NCBI RefSeq assembly: GCF_006345805.1
Contig: NC_043011.1
Location: 620,001 to 684,000 of the forward strand
Direction of reading: 5' to 3'
Source: Octopus sinensis
Taxonomy: Eukaryota
DNA: 64,000 nucleotides
In this document: positions 1-64,000 of the stretch, one piece after another
Layout of the letters: each line of letters starts with the position of its first letter
Numbering within the stretch: position 1 is the stretch's first letter
The notes under the pieces: generated by a model
Seen by the model: only the letters and a program-made list of their open reading frames with translations
Database searches by the model: none
Told to the model about the DNA's origin: nothing
Program-made: the position numbers and the translations under genes

Positions 1-107
1 TTATTTTTTAATTTTTGTACATTTTTATCATTATTCTTTTACAAAAAACAATGCAATTTTCTTTTTTTCCCCTTTCTAATTTTTAAAAAAACTTTTTAAA
101 ACATAAA

Positions 108-148
108 TATTCTTGACAAGTCATACAATGACGAAAACCGGTTGAATA
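108..148 (+). ncRNA. Decayed minimal type I hammerhead ribozyme motif (Penelope pLTR remnant)
   Basis: UAUUC-UUGACAA-GUC(AUACAAU)GAC-GAAAA-CCGGU-U-GAAUA: stem I UAUUC/GAAUA, stem II GUC/GAC, palindromic stem III ACCGGU. Core has two substitutions and one extra A. Followed by AATAAA and (TA)n. Confidence 0.5.
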
Positions 149-1457
149 AATATATATTTATATATTTTATCAATTTCTCATTTTATTAAAATTTTCTTTC
201 ATTTGAGCATTCTGCATTTTAAAAAAAATTTTCCTTACTTACTATATATATATATATATTCCTTATGAGTAGCTGAAGCCGTATTCGTTCGTAATAGCAC
301 TCTGTATTTCATACTTAATTTATATATATCGTCGAAAGCGCGATAAGCTGTGATATTCGTCTATAAATAGCATCTGTTATAAGTGTACAATGTTAAAAAC
401 TGAAATATATCAGTAGCGGATGAGAGGTGTCCACAGCGGTGATGTATTGCTAAAACGCGTTTCTGCCTATTTGAACTTCGTCAGTAATAACTAGCCATTA
501 GAAGTGGCATGCTTAGAGAAACTCAATCACTACTGATATAAAAAAAAACAGTGATTGAATAATCATTGATGTCGCAATTAGCCGGGAAACTAAATTAAAA
601 TATGTTAAGAGAGACAGAAGTTGTATTAGTTCAAAATACCAACCAATGTATCATACTTAACGTATGATACTTATATACATCGTTGAAAATTTGATAAACT
701 GTAGTATTCGTCACGAAACAGTATATGTTATAGACAACTTATTACAACAAGTCATTTTTCAATCACTGTTTTTCTCTTTTAGTAGCATAGAGCAATACAA
801 CTAAATATATCAGAAGATGAAAGTGAACATAAGAACACAATTTATAAATGTACTTAATACATGAAACGATAAGTAAATATAAAATTATTTATTTCCACAA
901 AATGTCGGTCTACTGTGAATTGTACTGTAAAGTTGGTTCATAATCTTTGTTAATACATACCTCTAATTATATTTCACAAATTACTGTTGACTTTACGTTT
1001 TGTCTACTGGTCTGTTATCGTCCATTATTGATACCCCAATTTACTTAATGAACCTACGCATAGGTATATGTATCTCATATTCTACAGTACATTGGTTCAA
1101 TTATTCTCTTACATTGGTCCAATTATTCCGTAAAATTCTTAAAACACATACACACACACACACGCGCGCGTAAAAAGACATTTTCAGTGCGGTTTTCTAT
1201 GAAGGATCTGATTCTTAGTCTTTCGACCAGTTTAGAGCTGCCTCGCTTGATATCTAGTACTAAAGAGAGCAAAGAAGTTGAAATATCTGGGTATGCACTG
1301 AAATGACAGGTGTTTTTAACACTTTTTACCTAAAGCGAGAATTTTTTCACCATTGCAATCTGCAGGGAAAACGCCTCTTTGCTGGTCAAATATGCCCTAA
1401 ACATTCGCACTGATTTAAAGTTTGTTTATTTACGCCCTGCTTCAGTTGCCACTCATA

Positions 1458-2265
1458 CGAGGGGTTAGCCAAAAGTAACCGGGAACGTTCTCTGTGAGAC
1501 AAGCCCGTTGTAGTTCAGGCGATGTCCAGTTAGGTCATACTGCCATTGAGTGCTTCTTTACTTTGCAGTGCTTCTCCCCTGTTCGTCGATTTTTGCAATG
1601 GCTGAAACGAAAGAATAGTGTGCTTCCGTGAAATTCTGTTTTCTGCTGGGAAAAACGGCGGCCAAAACAATTGTCATGCTTCAAACAGCTTACAAAGCTG
1701 CTGCCATGAGCAAAACGAGTGGTTTTCACGCTCTTGGTTTCACTTGTCGCTTGAAGACCAATCTCATTTGGAGCGCCTTTTCGACCTTCCGAACGAATGA
1801 AAACATCATGAAAATTCATGAACTGATCTTGGAGAACCATCACCAAATAACAGACGAACTTGTTGATGTGACTGGTGTGTCCTGGAGCTTCTGCCAACGA
1901 ATTTTGAGCGAATGAAAATAGTTGCAGCAAAATTCATGCTTTGCTTGCTCATGGAAGATCAAAAGCAGTCACGACTGAATGCATGTCGTGAACTGAAAGA
2001 ACAGTTGGAAGTTGATCTGGGAGTCTTTTCGAAGGTCATCACTGGTGACGAAAACTGGTGCTACGGAATTTGCAGATGTGGAAGAGGTGCTAAAAGGCAT
2101 CACTTCGCAAGAGTTCTAGTACTGCTTCCAACAGTGGAAAACGCGTCTGGACGGATGTATTGCTTTTAATGGAGAATACTTTGAAGGTGATGAGAATGTA
2201 AACATAACAAAAAAAGTGAATAAAATAATATTGCAAAATTCCGGTTTCTTTTGGGTACCCCCTTG
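1458..2265 (+). mobile_element. Internally deleted mariner-type (Tc1/mariner) DNA transposon
   Basis: TIRs CGAGGGGTTAGCCAAAAGTAACCGGGAA and reverse complement CAAGGGGGTACCCAAAAGAAACCGGAA, with TA on both sides. Broken ORFs give the mariner N-terminus (MKFCFLLGKTAAKT), KVITGDENWCY and a C-terminus (YFEGD). Most of the catalytic domain is deleted. Confidence 0.9.
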
Positions 2266-2414
2266 TATTATGTACTAGGAATTGATAAGAAAGCCCTCAT
2301 TTCATTGCTGGCGAACTTTTCCGTTCCTCTAGTTGTCAAATCCTGGATGCTCCACTGGATCAAATATGAAAGGCACGAAGTATTGCTTGTGGTTGTTAAC
2401 TTGTTCAAGAGCAC

Positions 2415-2560
2415 TTAAAACCATTTACAAAAGCATGGTTCCAGGTTCAGTCCCACTGTGTGGCACCTTGGGCAAATGTCTTCTATAGCCTCGGGCCGAA
2501 CAAAGTCTTGTGAGTGGATTTGGCAGACGGAAAGTGAAAGAAGCCCGTCGTATATATATG
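2415..2560 (+). mobile_element. tRNA-derived SINE family A, 5' half
   Basis: GGTTCAGTCCCACTG B-box-like head and GGCACCTTGGGCAA body shared with about 12 other copies in the window. Confidence 0.8.
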
Positions 2561-2636
2561 TGTGTCATCCTCCATTGCCAATGACTATTGTTGTGTCAAG
2601 TGCGTATGTGTGTTCTTGTGTGTTTGTCTGTTTGTA

Positions 2637-2684
<48 letters not shown>

Positions 2685-2847
2685 CAGTCATCTACAGACT
2701 AACCAGAGGCGGGTCTCACAATAGATTATTAAATTTTAATATATTAAACACATCTACCGACTCCATCCAGTGCATTCACTTCTATGTAAAATATATTTCA
2801 ATATGTAAAATATATTTCAATATATTATATATGTACACATACACACG

Positions 2848-2912
<65 letters not shown>

Positions 2913-2941
2913 GCATATTCACACAGATACACACATATATA

Positions 2942-3278
2942 GGCTCAGGCGTGACTGTGTAGTAAGAAGTTTACTTCCCAACCACATGGTTCGGAGTTCA
3001 GTCCCACTGCGTGGCACCTTCTTCTACTTTAGCCTCAGACCGACTGAAGCCTTGTGAGTAGATTTGGTAAAAGAAAGCCCGTCGTATATGTATAGGTGTT
3101 TGTCCCTTGCAACCACCTGATAATTGGTGTTGGTGATTCAGCACAAGAGATCAATAAAATAAGTACCAGACTTAAAATAAAAGTACTGGGGTCAATCCAT
3201 TCGACTAAAATTCTTCAAGGCGGTGCCCCAGCATGGCCGCAGTCTAATGACTGAAACAAGTAAAAGATAAAAGAAAGA
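2942..3278 (+). mobile_element. SINE family A
   Basis: Same head and body; 3' end GCATGGCCGCAGTC...ACTGAAACAAGTAAAAGA. Confidence 0.85.
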
Positions 3279-3388
3279 TACTTATATACTCAAGGATATA
3301 TGCGTTTGTGTTTTGTATAAACAGGAAAGTAGTACCCCAGTATGGCCGAGCAGTGAGGGCAAAATATAGTTTAAGAACTACACACATA

Positions 3389-4491
3389 CAGGTGTTGGAC
3401 AAAATATTGAAAACATCTAGCATCAGAGCATCGTAATTTTGAAATATCTATAAAACCGTCAAAATCTTGTTTATTTTTATGCTTTTTGATTTATTATTTT
3501 TGCTTAATATGTTTTGCTAAAATTGCTGTTTCTTTTCAGATATCATCAGAAAAAGGTAATTAAAATTCATTAAAATGATAGGATTATCGCATTTCCAAAG
3601 AGGTCAAATTGTTGGTGCTCGTATGGCAGGGGCTAGCGTAACGAAAATAGCCGAAATGCTTGGTGTATCAAGAAGTACTGTCTCGAAAGTAATGACAGCC
3701 TTTGAGAAAGTGGGAAAAACTTCCTCGTCGAAACAAAACTCCGAAAGTAAACCAAAACTTTCAGATAGGGTCCGTCGGACTCATAGGCAAATTGTTAGAA
3801 AGGATCACAAAAGTACAGTTCTCAAGATTACTGCAGAGCTTAATGACCACCTCGAGAATCCAGTTTCCACAAAAACTGTTCGCCAGCTGCACAAAGCCGG
3901 ATTTCACAGGAGGGCTGCAATCAGAAAACCACTACTTTCAAAAACAAATGTTGCAAAGCGTTTAGAGTGGAGTAAAAAACCTACAGAATCAGTCCCTAGA
4001 GCAGTGGAAGAATGTTATTTTCTCGGACGAGTCATCCGTTACCTTATTTCCGACCACCGGCCGAGTATACGTGTGTAGACAGCCAAAAGAAGCATTTGAC
4101 CTAGACTGCCTTTTTCCAACTGATAAACATGGAGGAGAATCTGTGATGATCTGGGGTGGTGGGGCTATATCTTGGAAATCCGCCGGCCCAATGGTTTTTG
4201 AACATCTTATCTGGCCACCACAGTCCCCAGATCTCAATATTATTGAGCATTTATGGTGCATTTTAGAAAAACAAGTAAGGAGTCGATATCCTCCACCATC
4301 ATCACTACAAGAACTGGAGACTGTTTTAGCTGAAGAATGGACAAAAATTCTTTTGGAAACAATTCGAACTTTGTATGAGTCCATACCTCGTAGAATTCAA
4401 GCTGTAATCACTGCCAAAGGCGGTCCTACTTCATTTTAAAATGAATTTATTTGAAATATTAAGGTGTTTCCTTTATTTTGTCCAACTCCTG
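3389..4491 (+). mobile_element. Tc1-like transposon 1, internally deleted pseudogene
   Basis: TIRs CAGGTGTTGGACAAAATATTGAAAACATCT and reverse complement CAGGAGTTGGACAAAATAAAGGAAACACCT, TA TSD. ORF 3575-4078 gives the paired-like HTH; VIFSDES follows a frameshift; WPPQSPDLNIIEHLW lies in ORF 4071-4439. The segment with the second catalytic Asp is missing. Confidence 0.92.
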
Positions 4492-4503
4492 TATGTGTAT
4501 CTA

Positions 4504-6042
4504 CACAGAACCGCAAAAGAAACGTGATTTTTGTCAAACGTCATTTTTATATGGTAAATTCTGAAAATTATTTCAGGGATGTAAGTGTAAATATTCCAAG
4601 ACATGCTGGTTTATGGCTGAGACCCAAATTGCAGGTAACCTTTCAACTTACCTGAAACGAGACACCAAAACGAAGCTGCGTTGAATGCCGTGGGTTGCAG
4701 TCGCAAACAGTTGTCATGAAAACCGAAATGCACGTGCATCATGTGGAGGTCATAGGTATAAAAATCAACATGAACCGCGTTCCTGGCATTCTTAACTTGG
4801 ACGCATCAGGTATGACCCGATTGTCAGCAGCGCAGGGAGAACACGCTATCGGCCGATTGCAAGCAGAGCAGCATGCCCTAGTTGTTGCGAAAGCTTACAA
4901 TGTCCATGTCAGCATCATCTATCATCTGCAACAGCGATACAACAACAACAACAACAGCACTGCAGACCGTGCCCGCAGAGGGTGCTCCCGAGTGACCACG
5001 CCCAGGCAAGACCGCTTCATTCACCTGTAACACCTCCATAATCGCTTCAGACCGGCCAGCGTGACATCTCGCAAGACCATTAGCATTTTACAGCGACGAC
5101 GCGGCACGACTTCGACTGACCGCCAGCAACATGCGTTGCCGTCGACCTGCTCGAAGGTCTGTCCTCACCGCCCTCCACCGTCAGGCACGACTACAGCGGG
5201 CTACACTGCACCAACATTGGTGGCATCCACAATGGAGGTCGATAGTCTTCTCTGACGAGAGCCGCTACTGCGTATCCACCTCGGATGGCAGAGTGAGGGT
5301 GTGGCATAGGAGAGATGAACGCTACAGAGACACATGTGTCATGGAGAGAGACGCGTGGGGTAGCCAAAGCATCATGGCTTGGTGTACTATAGGCCTGAAT
5401 CAGAGAATTGGGCCCCATGTGTTCCAAAATGTTGGTGCAGGCAGAGGGAATGGCACCAGAGCGCAGGGTTACGTTGACCAGATTCTAAGACTTCACATAG
5501 TACCCTTATTCGCGCGTCACCATAGCAACGTGTTCTAGCAGGACAATGCTCTCTCCCACATGGTCAGAGTCATCATGGACTTCCTGCATCAGCGCAACAT
5601 CAGAATCATACCGTGCTCGACTCTTAACCCGGATTTGAACCCAATTGAACACCTGTGGGATGAAATCCAGAGACGGCTAAACCAGGTAGTACCAAGTACC
5701 AAGGCCGACAACTCGTGTGGAACTTGAGACAGCTTTCCTCAAGGTGTGGGCATTGGTGCCAATGGCTTTTGTGAACCGTCTCATGCACTCCATGTACTGA
5801 CGGTGTATGGTCGCTCTGAACGCCCTGGGAGGACATACATGGTTTTGAACACGTAACGCCCTACAATCTCGATGTGCTGGATCCGCCCACTAACAGAACA
5901 CATGACAATGACCCATAGACTGTGGTCAAAATGCATCCAAGAAATTGACTTTATCAGATTTATCAAAATTTATCTCTGACATAATGAAATTAAAACATAT
6001 TTCACAGTCACAGACGTCCCGCGTTTCTTTTGCGGTTCAGTG
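4504..6042 (+). mobile_element. Tc1-like transposon 2, full-length with degenerate transposase
   Basis: TIRs CACAGAACCGCAAAAGAAACG and reverse complement CACTGAACCGCAAAAGAAACG, TA flanks. Motifs: HTH (4810-5030), IVFSDESRY, (stop)QDNA, PDLNPIEHLWDE. Stops and frameshifts present. Confidence 0.92.
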
Positions 6043-6376
6043 TATATATCAGTTTCTTTTTGAAAGTGTCTTGAATGCGAATATAACTATAAAAAAAATA
6101 GCTCATAATGCATTAGGTTAAGGGAAAAATGTCTTGAACGAAGAAAAGATGGACAGTCACTCGCGAGACTCGAACTGCGTATTTACTGTAAACGGACGGT
6201 CGCAGTACCATTATATCAAAGCAACTCTCCGACTTTCTGCAGCCCAAATTCTAATCTTACCAGCTGGAAAAGAAGTTTGTTTATCATATTCCGCCCAAGA
6301 GGTTTTCTTTTAAACCAATGTAACAATAGGCAATAATTTATAGCAGCATTCACATACAAGTCTCTTCGTAAAAGAG

Positions 6377-6648
6377 GGATCTTTTCGGTTTGAACGGCAG
6401 TTTTTAACATAATTTCTAGGTAACTAAAAAATTTTAAACTTCGTATACTGGTAGAATGTGTTTATAAAGCATCTTTTTCTCTTGGCTTTATTGAGAAAAT
6501 TCTATAACCCTAACCCTAACCCTGACCCTAACTAACCCTAACCCTAAAACACATTGAAATGCAATAGATCGATACTTGGGTCATAATTATGGGTGAAAAT
6601 TTCATATGACACCGCTAGAAAAAACTGCCGTTCAAACCGAAAAGATCC
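6377..6648. mobile_element. Telomeric-repeat MITE, copy 1 (internally deleted)
   Basis: TIR GGATCTTTTCGGTTTGAACGGCAGTTTTT; exact 8-bp TSD TAAAAGAG (6369-6376, 6649-6656); internal (CCCTAA)n. Confidence 0.9.
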
Positions 6649-7073
6649 TAAAAGAGATTTATTTTTATATCTCTCGATGCTTCTGCAAAAGTTACAATAT
6701 ATATATATATATGTGTGTGTGTGTGTATGTGTGTGTGTGTATGTGTGTGTGTGTATGTGTTTGCTCGTGTGTGTGTATGTAACTGTGTGCATGCATATGT
6801 CTATGCATATAAGTAAATTTCCATTTCCGACGCTGCTACCACCCTCCCCAGCTTTTGGTTTCGAAGCATTAATTTAACAGTTATTACGTAGTAAGTAAGA
6901 CGCAAATTGGACCAGAGATGAAAACGACAAAGCAAAAACGCACCAGTATTTCCGCATATTCGATTTTTTAAAATCAATTTCTCATTTTCATCATTTACGT
7001 CTTTCCTATGGCCAAGTAAATTAATAAATAAATAAACTATTTGAAAAAAAAATCTGTTACTGGAAATCTGATA

Positions 7074-7730
7074 TTCTTACATTCTTCTGCATAGTGTATT
7101 CCTACATTCTTACATTCTTACATTCTTTTGCATAGTGTATTCTTACATTCTTACATTCTTACATTCTTCTGCATAGTGTATTCTTACATTCTTCTGCATA
7201 GTGTATTCTTACATTCTTACATTCTTACATTCTTCTGCATAGTGTATTCGTACATTCTTACATTCTTACATTCTTCTGCATAGTGTATTCTTACATTCTT
7301 ACATTCTTACATTCTTCTGCATAGTGTGTTCTTACATTCTTACATTCTTCTGCATAGTGTATTCTTACATTCTTACATTCTTCTGCATAGTGTAGTCTTA
7401 CATTCTTCTGCATAGTGTATTCTAACATTCTTCTGCATAGTGTATTTTTACATTCTTACATTTTTACATTCTTCTGCATAGTGTATTCTTACATTCTTAC
7501 ATTCTTCTGCATAGTGTATTCTTACATTCTTACATTCTTACATTCTGCATAGTGTAGTCTTACATTCTTCTGTATAGTGTATTCTAACATTCTTCTGCAT
7601 AGTGTATTTTTACATTCTTACATTTTTACATTCTTCTGCATAGTGTATTCTTACATTCTTACATTCTTACATTCTTCTGCATAGTGTATTCTTACATTCT
7701 TACTTTCTTACATTCTTCTGCATAGTGTAG
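7074..7730. repeat. Variable-unit minisatellite (TTCTTACA)1-3 + TTCTTCTGCATAGTGTA
   Basis: About 19 CATAGTGT cores separated by 1-3 copies of an 8-mer. Confidence 0.95.
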
Positions 7731-8048
7731 ATGTAACTGAGTGCGAATTCGCATGAGTGTGCATATAGCTGGTATGTAAGCTTTGCGCAGCTTTGGTATA
7801 AGCTTACTAGAAATCGCCGTACACATCCACGTACATACAATCGCTTGTATGTATCCAAGTTAAGCATTAAAATGGATAGAACGAATCTAGTCGTCTCTGA
7901 CAGCTGGGCTATGCATTTAAAAATTCTGGGACACACCCTCGCAATATGCAACAATTCCATGAAAATTCAGTCTTTGATCACAAATTCTGTCTTTGATTTG
8001 GAAATCGAGAAGCAAAATAACTCGAACGCTCTGACTTCAATGTCGTTT

Positions 8049-8200
8049 AAAGCGATTATGGAGGTGTTACAGGTGAATGAAGCGGTCTTGCCTGGGCGTG
8101 GTCACTCGGAAGCACCCTCTGCGGGCACGGTCTGCAGTGCTGTTGGTGTTGTTGTATCGCTGTTGCAGATGATAGATGATGCTGACATGGACATTGTAAG
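8049..8200 (-). mobile_element. Inverted ~150-bp fragment of Tc1 transposon 2
   Basis: Reverse complement is nearly identical to 4894-5047. Confidence 0.9.
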
Positions 8201-8654
8201 TCTCTCAATTTGTCACAAACTACGTCATTATTCAAAGATCACTATTATTATAAAAACGCAAAACAAAATGATAAAAAATAATTATTATTCAATGCTGCCA
8301 AACAATTGACCATGTATAAGAGAGATACAGTTTTCGTGTATTCTCACAAAAAAAAAAACAGTACTTTCGTCTTGTTATAGTGATAAATTAGATACGTTAC
8401 ACAAAAATTCTAGTGTTCAGAAAAGTCATCTTATTGATTCCACATTTTTTGTACACGTAATAAAAATGGGTTAGTAACTTTCGTCGGGAATAATTGTGAT
8501 AATCGTTTTGTTCAGCATTTTAGAAGTTTAAGTTTTCTAATCTCCAGAAACCTTGCGAGAAATGCTTACATTCGTTTACAAGATTATCTGCACGTCTTTA
8601 TAAAGGTGGGTGGTTGCTAGAAAGTATGTATGTTTGTATGTAGGTACGTATGGA

Positions 8655-8992
8655 GGAGACGCCCTTCGGTCATAAATGGCCATGGGGTTGCACCTAGAAA
8701 GTTACCTTCCGAGGCACAAGTCCAGGCAACGTTGTTTATGGAAGGCTAGCAGTCGCCCATGCATATCAGCCTCACCTCTCCACACCACTGATGTTATCCA
8801 AGGGAAAGGCAAAGGGGCCGATACAGCTTGCTACCAGTGACGTCGCAACTCATTTCTACAGCTGAGTTAACTGGAGCAATGTGAAATAAAGTGTCTTGCT
8901 CAAGAACACAACACGCAGCCCGGTCCGGGAACGAACTCACAACTTCACGATCGTAAGCTCGACGCTCTAATCACTGAGCCATGCACCTTCAC
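8655..8992 (-). mobile_element. tRNA-derived SINE (family D)
   Basis: Minus strand begins GTGAAGGTGCATGGCTCAGTGATTAGAGCG (A box) ... GAGTTCGTTCCCGG (B box), then a central TTGAGCAAGACACTT domain. Confidence 0.8.
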
Positions 8993-8995
8993 TAA

Positions 8996-9323
8996 ACGTA
9001 TACATACATACATACATACACGCATACATACATACATACATACATACATACATACATACACATACATACACACACATACATACATACATACATACATACA
9101 CATACACACACATACATACATACGTACACACATACATACATACACACATACATACATACATACATACACACATACATACATACATACATACATACATACA
9201 CACATACATACATGCATACATACACACACACATGCATACATACATACACACACATACATACATACATACATACACACATGCATACATACACACATAGATA
9301 CATACATACACACATACATACAC

Positions 9324-9356
<33 letters not shown>

Positions 9357-9740
9357 CATACATACATATATACATACATGCATGCATGCATACATACACA
9401 CATACAGACATACATACAAACATACATACGTACACGCATACACGCATACATACATACATACATACATACATACATACATACATACATACATACATACATA
9501 CATACATACGTACACGCATACATACATACATACATACATACATACATACATACATACATACACGCATACATACATACATACATACATACATACATACATA
9601 CATACATACATACATACACGCCTACATACATACGTACATACATACATACATAGATACATGCATACATACATACATACACACATACATACATACACGCATA
9701 CATATATACATGCGTGCTTGTGTGTGTGTGTGTGTGTTTT
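8996..9740. repeat. (TACA)n/(CA)n microsatellite, ~740 bp
   Basis: Direct inspection; it generates the spurious MYVC/HTYI ORFs. Confidence 0.98.
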
Positions 9741-10393
9741 AGTGAGAGGCAATTCTATATTGCTGTTTCGGTTTAGTATTCATGAAAACTTATCTTTACT
9801 CTTTGAGATGACAGAAAATACTTCTGTGTTAATTTGACGGGAATTTGTACAGCTTAGATTACTCGACAGTGTTCGATCCATCTGAGGATTGCAGAGGTTT
9901 CATGTAATTTTACTGCTGCAATCGCGCTTGTACAGCAGATGAAAGTCTTTAATGATAGTATTTATTCGTTTTATAATCTTGATATTTTTAAGAGAATATT
10001 TTCCTTCAAAACAGCTTTGGACTGCAATCGTAATAGGTTGTATTTTCTTGTGTTTTTTTTTCAATGTATATTTAAGTTCCAAGCATCAAGATGACTAAAA
10101 AACACATCTCTAAAGCTCTTCAGCCATATAATTCTTATTACGCCAAAAAATCGTCGACATTCTTGTAGATATTAACCAGTTTCGGTAGATGTTTCTAAAC
10201 AGGAAATGACTTCGTATGAATGTTATATTATCTTATCGTATCCACAGCTTACTACATGCTACAGGATATAAAGGAAGTAACAAATTCAATTATCATAAAA
10301 TTCAATTTACAAAGAGATTTAATATGACTATCACCAATTTTTAATATTGACTATAAAATTAAAACAAAAAATTAAAACAAAAAAGTTGAGTTT

Positions 10394-10898
10394 TATATAT
10401 ATAAAACTCAACTTGTGTGTCTATGTGTGTATCTGTGTGTGTGTGTCTGTGTGTTTAACTTCCCGGCACATCTCCTAGCCAACAAATCGTAGAACCACAA
10501 AAAATGGGTCACTTAAAGTTTAGGCGAATGAAAATTGAACTGCGCTATTTCTGTTCCGAAATTCATCTCGCAAGTGCAAAAATTGATAATGTGTTTGTTT
10601 AGGCCTTATCCCATGCATTTAATAGTGAACTTTACTCAGTCAGCTGTTTGACGTGAACTGTGTTCACCAGGCGTGCAAGCATGCGTAAATTGCATGAAAA
10701 ATAAAAATCAAGATATAAAAACGAATCGCTGTAAACATTGTAGAAATTCAGCAAAGAAATGAATTTTGGGGATGTAGCCTGGAGGGTTTTTTCGTATTAA
10801 TCGTTTGGACTTTGTGAACACATACCAATTGTTTTCATAACATTTTTAACGCTTTGAATTAAATGTGACCATTTTGCAAAGCCGGGCAATACTGCTAG
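10394..10898 (+). mobile_element. Non-autonomous Helitron-like element
   Basis: 5' TATATATATAAAACTC start followed by a (TG/TC) microsatellite; 3' GCAAAGCCGGGCAATACTG-CTAG followed by T. Confidence 0.6.
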
Positions 10899-10959
10899 TA
10901 AAATATAAAATTAAAGGCGAGAACATATATTAACCTCTACTTAGACGACTTTGAAACTT

Positions 10960-11495
10960 ATTTCCTTCTAAGTTAATACAATAGGTCTAAATCCGATCGG
11001 ACTAAACTGTCCATTTTTGCCTCACCTTCTGTGAACTTCAAGTCATCAATGAATAGTAGGTAGTTAAGTTTTCCCTCCCCATTTCCCAAATCGTACCCCA
11101 ACTTTGTCTTCTGCAATATTTCACTCAAGGAGATCATTCCCAGCACAAAGATCAATGGGGATACACTGTACTCCTGCAAGATTCCTCTCCTGATTTTCAC
11201 TTCTCCTCATACTTGATTTCTTGCTGTCAATTCAGTTCTGCAACATTTCATAGTTCCACACAAGGCATCTCATATTTTCTGCTATTCCATACATTTCTAT
11301 ACTTCTTGTTATCCAAGATGAGATATCAAATCGTATGCTTTACGATGATCAATCCAAACCATGCTCGCGTTTGTGCGATTTCTCTTGCAGTTTCTGATAA
11401 TTAGTTTATCAATTAATAGCTGATCTTTCTTTCCCTGGCTCCTCTTTCGGCACCCCTTCTGCTCAATAAGTAGAAGCCCTCTTTTTTCGCGACGG
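10960..11495 (-). pseudogene. R4/Dong-like reverse transcriptase fragment
   Basis: EQKGCRKRSQGKKDQLLIDK...WIDHRKAYD and IRRGILQEYSVSPLIF...LLFIDDLK, homologous to the 862-aa ORF at 17.4-20 kb. Abuts (AAC)n. Confidence 0.85.
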
Positions 11496-11584
11496 ACGAT
11501 GCAAGTACAAGTAACAACATTAGCAACATCAACAAAATCAGCAGCACCATCAACATCTACAACAATAGCAACGGTGACAACAGC

Positions 11585-11619
<35 letters not shown>

Positions 11620-11649
11620 CGAAAGAAGTGAGAAACAAACCGGTGCAAC

Positions 11650-13270
11650 AGTTTGGAATAACTTTAAACTTTCCTTCGCTGGAGTTACCAAGTCATCTCA
11701 TCAGAGAATACAATTCTCTGAAGAAGAACCTAAAAATGCCAGGCATCTAGTCAAGAGAGACGGGCTAGCTGTGAAGCTAAATGCCCCCTTTGAGACTATC
11801 CAGGATACGATATGTCGCACACTGACATACCTTACAATCAGATTAAAATCAAGGAGGGTAGAAAGAGCCACAGAGGCTCAAATGCAAAAAGCTTTAGGTT
11901 CCTTCTTGAATCTAAAGGAATATATACAGAGAGGAAGGGGCTATGAGATGGTGGAGGTCAGATTTCACACAGAGGAAGAAGCGAAATATCACTCTCTGAA
12001 TCGCCTCATAAGCGAGGGGTCAGAGACTGGCCAAAATCATCATTCACCAGGTGCCGCCAGAAATAGCCATTCCTTGGCTAATTGCCTCAGTAACGATAGG
12101 CATCGAGGAAAACTCGAAAATCCTCGAAGTCTATCAGACCAAAAAGGAGCACAGGTCCGGGATGACGTTAGAGGTCCTTATCCAAACGACCCAAAACAAT
12201 GTGGATCTCATCCCGGACTAGATCCTTCTTTCTGGAGGCAGCAAAATTCCAGTCAGGGTAGATGAAAGGAAAGCAAAGTGTCATATTTGATTTTCGACTA
12301 ATTATTTAAAAGTTTTTTGCCCTAGATTGAAGGAAAAAGAGAGGGGGCACCTCTCCTCCCTACACCAATAACGGCTACCAAAATTCGAGCGACAACAGCA
12401 GAAGCACCATAACCGTCAGCAGATTCAGCTGTGGAACCAGCGACACCAACCATACCGACACCGAGTTTTCCCAAACACTTCTCAGTGCCCGAAGATGTTC
12501 CACTTCCGGATGCGGAGCGGGTGGACATCACAAGTGGAGAGTCGGACCGCTATGAGGAGTGGAAGTTGAAAACAAAAAAAAAATGGAAAAGAGACAGAAA
12601 AAAAAATAAACATATGGACAAACAACAACAATCCCCATCCACACAAGAAGTGGAAAGACGAAAATCAAAACAACAAAAACAAATACACCCAAAACAAACA
12701 CTGCATTAACACCACCACCTCTAACACCTGAAACACAAGCCACCCCACAACCACAGGCACCATCACAACAACAGCAACAAACACAAATTAAAGAGACCAG
12801 CGTTACAAACTACATGGCAATAAGCACAAAAAACAATGAATTAATGAAGTACATAATAACACACACACAAACAAACATTACGCCAGAAGATTTTATTGCA
12901 CTCACAATCTCCCTACATGCGCACATACAAATCATTCAAACAATACAAAAACATATACACACTTAAAAACCCAATTCCCACAGGAAATCGGATATTTTCG
13001 AGGGAATATCACCAAGAGAATTCTTGGTGATTTAGTAATGAAAACACCCCAAACCGAAAAGATCCGACAGTTCTTTACAAAATAATTGGAATAAAAATTA
13101 CAAGAATAAATACAGGCAACATACCAGCAGATAGAAAAATATCTGTGACCAATTTGAAAGAACAAAACTTATATAGTCAGGGGGAAAAATATAGGACTGT
13201 CGAAGTGGGGTACATTTCAGAGGAGGAGGCCAAAAATTACTCAGCAGCCCACCCTATTGTGTAATGAACT
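11650..13270 (+). pseudogene. Degraded LINE ORF1-like region (two related segments)
   Basis: EYIQRGRGYEMVEVRFHTEEEAKYHS (~11910-12000) resembles LYSQGEKYRTVEVGYISEEEAKNYS (~13170-13245); a basic low-complexity linker (EWKLKTKKKWKRDRKK) lies between them. Confidence 0.4.
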
Positions 13271-13562
13271 CATCCTCATGCCCATTTCCCTTGGCTGGAG
13301 GGTGTTCAAAAGAAGAATGCTAGACATAGTACCAGAAATCAACATCTGCTGGTTGGTGGTCACGGTTCTCTTCAACATGGTTGTGATGCGTGTTCCTAAT
13401 GTACTCCTATCAGACTGGTAGTCTTGATGGTTATGTTTGGTTTCGTATATTTGTTCCCTAGGGTCACTTTGATGTCATGTGCTGCTCTCTAACGCAATGA
13501 TAATAATGATGATGATGATGATGATGATGATGATACTACTACTACTACTACTACTACTACTG

Positions 13563-13617
<55 letters not shown>

Positions 13618-14389
13618 GTTATTCTTTTATTGGCCAGAAGGACTAATAAATACAAACATACAATAACATTAAGGGACATACAATAACATTAAAAGTCAAA
13701 AACCGGACGATACAATAGGTTTTGACGTTCGTGTACACAGTAAATAACAAAAAAAAAATAAACAAGGGGCAGGCGCTTTTGAGGAAGTTCCGGTTTTATC
13801 TTCACTATTTCCGACAGTTCCAGTCCAGCATTAACAATCACCATCCTTATCACTGTCTTCATCATAGTCATAAGGCCTATTAATTACGAAAGTATTAGAA
13901 AAGTAGCTAAGAAAAGTGTTGGCTACTGCCCGTAAGGGTTTTGTGGAAAATCGTCGTAAACATTATTGTCGGAAACATCTTGGTTGAAAGACATTCTCTA
14001 AAAGAACAACTGGTTAGAAGAACAAATTAATCCTAAACATATTAGTCGAAGAAGAAGCGGAATATTCGCTCAAATTTCGATATTCTTCAAAGCGATAGAA
14101 AAAAAAATGTTTTATTAATATTTGAATTATCTGTCAAAATCTCTAAGTCTTAAAATTTAGAAATTATTAGCATAAACATAAGAAGTTATGGTTGATATAT
14201 GATTTTTAAAAATCTGACGCTGACTGAAGTTGTTTGCAAAAACCATGAAATATAAACATTTATGACACCAAATCAATAGCATTTTTAAAGAAAGATGCAA
14301 TTGACGCAATCGACATCAACTGCTTAAATATCGATCCGCTACTTAGTATCCATTGATTGTTCTGGTCGTTTGTCTATGCTAGAAGTATT

Positions 14390-14812
14390 GGATCTTTTCG
14401 GTTTGAACGGCAGTTTTTTCTAGCGGTGTCATATGAAATTGTCACCCATAATTACAACCCTAGTATCGATCTATTGCATTTCTATCTGTTTTAGGGTTAG
14501 TGTTAGTTAGGGTTAGGGGTGGGAGGAAGGGTATCTTTTTTTCTTCACAAATGTAAATAAACCCAATCTGTTTCTTAAACGAGGGACATATTCATACGGC
14601 ACAGAATGTTTTTTTTTTACCTCAATGGACGTCATTGAAATTGCAGAAATTGAAGAAAAACAACAACAAATATCTTACTAACTATAGAATTTTCTCAATA
14701 AAGCCAAGAGAAAAAGGTGTTTTATAAACACATTCTACCAGTATACGAAGTTTAAAATTTTTTAGTTACCTAGAAATTATGTTAAAAACTGCCGTTCAAA
14801 CCGAAAGGATCC
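14390..14812. mobile_element. Telomeric-repeat MITE, copy 2
   Basis: Both TIRs present; exact TSD GAAGTATT; TTAGGG tract on the plus strand. Confidence 0.93.
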
Positions 14813-15043
14813 GAAGTATTTCTTACAAGCCCAACGGGTGTCGGATTTGTTGAGCACAGGACAAAATAGTCTGTTGCATTGGATAACGTCCCTATAGCTT
14901 CTGAGATGAAGTACCACTATGGCTATTTTTGCTTGTCGTTCATAGCACGATAAAATAAGCACCGGTCAAATTAATAGTCATATCTAATCGACTAAATTCC
15001 GCTCATAAGAATGCAGTAATAATATACATATGTTTGAAATCTT

Positions 15044-15455
15044 GGATCTTTTCGGTTTGAACGGCAGTTTTTAAAAATAATTTCCACGTAACAAAACACT
15101 TTTAAACTTCGTATACTGGCAGAATATGTTTATAAAACATCTTTTTCTCTTGGCATTCTTGAGAAAATTCTGTCGTTTGTAAGATATTTGTTGTTTTTTT
15201 CTTCAATTTCTGCAATTTCAACCAATCAAATTCTGTGCCGTATGAATATGTCCCTCGTTTAAGAAACAGATTGGGTTTATTTACATTTGTGAAGAAAACA
15301 ATGATACCCTTCCCCCACCTCTAACCCTAACCCTAACCCTAACCCTAAGCCTAAAAGAGATTGAAATGCAATAGATCGATACTAGTGTCATAATTATGGG
15401 TGACAATTTCATATGACACCGCTAGAAAAAACTGCCGTTCAAACCGAAAAGATCC
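15044..15455. mobile_element. Telomeric-repeat MITE, copy 3 (opposite orientation to copy 2)
   Basis: Both TIRs; TSD GAAATCTT/GAAATCGT (7 of 8); CCCTAA tract on the plus strand. Confidence 0.93.
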
Positions 15456-15862
15456 GAAATCGTTATTGTTGCTATTATCACTAAAGAAGTTAGAGTGATG
15501 CTATATATGCGCACCCACACATTCACATAAAGTAACTGAAAATATATTCCATTCAAAACCAATTTCTTCATATTTAAAGTAATAAGTTAAAAAATTAGTC
15601 GAGATTGACATTTTTTTCTTTTTGAAAGTCCTTTCCAAAAATAACGTGAAAATAATTGAAAATATATTTCATTACAAAATAACTTTTTATCGCTTAAAAA
15701 GGGGAGAAAATTAGACGATGTTATGTTTCAATGAATTACTATGTTGTTTATAAGTATTTCAACGAATATCTTTCTATATATTTGATGTCGACTAATATGT
15801 TTCTGTTCAATCTATCTTGAATGTAATTTGTCACTCGACCGATCTGTCTCACAATGAATTTG

Positions 15863-16537
15863 GGATCTTTTTCCCTTTCAACGGCAGATCGAGAAATAAA
15901 GTTTTTGTAACTATAACACTTTCAAACTTCGGAAACTGGTAGAATGTGTCATATAAAACATCTTTTACTCTTAGTGTTGTTGAGAAAAGTTTATATTTTC
16001 AAAGTTATTTCGTGTTAAAGTTGTCGTATTTCGGTAATTTCAACCAATGTATTTCGACCAGTGTATTCAGCTGAATAAAATTATTGCCTTTGTTTGTCAA
16101 CAACAACTATCGGCGGTGTATATTTCGTCTGTCGCTGTTATTTATGACATCGTTCGTACGTTTGTACTGGTTTTAGCTTTAGGGTTTTAGGGTTAGGGTT
16201 AGGGTTTTAGGGTTGGGGTTAGGGTTTTAGGGTTAGGGTTAGGTTAGTAGAAATACACGAACGATTGTGGTGATGCTATGAAGTAAACATGCTTCAGATA
16301 CACTCGTTTATTCATACAAACAGTAACAAACGAAATATACACCGCCAGAAGTTGTTGACAAACAACAGCAGCAAATTTATTAAGCTGAATACACGTCATT
16401 GATTGGATGAAATTGCCGAAATACGACAACTTTAACAGGAAATAACTTTGAAAATGTAAAATTTCTCAACAACACTAAGAGTAAAAGATGTTTTATATGA
16501 CACATTCTACCAGTTTCCGAAGTTTGAAAGTGTTATA
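15863..16537. mobile_element. Foldback element related to the telomeric MITE, right terminus lost
   Basis: Left end GGATCTTTTTCCCTTTCAACGGCAG; imperfect inverted arms ~15912-16146 and ~16313-16537; TTAGGG/TTTTAGGG tract at 16171-16247 between the arms. Confidence 0.8.
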
Positions 16538-16544
16538 CACCGGC

Positions 16545-17176
16545 TAAATCTATCATGGCAAATAATATATTCATTTGAAGTTAGCGTAGAGCAACCAGAA
16601 ACGAGATGGTCAATTACTTCTCTGGTTACACCACAAAAGCGGAAGAATGCTTGCTTAGTAGTTTCTGGTGAGCAGATTTCGATCCCGAGCTGCTATAATG
16701 AAGCTCTCAGTTTATGATTTAAGTTCAGATACAGCCAGTTTTGATGGGTCATATTTGTATATACATCCGGATTGCTTGCCCTTGTAGGGTATTATCCATA
16801 CAATACTGTACTTTTCCATGTACTTTGCAGCACCGAGATTGCGTTTGATTATAGCCTTTAACTGTTGTGCTATCACGGCGGGTTCTTCTGCTTCATCGAG
16901 TTGTGTCCCAATTTAGCTGATCCTCAATTTCTATACATACTTCTTTGCTTCTTCTGATATTGAGTGCATTTTTAGGAACGTTCATACTCACAGCAAGTTT
17001 AAGCATCCAGTTGCTGGTGTAATTTGGATAGGAGTCTATCTCTATGGCTGCTATTTTTTAAGAGACAGTTGCAGTTGTATTATTTCACGTCCGCCATCAT
17101 TTCGTGGGCCGTATAATGTATGTATATCTGCCTTTAAGTGCGGTATGCGGTGCACTGTGAGGAGCTTACGTATTTT
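16545..17176 (-). pseudogene. Degenerate R4/Dong-like fragment (RT thumb to CCHC region)
   Basis: TKIRKLLTVHRIPHLKADIHTLYGPRNDGGREIIQL aligns with TRKIMTGSRMHHPKSDIERLYIQRIEGGRGLIQL of the large ORF. Abuts the same (TAA)n tract. Confidence 0.75.
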
Positions 17177-17226
17177 TGTTGTTGCTGTTATTATTATTAT
17201 TATTGTTATTGTTATTATTATTATTA

Positions 17227-17266
<40 letters not shown>

Positions 17267-17391
17267 CATTATTATTATTATTATTATTCAGTAGTTTTAT
17301 TTTTATTTTTATAGCGTGCTTTCACTTCACTACCGAGCGCAGCTCTGTGTGCCTTGGGTATGTGCTGTGATTTGTTGTGATGCTCTGATGG

Positions 17392-19980
17392 TTATTGTTT
17401 GGAAAGTGTTCTGCGTAGGATGTGTGCAGTGCCTAGTAGTGCAATTTTCTGTATGTTATATGTGTTTGTAAGTCCTGGTGTTTTTGTTATGTATTTGTCT
17501 GAATATTTTTTTATCATGCCTAATGCACCTACTATGATAGGAATTGTTTCTGTTTTCAGATTCCACATTCTAGTTACCTCTATTTCCAGGTCTTTGTATT
17601 TTGAGAGTTTCTCCATTTCTTTTAGAGACACGTTGTCATCTGCCGGTACTGATACATCAATTAGAAAGCATTTTTTTTCTTCATGGTCTCTGACAACTAT
17701 ATCTGGTCTGTTGGCCTTAAATTCTCTATCTGTGTGTATCGGCATATCCCAGAGTATGGTTGTTTTCTCGTTTTCTGTGACCTTTTCTGGTGTGTGCCTA
17801 TACCATCTTTTTTCTGTTGTTATTCCATAATGTTGGCATAGCTTCCAATGTATGTAGGTTCCAACTCTGTCATGTCTGTGAATATATTCCTTCTTAGCCA
17901 GGACTGGGCAGCTAGAGATAATATGATTTATTGTTTCTTGTCCATCTCCACATATTCTGCAGTTACTTGTAATATTTCTTTTCATTACATGTTTTTGGTA
18001 ATTTCTGGTGGGGAGGCTTTGGTCTTGTGCTGCAATTAAAAATCCCTCTGTTTCTGCTTTGAGTCCTGAGCTTCTCAACCATTGCTGGGATTTTTCTTTG
18101 TCTATTTCTTTTGCGTTTAGTTTAGTGCAGTATTTACCATGAAGGGGCTTTTCTTGCCATCGTTTTATCATGGTTCGTTGCTGTTCTATTTTTAGTTTGG
18201 ATTTCATTTGTTTTATAGCTTTTGTTGTTTCTTCATCTTCTTTTTCTTCATGTTTATTAGGTGGTATGATTTCTTGTTTGTATTTGTCAGCTTCCTTAAA
18301 TACTGAGAACAGTTTTTTGTTTTGCTCGTGTTTTGCCGCTATCTGGATCAGTTTTCCTTCCTTCTGAAGTAGATATTTTTGCAGTCCTATGGTGGTTATT
18401 TTATAGTAGTTTTCCAGTTGTATAAGGCCTCTACCACCTTCTATACGTTGTATATATAGTCTTTCTATGTCAGATTTTGGGTGATGCATCCTAGATCCTG
18501 TCATTATTTTTCTTGTTTTCCTGTCTATTTTGGTCAGTTCATTTCGTGTCCAGTTAAGGATATTGTAGCTGTAACTTATAACTGGGACAGCTAAAGTGTT
18601 GATACCTATTATCTTGTTTTTAGCATTGAGCTCTGTGTTTAGTATTGATCTAACTCGTCTATAATATTCTTTTTTTATTTTCTCTTTCATTTGTGTGTGT
18701 TGTGTCTTATCTAGTTCATGGATTCCTAAGTATTTGTAAGTTTGGCTTTGGTCTAATTCTTTTATTTCATTTGCTTCATCTAGTGTGATGTTGTTACTCT
18801 TAACTAGTTTTCCTCTTTTCATGGTTACTTTGGCGCATTTTTCTAATCCAAATTTCATATCTATTTCTTTGGTAAATCCATGAACTGTCTTTAATAGTGT
18901 TTCCAGCTGTTTGTCATTTGCAGCGTATAGTTTTAGGTCATCCATATATAAAAGGTGGCTGATCGTTTTGCCGTAACATTTATATCCGCATCCAGTTCTA
19001 TTTAGCATATCAGATAGAGGTGACAGTGCCAAGCAGAAAAGGAGTGGAGAGAGCGTATCTCCCTGGAATATTCCTCTTCTAATGGGGATGTCTTTGGTTT
19101 TCATGAGTCCCTCTTTTGTTTGGAGGTGTAGGTCTGTTTGCCATTTATTCATAGAGTGCTCTATGAATTTTATGATTGTTGGTGCTACTTTGTTAATGGC
19201 TAGTGTTTCGAGGATCCATGTGTGGGGGATGCTATCAAACGCCTTTTTGTAGTCAATCCAGGCCATACTGAGGCCTTTCTTCTTTCTGTGGCTGTCTTCA
19301 GTTATGGCTTTATTAATCATTAGTTGATCTTTACAGCCATATGAGCCTTTGCGGCATCCTTTCTGCTCTTCTGGGAACAGTTTGTTTTCGTCCAGGTGCT
19401 TGTTCAGCCTTTGTGATATCACTGCAGTAAATGCCTTGAACATAGTAGGGAGGCAGGTTATTGGTCTGTAGTTTTCTGGTTTTTCTGTTTCATTTGATTT
19501 GGGAATTAAGATGGTTTTCCCCTTCGTGAGCCATTCAGGCATTGTCTCTGGCTCTGCTAGTACGTTGTTAAAATTTTCAGCCAGCTTTTTGTGCATTCCT
19601 GTTAGATATTTCAACCAGAAGTTGGGGATCTTGTCATGCCCAGGTGCCTTCCAGTTGCTTAGTCTTTGCAGTGCCTGGGTGACCTCTTCAGTTGTTATGG
19701 GGGTCCAAGTTTGTTCAGATGCCGAGTTTGTTATTTTGATACTCCTTTTTTTTGGTGGTTCGTTCGCCGACCATATTTCTCCCCAGAATTCTTCCAATTC
19801 TTCTGCCGTTGGTGCTGCAGTGACTTCTATTTTATTTTTGCCCAGTTCTTGGTAGAACTTTTTGGGGTTGGAGTTGAACTTTTTGTTTTCTTCAAAGAAG
19901 CGTTGGCGTTTCTTGTACCGGCGGATCCTTTGTGCTTTGGCAAGGATATCTTGCTTCAGCTTTTCTTTTATTTCAGGCAA
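17392..19980 (-). CDS. Reverse transcriptase + CCHC zinc knuckle + restriction-like endonuclease (R4/Dong ORF, main part)
   Basis: 862 open codons with NYRPITCLPT, WIDYKKAFDS, GIFQGDTLSPLLF, LLYMDDLKL, CRICGDGQETINHIISSC and RPDIVVRD...LIDVSVP...KY (PD-(D/E)XK). Confidence 0.93.
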   Translation of the reverse strand: MPEIKEKLKQDILAKAQRIRRYKKRQRFFEENKKFNSNPKKFYQELGKNKIEVTAAPTAEELEEFWGEIWSANEPPKKRSIKITNSASEQTWTPITTEEVTQALQRLSNWKAPGHDKIPNFWLKYLTGMHKKLAENFNNVLAEPETMPEWLTKGKTILIPKSNETEKPENYRPITCLPTMFKAFTAVISQRLNKHLDENKLFPEEQKGCRKGSYGCKDQLMINKAITEDSHRKKKGLSMAWIDYKKAFDSIPHTWILETLAINKVAPTIIKFIEHSMNKWQTDLHLQTKEGLMKTKDIPIRRGIFQGDTLSPLLFCLALSPLSDMLNRTGCGYKCYGKTISHLLYMDDLKLYAANDKQLETLLKTVHGFTKEIDMKFGLEKCAKVTMKRGKLVKSNNITLDEANEIKELDQSQTYKYLGIHELDKTQHTQMKEKIKKEYYRRVRSILNTELNAKNKIIGINTLAVPVISYSYNILNWTRNELTKIDRKTRKIMTGSRMHHPKSDIERLYIQRIEGGRGLIQLENYYKITTIGLQKYLLQKEGKLIQIAAKHEQNKKLFSVFKEADKYKQEIIPPNKHEEKEDEETTKAIKQMKSKLKIEQQRTMIKRWQEKPLHGKYCTKLNAKEIDKEKSQQWLRSSGLKAETEGFLIAAQDQSLPTRNYQKHVMKRNITSNCRICGDGQETINHIISSCPVLAKKEYIHRHDRVGTYIHWKLCQHYGITTEKRWYRHTPEKVTENEKTTILWDMPIHTDREFKANRPDIVVRDHEEKKCFLIDVSVPADDNVSLKEMEKLSKYKDLEIEVTRMWNLKTETIPIIVGALGMIKKYSDKYITKTPGLTNTYNIQKIALLGTAHILRRTLSKQ

Positions 19981-20242
19981 ATCTTTTCTGTGATGTTATA
20001 TTTGCGGAGTATTTTTGTTCTCTTTTTGTTGCTCAGTAGCGTTGATTCTTTGCTGATTTCATTAAGAATCGACAGGTCTTTTCTATTTTTTTTATTTTGC
20101 TTTGGATGTTATTTATCCACAGGGTTTGTTTGGGTGGTGGTACTCCTGTTTGGGCGGGTTTGGGTGAGTATCCAGCTTCTTTTGTGGCTGCAGTGGCTGC
20201 TGCGTATATTAGGTTATTTAGCTCAGTGATATCACTTTTTTT

Positions 20243-21031
20243 TTATTCAGTGGCTATCAGTTCAGTGACGGCTAGGTTTATGCTGTTTATAATAGGTGTT
20301 GTTATTTTGTTTATTTTGATTCTTGGGAGGTATGGTCGGTGGTCCATTGTGAGCTCTGTGGTTTTCAGTTCTTTGATTATTTTATTTTTTATATTATCAT
20401 AATCATTAGGCTCCCCTTCGTTGTTTACATCGTGTTTGTTGGGAATGTTGCGTTTGTCTTCGTGTTTTACAGTTTCAGTGTTTATATTATTGGGCATTGT
20501 TGTGCGGCTTCTACCTACATTTTCATGGTGTATGTTTTCTTTTAGGTGTTCTATTTCTATTTCTGATATTTTTTTTGTGTTGAGAATGTATCTTCGTACG
20601 TTAGCTAATTTATTAGGGTTCATTGCTGTATCCAAGTCTAAATCTCTATTATTTTCCTTCCATATTTTATATGTATGTGTTGTTGTATTTTCATTTTTTG
20701 TATAGAGTACTGCTGTGAAGTATGCGTGTAAGATAGAAATGTATTCCTCACGTGTCCATTTACGTCTTTTGGGTTTTATTTGCGGGACATGAGGTACAAC
20801 GTCCGGCCCATTATTTTGACGGTCGTCATTTTCGTAGGGTACCGGTCCGTTTATTTCTGTTGTCACATTATTTCGCACGTGTAGTTTTTCGTGCATTTTT
20901 TGTTGTAGGTTTAATGTACGTACCGCTCGATTGTTATTCTTGGGTTGAATAGTATCGGTGGCATTTAATTTCTTCGTAGTTCCTTTGTACATGGTGTTTG
21001 GGGTCGGAGATGATCGTGATGTTTCACGCAT
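20243..21031 (-). CDS. N-terminal part of the same R4/Dong ORF
   Basis: First ATG at 21031; KRRKWTREEYISILHAYF motif; reading continues in frame past the TAA at 20243-20245 (KKSDITELNNLIYAAAT...WINNIQSKIKK). Confidence 0.85.
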   Translation of the reverse strand: MRETSRSSPTPNTMYKGTTKKLNATDTIQPKNNNRAVRTLNLQQKMHEKLHVRNNVTTEINGPVPYENDDRQNNGPDVVPHVPQIKPKRRKWTREEYISILHAYFTAVLYTKNENTTTHTYKIWKENNRDLDLDTAMNPNKLANVRRYILNTKKISEIEIEHLKENIHHENVGRSRTTMPNNINTETVKHEDKRNIPNKHDVNNEGEPNDYDNIKNKIIKELKTTELTMDHRPYLPRIKINKITTPIINSINLAVTELIATE

Positions 21032-21257
21032 GTTTACATGTGTTGCGTTAGAGGTGGAGATGATATCGAGTCAAAATACATCATTTCGTTTCGAAAATAG
21101 TAATAAATTTCAATTTGTATTACTTACTCGGATACAGTCCAATTCTTTGTTAGTAAAACTTTGGCTCCATAGGATGTCCTTGTTTTCGATGTTTGTGGAT
21201 AGGTTTCGGAGCTCTGAATTTTCCTTCTTACATCTTAAAAGTCCCCCGGTGTTCTCC

Positions 21258-21308
<51 letters not shown>

Positions 21309-21493
21309 CATTATTATTATTATTATTAATAATAATAATAATAATAAAAATAATACCTGTGAATTTGCGCGTGTAACCTGGGAATGAAAACAATGAGCTT
21401 CTCTGCCCTAGGTGTACGGAAAATACTCGACGAGAAACGGAAGAAAATTTGAAGAAAGGACACAACAACAACAACAATAATAATAATAATAAT

Positions 21494-21529
<36 letters not shown>

Positions 21530-22413
21530 CTCGGACAAAATGCCTTGTGGTATTTGGTCATGGTTTTTTTACATTCTAAGTTAAAATCCCGCCAAGGTCA
21601 TCTTTGTCATTCTACTTTCAGAAAATGATGAAATGAACTAGCCGTCAAAAACTGCAGTCGGTTTATTCAACTTACACCGTTCCCTCCAAATTTCTGGTCA
21701 CGTGCCTACATTAGAAACCATTATTTTAAAAAATCCTTTTTAACACTTCTGTCTTGAAATTGTCAAAGGACACTAATAGATTAGAAGTAGTTTCACTGAA
21801 AACTTTTAATGTGGAAGACAAAAAATGGATTATATAATGTCTAACATAGTTTTATGTGTAATGGTTTCACTGTTTTTTGTGAATAAGGAAAATGTTATGT
21901 GAATGTAGAAAAAATCAACCAAACTAAATGGAATATCAATGAGAATAAAATAAAAAGTCGAAAGAAGATTTACAGAGAGAAGTTATTAGTTACAGAGAAA
22001 TACATGATACACATGCATCATCAGATTCTTTGGATAGTTTTTCTGATTGGTAGAAAGTGCGATATATGAGTATAAGAAAAGAGATGAGAAACTAATGCAT
22101 GTCCTTGGATTAAGATTAAGAAATGAACGAAACTCACGCAAATCTATAGGGGTTTATATTAATTTCGAACTTAGCCATACGATCTAAAATTTAGGATATT
22201 TCTCCTGTGGCGACAGGATGAACATGTGCAATGCTGATGTTTTTGCGGTGGATGCCGTAAAGCAGTTTAGTGTTGTACGACACCGTTAGCTGTAATTTTA
22301 TTTTATGCCAATGAATAACTGAAGAAATTAATATATTTTTGACACACGCTCAATTTTGTAAATCGTGGTGGGCACGTAGATTTTTTCCAATCCGTCATGC
22401 TATCACAATATTG

Positions 22414-22822
22414 GGATCTTTTCGGTTTGAACGGCAGTTTTTTCTAGCGGTGTCATATGAAATTGTCACCCATAATTATGACCCTAGTATCGATCTATTG
22501 CATTTCAATCTGTTTTAGGGTTAGGGGTGGGGGGAAGGGTATCTTTTTTCTTCACAAATGTAAATAAACCCAATCTGTTTCTTAAATGAGGGACATATTC
22601 ATACGGCACAGAATGTTTTTTTACCTTAATGGACGTCATTGATTGGTTGAAATTGCAGAAATTGAAAAAAAACCAACAAATATCTTATAAACTATAGAAT
22701 TTTCTCAATAAAGCCAAGAGTAAAAGGTGTTTTATAAACACATTCTACCACTTTACGAAGTTTAAAATGTTTTAGTTACCTAGAAATTATGCTAAAAACT
22801 GCCGTTCAAACCGAAGAGATCC
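22414..22822. mobile_element. Telomeric-repeat MITE, copy 4
   Basis: Both TIRs; TSD CAATATTG/CAGTATTG. Confidence 0.93.
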
Positions 22823-22949
22823 CAGTATTGCGATATTTCTGCGTATTAAGACATTTTCCAAATTCGGCGTCGTTAGAACGCCAAACACGTTAAGTTAGAT
22901 ATAAAGACTGTCTTTTGGTATTAAATACTGCTTTTGTCGATGATAATTA

Positions 22950-23690
22950 TTTTTAATAAGCTTGCAGGTTGTTTGCGACATCGTGCTTGATGAGTCACTG
23001 TAATTCTATATATGGTTGGCAGTGAAATTTGGCTGGTATGTGGCGAGCAGGTACCTGTCGCTGAGAGACGTAGTATGTCTAAACTACGTGATCTGGCAGT
23101 TCCGGCGCTCATAGCAGATCTTTTCAGTTTGAACGGCAGTTTTTAACATAATTTCTAGGTACCTAAAAAATTTTAAACTTCGTATACTGGTAGAATGTGT
23201 TTATAAAACATCTTTTTCTCTTGGCTTTATTGAGAAAATTCTATAGTTTGTAAGATATTTGTTGTTTTTTTCATTCAATTTCTGCAATTTCAACCAATCA
23301 GTGACGTCTGTTGAGTTAAAAAGCATTCTGTGCCGTATGAATATGTCCCTCGTTTAAGAAACAGATTGGGTTTATTTACATTTGTGAAGAAAAAAAGATA
23401 CCCTTCCCCCACCCCTAACCCTAACCCTAACCCTAACTAACCCTAACCCTAAAATAGATTGAAATGCAATAGATCGATTCTAGGGTCATAATTATGAGTG
23501 GCAATTTCATATGACACTGCTAGAAAAAACTGCCGGTCAAACCGAAAAGATCCCTCATAGCAGACGATTCCTGATTCTCATCTGCTAATAATATGTATCT
23601 GCATGAGAGGAACTCTCAAGACAAATACCGCAGTATTCGGTGTTGTAACAAAACATTCCAGTTAAATTGGATATAATGTTAACTATTTAC
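22950..23690 (+). pseudogene. Old CRE-like 3' fragment interrupted by MITE copy 5
   Basis: AERRSMSKLRDLA resembles the CRE AE..K..KY.DL motif; 23595-23690 resembles the sequence downstream of the CRE fragment at 28790-28880. Confidence 0.4.
23116..23553. mobile_element. Telomeric-repeat MITE, copy 5
   Basis: Both TIRs; exact TSD CTCATAGC; CCCTAA tract on the plus strand. Confidence 0.93.
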
Positions 23691-24114
23691 GATTTGTGCG
23701 ACTATGGAAATCGATTTACCATGTTCATTTGTACGTATTACACACGGTGTTAAACTTATATAAGTTTTCAACGATTTTCATCATTAGAAAATGCTTTTAT
23801 TATGCAGAAATCAAACACTTAATTCATGAAGATGTGACTGAATTTAGTCATTTTCCTTGGAGAATATACGTATAAGTTTTCGAAAAGGAAATAAAAAAAA
23901 AAGATTCACTAAAAAGTTGCACCTATCGATCTATTCGTGCAGAAGGTCGTCATAGATGTTTATATATCAATTTTTTTTTCATATTGAAGATCAGCCATCA
24001 AAGGTTCATATGTAGACAACCTCTTCATTTGTGACGAAACTGAGTAATGTCTTACTTAGTGTTATCGATCTATTCAAGCGAGTGCTAGAATGGTTATGCG
24101 ATTAAGAATTTCAT

Positions 24115-24528
24115 GGATCTTTTCGGTTTGAACGGCAGTTTTTTCTAGCGGTGTCATATGAAATTGTCACCCATAATTATGACCCTAGTATCGATCTATT
24201 GCATTTCAATCTGTTTTAGGGTTAGGGGTGGGGGAAGGGTATCTTTTTTTCTTCACAAATGTAAATAAACCCAATCTGTTTCTTAAACGAGGGACATATT
24301 CATACGGCACAGAATGTTTTTTTTTACCTCAATAGACGACATTGATTGGTTGAAATTGCAGAAATTGAAGAAAAAAAAACAACAAATATCTTACAGACTA
24401 TAGAATTTTCTCAATAAAGCCAAGAGAAAAAGATGTTTTATAAACACATTCTACCAGTATACGAAGTTTAACATTTTTTAGTTACCTAGAAATTATGTTA
24501 AAAACTGCCGTTCAAACCGAAAAGATCC
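24115..24528. mobile_element. Telomeric-repeat MITE, copy 6
   Basis: Both TIRs; exact TSD AATTTCAT. Confidence 0.93.
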
Positions 24529-25311
24529 AATTTCATTTAAATATAATCTTGTGTGTATCAACGAGCCATGTTTCATTACGACAAATGCACACTGCCTCTC
24601 TTACACATTAATATATTTATTTATTTTATGTCGCAGTTGGTTTCAATTTCCTATAATTTGTTTAATTCACTACTGACAGCGAAAGGGACAAGGAAGTGTC
24701 ATTAACTCGATACAGAACCAATATTTTTAACGCACCGATTTTTTAACGCACCAATATTTTTAACGCACCGATTTTTCGATTTTTGCCGCCGCTATTGCTA
24801 CAATGATAAAAGGTAAAAATTATGGGCTACACAAATCTCCAACACTTTTCTAAACATACATACGCGCGCAAACACAAACACGTAACCATACACTCAAATT
24901 CATGTATGCATATATAGAAGAGTGTTGGCGTTAGTGTACCATTATATTTGTTTATTTTTCCTTTTTTCATAGTAGTTCCTCCTCCCCCTTCGTCTTTCAC
25001 CATCTTTCACCCTTTTAGTTTTATACCCTTGAACATCCGTGGACTACTCACTCGACAGCATTATTACTGAAATGAAGCCCCACTTGCTAGATCAGCAAGT
25101 TAGAGAAAATTTATTATTTTGGCTATTACTGCTCGTTATCTCATTTTAACCAAATCCAGTAACTTGCTTTCCCCACTGCAGCTTGGATATCACTCATGTT
25201 AGTATATTTTTTTTTACGTTGAGGTAGGCCTTGCAACAATAACCATCGCTTCGTATTGCTTCCAAGGAATCCTCTACATTTAACTTCGATTGGATAATAT
25301 TCTACTAAATC

Positions 25312-25520
25312 AGCGAGCTGCTAGAATCGTTAGCACACCGGGTGAAATGCTTAGCAGAATTTCATCTGTCTTCACGCTTTGAGTTCAAATTTCGCCGAGG
25401 TTGACTTTGCCTTTCATCCTTTTGGGGTTGATAAAATAAGTACCAGTTGAGTACTGGGGTCGATGTAATCGACTATCCCCCTCCGAAAATGCTGGCCTTG
25501 TGCCAAAATTTGAAATCAAT
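25312..25520 (+). mobile_element. tRNA-derived SINE family B (tail type 1)
   Basis: GCGAGCTG..AGAA head, GAGTTCAAAT B box, CCTTTCATCCTTT.GGGGT.GATAAA central domain. Confidence 0.85.
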
Positions 25521-25529
25521 ATTCTACTT

Positions 25530-25975
25530 TCCTGCTTGCATCTTCATATTTCTCGACATGTTCATAATGATTGATCTTTCCGACCGTTATCAACGGCGTC
25601 TATCCGAGTGGCATCTAGATGGGAACCGTCAGCTCAACCAAATTTACCATTTCTTTTCTGACTAGATGACAATATTTGACTTCTTCGTAACTGAAATAGG
25701 AAAGTTTCTTTGGCATCCTAGCAAATCTGCAACCATCACCTAACAGCCTTTCCAGTTTTCATCGTTCATAGGAACTTTCTTCTTCAAATGAATCTGCTGA
25801 GTCGGACGAACGAATGTGATGAAATCTCTGGCTGCTTTCCTGTCTAGTTTCTTGCCACTGTTGCTTAGAGTGATCTGGTTCTTTACTGTATTGAAGAGAA
25901 CTTTAAGAATCAGATAGTGTCTACGTGTATCCAACGCAGCGAACAAGTTGGAAAAGATGTGCTTCAGTGTTCCTA
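25530..25975 (-). pseudogene. HERO/NeSL-like restriction-like endonuclease fragment
   Basis: TLKHIFSN...ALDTRRHYLILKVL (remnant of CCHC and RH motifs), NIVI, and KEMVNLVELTVP in a shifted frame. Confidence 0.55.
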
Positions 25976-26011
25976 CTTACCCACACCTGCATTTATCACT
26001 CTTTGATACCT

Positions 26012-26243
26012 ATTTCTTTATTACCCACAAGGGGCTAAACATAGAGGGGACAAACAAGGACAGACATAGGTATTAAGTCGATTACATCGACCCCAGTGCG
26101 TAACTGCTACTTAATTTATCGACCCCGAAAGGATGAAAGGTAAAGTCGACCTCGGCGGAATTTGAACTCGTAACGTAACGGCAGACGAAATACTGCTAAG
26201 CATTTCGCCCGACGTGCTAACGTTTCTGCTAGCTCGCCGCCTT
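26012..26243 (-). mobile_element. SINE family B (tail type 2) with TSD
   Basis: Direct repeat TATCACTCTTTGATACCT at 25994-26011 and 26247-26264. Confidence 0.9.
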
Positions 26244-26960
26244 AGGTATCACTCTTTGATACCTTCCAACTCACAGGGTTTGTAGGGACGGCGCGGCATC
26301 ATAAGATGAATAAATAAAAAGAACTTAGTCGTGTTGTACTCTACTTCCATATTTCATCCCAAGTTATTTTTTCCTCATTTACGTGCTCCTCCTATCTTGT
26401 CATCTGTCCTTGTATCAAATGAAACTCTCTTCTTTGCTTCCCTCGCCTCGACTCTGTTACTAACAATAAGCTTGTGTTCGCTCTGCATCATACCTGAAAA
26501 TGGCCTGAAGGGATCTGAGCCAAACTAAACCCAAGTCCCTTCTGATCAGTTTGTGTGACACCCACAGTATCTCGGTGTTCAATTAAAGAAAGGATATCAT
26601 CGTCTGTTTTTGCTTCTGCTTCCCACTTCCTGGCTATTTTTTATATCTCGTGGATCACGGCTTATTTCTTTGTCCTTCCACTCCTTTAGTATCATCACTA
26701 CTTATTTGTATCTTCCATGACAACTGGCGTCCGCTGTAATTACCTTGAACCCCTTTTACAATAAAGACCCGAGCTATTCATTGTGGTCTTTCTGCTTAGT
26801 ATATATAACGAACACACAAAGTACAGAACACACATGGGTTCATATCCGTATGGTCCTTTTTAAATAGTCAAGGAAGAACTTCGGCATTGTGTTCACAGAT
26901 GCGTTACTTTCAGCGTTCATCTTGCACCATGCAGTGTTCATTGTAATATTCACTGTGATG

Positions 26961-27176
26961 AAGGTGGCAAACTGGCAGAAACGTTAGCACACCAGGCGAA
27001 ATGCTTAGCAGTATTTCGACTGTCTTTACGTTCTGAGTTCAAATTTCGCCGATGTTGACTTTGCTTTTCATCCTTTCGGGTTGGATAAACTAAGTACCAG
27101 TTGCGTACTGGAGGCGATCTAATCGACTGGCCCCTCCCTCAAAATTTCGGGCCTTGTGCCTAGAGTAGAAAAGAAT
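26961..27176 (+). mobile_element. SINE family B (tail type 1)
   Basis: Same head and central domain; tail CCCTCCCTCAAAATTTCGGGCCTTGTGCCTAGAGTAGAAAAG. Confidence 0.88.
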
Positions 27177-28199
27177 TTTTACTATGATGTTTATTGTGAT
27201 TTATATTACAATGTTCCTCGTTTCAAAATAATGAAACTGGGTTTTCCTATTAATACAAAACTGATGTTTGTTGCTACCGATTTCATAGTGATTAAGAGTC
27301 AGCGTGGAGAGCAGGGAAATTTAAATTCAGGAAGAAGTAAAATGTAACTAAATACTGTAAGGCATTTAGACCAGCGTTGTAATGTTTTTTGTTAATTCCT
27401 CACTCGGAGTGAGTAGTGTACAGAAATTTCGAATTTAGAAAATCTTAATTTTAGGAGGGAAAAATTTAATCAAATTGTTCTCAGTGAATTACTGCTATTT
27501 ATTTATCGATTCCTATCGATAAAATACCTAAATAATTGGAATAAAATGGTAGCTAGATAATTTAATACATTTAATTCAGCGCTCCATCTTTATTGCCTTC
27601 ACTTCTTTTGTTAATAAGTAGTTCATGTGCCGGTTCTTACTTTTTGTTCAGCAAGCGTTTGTTTGGATATCAAAGAAAATATCCAGTATTCAAAATAGCT
27701 GCTGAACACCAAGCTGTTACGCGTCTTCAACTTGTCGCTTGCCAATGAATAAACACAAGACAATCTACTGTTAACGTCTCACTATTCAATACTGTGGAAA
27801 ATTTCCAGATTTTTATATCGATAATAATTTCGCTTTTTCTTTCTTTTGTTCTAATCTTTCTGTTTATTTTATTTTATTTCTTTATCTCATTTTACTCAGA
27901 AATTTAGAATAATATTTGCTGTTCCAGAAATGATCGCCGTCGTCAGGAATAACGTCACCATCACCATCGTCATCCTTATATTGCCATTGTTTTCTTTCAA
28001 TGTATGTATTTCATATGTACCATAAGAAAGTTATGATCTTATGTTTTAGTTACGTTATCAAAATATATAGAGATTTACATGTTTATGCAAAACTTGATAC
28101 ACACAAATGGACAAACACTTACACACGCACATTGTTGTTCATTTTTACCTATCTTATATTACTTTTCATGAATAGTGATTGTTCGGCCTGCATCCATTA

Positions 28200-28880
28200 T
28201 TCCGCAGCCAATAGCCTGGGGCCAGCCCCACTGACATACTGTTCTGAATGACGTAATTAGGAGCCTCGACACGGCTGGCTTCCCGTTGCAACTAGAGCTA
28301 GTAGGTATTGACTGCGGGGATAGTAAGCGCCCCGGTCGAATAACCCTCTTTCAATACGAGGGGGGCAAATCCCTAATCTGGGACGCGGCGTACTGAGACA
28401 CGTTCTTTGACCCCAAACTTGCAGCATCGGCTGAAAACCCGAGTGTTATGCATTGTCTCGTTCTTGATGAGATGATAGACAACTCAATGAAGGCATTGTT
28501 ATTGTTTTACGTGTTTATTTACTTTACCTGTTACACGAACTGTCAACATTCAGCGTAGTGATACACATTCTCTTTAGACACAGTTCGTACTGTTTACTAA
28601 CAAAATAGTGTCAAAAGTGGGGATGTATTCTACACACGTATACCTACGTATACACATAGATATGAATGTGTAACACCGAGTATCCCCGTCCGCAACGCAG
28701 AGGAGCAGAAGATAACCGGTCGCTATCAGTTTGTGTGCGCACTTATAGATCACAGCAGATAATTCTCGCCTGCTACGATTTATGCGCCAAACATTTATAT
28801 GAGAGGATCTTTTAATAACTCAGTATTCGGTGTTTTAACAAGAGATCCATGTTAAGTTAGATACAAAAATTACCTTTACA
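28200..28880 (+). pseudogene. CRE-clade restriction-like endonuclease / 3' fragment, split by a solo LTR
   Basis: VLNDVIRSLDTAGFPLQLELVGIDCGDSKRPGRITLFQYEGGKSLIWD...SAENPS|[18 protein letters not shown] matches the CRE-type RH..LND...KRPDG.T...GK.L.WD pattern. Confidence 0.75.
28444..28675 (-). mobile_element. Solo LTR (232 bp)
   Basis: TGTTA...TAACA termini; exact 5-bp TSD CCGAG (28439-28443, 28676-28680); AATAAA on the minus strand about 60 bp from the end. Confidence 0.75.
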
Positions 28881-28897
28881 TATATATATATATATGT

Positions 28898-28956
<59 letters not shown>

Positions 28957-29039
28957 CTCTTTTACTCGTTTCAGCCATGCTGCTGCGGTCATGCTGGAGC
29001 ACCACCGTGGTCTTTCTGATTTCCTTAGTCTGGGGTGTT

Positions 29040-29720
29040 TCCCATCACCACCTCTGTATGTGTCTTTACCCCAGCTGTTGACCCATTTGGTGTATAAGGG
29101 AGTTTGATTCCGCTTCCCTCATCTGCACCTCATGTCGGGCTGTTGGTTCATCCTGTATTGTGGAGAGGAAGATGTCCAGTCCCTTTTTTGAAGACTTCTG
29201 CTGCCACTTTATGCAGATATCTTAATTTTGGGCATGGCATTGAAAAGCTGTAGACCTTTGAACCTTAGACTATTGCAATATCTGGTCCTCAATTTAGACG
29301 GAGTGGATGGTATCTTTGGATGGCGGCCAGTTCTGGCATTTGTATAACACTCAAAACTGAAATTAGGTTCTAGCCCATCTAGAGTTTTCCATATGTAGAT
29401 TATTGTATATCTCTCACGCTTTCGCTCCAGGCAGTAAGTTGCAGTTTTCTCAGCCTATCCCTGTAGCTCATCCTCTGCACTGCTTCAGTCTTTTTAGTGT
29501 AGTGGTGATGGACTGCTTCAAGCTCCGCTGCTAGTTTGGCAATATGTGGTGACCATAATAAGGAGCAGTAGTCAAGGCGGCTGAGAACAAAGGTTCTCCT
29601 CAGGGTCAACATAGTTTCTTGGTCTCTTGTCTTGAAGGACCTCAGTATCAATCCTTCCAGTTGTCTGCACTGTGCTGCCATTTTGCTTATGTGCATATAA
29701 AATGATGCGTCATCGTACAT
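29040..29720 (-). pseudogene. CR1-group LINE, 3' end
   Basis: LILRSFKTRDQETMLTLRRTFVLSRLDYCSLLWSPH, then ERRRERY-like and QDEP motifs. Confidence 0.8.
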
Positions 29721-29721
29721 A

Positions 29722-29926
29722 GTGATCCCCGAGTCTTACGCTGCCTGCGACTGCGGAGATTGTAAGCGCCCCGACGGAATAACCGTCCTTCAATACGAGG
29801 GAGGCATATCCTTAATCTGGGACGTGACGTACTGCGACACGTTCTTCGCCTTCAACCTTGCTGGATCGGCTGAAAATCCGAGTATCCCCGCCCGTAACGC
29901 AGAAGAGCAGAAGATAACCGGTCGCT
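29722..29926 (+). pseudogene. Second CRE-clade endonuclease fragment
   Basis: [31 protein letters not shown]...[10 protein letters not shown]; runs into (TA)/(TACA)n. Confidence 0.8.
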
Positions 29927-29987
29927 ATATATACATATACATATACATACATACATACATACATACATACAAACATACATACATACA

Positions 29988-30076
<89 letters not shown>

Positions 30077-30094
30077 AAAAATTATATATAAAAA

Positions 30095-30520
30095 GGGACA
30101 AGAACGTGAAATACACAAAGAGACGACACAAAAAACGGACGGGTCATTCGAAGCCTTTAATCTTCAGTCAGGAACCGGATCATCATAGCAAATTTCGGCT
30201 GATTAATCCTGATATTGCTCCGAAACGGCCAGCCTCAATGAAAAACTAAGTTGCGAGCATTAGATTTCTTGGAAAAAGGATCGAATGTAAACGAAACAAG
30301 GACAGAAAAACGGACGAAGCCACACGAATATAAATAAAAAAAACAAAAATAAAATTAAAAACAAGAATGGTAATAACAGGACAACAGCAGGTGTCTTACG
30401 ACTTTAGACAAATTTAACTTATCTAGCAGGCGTGTTTTGAAAAAATGCCTTTTCGGCGGACGAAGACAATGTTGAACCGGCAGGTCACGTGAGGGTAGAG
30501 AGAGAGAGAGAGAAAGAGAG
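30095..30520 (-). mobile_element. Putative Penelope-type pLTR carrying a permuted hammerhead-like motif
   Basis: Same layout as the pLTR at 35.6-35.9 kb: (CT)n start, T-rich body, CUGANGA/GAAA motif, end in (TA)n. Confidence 0.5.
30152..30219 (-). ncRNA. Candidate non-circularly permuted hammerhead ribozyme
   Basis: AGCAAU-A-UCAGGA-UUAAUCAGCC-GAAA-UUUGCU-(13 nt)-UCCUGA-CUGAAGA-UUAAAGGCU. Confidence 0.5.
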
Positions 30521-31142
30521 AGAAGGAATTAAAGAGAATGTACGTATGTATGTGCATGAGCGCATAGACGTACATATGCACACTTGTTTACGCGTCTGCG
30601 CGTATATATATACATACATCTATATGCGCGTGTGTGCGTGTATATGAGTTTGGGAAAAAAACTAAGCATTTTTCAGAGTTTGTCGCTAATTCTGTTCTTA
30701 ACCAAATTGAAAACTGTAAAACTTTTGGAAAAGGTACATTTTGGCATAAAAATGATTGAAATTTGGTCCAGTAGAAAAAAGTTTACATCAAAATTTTTAG
30801 TAACGCTATAGGAGAGTAAGTAACGCCATCAATCAAATTTAGATCTAAATTATTTTTTCATTTTAAATGCAAAATATACTTATCTTAGCTTCAGTGACAG
30901 AAGAAAACATGAGAACTTTCATAGTTTTGGTCCCATGCAACAAAAATTTGTTTCAAAAAAGTTCAGAGGTAAAATATCATGAAAAAAATGTTAGGCAAAA
31001 AATTGGATTGAAGTATAAGGAACTTTTTTTAGATTTTAACAACAAACCATATTTTAATCAAGCTTAAATGATAGGGCTCAATTCAAGGAATTTCATGGTA
31101 TCAATCTCATGCAATGAAGTTTTAAAATAAAAAAGTTACCAT

Positions 31143-31334
31143 AAAGGGTTTTGTTCCAGGAACTCATTCAACCCGCACCTCTCCAACTACAGGTCCTCCT
31201 TCAGAGTTGTGAAAAGGAGATATGTAACCTCACTGGCCAGCCACGTCTGGCAACTAAGAGACGATGGGATTCCATACTTGATCTCATAGAAAATCCTTGA
31301 GAATCCAGTCCCCTACATCAACGGGATGAAATGT
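31143..31334 (+). pseudogene. Naiad-type Penelope GIY-YIG endonuclease fragment
   Basis: NYRSSFRVVKRRYVTSLASHVWQLRDDGIPYLIS*KILENPVPYINGMKC resembles the NH.SSFR...T.LS.H.W.LK...I.W.IL...Y...C motif. Confidence 0.5.
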
Positions 31335-31671
31335 GAGAATTCTAAAGGACTCGCTTGAACCAGGGAACATTAACTCCAGAATGGATATTTTCGGGTCATG
31401 TTTACATTTTAGGTGGTCCCTGCTAGCGTTTTGGAGCCCACAAGATGGCGACACAACCAGAAATCAATAGCCAATAGCAAAAGAAGATAATCCCCAACTG
31501 TTACCTTTGAGTAGCGAGACATTTCCCCTCCTTATTTTGAAGAGGTCATGGGTCAACAGGTTTGTGGGATATGGTGATACACCATGAAACAAAACCCTTT
31601 ATGAACGGAAAACCTAAGGTAATCCCATAAACCGGTCTTCCCCATTTTAATTATTTATTTATGCGTCCTTT

Positions 31672-31952
31672 TCAAGCCTAACCAGGCTCATGGGCCCGAT
31701 TTCCCGGTTTCTGTGGCGTATGTGTTCCCCCTAGCTGGATGGGATGCCAGTCCATCGCAACGTTACTCAAGAAACAGGAAGAAAGAGTGAGAGAAAGTTG
31801 GGGCGAAGGAGTACAACAAGGGTCGCCACCACCCCCTGCCAGAGCCTCGTGGAGCTTTTGGGTGTTTTCGCTCAATAAACACACACAACGCCCAGTCTGG
31901 GAATCAAAACTGCGATTCTCCGACCGCGAGTCCGCTGCCCTAACCACTGGGT
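31672..31952 (-). mobile_element. tRNA-derived SINE family C (tail type 1)
   Basis: Head CCCAGTGGTTAGGGCAGCGGACTCGCGGTCG shared with the 57-58 kb copies; different 3' part. Confidence 0.82.
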
Positions 31953-31954
31953 CG

Positions 31955-32190
31955 TATATGTGTGTGTGTGTGTGTGTGTTTTTGTGTCTGTGTTTGTCCC
32001 CCCCCCCAACATCACTTGACAACCGATGCTGGTGTGTTTATGTCCCCGTAAACTCGCAGTTTGGCAAAAGAGACCGATAGAATAAGTACTAGGCTTACAA
32101 AGAATAAGCCCTGGGGGTCGATTTGCTTGACTAAAGGCGGTGCTCCAGTATGGCCACAGTCAAATGACTGAAACAAGTAGAAGAGTAAGT
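31955..32190 (+). mobile_element. SINE family A, 3' half
   Basis: Starts in the internal (TG)n; ends ACTGAAACAAGTAGAAGAG. Confidence 0.85.
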
Positions 32191-32751
32191 GTGTGTGTGT
32201 GTGTTGGGGTGTATACGTGTAAACAGAAAGAAGAGAAACGCTGAAGATTTTCAGGTGATGAATACTTAAGTATAAATGTATAGATATTTATATATTAATT
32301 GATCAAACTTACACAGTGTACAAATGACAGTGAAGATCAAAGGGCAGGATGTAGGTCCAACAATTGCTTGTGGGAGCTTGGAGATCCGTCATAATGTTGA
32401 TAGAGGTAGTTCACCCAAATATGCAGCCAATATTGGAAGCAAATAAACATTGGAGGAATTTGAGCCTCTGTCATTTCAGATCATGATGCAGAGAAGTTTA
32501 TGTAAAATATGTAATATTTCAAGGAGACAGAGTTGGCAATTCCAAGTTCTAGTTGAGTAAGGTGTAACCTTGTCAATGATACTCCATTTGATGTTGGAAG
32601 AATCGTGATATATAAATACACATGCACATACACATATACGACCGGACATAAACTTAACTGCATATAAATATATTACTGATTTATGCTTTACAGAGCATTT
32701 CTTTTTTTGATGTATGAAACTTTGACGATATACATATATATATATATATAT

Positions 32752-33240
32752 ATATTAGAGGGAAACCACTATGTGGACACCCTTATGCTAGAAATAGATC
32801 CGCTATGGTCTTACCACTAAGAAATGTTCTCAAGAAAAATTTAGTAAAACAACCAAAACGTAATCGAGCAAGACAAAAGAAAAAGCAATAAAAATATGGA
32901 TTCTTCGCATACATGTTTCACTATTACCATATTACGTAAGTTTACTGACATAAATGTCCGTAGATCATCGGTGCGACCGAGTATGCAGTCCTGCAAATTA
33001 TATTCATCTGGACGGTCGCACCGATGATCTACGGACATTTATGTCAGTAAACTTACGTAATATGGTAATAGTGAAACATGTATGCGAAGAATCCATATTT
33101 TTATTGCTTTTTCTTTTGTCTTGCTCGATTACGTTTTGGTTGTTTTACTAAATTTTTCTTGAGAACATTTCTTAGTGGTAAGACCATAGTGGATCTATTT
33201 CTAGCATAAGGGTGTCCACATAGTGGTTTCTCTCTAATAT
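32752..33240. repeat. 489-bp near-perfect palindrome made of two inverted Penelope-type pLTR segments
   Basis: Arms 32752-32979 and 33013-33240 (228 bp, 2 mismatches seen), 33-bp spacer; each arm carries a hammerhead-like motif; outer ends lie in TA-rich sequence. Confidence 0.92.
33016..33087 (+). ncRNA. Type I hammerhead-like motif with CCGAUGA core (mirror copy in the left arm)
   Basis: Stem I UCGCA/UGCGA, long stem II, GAAA, palindromic stem III ACAUGU, cleavage triplet GUA. Confidence 0.6.
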
Positions 33241-33389
33241 GTATATAATACAATTTTACTGAACCTTCAGTTTTTTTTTATGCTAGACCATCGATGAAAT
33301 CGATGTTAATTAAATTAATATCTAATTTTTCACCCTCATTCTAAATTTCTATATAATTATGACGCGAAACTCTATAACTCTTTCTTCTC

Positions 33390-33930
33390 TCTTTCGTTCA
33401 CCCTCTTTGGCTTCCTTCCTCTCTATCTCTCTCTCACAGCCGGATCGACGAACTTCCTTTTGCTGACGGCCTCCTTCAAGTAAACATGTTTCTTCTTGCG
33501 CTCTTGAATTTTTCCTCGTCTAGGCTTATAGGCCCTCATTGTTTGTTTTCCTGTCCTGTTTCTATTCCTTCTTGTACTGTATTTTTTTGTAATTGTATTT
33601 TTATTTTGTAATTGTTTTTAATTGTATTGTTTTTACGTCCTGTTTTTGTCACTATTTTTTTCCTTGTTTTTACCCCTCTGCAAAGGAATTTTATTTAATT
33701 CTTTCGCAGGAAGGATTAGTTCGACGAGTCGTGTTCTGTCCTCACCTTCGAAACACGCTGGAGTTGAACTAGGGACAGCTGATGAAGGGGATTTTTCCTT
33801 GTGTAGTTTGTCTTGTACTCTGTTTTTTTTCGTTGTTAAAAAAAGGTCCGTGCCATGCTTGTTTTTACGTTTTCGTTTCTCGTTAAGTTCTACGTCTATT
33901 TGTGGTGTCCTGTACTCACGTATATATATT
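33390..33930 (+). mobile_element. Putative Penelope-type pLTR carrying a permuted hammerhead-like motif
   Basis: (CT)-rich start, T-rich body, ends in (TA)n directly upstream of the Neptune ORF fragment. Confidence 0.5.
33730..33791 (+). ncRNA. Candidate non-circularly permuted hammerhead ribozyme
   Basis: CGUGU-U-CUGUCCU-CACCUUC-GAAA-CACG-(14 nt)-GGGACAG-CUGAUGA-AGGGGA. Confidence 0.55.
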
Positions 33931-34047
33931 TATATATGCATGTATATATACATGTAGATGTAGGTACGTACATATATGTATGTATGTATGTATATATTTT
34001 AGTTATTACACTATATATATATAGTGTCGTTACATATATATATATAT

Positions 34048-35880
34048 GTCGTTACATTGACGACATTATCGGCGCCACCTCACTCTCCCGTGAACATCTA
34101 GATTCCTTCCTCTCTTTCGTCCAATCTTTCCATCCAGCCCTCCACTTCACTTCCACTATCTAAAACACCTCTGTCTCCTTCCTCAACATTTCGGTTAGCA
34201 TTCTTCACTCCACTCTTACCACCTCCATTCACTACAAACACACAGACTCACACTCATACCTCAACTTCTCTTCCTCCCACCCAGAACACACCAAGCTTTC
34301 CATCCCCTATTCCCAATTCCTCCGTCTACGTAGGCTCTGTAGTGACGACCATGACTTTGAGACTCAGTCTCAACGTATGGCTCACCACTTCACCCTACGT
34401 GGATACCCCCTCACCACTATCCACACCGCCCTTGCCAGAGCACGGTCCGTGGACCGTGTATCTGCTCTCCCTCCCCGAACCCGCCCTGTAGTCTCCCGCC
34501 TCCCTTTTCCCCTCACTTACCACCCCACGACCCTACGTCTCCAACGCACCATTCTTCGAGCTTTCCGTCATCTCCAGTCCGACCCGTCCACTTCACACCT
34601 CTTCCCTAACCGACCCCTCCCCTCTTTCAAACGAGCCCACAACCTTCGAGACCTTTTGGTCCATAGCTCCTTCCCTGACCCTACCTCCCAGCCCGGCTCG
34701 TTCCCCTGCTCCCGCCCACGTTGCCGCACTTGCCCTTACCTCTCCAACACCACCCGCCTCACTAGCACCCACCATCGACCCTATCCCATCATCCACTCCT
34801 TCACCTGCACCTCCAGCAATATTATCTATTGCGTCTCTTGCTCTCTCTGCAATTCCTTGTACATCGGACAAACGGGACGCCGCTTGGCTGACCGGTTCGC
34901 GGAACACCTTCGTGACATCCACCTTGCGAACGACACACCGGTCTCACGCCATTTCCGCTCCACCGGTCACTCCTTGCAACACCTATCTGTGTTTGGTTTG
35001 TCCTTACACAGAGGCCATCCGGATTCCCGTTTGCGCCGTGAACAGGAATTAATCTTCTCTCTTCGCTCTTATACGCCATTTGGTCTCAACTCTCCCCCCT
35101 CCTCATCTAACCCCCCTCTCTCCCCCCTCCTCACCTATCCTTCCTCCCCGACCCCTACTTCTTCAGTCCTTCATCCTTTCACCCCTACTCCCCTTCCCTT
35201 CTTCCCTCTTTCTCCCTCCCTCCTTCCCTCTTCCCTCTGCTCCCTCACTCCCCTTCTCTCTCCCCCTCCTCTCCTCTCTCCCCCCTCCTCCCCCCTCCCT
35301 CCCCTCCCCCTCTTCGCCTCACTACACCACACGACTTTACACATCACACCATATATGATGTGCCATACTAATACATACACCAACTAATACATACTAATAC
35401 GTACTAATACATACTAATACATACTAATACATACACCAACCCTATACATACACACGTCCAGACCCCTCATACGCACTTATACTCTCTCATACACACACAC
35501 ACACACTTATACATACTAATACGTACTAATACATACACCAAACCCATACATACGCCTGTCCAGACCTATCCTAGGGTCATTCAACCCTATTATCAACCCT
35601 ATTATCTCCCCTTATTTCGCTCTCGCGTCTCATGTTTGATCTTTGACCTCTGGCCGAAATCAGATCGCCATGTTGATTCGTTAGTTACTGCACGCATTTT
35701 TTTTCTCTCCTTCTTTCTGTGTTTTTTTTCTCTCTGTGTATCTTTCTGTTGAAGAGCGTAGGCTCGAAACGTTAAAGACTTGTTTTATTTATATTTCCTG
35801 AGCGCCATACTAATACAATTGTTTGTTTGTTTTCCACCTGCCTTCGTCTTTTGTCTATTTTCATAAAGCTTCCCGTTATA
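34048..35880 (+). mobile_element. 5'-truncated Penelope-like element, Neptune type (RT C-terminus + GIY-YIG + pLTR)
   Basis: RYIDDI RT motif, HPEHTKLSIPYSQFLRLRRLCS thumb, PCSRPRCRTC linker, IYCVSCSLCNSLYIGQTGRRLADRFAEH...REQELIFSLRSYTPFGLN. One stop near 34160. Flanked by (TA)n. Confidence 0.9.
35741..35778 (+). ncRNA. Minimal type I hammerhead-like motif (variant core CUGUUGA+A)
   Basis: UCUUU-CUGUUGA-A-GAGC(GUAG)GCUC-GAAA-CGU-U-AAAGA. Confidence 0.7.
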
Positions 35881-35888
35881 TATATATA

Positions 35889-35942
<54 letters not shown>

Positions 35943-35944
35943 CG

Positions 35945-36173
35945 ATGATAGATCGTTAGCCACTACACACATTTTTTCTCTCCTTCTTTCTCTCCTTGTT
36001 TTTCTCTCCTTTTTTCTCTCCTTGTTTCTCTCCTTGTTTTTTCTGTGTCCCTTTCTGTAGAAGAGCGTAGGCTCGAAACGTAACAGACTTTTTCTATTCC
36101 TGAGCGTTATACTAATACATCTGTTTGTTTTGTACACCTCCTGTCTCAGTCTTTTGTTTTTTTCCTAAACTCT

Positions 36174-36175
<2 letters not shown>
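35945..36175 (+). mobile_element. Second, diverged Neptune-type pLTR with hammerhead-like motif (36050-36087)
   Basis: CUGUAGA-A-GAGC(GUAG)GCUC-GAAACGUA; CCTGAGCG..ATACTAATACA shared with the first pLTR; (TA)n on both sides. Confidence 0.75.
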
Positions 36176-36220
<45 letters not shown>

Positions 36221-36222
<2 letters not shown>

Positions 36223-36615
36223 TGCAGGCATGGCTTGCTTCTCAAACACGTGGTTCCAGGTTCAGTCTCACTGTGTAGCACCTTCAGCAAGTTTCTTCTA
36301 CTATAGCCTTGGGTTGACCAAAGCCTTGTGAATGGATCTGGTAGACAGAAACTGAAAAAAGCCCATCATATATATGCATATGTACATGTATATATTTGTG
36401 TATGTGTGTGTGTTTGCCCCCCCATCATCACTTGACAACCGATGCTGGTGCGTTTATATCCCTGTAACTTAGCAGTTTGCCAAAAGAGACTGATAGAAGA
36501 AGTACTAGGCTTACAAAGAATAAAGTCTGGGGGTGATTTCTTCGACTAATACTCTTTAAGGTGGTACTCCAGCATGGCTGCAGTCAAATGACTAAAAAAA
36601 AGCAAAGGAATAAAA
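36221..36615 (+). mobile_element. SINE family A (CpG-decayed)
   Basis: Head, internal microsatellite and 3' half all recognisable. Confidence 0.85.
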
Positions 36616-36666
<51 letters not shown>

Positions 36667-36668
36667 CA

Positions 36669-37259
36669 CTAGCAGCTAAGCCCAGTTTCACCCAGTCAGT
36701 TTGGATGCTGTGGCTGTAAAACCTGCTCTGTGTAAGCATTCGACTTGTTTGGGCATGCTTACGTTAAAAAATAATTTTCAAATGACATTTTTCTGTCAAA
36801 ATTCTAAAAATAACTAACCCCCCCCCAAAAAAAAAACAACCAAGATTCAACCAAATCAAAAAATAAACCTAAATACTAAGTGAACAAAGATGAATCATCC
36901 CACTTTCATTGCACACACATGTGCACACACATGTGCACACACACAAGCACATATCCCTTTTTACATACACACACATATATTCGCACAGAGTTGAAACGCT
37001 GTTTGATTTATTTTTTTCAGTATACAATTTTCATTATCCCACTACCAAGTATGACATCACTCCTTCCTTTCTCATTCATAAACACAAGAGTATTATTATA
37101 GTAGATAATCTCAGTAACCATGGGATCTATGGAAAAAATACAATGCCACTGGATCACCACTGGATCATTCCACACATCTGTGTAATTTTTCTCGCAATTC
37201 CACCCAGCCATTTGACCGTGACAAGAAAGAATCGCCCATGTCAAATTTATATGTATAGA
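36669..37259 (-). mobile_element. Non-autonomous Helitron-like element
   Basis: Minus strand A|TCTATACATATAAA ... GGGTGAAACTGGGCTTAGCTG-CTAG|T; no TSD; inserted between A and T. Confidence 0.72.
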
Positions 37260-38759
37260 TATATATATATCAGTTTCCTATCTCTTCTGGAACAGGCAAT
37301 GTGTATTTTTATGCTTAAAATTTGTCTCTTGCTATATTGAGGCATTCTTGTGATATGTGGCTGTGGAACAGTGCATAGTTAGTATTTCAAAAACTTTATT
37401 CTGGGACCAGTTTTATATGACTAAGTTGTACATCCATACAGCATGTAACACAATACATTTTGTGCATATAAACATTTTTATATAATACTCTAGCCTATTA
37501 TTCCCATCTTTTATTGTGTTTAGAATGGTTATACCTATACTATGTTGTGATCAGTTTCATTTCTGATCTTTGTTCGGGTTCATAGACACAGAATGAGATG
37601 TACATCCCTAATAACATTCTATTGCATACAGAAAAGTTCTGCTTTCATGAAAAATAAAATAATCCCTGAATTCTTTCCACACAGTATGTAACATAATTCA
37701 TTTTGTTTCAGTAAGTTCACTTTGCCTTGCTGAACGATATCTATTAGGTGCTTGTGACAAAACGAGAGAATATTGTGTTTTATTTAGTATAGGTAGGTGA
37801 AAATTATGATAGTCATTCAAAGTGTAGGTTGAGACTGATAATATCTCTCAGTTTCAAAATGAAAGACTTGTAGAGTAATTAGTAGACGTTATGTGAAGAA
37901 ATGAGAAGCAAGTGAGCCCAAATATCCAGTTCTCAGTGACACAGCAGTACTAATTGTAACTTTAATCTGAAACAATATTTATCTCAAAAGACTGTTTTTA
38001 CATGTGGAAAAAATTGTATCATATATTGGTAGGTCAAGTTCATCATTTGATGGACAAAACTTTAAATAGTTTGTTTAATCTCTCACTCATCAACTAGAAG
38101 TGATGTATATCTATACTTTCAAAAGCTCCAATAAAACTTAAGTTTTGTAAGGTGATTTTCTTAAGGTTATTTTACAGGTGTCTCACAGAGCTTAAACATA
38201 CAAACTTCCAATCAGTTTCATTGTACAAATTTTGTATACTGTATCATACTCATGAAGAAATTATCAGTTAGACTCTAAGATTTTCATCTTTACCGAAATT
38301 ATCTTACTAGCTATTTAAATCCATTATCTGGTCCATTAAATTATTAAGCAATGAAAACTAATCTTTACATTTGATTTGTTGATATGATTCTATCTCTGAG
38401 GCATAAATAGGTCAGGAATTCTTTACATTTGAAATTAACATCATAAGCTAATCTTAGTTAAAAATTCTGTGTTAATCTTACTTGCAACACAAAAATTATG
38501 TATGGCCTGTAATGCATGACTATGATACTATAATAGCATTGCTGGCTTGCCAACAATGCTATTATATAACTATGATGCTGATACATCAGTCACTGGGGAT
38601 TATGCCTTCCTGAATAACCTGATTAACTATATGGGCAACTAGACCATATCCAACTCTACCAGATATCTTAAGTATCTCAGCAGTGACCCCTGATGTTACC
38701 ACGGGCCTTCCCTGTCTCCATATTGCCTTATTTATCATGCTGCCAACAACTTGATTAAC

Positions 38760-38994
38760 TAGTTAAGTTAAGTTAAGTTAATTTTTTTGGCTCAAAAAGC
38801 AAAGCAAGGCCATGTAGGGGGACAGGGAGTTATGTACAGGGAGGGTGTTCATGCAAAGAGTTCAGGCCATTTCTGGTCAAGAGAGTCTTTGAACCGAGCG
38901 GTCATTGGCATCTTCACTATCTTGTCCGGCAGCTTATTCCACGGATCCGCAACCCGGACGGAGAAAGCCCCTCTCCTTCGATTGAGATGAAATC
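38760..38994 (-). pseudogene. CR1 LINE 3' end with (TTAAC)n tail
   Basis: FHLNRRRGAFSVRVADPWNKLPDKIV...FKDSLDQKW. Confidence 0.85.
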
Positions 38995-38999
38995 ATGGG

Positions 39000-39240
39000 G
39001 GAGACTACCTTTGTTTCATTTATTCTCCACATTGAATAGCCTTTCATAGTAGCTTTTCCACACTTCTTTCTTTTCAGGGTCATTAAGAACAAGCATACCA
39101 TTATCCATCCATACACACTTCTCTCTAACACACTCTCTGGTAATCTGGAACATCTCAAGTTTCTGATCTTTATGCTGTAAGACATAGACAAACCTCTTCC
39201 TTTTTGCATCTGCCCTAGCTAGATAAAGCTGACACATGTG
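39000..39240 (-). pseudogene. RTE LINE internal fragment
   Basis: VREKCVWMDNG...KKEVWKSYYERLFNVEN, homologous to 50229-50414. Confidence 0.65.
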
Positions 39241-39462
39241 TACACATAAGTGCATACATGGATAATGCATTACACATAGAAACATGCATGTGGGACCCAC
39301 AGGTTACTTATATGCATTACATGTACCCATATAGCTATGCACTCATAAAACAGTTCACAGAGTGTAATATTGTCAAGTGCAGTATCTATATATATAAATA
39401 CACACATACACACATCATACATACACATGCATACATATAATTATGTGTGTAAATAAATACCC

Positions 39463-39788
39463 ATAGAGTGGTTGTATACTGTCAACTTAACGTGACAGTA
39501 GGTGATTACACCACCGCTGTTTAGCCCTAGGAAGCATTGATGCTTCCTGTCGGCTTCGACACATTTCCTGTGTCCGTATAACTTAACATGACAGTAGGGG
39601 ATTACACCACCGCTGTTTAGCCCTAGGAAGCATCGACGCTTCTTGTCGGCTTCGACACATTTCCTGTGTCCTTATATATTTACGACACATTTCGAAGTCG
39701 ACAGGAAGCGTCGATGCTTCCTAGGGCTAAACAGCGGTGGTGTAATCCCCTACTGTCACGTTAAGTTGACAGTATACAACCACTCTAT
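39463..39788. mobile_element. Unclassified foldback MITE with an internal 96-bp tandem duplication
   Basis: ATAGAGTGGTTGTATACTGTCAACTTAACGTGACAGTAG... and its reverse complement at the right end; repeat units start at 39484 and 39580; no clear TSD. Confidence 0.8.
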
Positions 39789-40186
39789 CGCCCCACCACC
39801 GTACATATCTCTATGAGATATTTAGAAATTTAATATTTCTAAATACCCATAGTTCTCCCATAAACATGCCCATATGTGAGCAGAATAAACAAACATATAT
39901 GAGCATCATTACATGTGTTTGTTCTTGAACATCCATCACAAAGCTGGCAGTGTTGAAACAAGATTCAATTCAGATTGCATAAATAGATGCTCCTCCGTGA
40001 AGATTTCGAGGAGAGAATTGAAAATTTTTGATTTTCCAACTGAAATTGAAAGTAGATAGAGAAAGAGAAAATGACTGCAATATCAAAGGGGAGAAAGGGG
40101 GGAATTGAAAATTTCTGATAGAAATTGGAAGTTAAACCTGTAAGAGAGATTGATAGACAGATTGGGATATGTCCATAATATCACAT

Positions 40187-40208
40187 AGAGAGAGAGAGAG
40201 GGGGAAAA

Positions 40209-40239
<31 letters not shown>

Positions 40240-40353
40240 TGAGAGAGAGAGAAAGAGAGAGAGAGAAAGAGAGAGAAAAAGAGAGAGAAAAAGAGAGAGA
40301 GAGAGGGAGAGAGAGGGAGAAAGAGAGGGAGAGAGAGAAAGAGAGAGAGAGAA

Positions 40354-40392
<39 letters not shown>
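40187..40392. repeat. (GA)n/(GAAA) polypurine tract
   Basis: Direct inspection. Confidence 0.97.
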
Positions 40393-41082
40393 AATGACTT
40401 TTATTTTGCTGGTGGATTGTAGTGTCACCATTGTAAAGAACAAAGACAAAAACCAACTATCAGTTGTATTAAAATCTAAATAAAAACTGCAGCCACGAAT
40501 GTAAATTCGAATTCAATAACACGTTGTTCTGTAACCTAAAATCATACTTAATCAAAACTGACAAAGCAAGACCTATCCACCCACACAGTAAAATCTTAGG
40601 GAGAAAAGACAAACTTGAGAACCTTCTCAGCATCATACACAGGAAATATTTATTTTTTCTTCTTGCATTGTGACAATTTGCATCCAATCATCTATCTGTC
40701 GTTTATAGATCCACTGAAGACATGAAACAGCAGGGAGGTGTTCTCTTTAAGTGTATGAAATTGGTGAATCTTATATTGAAAGTGAAGATGTGAAATTTTA
40801 TATAGACTTATTTATTGTTGGTGAGAATCATTTGCAATCAGGCTGTCTTAACGGATGCTTTAGTTTGAAGATAAAAAATATATATTTTATTGACGTCATG
40901 ACTGTTGACTAAAACACAGGAATAGTTATTGTATATTAAATGCAATGAGTGAACAATGTACTTGACTTTCTTGCAAATACAAAGTTCAGTAGTTACAGGA
41001 TTTTCTAACATATACTCAAGTATATGTATTTTGTGGAGAGATTTATTTGATTAAATCGACTTCAAGGAGTTCACTAATACCT

Positions 41083-41310
41083 AAGTGAGCTGGCAGAAAT
41101 GTTAGCACGCCGGGCGAAATGCGTAGCCGTATTTTGTCTGCCGTTATGTTCTGAGTTCAAATTCCGCCGAGGTCGACTTTCCCTTTCATCCTTTCGGGGT
41201 CGATAAATTAAGTACCAGTTACGCACTGGGGTCGATATAATCGACTTAACCCGTTTGTCTGTCCTTGTTTGTACTCTCTGTGTTTAGCCCCTTGTGGGTA
41301 GTAAAGAAAC
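41083..41310 (+). mobile_element. SINE family B (tail type 2)
   Basis: Same subfamily as 26012-26243 (tail TGTCTGTCCTTGTTTG...GCCCCTTGTGGGTA.TAAAGAAA). Confidence 0.88.
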
Positions 41311-42276
41311 CAATTTTATTGACCTAAGCGAGATGAAAACTAAAGTCAGTCTTATTCAGAATTTGACATCAAAAAGTGGAATAACCATGTTGATTGCTCA
41401 TATAACTGGGTCTAGACTAGGCCTGTTATGAAGGAGCTTCAGAGTTAGAAAAATAAGTTACTAGTTTCTAGTTGAGAATTTGAAGAAAGAAAATAGGTTG
41501 AGATGGGAACCCACTAGGGGGATAATAAAGAAATCTGAGGGGATTTCCTTATAACAACTGCCATCAAGGCATACTACATGGAGTTAAGCCATGAGGAACA
41601 TTGAGAGTAAATGTAACAAAATATGTTATTTAATAATATGTTAACAAAATACTTTAATATAACAAAATATGTTAATTTTTGCATGCACAAATATGTGTGT
41701 GCACATGCACATGCAAATATGCATACATGTTGTATGTGACATATGTGAGTCATTATGTGTGTATGTGTGTATGTCTGATCAGGTCAGTGGGTGCATGTAC
41801 CATTGCAGTATGTCACTATTTGCTATTTGCTTGGGTCATCTCAGACAACCCATTGAGCAGTGTCTCAATCAGTCTGCATCTCTCCAAGATAGTTCCTCAT
41901 CTGCTGTGACCATGTGGCATGTGTCCAACTAACACAAACCATCACCCTAGCTTGATTCTCAGAGAAGAACATGGTACGCAGGACCCAGGTAACTTGGAAA
42001 GTCAAGCAATATGACCAAGTAGTCAGAGCTGATGCTCCCAAATCATACAAGCAGCATGATGCATACTAGTTTCTTTAGTATAATCCGTGGTCAGATGCAA
42101 AATCCAGCCAACAGCTATCTATAATCCTGCAAAGTATCCTGATACCAAAAGAGTTTGGACAGCTGTTAAGAGCCCTGGATAACAATGTTCAAGTCTTGCA
42201 GCTATAGTGTGTGTGTGTAACTTTTATACACACACATGTTGGTGGTGGATGCCAGTCATTTGATGATAAAAATTAA

Positions 42277-42540
42277 GTCTGCGGGGTCATTCTGAAAAGC
42301 TCTATATGCGACGATTTCATCTCAATCGAAGGAGAGGGGATTTCTCCGTCCAGGTTGCGGATCCATGGAACAAGCTGCCAGACGAGATGGTGAAGATGCC
42401 GACGACCGCTTTGTTCAAAGTCTCCCTTGACCACAAGTGGCCTGAACTCTTTACATGAACACCACCCTGTACATAACTCCATGTCTGCCTACATGGCCTT
42501 GCTTTTTGAGCCAAAAAATTAACTAACTAACTAACTAAGT
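42277..42540 (+). pseudogene. CR1 LINE 3' end with (AACT)n tail
   Basis: RGHSEKLYMRRFHLNRRRG...WNKLPDEMV...LDHKW; same family as 38760-38994. Confidence 0.85.
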
Positions 42541-42631
42541 CGTTCAATTATCCTAATTACTTGTTCCTGAATTAATGTGTCAGTGACTGAACATTCATCA
42601 GACACGTGTACCCATGATTTTCTGACAGAAT

Positions 42632-43035
42632 CAGCAGGAGTGGCTGTGTGGTAAGTAGCTTGCTAACAGACCACATGGTTCTGGGTTCAGTCCCACTGCA
42701 TGGCATCTTGGGCAAGTGTCTTCTGCTATAGCCCCGGGCCGACCAATGCCTTGTGAGTGGATTTGGAAGACGGAAACTGAAAGAAGCCTGTCGTATATAT
42801 GTATATATATATATATATGTGTGTGTCTGTGTTTGTCCCCCTAGCATTGCTTGACAACCGATGCTGGTGTGTTTACGTTCCTGTCACTTAGTGGTTCAGC
42901 AAAAGAGACCGATAGAATAAGTACTGGGCTTACAAAGAATAAGTCCCGGGGTCGATTTGTTCGACTAAAAGGCGGTGCTCCAGCATGGCCGCAGTCAAAT
43001 GACTGAAACAAGTAAAAGAGTAAAAGAGTAAAAGA
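42632..43035 (+). mobile_element. SINE family A, full-length
   Basis: GCAGGAGTGGCTGTGTGGTAAG head through the (GTAAAAGA)n tail. Confidence 0.9.
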
Positions 43036-43493
43036 GAGAGTATGATACAATGTGTGATAAGATTGTACCTCATGAATTACAGGTACATTTCCCTTGATGT
43101 TTTCTGTAAAGTTTCTGTTTACAAGGTATGGATTGTCTCACGAGGTTTGAGTTGACCCGAGGCTAATGAATATAGCATTTACATTGAAGCCAGAACCACA
43201 TGATTACATAGAAAACTTCTCAGTCATTCAGGTTGACATACATACACACATATGCACATGTATATATATGTGTGTGAAAGAAAGAAACGGAGAAGCTTAT
43301 ATTATCTAAAGTGAGAATATTTTCCATACCAAATAGCAGTGAAAATTGTTTTTTTTACAAGTCAAATATGCCCCATACATATTTGAACTGATCTAAATGT
43401 TTGGTTAATTCACAACACTGCTTCATGTGCCTACAACATATACATATATACATATTTATATATGCATGCATACATACATACATACATACATAT

Positions 43494-43786
43494 GGCCGAT
43501 GCCAGCACCGCCCCGACTGGCTTCCGTGCCGGTGGCACATAAAATACACCAATCCGACCGTGGCCGTTGCCAGCCTCGCCTGGCACCTGTGCAGGTGGCA
43601 CGTAAAAAGCACCCACTACACTCACGGAGTGGTTGGCGTTAGGAAGGGCATCCAGCTGTAGAAACATTGCCAGATAAGACTGGAGCCTGGTGCAGCCTTC
43701 TGGCTTCCCAGATCCCCGGTCGAACCGTCCAACCCATGCTAGCATGGAGAACGGACGTTAAACGATGATGATGATGATGATGATAC
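43494..43786 (+). mobile_element. RTE LINE 3' UTR with (GAT)n tail
   Basis: CCCATGCTAGCATGGAGAACGGACGTTAAACGATGATGAT; matches the 3' end of the RTE at 48 kb. Confidence 0.8.
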
Positions 43787-44401
43787 ATACATACATACAT
43801 ACATACATACATACATGGTGGTGGCTGCCCCCTCGTTATCGAGTAAGGCCATTGCACAATGTTGTTACCGTGCAATGCCTGTGCAAGAAGATTCTTTTTA
43901 AAGTGAGGAAAGGCTGTGCACTGAGTCAATCCCATTCACTAAGCAACAGCAGCCATAATCTGAAAAGAAGAACAAGTCAACATCATCAGTAACCACTGAG
44001 CAGCAGGTTTTATGTCGGAATTATCCCAGTTACCTGAGTTACCTTCTCCTAGAAGGATGCCCTAACAAAGGCTATAGGAGTCCTTCACTCCCAATGGTTT
44101 AACCGCACGATATTCAGTCCGATTATTTCTATGTCCCCGCGCATGATACAGCCTTAAGACATTTATTGGATGGCCGTTGACTCTCAAGAGTTCCTCCGCC
44201 TTTTGACGGGTTTTGTTTTTCATCCTGCAGGAGTGTCCTATAAACACCCTCCTCACCAAGCAAGCTTGGTAGGGTTGCTGGATTAGTCGCCGACAACCCA
44301 ACCATGCAACAGGTTGTACTGGGTTACATGTTGCCAGTAGCACTCGAAAGTGACCTGACATGACATACATACATACATACATACATACATACATACATAC
44401 A

Positions 44402-44435
<34 letters not shown>

Positions 44436-44453
44436 CATACATACATATGAGTA

Positions 44454-44640
44454 CGAGAGAGTGCTGAAAAGTTCCTGGTTTTGAGTAAAAGAAAATACAG
44501 GAGAATCATATAATTATGATTTTATTCAACATATTCCCCTCTCAGATTCACACACTTATTGCAGCAGTCCTTCAGCCTTGTAAAAAAACTCGGAAAGTTG
44601 GGCCACCAGCCAAGCCTTTCATGATACCCTCAAAGCTTTC
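44454..44640 (-). mobile_element. mariner-derived element, one end
   Basis: TA-CGAGAGAGTGCTGAAAAGTTCCTGG TIR; minus strand KDCCNKCVNLRGEYVE* is a mariner C-terminus. Confidence 0.7.
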
Positions 44641-44721
44641 CAGCATCCCCTTGGATATACATTTTCTACTGTGAAAGCATAAGTTTAACCCTAAAATGAA
44701 AATTTAAATGAACCCTAATAG

Positions 44722-44885
44722 GCATAGGAGTGGCTGTGTGGTAAGTAGCTTGTTTACCAACCACATGGTTCTGGGTTCAGTCCCACTGCATGGCACCTTG
44801 GGCAAGTGTCTTCTACTATAGCCTTGGGCCAACCAAAGCCTTGTGAGTGGATTTGGTAGACGGAAACTGAAAGAAGCCCGTCGTA

Positions 44886-44932
<47 letters not shown>

Positions 44933-45150
44933 ATATGTTTGTGTGTCTGCGTTTGTCCCCCCAACATCGCTTGACAACCGATGCTGGTGTGTTTACATCC
45001 CCATAACTTAGCGATTCGGCAAAAGAGACCGATAGAATAAGTACTAGTCTTACAAAGAATAAGTCCTGGGGTCGATTTCCTCAACTAAAGGCGGTGCTCC
45101 AGCATGGCCACAGTCACATGACTGAAACAAGTAAAAAGTAAGTAAAGTAT
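44722..45150 (+). mobile_element. SINE family A, full-length
   Basis: Same diagnostic head, internal (TA)n and tail. Confidence 0.9.
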
Positions 45151-45399
45151 ATATATTTTTAACTCTTGGGATATGTGCCTATTCTCCACCCACTTAGTTA
45201 TGCTCCCACTTGCAAATAATATAAAATGTAATTTCGGAAAGAAAAGCAACTCCACATTCATATTGTTGCCAGCTACAACAGTTCAAACAGAGAAAAACAT
45301 ACTGAAGAGTTAGTGAGCAGAGAGGGCCATAATTAAGAATGTATTTGATTAGAGTGTGGTTTAAAGGAGATTTGGTTACATGGCCAAATAACTTTCTTG

Positions 45400-45731
45400 T
45401 TTTGGATCTAACACCTGTGGGCATAATTACAAAGTCAGAAAACAGCACAGCTCCCATGACTTTAGGAAACGTTTTTTCACGCTGAGAGTTGCTGAAGCAT
45501 GGAACAAACTGCCGGCATCAGTTGTTAGTTGTCAGAGCACTGCATCCTTCAAAACTTCCATGCTTTCTGAGATTCGCCAACACTACACCTGATTTTCTTC
45601 CCTCCATACACACACAAGCATGTATCTGACTCATGCATTGTTCGCTTTCCAGACATTTGTACATTACTGCATACACCTTACACGCACTTTCTGACAAGTT
45701 GTGGTGCACCTGAGCACTGTATACAATAATT

Positions 45732-45768
<37 letters not shown>

Positions 45769-45815
45769 CATTATTATTATTATTATTATTATCATTATTA
45801 TTATTATTATTATTA
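45400..45815 (+). pseudogene. CR1 LINE 3' end with (ATT)n tail
   Basis: TCGHNYKVRKQHSSHDFRKRFFTLRVAEAWNKLPASVV. Confidence 0.82.
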
Positions 45816-46754
45816 AATTGTGTAATTTACTGATACACATGTAATATAAAGGCATAAAGGCACTATACTTCTATGGATGCTAAGGATTGTTTTTTGCTAA
45901 CTTGAACTTGAATTTGCCAGTAATTTTTCAGTTGTGTTCATATTTTATCAAGAGTAAGACAAAAAGGATTACTGCAAATTATTGTAATTAACTGAATGTT
46001 GCTATCCATATCTATTGATAATGGTCTAAGTTGAGAAATGTGAGAAAGAGTAAAGAATTTTCCTATAAAATTATATGTTGATCAAAACTAAAAAGGAGAA
46101 TTCATTTGCTTGCAAGATAAAAATAATATGCAAAAATGAAATTTGTCACATTTTTTGAGAATAATATTATAGAACCATTGAAGTGACTAAATCAGTTGCA
46201 AAAATATTCCAAATTACTAAATTTTTTTCTGATTGATTTAAAATGATACCAACCACAAGAATGAGTTTTATGGAAGTTGTTTGTTAGATCTTGTTTAACT
46301 TATAAAGACCTTCAGTTTAAAAGATTACTGCAAGGATAAATTGCATTTGAGTTTTATCAGCATTATACCAAAGGTTTAAACATATCAATTGATACTAGTA
46401 TATGTCAACAAAACAAAAGAATTAACGATTTAGCACAAGTATAATCTTTATGAATTTCTAAAGTAGTGAACTAAATATGAACAGTAATATATATGCCTTT
46501 AGTCTTTTCAAAAATTGTGTTTAATGGTTTCAATATACCTAAACATATTACATGTTAACCAAAATTCAAAGAATAGTTATATCAAATGTTGTAATTTTTA
46601 TAGTATAATTAATTTGAATGCTTCATTTATTGCCTCACCACAGATAAAAAATAATTTAAGTCTATTATCAATAAAACCTTTAGTTTTTGCTGGAAACGGG
46701 GAGGCATTAAATAAATTCAGCTATAAAAAGCCTCTTCGTTTGAACGAGCATGGG

Positions 46755-46900
46755 TATGTAGCAAAAAGGTTTGCTTCCCAACCACATGGTCCTGGGTTCA
46801 GTCTTGCATGGCACCTTGGGAAAAGTGTTTTCTACTCTAGGCTCAGGCTGATCAAAGCCTTGTGAATGGATTTGGTTGATGAAAACTGAAAGTAGTTCAT
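46755..46900 (+). mobile_element. SINE family A, 5' half
   Basis: Degenerate head and body ending in (TA)n. Confidence 0.75.
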
Positions 46901-46930
46901 CATAATAATGCATATGTGTGTGTGTGTATG

Positions 46931-46995
<65 letters not shown>

Positions 46996-47178
46996 TTATA
47001 TAGTACAAAGTAAGATAGGGGTTATGAAAGTAGCCCACTATGGGATATCAGTTATCCAATATACTGCTGGTTAAAGTACCCAAATACTAAATACATAAAT
47101 GCTTATAATTGCAATGCAATTAATTCATTTATTGTATTGAATGGGTGATGGTAAAAATTATTTTACCGTAAATTCATA

Positions 47179-47532
47179 ATACAAATAAGAAAATGGAGGA
47201 AAAAATTCATTTCGATCATCAACTTACAGATATTACAATTTCACATTATTTATTAATTATACAAATAGGAACATGAAAATCGAACAAAACAATATACATC
47301 AATATGCAAAATAATAATAAAAAAAAATAATACAAATAAACTGTTCCTCACAGCTGTTTCAGCCTGAGCAGTTTATTTGTATTATTTTTCTAATTATTAT
47401 TTTGCATATTGATGTATATTGTTTTGTTCGATTTTCATGTTCCTATTTGTATAATTAATAAATAATGTGAAATTGTAATATCCGTAAGTTGATGATCAAA
47501 ATGAATTTGTTCCTCCATTTTCTTATTTGTAT
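47179..47532. repeat. Inverted repeat (~168-bp arms, 19-bp spacer), Penelope-type fold-back
   Basis: Arms 47179-47346 and 47366-47532; the spacer reads GGCUGAAACAGCUGUGAG on the minus strand. Confidence 0.88.
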
Positions 47533-47564
47533 ATACTTATGTATACATATACATACAAATGTGT

Positions 47565-47795
47565 GTGTGAGTATCTTTGTGTCTGTGTTTGTCCCTCCAC
47601 TGCTGCTTGACAACTTGTGTTGGTGTGTTTACATCTCTGTAACTTAACAGTTCGGCAAACAAGACCAATAGAATAAACCTTAAAAATAAAAAGCAACTAA
47701 GTACTGGGGTCAATTTGTTTAACTAAAATCCTTCAAGGAGATGCTGTTGCATGGCTGCACTTCATGACTGAAACAAGGTCAGAAATAAAAGATAA
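47565..47795 (+). mobile_element. SINE family A, 3' half (old)
   Basis: GTCTGTGTTTGTCCC...ACTGAAACAAG. Confidence 0.7.
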
Positions 47796-48036
47796 AATGG
47801 ATGTAGATATATTCTCAATTGTTCTTGGTACCATGCATTATCCTGACAAGGTTGGTATCAAGTATTTCTGGGTGCTTATGCAGAATCTGTCCTTAACCTA
47901 ATTTACATAGATATAGTCAAATAGTAACAGACCTGTTTACAGTTATTTGGAGACTGAAATATTTCACATGCATCCTGGATAATCTTCCACTGGTTATTCT
48001 TTTTACCCTCTGTTTCAGATTCAATATTCTGTCAAA

Positions 48037-48040
48037 AGTT

Positions 48041-48081
<41 letters not shown>

Positions 48082-51030
48082 GTCGTCGACGTCGTTAAAC
48101 GTCTGCTTTCCATGCTGGCATGGGTTGAGCCGTTTGACTGAGGACTGGCAAGCCAGGAGGCTGCACCAGACTCCAATCTGATCTGGTAAGGTTTCTACAG
48201 CTGGATACCCTTCCTAACACCAACCACTCCGAGAATGTAATGGGTGCTTTTTACATGCCATCAGCATGGGGGCCAGTCAGGCGGCACTGGCAATGACCAT
48301 GCTTGAAGGGTGCCACTGGTATAGGACCAGTGAGGGGGCACTGGCATCAATTACGCTTGCATGGTGCTTTTCACATGTCACTGGCACGGAAGTCAGTCTG
48401 GTGTTACTGGCATTGACCATGCTTGAATGGTGCTTTTCATGTGCCACTGGCATGGGTGCCAGTCAGGTGGTACTGGCATTGGCCATGACAATGATTTCAC
48501 TTGATTCAACAGGTCTTCTCAAGCACAGCATATTACCCTATGATTGAAGGGTACTCTTAAATGGGCTAGTTATGCAAAACTGGCAAAGGCCACAGTTATG
48601 GTCTCACTTGGCTTGCCGGGTCTTCTCAAGCACAGCATATCTCCAAAGGTCTCAGTCACTTGTCATTGCCTCTGTGAGGCCCAACATTTGAAGGTTGTGC
48701 TTCACCACTTCATTCCAGGTCTTCCACAGGTTCCCTCCACTGTTAGGGTGAAAAATCACACAGCTGTCCTCATCCATATGTAACACATGACCATACCAGT
48801 GCAGTCATCTCTCTTGCTCACCATATCTGATGCTTTTTGTATTCAACTTTTCTCTCAGGGTGCTTACACTCTGTCGTGTATGCATGACACATCGGAGCAT
48901 ACTAACTTCATTTCTTGCAAGCTTATGCATGTCCTCAGCAGTCACAGCCCATGTTTCACTGCCACGTAGCATGGCTGTTCACACACATGCGTTATACAGT
49001 CTACCTTTTCACTCTGAGAGAGAGGCCCTTTGTTACCTGCAGAGGTAGGAGCTCTCTGAACTTTGCCCAGGCTATTCTTATTCTAGCAGCTATGCTCTCA
49101 GAGCATCCACCCCAGCTCCTGGTCACCTAGCTAATAGAAGCTATCAGCTACTTCTTGCTTTTCCCCCTGGCATGTGATGGAAGCTGTTTTTTGTACGTTT
49201 TCAGTGTTTAATGCTCTGTGCATCTGCCACACATAATAAACTATCTTCCCTGTTAGCCTTCCTTTGATATTGCTGCATGTCTTATGCATCCATAGCTTAC
49301 ACTGGGTACATCTTATGGAGGTTCTACCTACGCCTTTTCTACAGATTGATCAGGGCCATCTACCTGAGGGGATTGTGATTTATCTTCCTTCCTACTTACT
49401 AAGACTTTGGTTTTAGCTAGATTGACTCAAAGGCCCTCTGATTCTAGACCTTGCTTCCACACCCTAAACCTCGTCTCTAGTTCTAGTAGTGACTTGGCTA
49501 TTAGAGCAAGGTCATCAGCATAGAGGAGCTCCCAGGGGATCCTGTTTTGACTTTCTCTGTTATTGGCTGTTGGACTATGATGAATAAGAGGGGGCTAAGG
49601 TAGACCCCTACCCCTACCCAGAATTCTTCACTATACTCATTGCCAACCCTCACCTAACTGACAGCATCCCTGTACATGGCTTATACAACTCTCACTAACC
49701 ACTCATTTATTCCTAGTTTCCACATTTACCACCAGATAAGGGATTGAGGGACCCTGTCAAAGGCTTTCTCCATGTCAACAAAAGCCAAGTACAGAGGTTT
49801 ATCTTTGGTTCTAGACCTTGCTTCCACACCCTAAACTTCGTCTCTAGTTCTAGTAGTGACTTGGCTATTAGAGCAAGGTCATCAGAAATATAGCAACAGT
49901 GGTCACAAACCCAAACTGCATCTCATCTAAACTCTCTTCCTAATTAGTTGGGCTATGACCCTCTCGGTGACTTTCATCATCTGATCCAAGAATTTGATAC
50001 CTCTGTAATTATTCATATCAAATGCATCACCTTTACCTTTGTAGCAGCTGACTATGGTGCTGCTGCACCAATCATTGGGTATGACTCCATATATCACCTG
50101 ATTGACTATACAGGTAACTAGACTACCCTGCCAGATATTTCGGGCATCTCTGCAGTGATTCCTGATGGGCCAGGGACTTTCACTGTCTTCATGCTTTTAA
50201 TTGCTTTATCTACCAAAGTACTCTCAATTCAGATAGCTGGTCCCTCTGTTGGGTCGACGTTTGGTAGACTCTCTTTCTCCCATTCATTCTCTTCACTTAG
50301 CAACCTTTCATAGTGGCATCTCCAAAACTCTCTCTTTGCAGCCTCAATAAATGCAAGTGAGCCATCATCCATGTGGACACATTTCTCTCCTATGACATCA
50401 TGATTCTCTCTCACACACTGTCTTGCAACATGTAACTCTTCATTTTTTTTTTCTACTTCTCCTCTGGCTAAGTAAACCTGTCTCCTAGCTTCCCTTCATG
50501 CGATCTGTTACAGTTCCCTGCTACCACCATTCTTCCAGTCCTTCCATGCCTGTTTCTTTTCTCTAATGGTCCTGTCAACTACATTGTTCCATCACCACAT
50601 TACCTTAGGTCGAGACGGGATTTTGCACCATCCACAGATCTGGCCAGTAGCCCTCAACAGGTTGTCATGTAGGAACCTTCAGTTGTCTTCCACATTATGT
50701 GATACTATATCCTCCTCTTTTTTGTCAAAAGCTTTGAGTTACATCTCTAAATCTCAGTTCATTCACAGGATCACAGGATCCTTAAGCTTCCAGACCCTTC
50801 TTTTCCATGCTGGTCATCTTCTGGGTATCCATTTAGCACCGATCCTGAAGTCACTAGCTACTAACCTATGTTGTAGGGGTGCATTCTTCACCTGGGAAGG
50901 TTTTGGCATTTATAAGTAGCCTTCTTTCCTGTTTCTTGGTGAGAATGTAGTCAATCTGACTAGTGTGTTCATCAGACTGGTAGGTGAACAGGTGACTGGC
51001 AGGCTTCCTGAAGTTATTATAATGTCTGTA
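48037..51030 (-). mobile_element. 5'-truncated degenerate RTE-clade LINE (endonuclease C-terminus, RT, repetitive 3' UTR, (GAT)n tail)
   Basis: HTSQIDYIL (APE), WRCHYERLLSEENEW, LAFVDMEKAFDRVP, PWELLYADDL; ~55-bp tandem units at 48240-48500; (CAT)n at 48045-48080. Confidence 0.88.
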
Positions 51031-51719
51031 CAATTCTTTGATGGCACTACTAATTCAGCAGTATCAATTCCAGTTGGTTAATCCAACTGCTGTGTTATTA
51101 ATGCTACTTCTTTAAGAAACTACTTTGATAATATAATCTTTTCTAAAGTGAATATTATTGGAAGACTTAATGGCAGAATCAAGAAAACATGACACTTTCA
51201 TTAAAAGCATAGAAACACAGACTTGGAGAAAAAGCATTTCATGTTACTCTACTTCTGATGTGAAATTTTTATATAATGGAAAACCTATGGATATGAAGCC
51301 ACCAAATTGTCATCCTTTCATCTTTACAGTTCACGCAGCAAATTGAATTGATTAATATGACACAGCTGTGTCGGAAGAGTATGAAACTGCTATAAGTATT
51401 TGAAATTATTTATATTGCCAATCAATCAGCAATATTCTTAAAACAGAACCTTTTGATTATTTTCGTGTATTTCAGTATGTAATAAATATTGAATATATCT
51501 TAGCCTTTTCATTCAGAAGAAAGACTTGTGATCATTGATAACCAATTTAGTGAAATTTTGTTCATATAAATTTAATGAAAATTATTTTGTATGCTTATTC
51601 TGTCAGTAAACCTGTTAATCATATTTGTCTTAGAAAAGTTTTAGCTTCTGATATATTATAAAATTGTTTAGCATCTTCAATTTTGAAGCAATTATTTCTT
51701 AATATTTAAGAAGCTACTT

Positions 51720-53010
51720 TGATAAAGCAAAATTACTTGCACGGTTGTTTTCCAATAATTCCACCTTTGGCTCATTTGAGCATGTTCTTCCAGACTTTCA
51801 TTCTTGATGTTATGTTCATTTATCTGACTTACATATTATTTGTTCATCTTTGGCAAATGTAATTGCCAGTTTCAGTACTTATATAGCTTCTTGTTCTGGT
51901 AATATTCCTTCTGCTATTTTGCAAACGACCTCTTCTAAACTAACAAATGCTTAGCAAAATCTTTTCATCTTATTGGAAATCAGATTCTGTTATTCCTCTT
52001 TTCATAATCTGCTCTAAATACTGCTTAATCAGCCTTCACATTATCGTTTACAAAGTTTTTGATCAATCAAGTTTTTATCTTGAACTTCAAATCATTTAGT
52101 CTCATTCTTAACAAACTGTAAGTTTAGATTCTGTAACTTTAGATTCCACTACTGACTATCTGACTGTGATAAATGAATGGTGTGGCTGTTATTGTTTCCC
52201 TTGGAAGCATTTGATAAGGTTTGACATGCTAAGACTCTTAAGCATAATCAAGATTAAGACATGCGAAATTACTGGGGAGATCATTAGGATTCTTGAACTT
52301 ACTCTTTACTCTTTATACTCTTTTACTTGTTTCAGTCATTTGACTGCGGCCATGCTGGAGCACCGCCTTTAATTGAGCACCTCGACCCCGGGACTTGTTC
52401 TTTGTAAGCCCAGTACTTATTCTATCGGTCTCTTTTGCCGAACCGCTAAGTGATGGGGACATAAACACACCAGCATCGGTTATCAAGCAATGTTAGGGGG
52501 ACAAACACAGACACACATATATACATGCACACACATATATATATATACATATATACGACGGGCTTCTTTCAGTTTCCATCTACCTAATCCACTCACAAGG
52601 CATTGGTCGGCCCAGGGCTATAGCAGAAGACACTTGCCCAAGGTGCCACGCAGTGGGACTGAACCCGGAACCATGTGGTCGGTAAACAAGCTACTTACCA
52701 CACAGCCACTACTGCGCCTGGATAAAATTTTTTAAATGACCATCTACCTTCTACTTAATCCATATAATATGGAGTTCCTCAAGGTTGTAATCTTAATCTG
52801 ATTCTTTTTGCTTTGATTTATAGTCTTCTGGATGATATCATGTCTAACCTTGTTACCTTGGCTAATGGTACTTCACATTTTTGCCTTAAAAGGATGTCTG
52901 ATTTTGTTTGTGTGAATGGAAATGCCTGGTTCTCTTCTAGAGCTGAACCTGGTTTGGCAACTTATCTATGTCCAATAATTGATTAAATGAGTAACTGGAC
53001 CTAAACAGAC
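51720..53010 (+). pseudogene. Very degenerate CR1-type RT, split by a SINE
   Basis: KAKLLARLFSNNS, FSSYWKSDSVIPLF, AFDKV(stop)HA, GVPQG. Confidence 0.55.
52305..52718 (-). mobile_element. SINE family A, full-length
   Basis: Reverse complement of the family consensus. Confidence 0.9.
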
Positions 53011-53551
53011 CATCTTTCTGAGTAGTGCCATCAACTTATAAAATGGCTTATTCGTTTATTTATTAAGGTAATAACAGAAACATACACATGCACGCGCACA
53101 CACACACACACACACACATGCACACAAATATAAGTAAACAGTTATTTAGTCTGTGTTCATGCTTAAAATATTCTGTATGTAAAATAATTATGAAGGCAAG
53201 ATTCTAATAGTTACATATATTTCCATTGTATTCTGTACCAAAAGTTTGCTCTTTTCATTTTGTCTTAACCTCCGACTTACATAGCTCCAAGTAATTTATA
53301 TTCATAATTATTTGTTGAGCACTTTCTTAGTTACTTTCAATTCTGCACATACTAAACTATTTTCCAATAACTGTAACAGAAACATTGATGATATTTCTAT
53401 TTTTGTGTGTGATACTGTTCTTAATTCCCTTAGTCTTTGTCATTTAAACTTAACTTTTTCTAAAATATTAAGATGATTCTTTTAGATCTACAGATAAATA
53501 AACCACAATGAAATTTCATCTAGCTCATTACCATCTTTTCTCCTAAGTTTG

Positions 53552-53960
53552 TTACTCTCTTTTACTCTTTTATTTGTTTCAGTCATTTGACTGCGGCCAT
53601 GCTGGAGCACTGCCTTTAATTGAGCAACTTGGCCCTGGAACTTATTTTTTTGTAAGCCCAGTACTTATTCTATCGGTCTCTTTTGCTGAACCGCTAAGTA
53701 ATGGGGACATAAACACACCAGCATCAGTTATCAAGCAATGCTAGGGGGACAAACACAGACACACAAACACACACATGCATACATATATATTTACATATAT
53801 ACGACAGGCTTCTTTCAGTTTCCGTCTACCAAATCCACTCACAAGGCTTTGGTCGGCCCGAGGCTATAGCAGAAGATACTTGCCTAAGGTGCCATGCAGT
53901 GGGACTGAACCCGGAACCATGTGGTTGGTAAACAAGCTACTTACCACCCAGCCACTCCTG
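53552..53960 (-). mobile_element. SINE family A, full-length
   Basis: Reverse complement of the family consensus. Confidence 0.9.
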
Positions 53961-53999
53961 TTAATAGCACTTGTGTGAAATAGTGTTGTCATATTTGGG

Positions 54000-54550
54000 C
54001 CAGTACCACTGCTTTTCTTTTTCCTGTTCTTCATTGAGTTTGAAAGCAAAATTCTAGTAATGCTTGTCCTGTTTGAACTGCTAAATTCCCACCACTTGAC
54101 CATTGCTTCAACATTGCTTTTTATGTCTATTCTAAAAATATTTCCATGAATCTTAATTCAGCCAAACTTTCTTATTTTGTTCCTTCTCTTATGATTACAA
54201 TTTTAGTAACTCATCTCCTTTCTAATTCTCGTCCTTTTATTGTTGTTCTCCTCTTGAAGGAAGAGTTTCTGCACAATGGATGGATTTTTTTCCTCACCTT
54301 GTTTCCCAATAAATATAATCTTAATTCTTTTAAATCTTATGTTTGTCATTTTATGACTTTTAGAGTAGCCTCTTATGTGATATTTTACTTTTTCTTTTAT
54401 AAATCTCAACAAACTATGTTGTTGTTTGAAGCTTGTTAGGAGAGGCTCCCCATAAAAAATATCAGAAGTTAGAGCATACCAAGCATACCATCCCAACTTT
54501 TGTTTAATTATATTTCCTTCAATCATCTGTAAATTTGGAATTTTCAAACT
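54000..54550 (-). pseudogene. Probable degenerate LINE RT fragment
   Basis: IFIGKQGEEKNPS and SFKQQHSLLRF are reminiscent of RT domain 1-2 motifs; weak. Confidence 0.3.
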
Positions 54551-55584
54551 GTATTATATCACAATGGGCTTTGGCATGTAAGTGTTGAATTTGAACATTT
54601 TGGGGGAAAAATTAGATAATGATGAAGAAATGAAAATAACTTTAGAATACTTTGGAATTTTCTGACCATAACAAACTTATGAATTTTGTTGTGTCTGGGG
54701 AGAGTCATTCTCTTTTAGTGCCTTATTATTTAACGCACTCACCGGTAAAATTTCCACTTATTTCTTATTTTTAAGAACTTATGAATGTTCCTGGAAAAAG
54801 TGAATTTGAATGATGATTCAGATAGTTTGTCCTCAGAATAATATTTTGTGTTAGATTTACTAATAGTAATATGAATTTGTTTTTCTTTATAAATTAAGCA
54901 TAACATGTAACAAAAAATTATTTTGATACTATATTGTAACCAATAATATTCACTATGATTGTTGAGATAAAGAAATACCATTCAGTGAAAACTTTTCCAG
55001 TTTAGAATTTTCATTTCATATCTACTAGTATGTCAGATAGTTAGGATTTATGAAGAAGCTGGGCAGGGTAATTTGTATTTTTAAACGGTTCTGAAACATC
55101 TCTCTTTCTCTCTTTTACTGTTTTAGCTCTTTCATTTTACCTTCTAGGTAGCCTTCTGGGTCAACACATGAAGAGGTTTAGTCAATCATGTAGGCCCCCA
55201 GGTTTCACCTTTTTTTTTAGCATGCAACGTCCTTTTATAATATCTACTTATTGAACAGCTGTGTAGTAGAAAATAAACAAGTCATTGGACATAGACAAAT
55301 AGACCAGTTTTTGAGCAGTTTCAAAATGAAAACGGCTGTAGGACACCCAAATGAAGTGATAAATATAAACAAATAAATGTATACTATTAATGATATAGGC
55401 GATTACTTTTAATGAAAGTTTATCATTTTATAAAATATCCGTAATATATGATTCTGTGGCACTGGAGTTGCCACAAAAGTCTGCAATGTTTGACTCAAAA
55501 GCCTTAATGGAGGTTGTCTCCATTTTAAAGTTGGATGAATGAGTATTAATTCCTTATTGAATTCATGGGTATTGTTATTTTATA

Positions 55585-55730
55585 TATCCATCATCATCAT
55601 CATCATCATCATCATCGTTTAACGTCCGTTCTCCATGCTAGCATGGGTTGGACGGTTCAACTGGGGTCTGGGAAGCCAGAAGGCTGCACCAGGCCCAGTC
55701 TGATCTGGCAGTGTTTCTACAGCAGGATGT
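55585..55730 (-). mobile_element. RTE 3' UTR tip with (GAT)n tail
   Basis: CATCATCGTTTAACGTCCGTTCTCCATGCTAGCATGGG. Confidence 0.8.
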
Positions 55731-56149
55731 AAATAAAAATAGCTACTGCATGAGTGCAATGGTTTTGCTTCACCCAGTTTGATGCAATGGCTCCTTTAAT
55801 GCAATGATTAAAGGAGAAAGGGAGTTATAATATGGACCCAAATAACTTGGACATACTATGGAAGTATCAATGCTGTTTTTTCACTGCTGAAAGAAATGAT
55901 GATGTTGAAATTGTTGAAATCATTGTCTATAGTCCACAGCTAATACAGAGAGTGTCCTTCAGAGCGACTGTATGTATGATGATGATGATGACAATGAGGA
56001 TGACAACAGAAATGGCAATGATGACAGAATGTATGTTTTGTGTGTGTGTGTGTGAGTGTGTTCATATGTATACACTCACACACATATATGCATAAATATG
56101 AATATATATATACTTACATGCATGCACACACACATATAGTATACTCAAA

Positions 56150-56231
<82 letters not shown>

Positions 56232-56232
<1 letters not shown>

Positions 56233-56375
56233 ATATACCAGAGTAAACAGATAAATGTGAAACAAGGCGGAAAAAAGAGTACTCAAATACCAGAGGTAGA
56301 GTAATATGCTTTATTTAAAAGCAGCAGAAATTCAATAATTCTGTTGAATTTCTGCTGCTTTTAAATAAAGCATAT
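56232..56375. mobile_element. Penelope pLTR end with a 32-bp inverted duplication
   Basis: Arms 56304-56335 and 56344-56375; sequence homologous to 63440-63535 (reverse complement) and 62641-62660; (TA)n on both sides. Confidence 0.75.
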
Positions 56376-57039
56376 ATATATATATACACACATATATATG
56401 AACTAAAATAGAACAGGCAATTGAATGCAGCTGAATCAATCGTCCAAAGTAAGTTCAAGGAGTTAACAAGATAGTTATCTCTCTCATTCATATAATTTCT
56501 CTAAAAGATGTAAAAACAATCAATGTTTAATGGGAAGAAACAACCTATTTACATTTGTTATAATGTAGCAAGAATTGTGTCTATTACAAAAAGTTTATTG
56601 CTCTAGGGTTGGAGACCTTCTGTTACCAGGCACAGAAATATAAATGAGTGCAATCGATTTTTTAGTTTTGAAAATTGCTTTATTTCCTTTATTTTGATTG
56701 AGTTATTGAATGTAAATATGTTTAGGATTGGCAGTTGCATTTTGTCAATACTTAACAATAAATGGAATCCTCATTGGAGTAAATTTCTTTGCTACACCTA
56801 GTTGTGGTAACCCTAGAACACTTGGTGGTGAGATGTACAGGGCTAAAGCAGTACTGACCAGTATTTTGTTTATAAAATAAACTAAACAGAGCACTGTCAG
56901 TTCAGCTGATGAGCATTCAGTTGTTCTATCCACTAATGTATCTACTCATTGGATTAATGTGTAAGTGTATGAACATTCCACAGAGAGGTGTACTCATAAC
57001 ATAATGTTCAGCCTGAATCAATATGAATCCTTTAGCCAT

Positions 57040-57424
57040 GGATGGAAGCACTCTGTTGGTTAAGACGACGAGGGTTCTGGTTGGTCCGATCAACGGAACA
57101 GCCTGCTCATGAAATTAACGTGTAAGTGGCTGAGCACTCCACAGACACGTGTACCCTTAACGTAGTTCTCGGGGATATTCAGTGTGACACAGAGAGTGAC
57201 AAGGCTGGCCCTTTGAAATACAGGTACAACAGAAACAGGAAGTAAGAGTGAGAGAAAGTTGTGGTGAAAGAGTACAGCAGGGATCACCACCATCCCTGCC
57301 GGAGCCTCGTGGAGCTTTTAGGTGTTTTCGCTCAATAAACACTCACAACGCCTGGTCTGGGAATCGAAACCGCCATCCTACGACCGCGAGTCTGCTGCCC
57401 TAACCACTGGGCCATTGCGCCTCC
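57040..57424 (-). mobile_element. SINE family C (tail type 2)
   Basis: 12-bp TSD TCCTTTAGCCAT (57028-57039, 57425-57436). Confidence 0.92.
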
Positions 57425-57969
57425 TCCTTTAGCCATACTGCATTCACTACCTTGTAATACTGAACTAAAATATTTGTTGTGGTTACGGAGAATAGAATCG
57501 AGAAGTCACTATAAGAAATCTTACTCTGAAACATAATCTAATGTTGAAGGCTTCAGTGTTGAGCCATGTCAATAGCTTGCATTACAATTTGATATGTATA
57601 TCTTGAGTAAATTAGAGTAGACAGTCTATAGATTTGAATGAAAAATATTTATCAGAAAGAGAGTGAGAGTACGATGAAGTAAATTGTGGTTAGTAGAGTG
57701 AATAGTTACTAGATGTCAATAATGTTTTATTTTGCCGTTGGTTTTCTGATAATTTAAAAAACTTTTGCTAAAATGATTTAAGCAAAACTTACAGAGGGTG
57801 GTGAGTACTTGTCACTTGATGAGGATCTTGAAGATGTTTTTTGTTTGAATATGAAGGACTTATTGAAATTCTTCAGGCAGTCACATTTCGATTAAAATCG
57901 AACTGTTTTATGAAAACTTCTACAGAAATGTTTGCTAGTTCACTGTTGCCAGCCTTCTACAATTATCCA

Positions 57970-58357
57970 AGTGGAGGCGCAATGGCCCAGTGGTTAGGGT
58001 AGCGGACTCGCGGTCGTAGGATCATGGTTTTGATTCCCAGACCGGGCGTTGTGAGTGTTTATTGAGCGAAAACACCTAAAAAAGCTCCATGAGGCGCCGG
58101 CAGGGGATGGTGGTGATCCCTGCTGTACTCTTTCACCACAACTTTCTCTCACTCTTACTTCCTGTTTCTGTTGTACCTGTATTTCAAAGGGCCGGCCTTG
58201 TCACTCTCTATGTCACGCTGAATATCCCCGAGAACTACGTTAAGGGTACACGTGTCTGTGGAGTGCTCAGCCACTTACATGTTAATTTTACGAGCAGGCT
58301 GTTCCGTTGGTCGGATCAACCGGAATCCTCGTCGTCGTAACCGATGGAGTGCTTCCA
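57970..58357 (+). mobile_element. SINE family C (tail type 2)
   Basis: 11-bp TSD ACAATTATCCA (57959-57969, 58360-58370). Confidence 0.92.
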
Positions 58358-59113
58358 CCACAATTATCCAGCTTATTGATTTCAATTCAAAGATAAAATG
58401 AAAATTATAGTAATGATAATGGCTTCAAACTTAGGTGCAAAGTTACAAGTTTTGTGGTCGGCTATTGTTGATTAAATTAACTACAGTATTTCACTGGTAC
58501 TTTTGTCCTTTTTCAATAAGTAAAAAAAGTCAACTTTGAAACAGAAATTAATGGAATAGAAGCAAACCATTGTAAGGCATTTTGCCAGACCCTCAACTGA
58601 TTCTTCCATCTAATGCCCTTGATTCTTCCTGCCATCGCCCTAATAATAATGATGATGATGATGATGATGGGAGACAGATGTTGGCTATCAGATTGAAAAC
58701 AGAGGTCTGAGGAATAATTATCTACTTTTCATGGATGACCTGAATCTCTTTGGTAAGACTGAATCAGTTTGATTGACTGGTCAGAACTGTGCATTAGTGC
58801 TGTGAAGACAATAGGATGGAGTTTGGTACTGCATAGTGTACCACCCTGTCTATGAAAAGAAGTAAGAACGTAGCGGAACTGAATTACCTGATTGAGACTC
58901 AAGTTGGTGAACCTGAGGATAGTGAGCACAAAAAATATCTGGGCATTTTGTTAATAGACAAAGTTCTAAATGAGAAGATGAAAGGAAGTGTGAAGGAAAT
59001 TTATCTAAACAGGTTAGAACTACTACTGAAAATGAAATTGAATGGGTTGAGCTTGATTACTGCTGTCAAAGTCTGAACTCTGTCAACTACTTGATATAGT
59101 GTGGCTATTTTAA

Positions 59114-59334
59114 CCCTTCAGTGTTCAGATTAATCTGTTAAGTGTAATACTGTTTTCACTCAAATCATTTAAAATTAATCATACATTATCTTACAGCTTT
59201 GAAGTTTCAATGGTGTGATAGTTTATTCATAGAATGTCAATGTAGGTTAGGTGTGAGAGGTTAAATATGGCCAGTTTGAATGTAAATCATGTAGGATATT
59301 TGGGTCAGATATGGCCAGCTTAAACACCAAAGGG
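59114..59334. mobile_element. piggyBac-like MITE
   Basis: TTAA on both sides; ends CCCTTCAGTGTT / AACACCAAAGGG. Confidence 0.7.
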
Positions 59335-59363
59335 TTAAATAGGATTAAAAATGAAATAGACAT

Positions 59364-59712
59364 AGGCGCAGGAGTTGTTGTGTGGTAAGTTGCTTGCTAA
59401 CCAACCACATGGTTCCGGGTTCAGTCCCACTGCGTGGCACCTTGGGCAAGTGTCTTCTGCTATAGCCCCGGGCCAACCAATGCCTTGTGTGTGCGTGTAT
59501 GTTGTGTGTCTGTGTTTGTCCCCCTAGCATTGCTTGACAACCGATGCTGGTTTGTTTACGTCCCCATTACTTAGCAGTTCGGCAAAAGAGACCATTAGAA
59601 TAAGTCCTGGGCTTACAAAAGAATAAGTCCCGGGGTTGAGGTGCTCGATTAAAGGTGGTGCTCCAGCATGGCCACAGTCAAATGACTGAAACAAGTAAAA
59701 GAGTAAAAGAGT
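59364..59712 (+). mobile_element. SINE family A (internal deletion)
   Basis: Head and tail present; AAGGATTTGG...AAAGAAGCC-type middle segment missing. Confidence 0.88.
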
Positions 59713-59977
59713 AAGTTAAATAGGTTAACGTGAATGAAAATGCTTGACAATGGTGCATTGCACCCAAGGGCAAATATTAAAAGTTATAATGCTATATACA
59801 CTATGGAACGTAGGAGGATGGGAAGTTATATGTGAAAAATTGTGTGACTAGCGGGATGCAAGTGTTTAGATTTGTGTTTGGCCAGTTGTAGGGAAAAACT
59901 TTCAAAGTATGTTGTCAGATGCAGAGGCCTATGCGTAGAGATTATTGAAAGTAAACAAAATTATGAAGTGTGGCTGT

Positions 59978-60368
59978 TACTCTTTTACTCTTTTACTTGT
60001 TTCAGTCATTTGACTGCGGCCATGCTGGAGCACCGCCTTTAATCGAGCAACTCGACCCCAGGACTTATTCATTTGTAGGCCCAGTACTTACTATATCGGT
60101 CTCTTTTGCCGAACCACTAAGTAACGGGGACATAAACACACCAGCATCGGTAGTCAAGCAATGCTAGGGGAACAAACACAGACACACACACGCATATATA
60201 TATACATATATACGACGGGCTTCTTTCAGTTTCCATCTACCAAATCCACTCACAAGGCTTTGGTCGGCCCGAGGCTATAGTAGAAGACACTTGCCCAAAG
60301 TACCACGCAGTGGGACTGAACCCGGAACCATGTGGTTGGTAAACAAGCTACTTACTACACAGCCACTG
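59978..60368 (-). mobile_element. SINE family A, full-length
   Basis: Reverse complement of the family consensus. Confidence 0.9.
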
Positions 60369-61141
60369 CTGAGAAGCTGTGCATGAGGGAGGATATGTAA
60401 TTACATGGTCAATTCAAAAGACAAATGAAGGAAGTAAAAGCAATGGTTACCTTAAGAGAGACACAGAAAATATGTTGGTGACTGTTTAGGCTCAAGCACT
60501 AAACACAAACTGTATATAACCTAGATTAAATAACTAAGTGAAGATTATGTAGGAAGTGTGAGTGTCTGGGACATGCTTGCACAGAGAGAATATAAAAGGT
60601 CTGATGATGAAGTGTGCTTACACCTGCACTGGTCTTTATGCAAGAAATATGGGTTTCCACCACTGAGAGATGGTATCAGCACAAGCCAGAGAAGGTCCCA
60701 GAAAATCAGACAGAAAATCTTGTGGGGCTTTACAATCCAGACAGATTGAATTCTTGAACATACAAGCCATATGTAATTCTGGTGGGAAAAGGCACTGTAA
60801 GACAGTGCTTGCTGAGCAATGTAGCTTGCCCAGGAGATCATTATATCAATTTTAAAGAAAATGAAAAGATCGTAATGTATGCTGGCTTAAGAATAGATGT
60901 AGAAAAAATGTGGAATATGAGAGCAAGAGCGGTACCAATTGTGATTGGAGCATTTGGCTCACTGACAAAAAGTCTTCAGAACACCTTGATGCAAATGGAA
61001 TCCTAGTATTATGACACTGAAAAGGTCAATACTTTTGGGAACAGCAAATATCCTACAAAAAGTAGTCTGAGGTTACACAACTTGATAGGGAGCCAATTAA
61101 GTGACCAAGGGTTGACAAGATAATCATTGTGCAAATGAAGG

Positions 61142-61176
<35 letters not shown>

Positions 61177-61180
<4 letters not shown>

Positions 61181-61415
61181 CATTGTTCGACCGTGGTCGA
61201 GACAATGGAATTTACCATGCTACGCCAGACTTCACGGTCCATCATGGCATTACAGAGGTCCTGTTGCTGGATGCCTGTATCCCTGGAGATTACATCAGGG
61301 TAGGAGAGTGTGCACCCTCTGGTATTGCGAGTAGATGGCTTCCAGAGGAGAAGAGTAGAAATTACCTCTTTTTCGGCTCTACAACAATGTCCAGCAAACT
61401 GGACTCTCCTACCTT
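61177..61415 (-). pseudogene. RTE-clade LINE extreme 3' end within (TAC)n
   Basis: RRVQFAGHCCRAEKEVISTLLLWKP...YPDVISRDTG...AMMDREVWRSMV; (GTA)n on both sides. Confidence 0.85.
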
Positions 61416-61416
61416 T

Positions 61417-61493
<77 letters not shown>

Positions 61494-61495
61494 AC

Positions 61496-61545
<50 letters not shown>

Positions 61546-62302
61546 TAATAATAATAAAATAATAATAGTTTTTAATTTAGGTACAAGACCTGGTGTACTA
61601 GACTAGTACTTTATCAAATTCTGAAGGACGAAAGGCAAAGTTGACTTTGGTCGAGTTTGATGTCAAACTGGAAAGAACTGTGACAATGATGCAAGGTATT
61701 TTGTCCAATGTTCTGTTTGCAAGGCATTTTGTCCAGTTCTGTTTGTCCACCAATAATAACGACAATCTTTTTTAATTTTCAAAAGGACTAAGAATGATTA
61801 GGAGAGCATTACAAAATATATCAAGCCAAACATATAAATGTGCATAAATGTGAATGAGCGATTTATATACGCAAAATGGAATGGATGAAATAAAGAAATG
61901 TCTAGAACTTTCAGAAATGTGCAATTTGAGAAAAATGCAGAATTTGAAGCAGATAGACAAAAAAAGACAAGGTGGTATTAATGTCTTATGTTTCCACCGT
62001 CAGCAACACCAGCACTAACTACTCCAGTAAGATATAGTTATGTTACTGATATATATGCTTAATACGTAGCCAGTAGAGAGAATGTGTAGAGCTGTTGTTG
62101 AAAACTATGAACAGATGTAATGTTTTACAATTCTAACAAAATTAGAGGATCAATTGAGATTTGCCTGAAGCTGTGCACATAATATAGATTATCAAATGAA
62201 AACTGTTTCTGAGAAGATAATGCTTCGGATTATATTGCACTTCTCTCCTTTTTCTTGTTTTCAAGTAGTTTCTTTCCATGGGAATGTAGACTAATAATGA
62301 TA

Positions 62303-62381
<79 letters not shown>

Positions 62382-62478
62382 TAAAAACGGTAAGATAACA
62401 AAAGAAAGGAAGAGACCTCAATATTATGTAAATAGAGGAAATTTATCTGTAAAATAGTATGTGACAATTATTCGGTTG

Positions 62479-62546
62479 CCAAGATAAAACTCTGAGTTTC
62501 GGATGCCAAAGTGGAAATTCACAACACCATCTCTTCAGTTATCTGG
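62479..62546 (-). ncRNA. Near-canonical minimal type I hammerhead motif in a Penelope pLTR
   Basis: CCAGAUAA-CUGAAGA-GAUG...CAUCC-GAAA-CUCAGAGU-U-UUAUCUUGG. Confidence 0.7.
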
Positions 62547-62571
62547 CCATAATTGTCACATATTATTTTAC

Positions 62572-62641
<70 letters not shown>

Positions 62642-62667
62642 TTTATTAAAAGCAGCAACAATATTAC

Positions 62668-62712
62668 AAAACTATTACTCAGACTTTCCTGTTCCCGTTC
62701 GTCGGACAGTTT
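62668..62712 (-). ncRNA. Type I hammerhead-like motif with CCGACGA core
   Basis: AAACUGU-CCGACGA-ACGGGAACAG-GAAA-GUCUGAGU-A-AUAGUUU; the truncated paralog at 63406-63432 reads GGAACGU-GAAA-CUCUGAGU-A-ACAG. Confidence 0.55.
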
Positions 62713-63104
62713 GTTTAGAATGGAACAAAATAAGGTTATAAGCAAACGTATACAATTAGTTGGTCCTTTCAACTAACGGTCTTTACAATGACCAGTTGCA
62801 TGCAATGAACAGATTTCAGTATAAAACCATCTTATTATAAAATCAAAGAAAGCCTTAAATCAAAAATAGCTTATAAAGAAGGAAAAGTCCTGAATACCCA
62901 GGGTAAATAATTATCTGTAAAATATTAATTAATTTTCACATTGGATTACATATACATTTAGCAGTATATGCACATACCAAACCATTTATAATATACACAT
63001 ATACACTAAACATACAGATGCATGTACATAGCTACATACATATACAGAAATATATATAAATAAGATATAAATATATACACAAATGCATAGGCAGATATAT
63101 ATAT

Positions 63105-63380
63105 TCTGTGCCGGTGGCACGTAAAAAGCACCATCTGATCGTGGCCGTTGCCAGCCTCCTCTGACCCCTGTGCCGGTGCACGTAAAAAGCACCCTCTACA
63201 CTCACGGAGTGGTTGGCGTTAGGAAGGGCATCCAGCTGTAGAAACACTGTCAGGTTAGACTGGAGCCTGGTGCAGCCTCCTGGCTTCCCAGACCCTGGTC
63301 GAACCATCCAACCCATGCTAGCATGGAAAACGGACGTTAAACGATGATTAGGATGATGATGATGATGATGAAGATGATGA
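63105..63380 (+). mobile_element. RTE LINE 3' UTR with (GAT)n tail
   Basis: Same family as 43494-43786. Confidence 0.8.
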
Positions 63381-63399
63381 TATGTACGTCCACATATGC

Positions 63400-64000
63400 A
63401 CAAACAGGAACGTGAAACTCTGAGTAACAGTCTTTGTGATATTTTTGCTGTTTTTTAATAAAGCATGTTGCTCTACCTCTAGTATTCAAATTCTATTTTT
63501 TCCACCTTGTTTCACATTTATGTGCTTGCTCTGGTGTAACCCGCTCCATTTTTAGAAAGTTTGAGCGACTCTCCACAAATAGGAAGAAGAAACAGCTGAA
63601 AGAAATGGAACTTCGAAAAAACGGAGGAGTTTATCCGAAGAATGAGATGGAAAGCCTTCTTCTTTGATACAAAGCAGAAATCTAACGGAAGCAAATATGG
63701 ACTTAAATCTTCCAAAAATCCAACACCTATTTTGGAATTGGAAGCTTTGAAAAAGACTTTTTCAGGCTAATGAGAAAAATTAAATTCTGCAAATTCTGCA
63801 AATTCAACAACCAACTTCAGAGAGATTTGAAAGAAAAAATTAGATCATAAAGAACTCGGATAAGATCATCGTAAATCCGACAAGACAAAAAACTTATACA
63901 TGGTTGACAAAGATATTTATAAACGTCTACTTTTCGAACAGCATTACAGACACCTACAACAAAGATAACACGAATTTATATAAAGAGGTGAATTTGGAGG
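63400..64000 (+). mobile_element. 5' part of a Naiad-type Penelope-like element (pLTR remnant + degenerate ORF), continues past the window
   Basis: EEFIRRMRWKAFFFD...LEAFEKD...DKTKNLYMVDKDIYKRLL across frameshifts; preceded by a pLTR with a hammerhead remnant. Confidence 0.65.

Follow-up and report, generated by a model that had tools for sequence, protein, structure and literature searches.

Elements in the window

The analyzed DNA, referred to here as the window, is a 64,000-bp stretch of Octopus sinensis contig NC_043011.1. No host exons were identified in it, no Rfam family matched it, and the open reading frames (ORFs) recognized by eye or by Pfam were derived from transposable elements. 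The best matches of its LINE reverse transcriptase and Tc1 proteins were 55 to 78% identical. The window contains a main family of six copies of a ∼410-bp miniature inverted-repeat element, one of which has an internal deletion and measures 272 bp (Table 1). The preliminary description of this DNA had reported six copies with these starts, each with its own 8-bp target site duplication (TSD), four exact and two matching at seven of eight positions. Reading the sequence confirmed all of this and set the ends of the copies as listed. The count of six, however, overlooked a divergent seventh member, e7 (nhmmer E values of 1e-27 and 1e-25). A profile search detected no further copies in the window.

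Table 1 Inverted-repeat elements in the window
Element	Coordinates	Strand	Length (bp)	Tract	TSD	Remarks
c1	6377-6648	-	272	6508-6549	TAAAAGAG, exact (6369-6376 and 6649-6656)	∼165 bp deleted internally
c2	14390-14812	+	423	14489-14531, with G-rich block	GAAGTATT, exact	TTAG interruption
c3	15044-15455	-	412	15307-15356, with G-rich block	GAAATCTT/GAAATCGT, 7 of 8	5 units, uninterrupted
c4	22414-22822	+	409	22513-22539, with G-rich block	CAATATTG/CAGTATTG, 7 of 8	Short tract, 2 units
c5	23116-23553	-	438	23401-23454, with G-rich block	CTCATAGC, exact	TTAG interruption; longest tract of the main family
c6	24115-24528	+	414	24214-24239, with G-rich block	AATTTCAT, exact	2 units; nearest to consensus
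e7	15863-16537	+	675	16171-16247		Arms at 15912-16168 and 16246-16537

The main-family copies share a 29-bp terminal inverted repeat (TIR), GGATCTTTTCGGTTTGAACGGCAGTTTTT, which starts with GGATC at 11 of the 12 termini and with AGATC at the remaining one. A 24-nt TIR probe matched all 12 termini with two or fewer mismatches, compared to 0 matches expected by chance. The six TSDs are all 8 bp long and each is different, and the flanks and the spacers between copies are unique sequence, as expected from the independent insertions proposed earlier. The copies differ from their consensus by 0.8 to 4.6%, nearly all of the changes are private, and the tree of copies is star-like. At the two extremes are c6 (0.8%) and the pair c3 and c4 (4.6% each), the latter two being the copies with imperfect TSDs. 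The longest ORF of c6, the best copy, is 36 amino acids, with none of 40 or more, and exact look-up of two c6 ORFs returned nothing on record. A 22-mer from the TIR core matched neither viral nor metagenome contigs, and the five metagenome matches to a degenerate TIR pattern were all due to chance, with homology ending at the pattern itself. TIR strings in the literature corresponded to unrelated primers only.

Element e7 is a near-perfect 675-nt hairpin in which inverted arms of ∼290 bp lie on either side of a 77-nt telomere-like tract that forms the loop. The tract consists of 3.2 copies of a 20-nt unit, TTAGGGTTTTAGGGTTAGGG, and is the longest of the seven elements. The left TIR is GGATCTTTTTCCCTTTCAACGGCAG, and the right arm lacks its final ∼48 bp, including the TIR. 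The relationship to the main family is evident from ∼210 bp of subterminal sequence and the TIR, which they have in common, and from the start of the tract, which opens with GTTTTAG and has the same GTTTTAGGGTT start. The sequence adjoining the tract is not homologous between the two, and the shared arms are far more diverged than the main-family copies are among themselves.

A second relative was found outside the window. The window repeats matched sequences of O. sinensis and Octopus vulgaris at up to 98%, and in both species a 142-bp relative without any tract occupies orthologous sites flanked by an exact 8-bp TSD, GTAATATA. The orthologous site in Octopus bimaculoides has a single GTAATATA and no element, a clean empty site. 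Therefore, the family did transpose, the empty site being that of the 142-bp relative and not of the window's own copies. The tract-less relative was the only family member in the ∼165 kb of other octopus DNA sampled, and one Mb-scale contig from ENA had no repeats in common with the window. The family as sampled thus consists of the main family of six copies and two related subfamilies, e7 and the 142-bp relative. With their TIRs, a TSD that differs from copy to copy, flanks that are unique, a star-like tree, and a relative whose orthologous site is empty in O. bimaculoides, the six copies make up a miniature inverted-repeat transposable element (MITE) family.

Telomere-like tract and G-rich block

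As the preliminary description had noted, every main-family copy carries a TTAGGG tract of variable length, here found to range from two to seven units. In each of the six it begins at element position 100. The G-rich segment described beside the tract in five copies was identified as GGGGTGGGGGAAGGG. The exception is c1, which lacks this block because of its internal deletion; the 3′ edge of the tract is precisely where the deletion begins. Some tract features are shared between copies. A TTAG-TTAGGG interruption is common to c1, c2, and c5, and a 2-unit form is common to c4 and c6. All 10 interstitial TTAGGG tracts of at least two units in the window lie within the seven elements, as do 7 of the 11 G-quadruplex motifs, and each copy, including those with two units, retains at least four G-runs. 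No TTAGGG tract of two or more units was seen in the ∼165 kb from three Octopus genomes. Within this sample, these counts indicate that interstitial TTAGGG tracts come from the element family alone. The telomere motif of octopus, as determined by experiment, is TTAGGG (PMC13218726). Since the repeat is the host's telomere hexamer with a G-rich block attached, each copy is both an interstitial telomeric sequence (ITS) and a G-quadruplex motif.

Superfamily of the element

Judged by its ends, the family was probably mobilized by a transposase of the Merlin superfamily. Merlin elements are diagnosed by a terminal 5′-GG, TIRs of 24 to 462 bp, and TSDs of 8 to 9 bp (PMC8101967, summarizing Feschotte 2004). 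The octopus family has a 29-bp TIR, a terminal GG at 11 of 12 termini, and an 8-bp TSD in all seven scorable cases (the six window copies and GTAATATA). Merlin transposases are also unusually numerous in Octopus, 191 sequences having been counted for O. bimaculoides (PMC8101967), and O. vulgaris has two Merlin families with recent activity (PMC13282606). The fit to Merlin put forward earlier therefore stands as far as the GG ends and TSD length are concerned, but the assignment itself is putative. It is made from the end features because a search for an autonomous partner, a longer element with these TIRs, found none in the window or in the ∼165 kb of octopus loci, and no DDE_Tnp_IS1595 partner was identified.

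An element of another superfamily with 8-bp TSDs (hAT, P, an atypical MULE, Novosib, or Zisupton) is possible, though less likely. An 8-bp TSD is not exclusive to Merlin, the TSDs of the six window copies have the length found in hAT, and the missing partner in the sequences searched leaves room for such an assignment. The known features of these superfamilies fit less well. hAT elements have 5′-YARNG termini (CAG/TAG...) and the target consensus nTnnnnAn or nnnTAnnn, P elements have CATG termini, and Mutator/MULE elements usually have TSDs of 9 to 11 bp and often long TIRs; Novosib and Zisupton are other candidates with 8-bp TSDs. First, the octopus termini start with GG, not with CAG/TAG as is typical for hAT elements or with CATG as in P elements. 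Second, none of the seven TSDs has T at position 2 and A at position 7 on either strand, and only one has a central TA. hAT was rejected on the basis of the GGATC termini and this target pattern, as compared with the consensus given above. Third, the TSD is consistently 8 bp rather than 9 to 11 bp and long inverted arms occur in e7 only, which weighs against the MULE origin that had been offered as an alternative. In O. vulgaris, hAT and Mutator families have been recently active as well (PMC13282606), yet it is GG ends together with TSDs of 8 to 9 bp that make up the published Merlin diagnosis (PMC8101967).

Clustering of the elements

The seven elements are packed closely. Four of the six gaps between them are shorter than 600 bp (P ∼0.0007) and the total span is 18 kb (P ∼0.003; 0.0025), both values coming from a post hoc test on this one window. 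Clustering thus exceeds chance in this window and is statistically real. The 18-kb cluster had been recognized previously, but the 39 kb then given as free of copies is the downstream part alone, and the element-free part of the window is 45.8 kb in all.

One proposed cause was local hopping, in which a resident copy moves repeatedly to nearby sites and its donor site is restored by repair. Some cut-and-paste transposons do favor nearby sites, and the short gaps and narrow span are what such behavior would produce. The relationships among the copies make this unlikely. Neighboring copies are 4.8 to 9.3% apart (c2-c3, 7.2%; c4-c5, 9.0%; c5-c6, 4.8%), are not each other's closest relatives, and have almost no derived variants in common. 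A good example is c6, which is nearest to the consensus and has three changes, none of which is found in any other copy. The cluster also holds a member of a different subfamily, e7. Because the neighbors are not sister copies, local hopping explains the cluster less well than a regional preference does.

Cargo or functional module

The fixed position of the tract, together with the interruption and the short form that copies have in common, shows it to be inherited cargo, part of the element itself. Whether it also does something for the element is a separate matter. The telomere-like and G-rich block could be a functional module that binds a TRF/Myb-type protein or the transposase, or folds into a G-quadruplex, and promotes transposition, targeting, or retention, thereby producing the cluster. 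Several observations are in keeping with this idea. The tract has been kept in two subfamilies with much-diverged arms and nonhomologous tract-adjacent sequence, the e7 tract is the exact loop of a hairpin with a 290-bp stem, at least four G-runs are retained in every copy, and clustering is above chance. Against it, the tract-less 142-bp relative transposed anyway, with a normal TSD, c1 has lost the G-rich block, and hitchhiking of microsatellites without a function is common in MITEs (examples in PMC6947457). On balance, we consider a functional module improbable. A slightly smaller probability is given to the more specific proposal that the block has been selected for, recruiting a telomere-binding (TRF/Myb-like) protein or forming a G-quadruplex or hairpin loop and so biasing landing or retention. 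If true, this would account for tight local clusters, and most interstitial telomere-protein sites, fragile sites, or neo-telomere seeds across the octopus chromosomes would then stem from this family.

It is very improbable that the tracts are ordinary ITSs made by telomerase at independent breaks, a process documented in mammals (PMC7215372), or that the copies are products of segmental duplication: instead of lone tracts, every main-family tract lies at position 100 of an element bounded by TIRs and TSDs, this fixed position and the shared interruptions rule out telomerase addition locus by locus, and the distinct TSDs and unique flanks exclude segmental duplication.

Discussion

Taken as a whole, the elements are likely to be a family of nonautonomous cut-and-paste DNA transposons (MITEs) of the Octopus genome that carries the telomere-like tract as passive cargo. 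A transposase, probably a Merlin one, would act in trans and recognize the 29-bp ends, and each insertion duplicates 8 bp of target, as seen in the TSDs. The (TTAGGG)n tract and the GGGGTGGGGGAAGGG block belong to the source sequence and are copied passively with each insertion, and each new copy thereby sets down a short telomere-like tract at an interstitial site, along with a canonical G-quadruplex motif. Tract length in part reflects distinct source lineages, one long with the TTAG interruption and one short with two units, and the remaining differences are attributed to slippage after insertion. The tract is probably old in the lineage, because the diverged hairpin sister family has it centrally with the same start, and a single origin in a progenitor is most likely. 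Telomerase may have added it as filler where the ends of an internal deletion were joined. The cluster of seven would be due to a regional preference in insertion or retention rather than to hopping from a copy to its neighborhood.

The octopus family is a further example of a known element type and not a new mechanism. MITEs with hitchhiking microsatellites include the lepidopteran (GTCY)n elements, Xenopus elements with internal tandem repeats, and satellite-related MITE-like elements of bivalves (PMC6947457). Like these, it is a small noncoding element with TIRs and a TSD, in which transposition spreads a simple repeat of the consensus whose length varies afterwards. It differs in its repeat, which is the telomere hexamer of the host next to a G-rich block, and in that two diverged subfamilies have the tract, one of them being a hairpin over its full length. 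The tracts resemble the short ITSs of double-strand-break repair in being nonterminal (TTAGGG)n arrays, which in that case have 2 to 25 units (PMC7215372; PMC6410037), but those are made by telomerase, locus by locus, without a TIR or TSD, whereas the octopus tract lies inside a mobile element. Mobile elements physically linked to telomeric repeats are also known from Penelope-like Athena elements/Terminons, which bear terminal telomeric repeats (PMC6431247), and from Paramecium Helitrons, which cap chromosomes (PMC13085455). Those elements are large, are at or targeted to chromosome ends, and have the repeats at the element end, whereas the octopus MITE is a 0.4-kb cut-and-paste element that carries its tract internally and lies at interstitial sites.

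The family offers natural material for studying ITS instability, with tracts of two to seven units at dated insertions and one deletion that starts at the tract. If it is abundant genome-wide, it would be a concrete sequence-level case of transposons spreading interstitial telomeric repeats, which reviews have raised only as a possibility (PMC6410037). Such abundance would also be a caveat for scaffolding with telomere motifs and for telomere calling in cephalopod assemblies, one of which, that of a cuttlefish, used TTAGGG as the telomere motif (PMC13218726), and it would explain the interstitial TTAGGG and G-quadruplex motifs of these octopus genomes.

Copies, ends, and a divergent relative of the MITE family

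A probe taken from the first terminus (GGATCTTTTCGGTTTGAACGGCAG, 24 nt) gave 12 matches at ≤2 mismatches, with 0 expected by chance, and these paired up as six inward-facing pairs of terminal inverted repeats (TIRs) that bound the main-family copies, c1 to c6 in window order. The flanks carried six different 8-bp target-site duplications (TSDs), four exact and two matching at 7 of 8 positions, the latter being those of the two most diverged copies. This agrees with the preliminary description of six TIR-bounded copies, each with its own TSD, at these sites; however, a seventh relative, e7, had been overlooked. A profile search recovered e7 and no additional copy in the remaining 45.8 kb of the window. 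In the alignment of the main-family copies (A1), the mean column identity was 86%. Divergence from the consensus was 0.8 to 4.6%, almost all of it private changes; at the rate applied to O. vulgaris transposable elements (JC 0.09 for ∼25 My [PMC13282606]), the insertions would very roughly be 2 to 13 My old, and the six-copy consensus understates divergence.

The left end of e7 is GGATCTTTTTCCCTTTCAACGGCAG. A subterminal segment of about 210 bp shares homology with the main family's right half; e7 carries this segment at either side, in the form of inverted arms that are 100% complementary on the outside and 75 to 80% near the center, and the final ∼48 bp is absent from the right arm. The arms enclose a 77-nt telomere-like array consisting of 3.2 copies of a 20-nt unit, TTAGGGTTTTAGGGTTAGGG. 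The predicted single-stranded DNA fold is a nearly perfect hairpin whose loop is the array (−209 kcal/mol; z = −37). A conserved block, ACGTCATTGATTGG(T/A)TGAAATTGC(A/C)GAAAT, is common to the main family (A1 columns ∼255 to 285) and e7, two diverged subfamilies. It looks like a cyclic AMP response element (CRE) half-site plus a CCAAT box and could serve either for subterminal transposase binding or as a promoter-like motif.

Repeat features and their coordinates (window positions unless a locus is named).
Feature	Position	Strand/search result	Remarks
Main-family elements c1 to c6	6377-6648, 14390-14812, 15044-15455, 22414-22822, 23116-23553, 24115-24528		TIR pairs
e7	15863-16537	Profile search, E 1e-27 and 1e-25	Sits between two reported copies
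Telomere-like array of e7	16171-16247		
Conserved block	24346-24375 (example); e7, 16394-16425, 16030-16050		
142-bp element	L003 41714-41855 (O. sinensis); L004 44265-44406 (O. vulgaris)		Orthologous positions
Non-LTR retrotransposon, nearly intact	17188-21355	-	862-aa ORF with RVT_1 and zf-RVT
(TAA)n/(TAT)n arrays	17188-17312, 21258-21355		Either side of non-LTR element
SINE-like repeat, ∼170 bp	25305-25474 (+), 26076-26245 (-), 26961-27128 (+), 41087-41246		
Tc1-like remnants; degraded mariner-like piece	3462-4494, 4695-5538; 1538-2300		HTH_Tnp_Tc3_2, DDE_3 fragments
Penelope-like ORF	34164-35384, 35096-35320		Weak GIY-YIG match; runs into C-rich low-complexity array
Other foldback/MITE-like inverted repeats	32745-33247, 47179-47532, 39463-39788, 57043-58357, 59369-60371		
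33/41-bp minisatellite, ∼17 units; 0.7-kb (ATAC)n array	7073-7765; 9000-9711		Between first copy and second cluster

An empty site in Octopus bimaculoides

The comparison DNA comprised ∼165 kb of nonidentical octopus sequence from one region in three species (∼42, 54, and 69 kb), and the loci of O. sinensis, O. vulgaris, and O. bimaculoides were reached via the Octopus sinensis protein that a Tc1-like ORF of the window matches and via a neighboring S28-peptidase gene. Tc1 and SINE repeats common to the window and these loci were 84 to 98% identical in sinensis/vulgaris and ≤92% in bimaculoides, and by sequence the window is therefore octopod and closest to the vulgaris/sinensis group. The ∼165 kb held a single family member, 142 bp long; its TIR is GGATCTTTTCCTTTTGAACGGCAC, its 8-bp TSD is exact (GTAATATA), and it consists of the TIR and right subterminal region without the TTAGGG tract. 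The orthologous O. bimaculoides site, TTTTAAGAA-GTAATATA-AATATTA, has one GTAATATA and no element and is a textbook empty site. This means that the family transposes, duplicating 8 bp in the process, and that it was active once bimaculoides and the vulgaris/sinensis lineage had diverged. The empty-site region (∼9040 to 9840 of the O. bimaculoides locus, L011) is apparently part-duplicated in tandem (∼230 bp), and the target sequence occurs twice there.

Origin of the telomere tract

Several features point the same way, to a tract that is cargo of the element and not a local addition. First, every copy carries, as had been described, a TTAGGG tract of variable length; it has 2 to 7 units and starts at element position 100 in 6 of 6, with the G-rich GGGGTGGGGGAAGGG after it in 5. 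Second, c1, c2, and c5 have in common an internal imperfection (…TTAGGGTTAG-TTAGGG…), and c4 and c6 a 2-unit form; the c3 tract has five units without interruption. Given the fixed position and these shared forms, the variants were passed on by source copies, and slippage added some further change. Third, the tract start GTTTTAGGGTT is common to the main family and e7, which argues for a tract from a common ancestor, not one gained twice. All ten window TTAGGG tracts of ≥2 units and 7 of 11 G-quadruplex (G4) motifs fall inside the seven elements; the main octopus comparison loci lacked TTAGGG tracts of this length and had no more than one G4 motif each. Since TTAGGG, determined in Amphioctopus, is the sole experimentally determined cephalopod telomere motif (PMC13218726), the tract is indeed the host telomere repeat. 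In c1 (272 bp), ∼165 bp has been lost, the deletion beginning precisely at the 3′ edge of its tract (positions 6508 to 6549, …GGGTTAGGG joined to TTATAGAA…), consistent with breakage or slippage at an interstitial telomeric sequence (ITS)/G4 block.

Clustering and superfamily

The copies had been described as clustered, and when elements were placed uniformly in 64 kb, seven spanned ≤18.15 kb in 0.25% of simulations and had ≥4 gaps of <600 bp in 0.07% (0.8% and 0.4%, respectively, for six elements), in a post hoc test of one window. The flanks and the sequence between the copies are unique, which means that the copies do not sit inside one shared target repeat. Of the two explanations offered, local hopping and regional preference, the former fits less well: neighboring copies are not sisters, the cluster holds two subfamilies, and GC content is only slightly lower there (35.7% versus 38.3%), which together with the unique spacers favors independent arrivals over copy-to-neighbor hopping. 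Repeated independent arrivals through a regional insertion or retention preference fit better.

Merlin elements have TIRs of 24 to 462 bp, a conserved terminal 5′-GG, and 8- or 9-bp TSDs (PMC8101967). Two Merlin families were recently active in O. vulgaris (PMC13282606), and O. bimaculoides is conspicuous for 191 Merlin transposase sequences (PMC8101967). The main-family element has every one of these end features, as the proposed fit to Merlin (or MULE) implied, but Merlin, the best inference from the ends, stands at an even chance or slightly better. Duplications of 8 bp are also made by hAT elements, whose termini are usually CAG/TAG and which show characteristic target patterns; seven TSDs do not fit those patterns, and the CAG/TAG termini are lacking.

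Other repeats in the window

The non-LTR element, with a C-terminal CCHC and RPD…D restriction-like endonuclease motif and a 262-aa ORF upstream, looks like a Dong/R4-type element targeting TAA microsatellites; among the LINE groups of O. vulgaris, Dong-R4 is reported as the most active (PMC13282606). The SINE-like repeat, present in the O. sinensis locus as well (85 to 92% identity), was among the indications that the window is octopod, and the Tc1-like remnants are 86 to 92% identical in DNA to an O. sinensis copy annotated as a gene. The C-rich array by the Penelope-like ORF holds the sole G4-type motifs beyond the MITE family. The foldback/MITE-like inverted repeats at five sites, one with 235-nt arms (99% complementary, 33-nt spacer), are unrelated to the telomere-carrying family. 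An Rfam search of the window returned no family.

Discussion

The elements are TIR-bounded and noncoding, they insert with 8-bp duplications, and the tract is part of the element. A Merlin-type transposase would mobilize them in trans, and the tract would have arisen once in a progenitor. The tract lies where the left-specific part meets the right-homologous part in the main family and exactly midway in e7, a position suggestive of filler at an internal-deletion junction; telomerase-mediated ITS insertion at breaks provides an analogue (PMC7215372).

It is well established that MITEs can carry microsatellites and spread them (PMC6947457 tabulates examples), and the present family likewise spreads a simple repeat, although its cargo is unusual. 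Mobile elements linked to telomeres are also known, but those are Helitrons or large retroelements located at the ends of chromosomes (PMC6431247, PMC13085455). In a recent curated repeat annotation of O. vulgaris, 65 MITE families are listed with telomeric content unmentioned (PMC13282606), and the TIR strings were absent from the papers searched. The wider significance hinges on a genome-wide census; the family is a sound and moderately interesting addition to the known repeat-carrying MITEs, with an unusual cargo.
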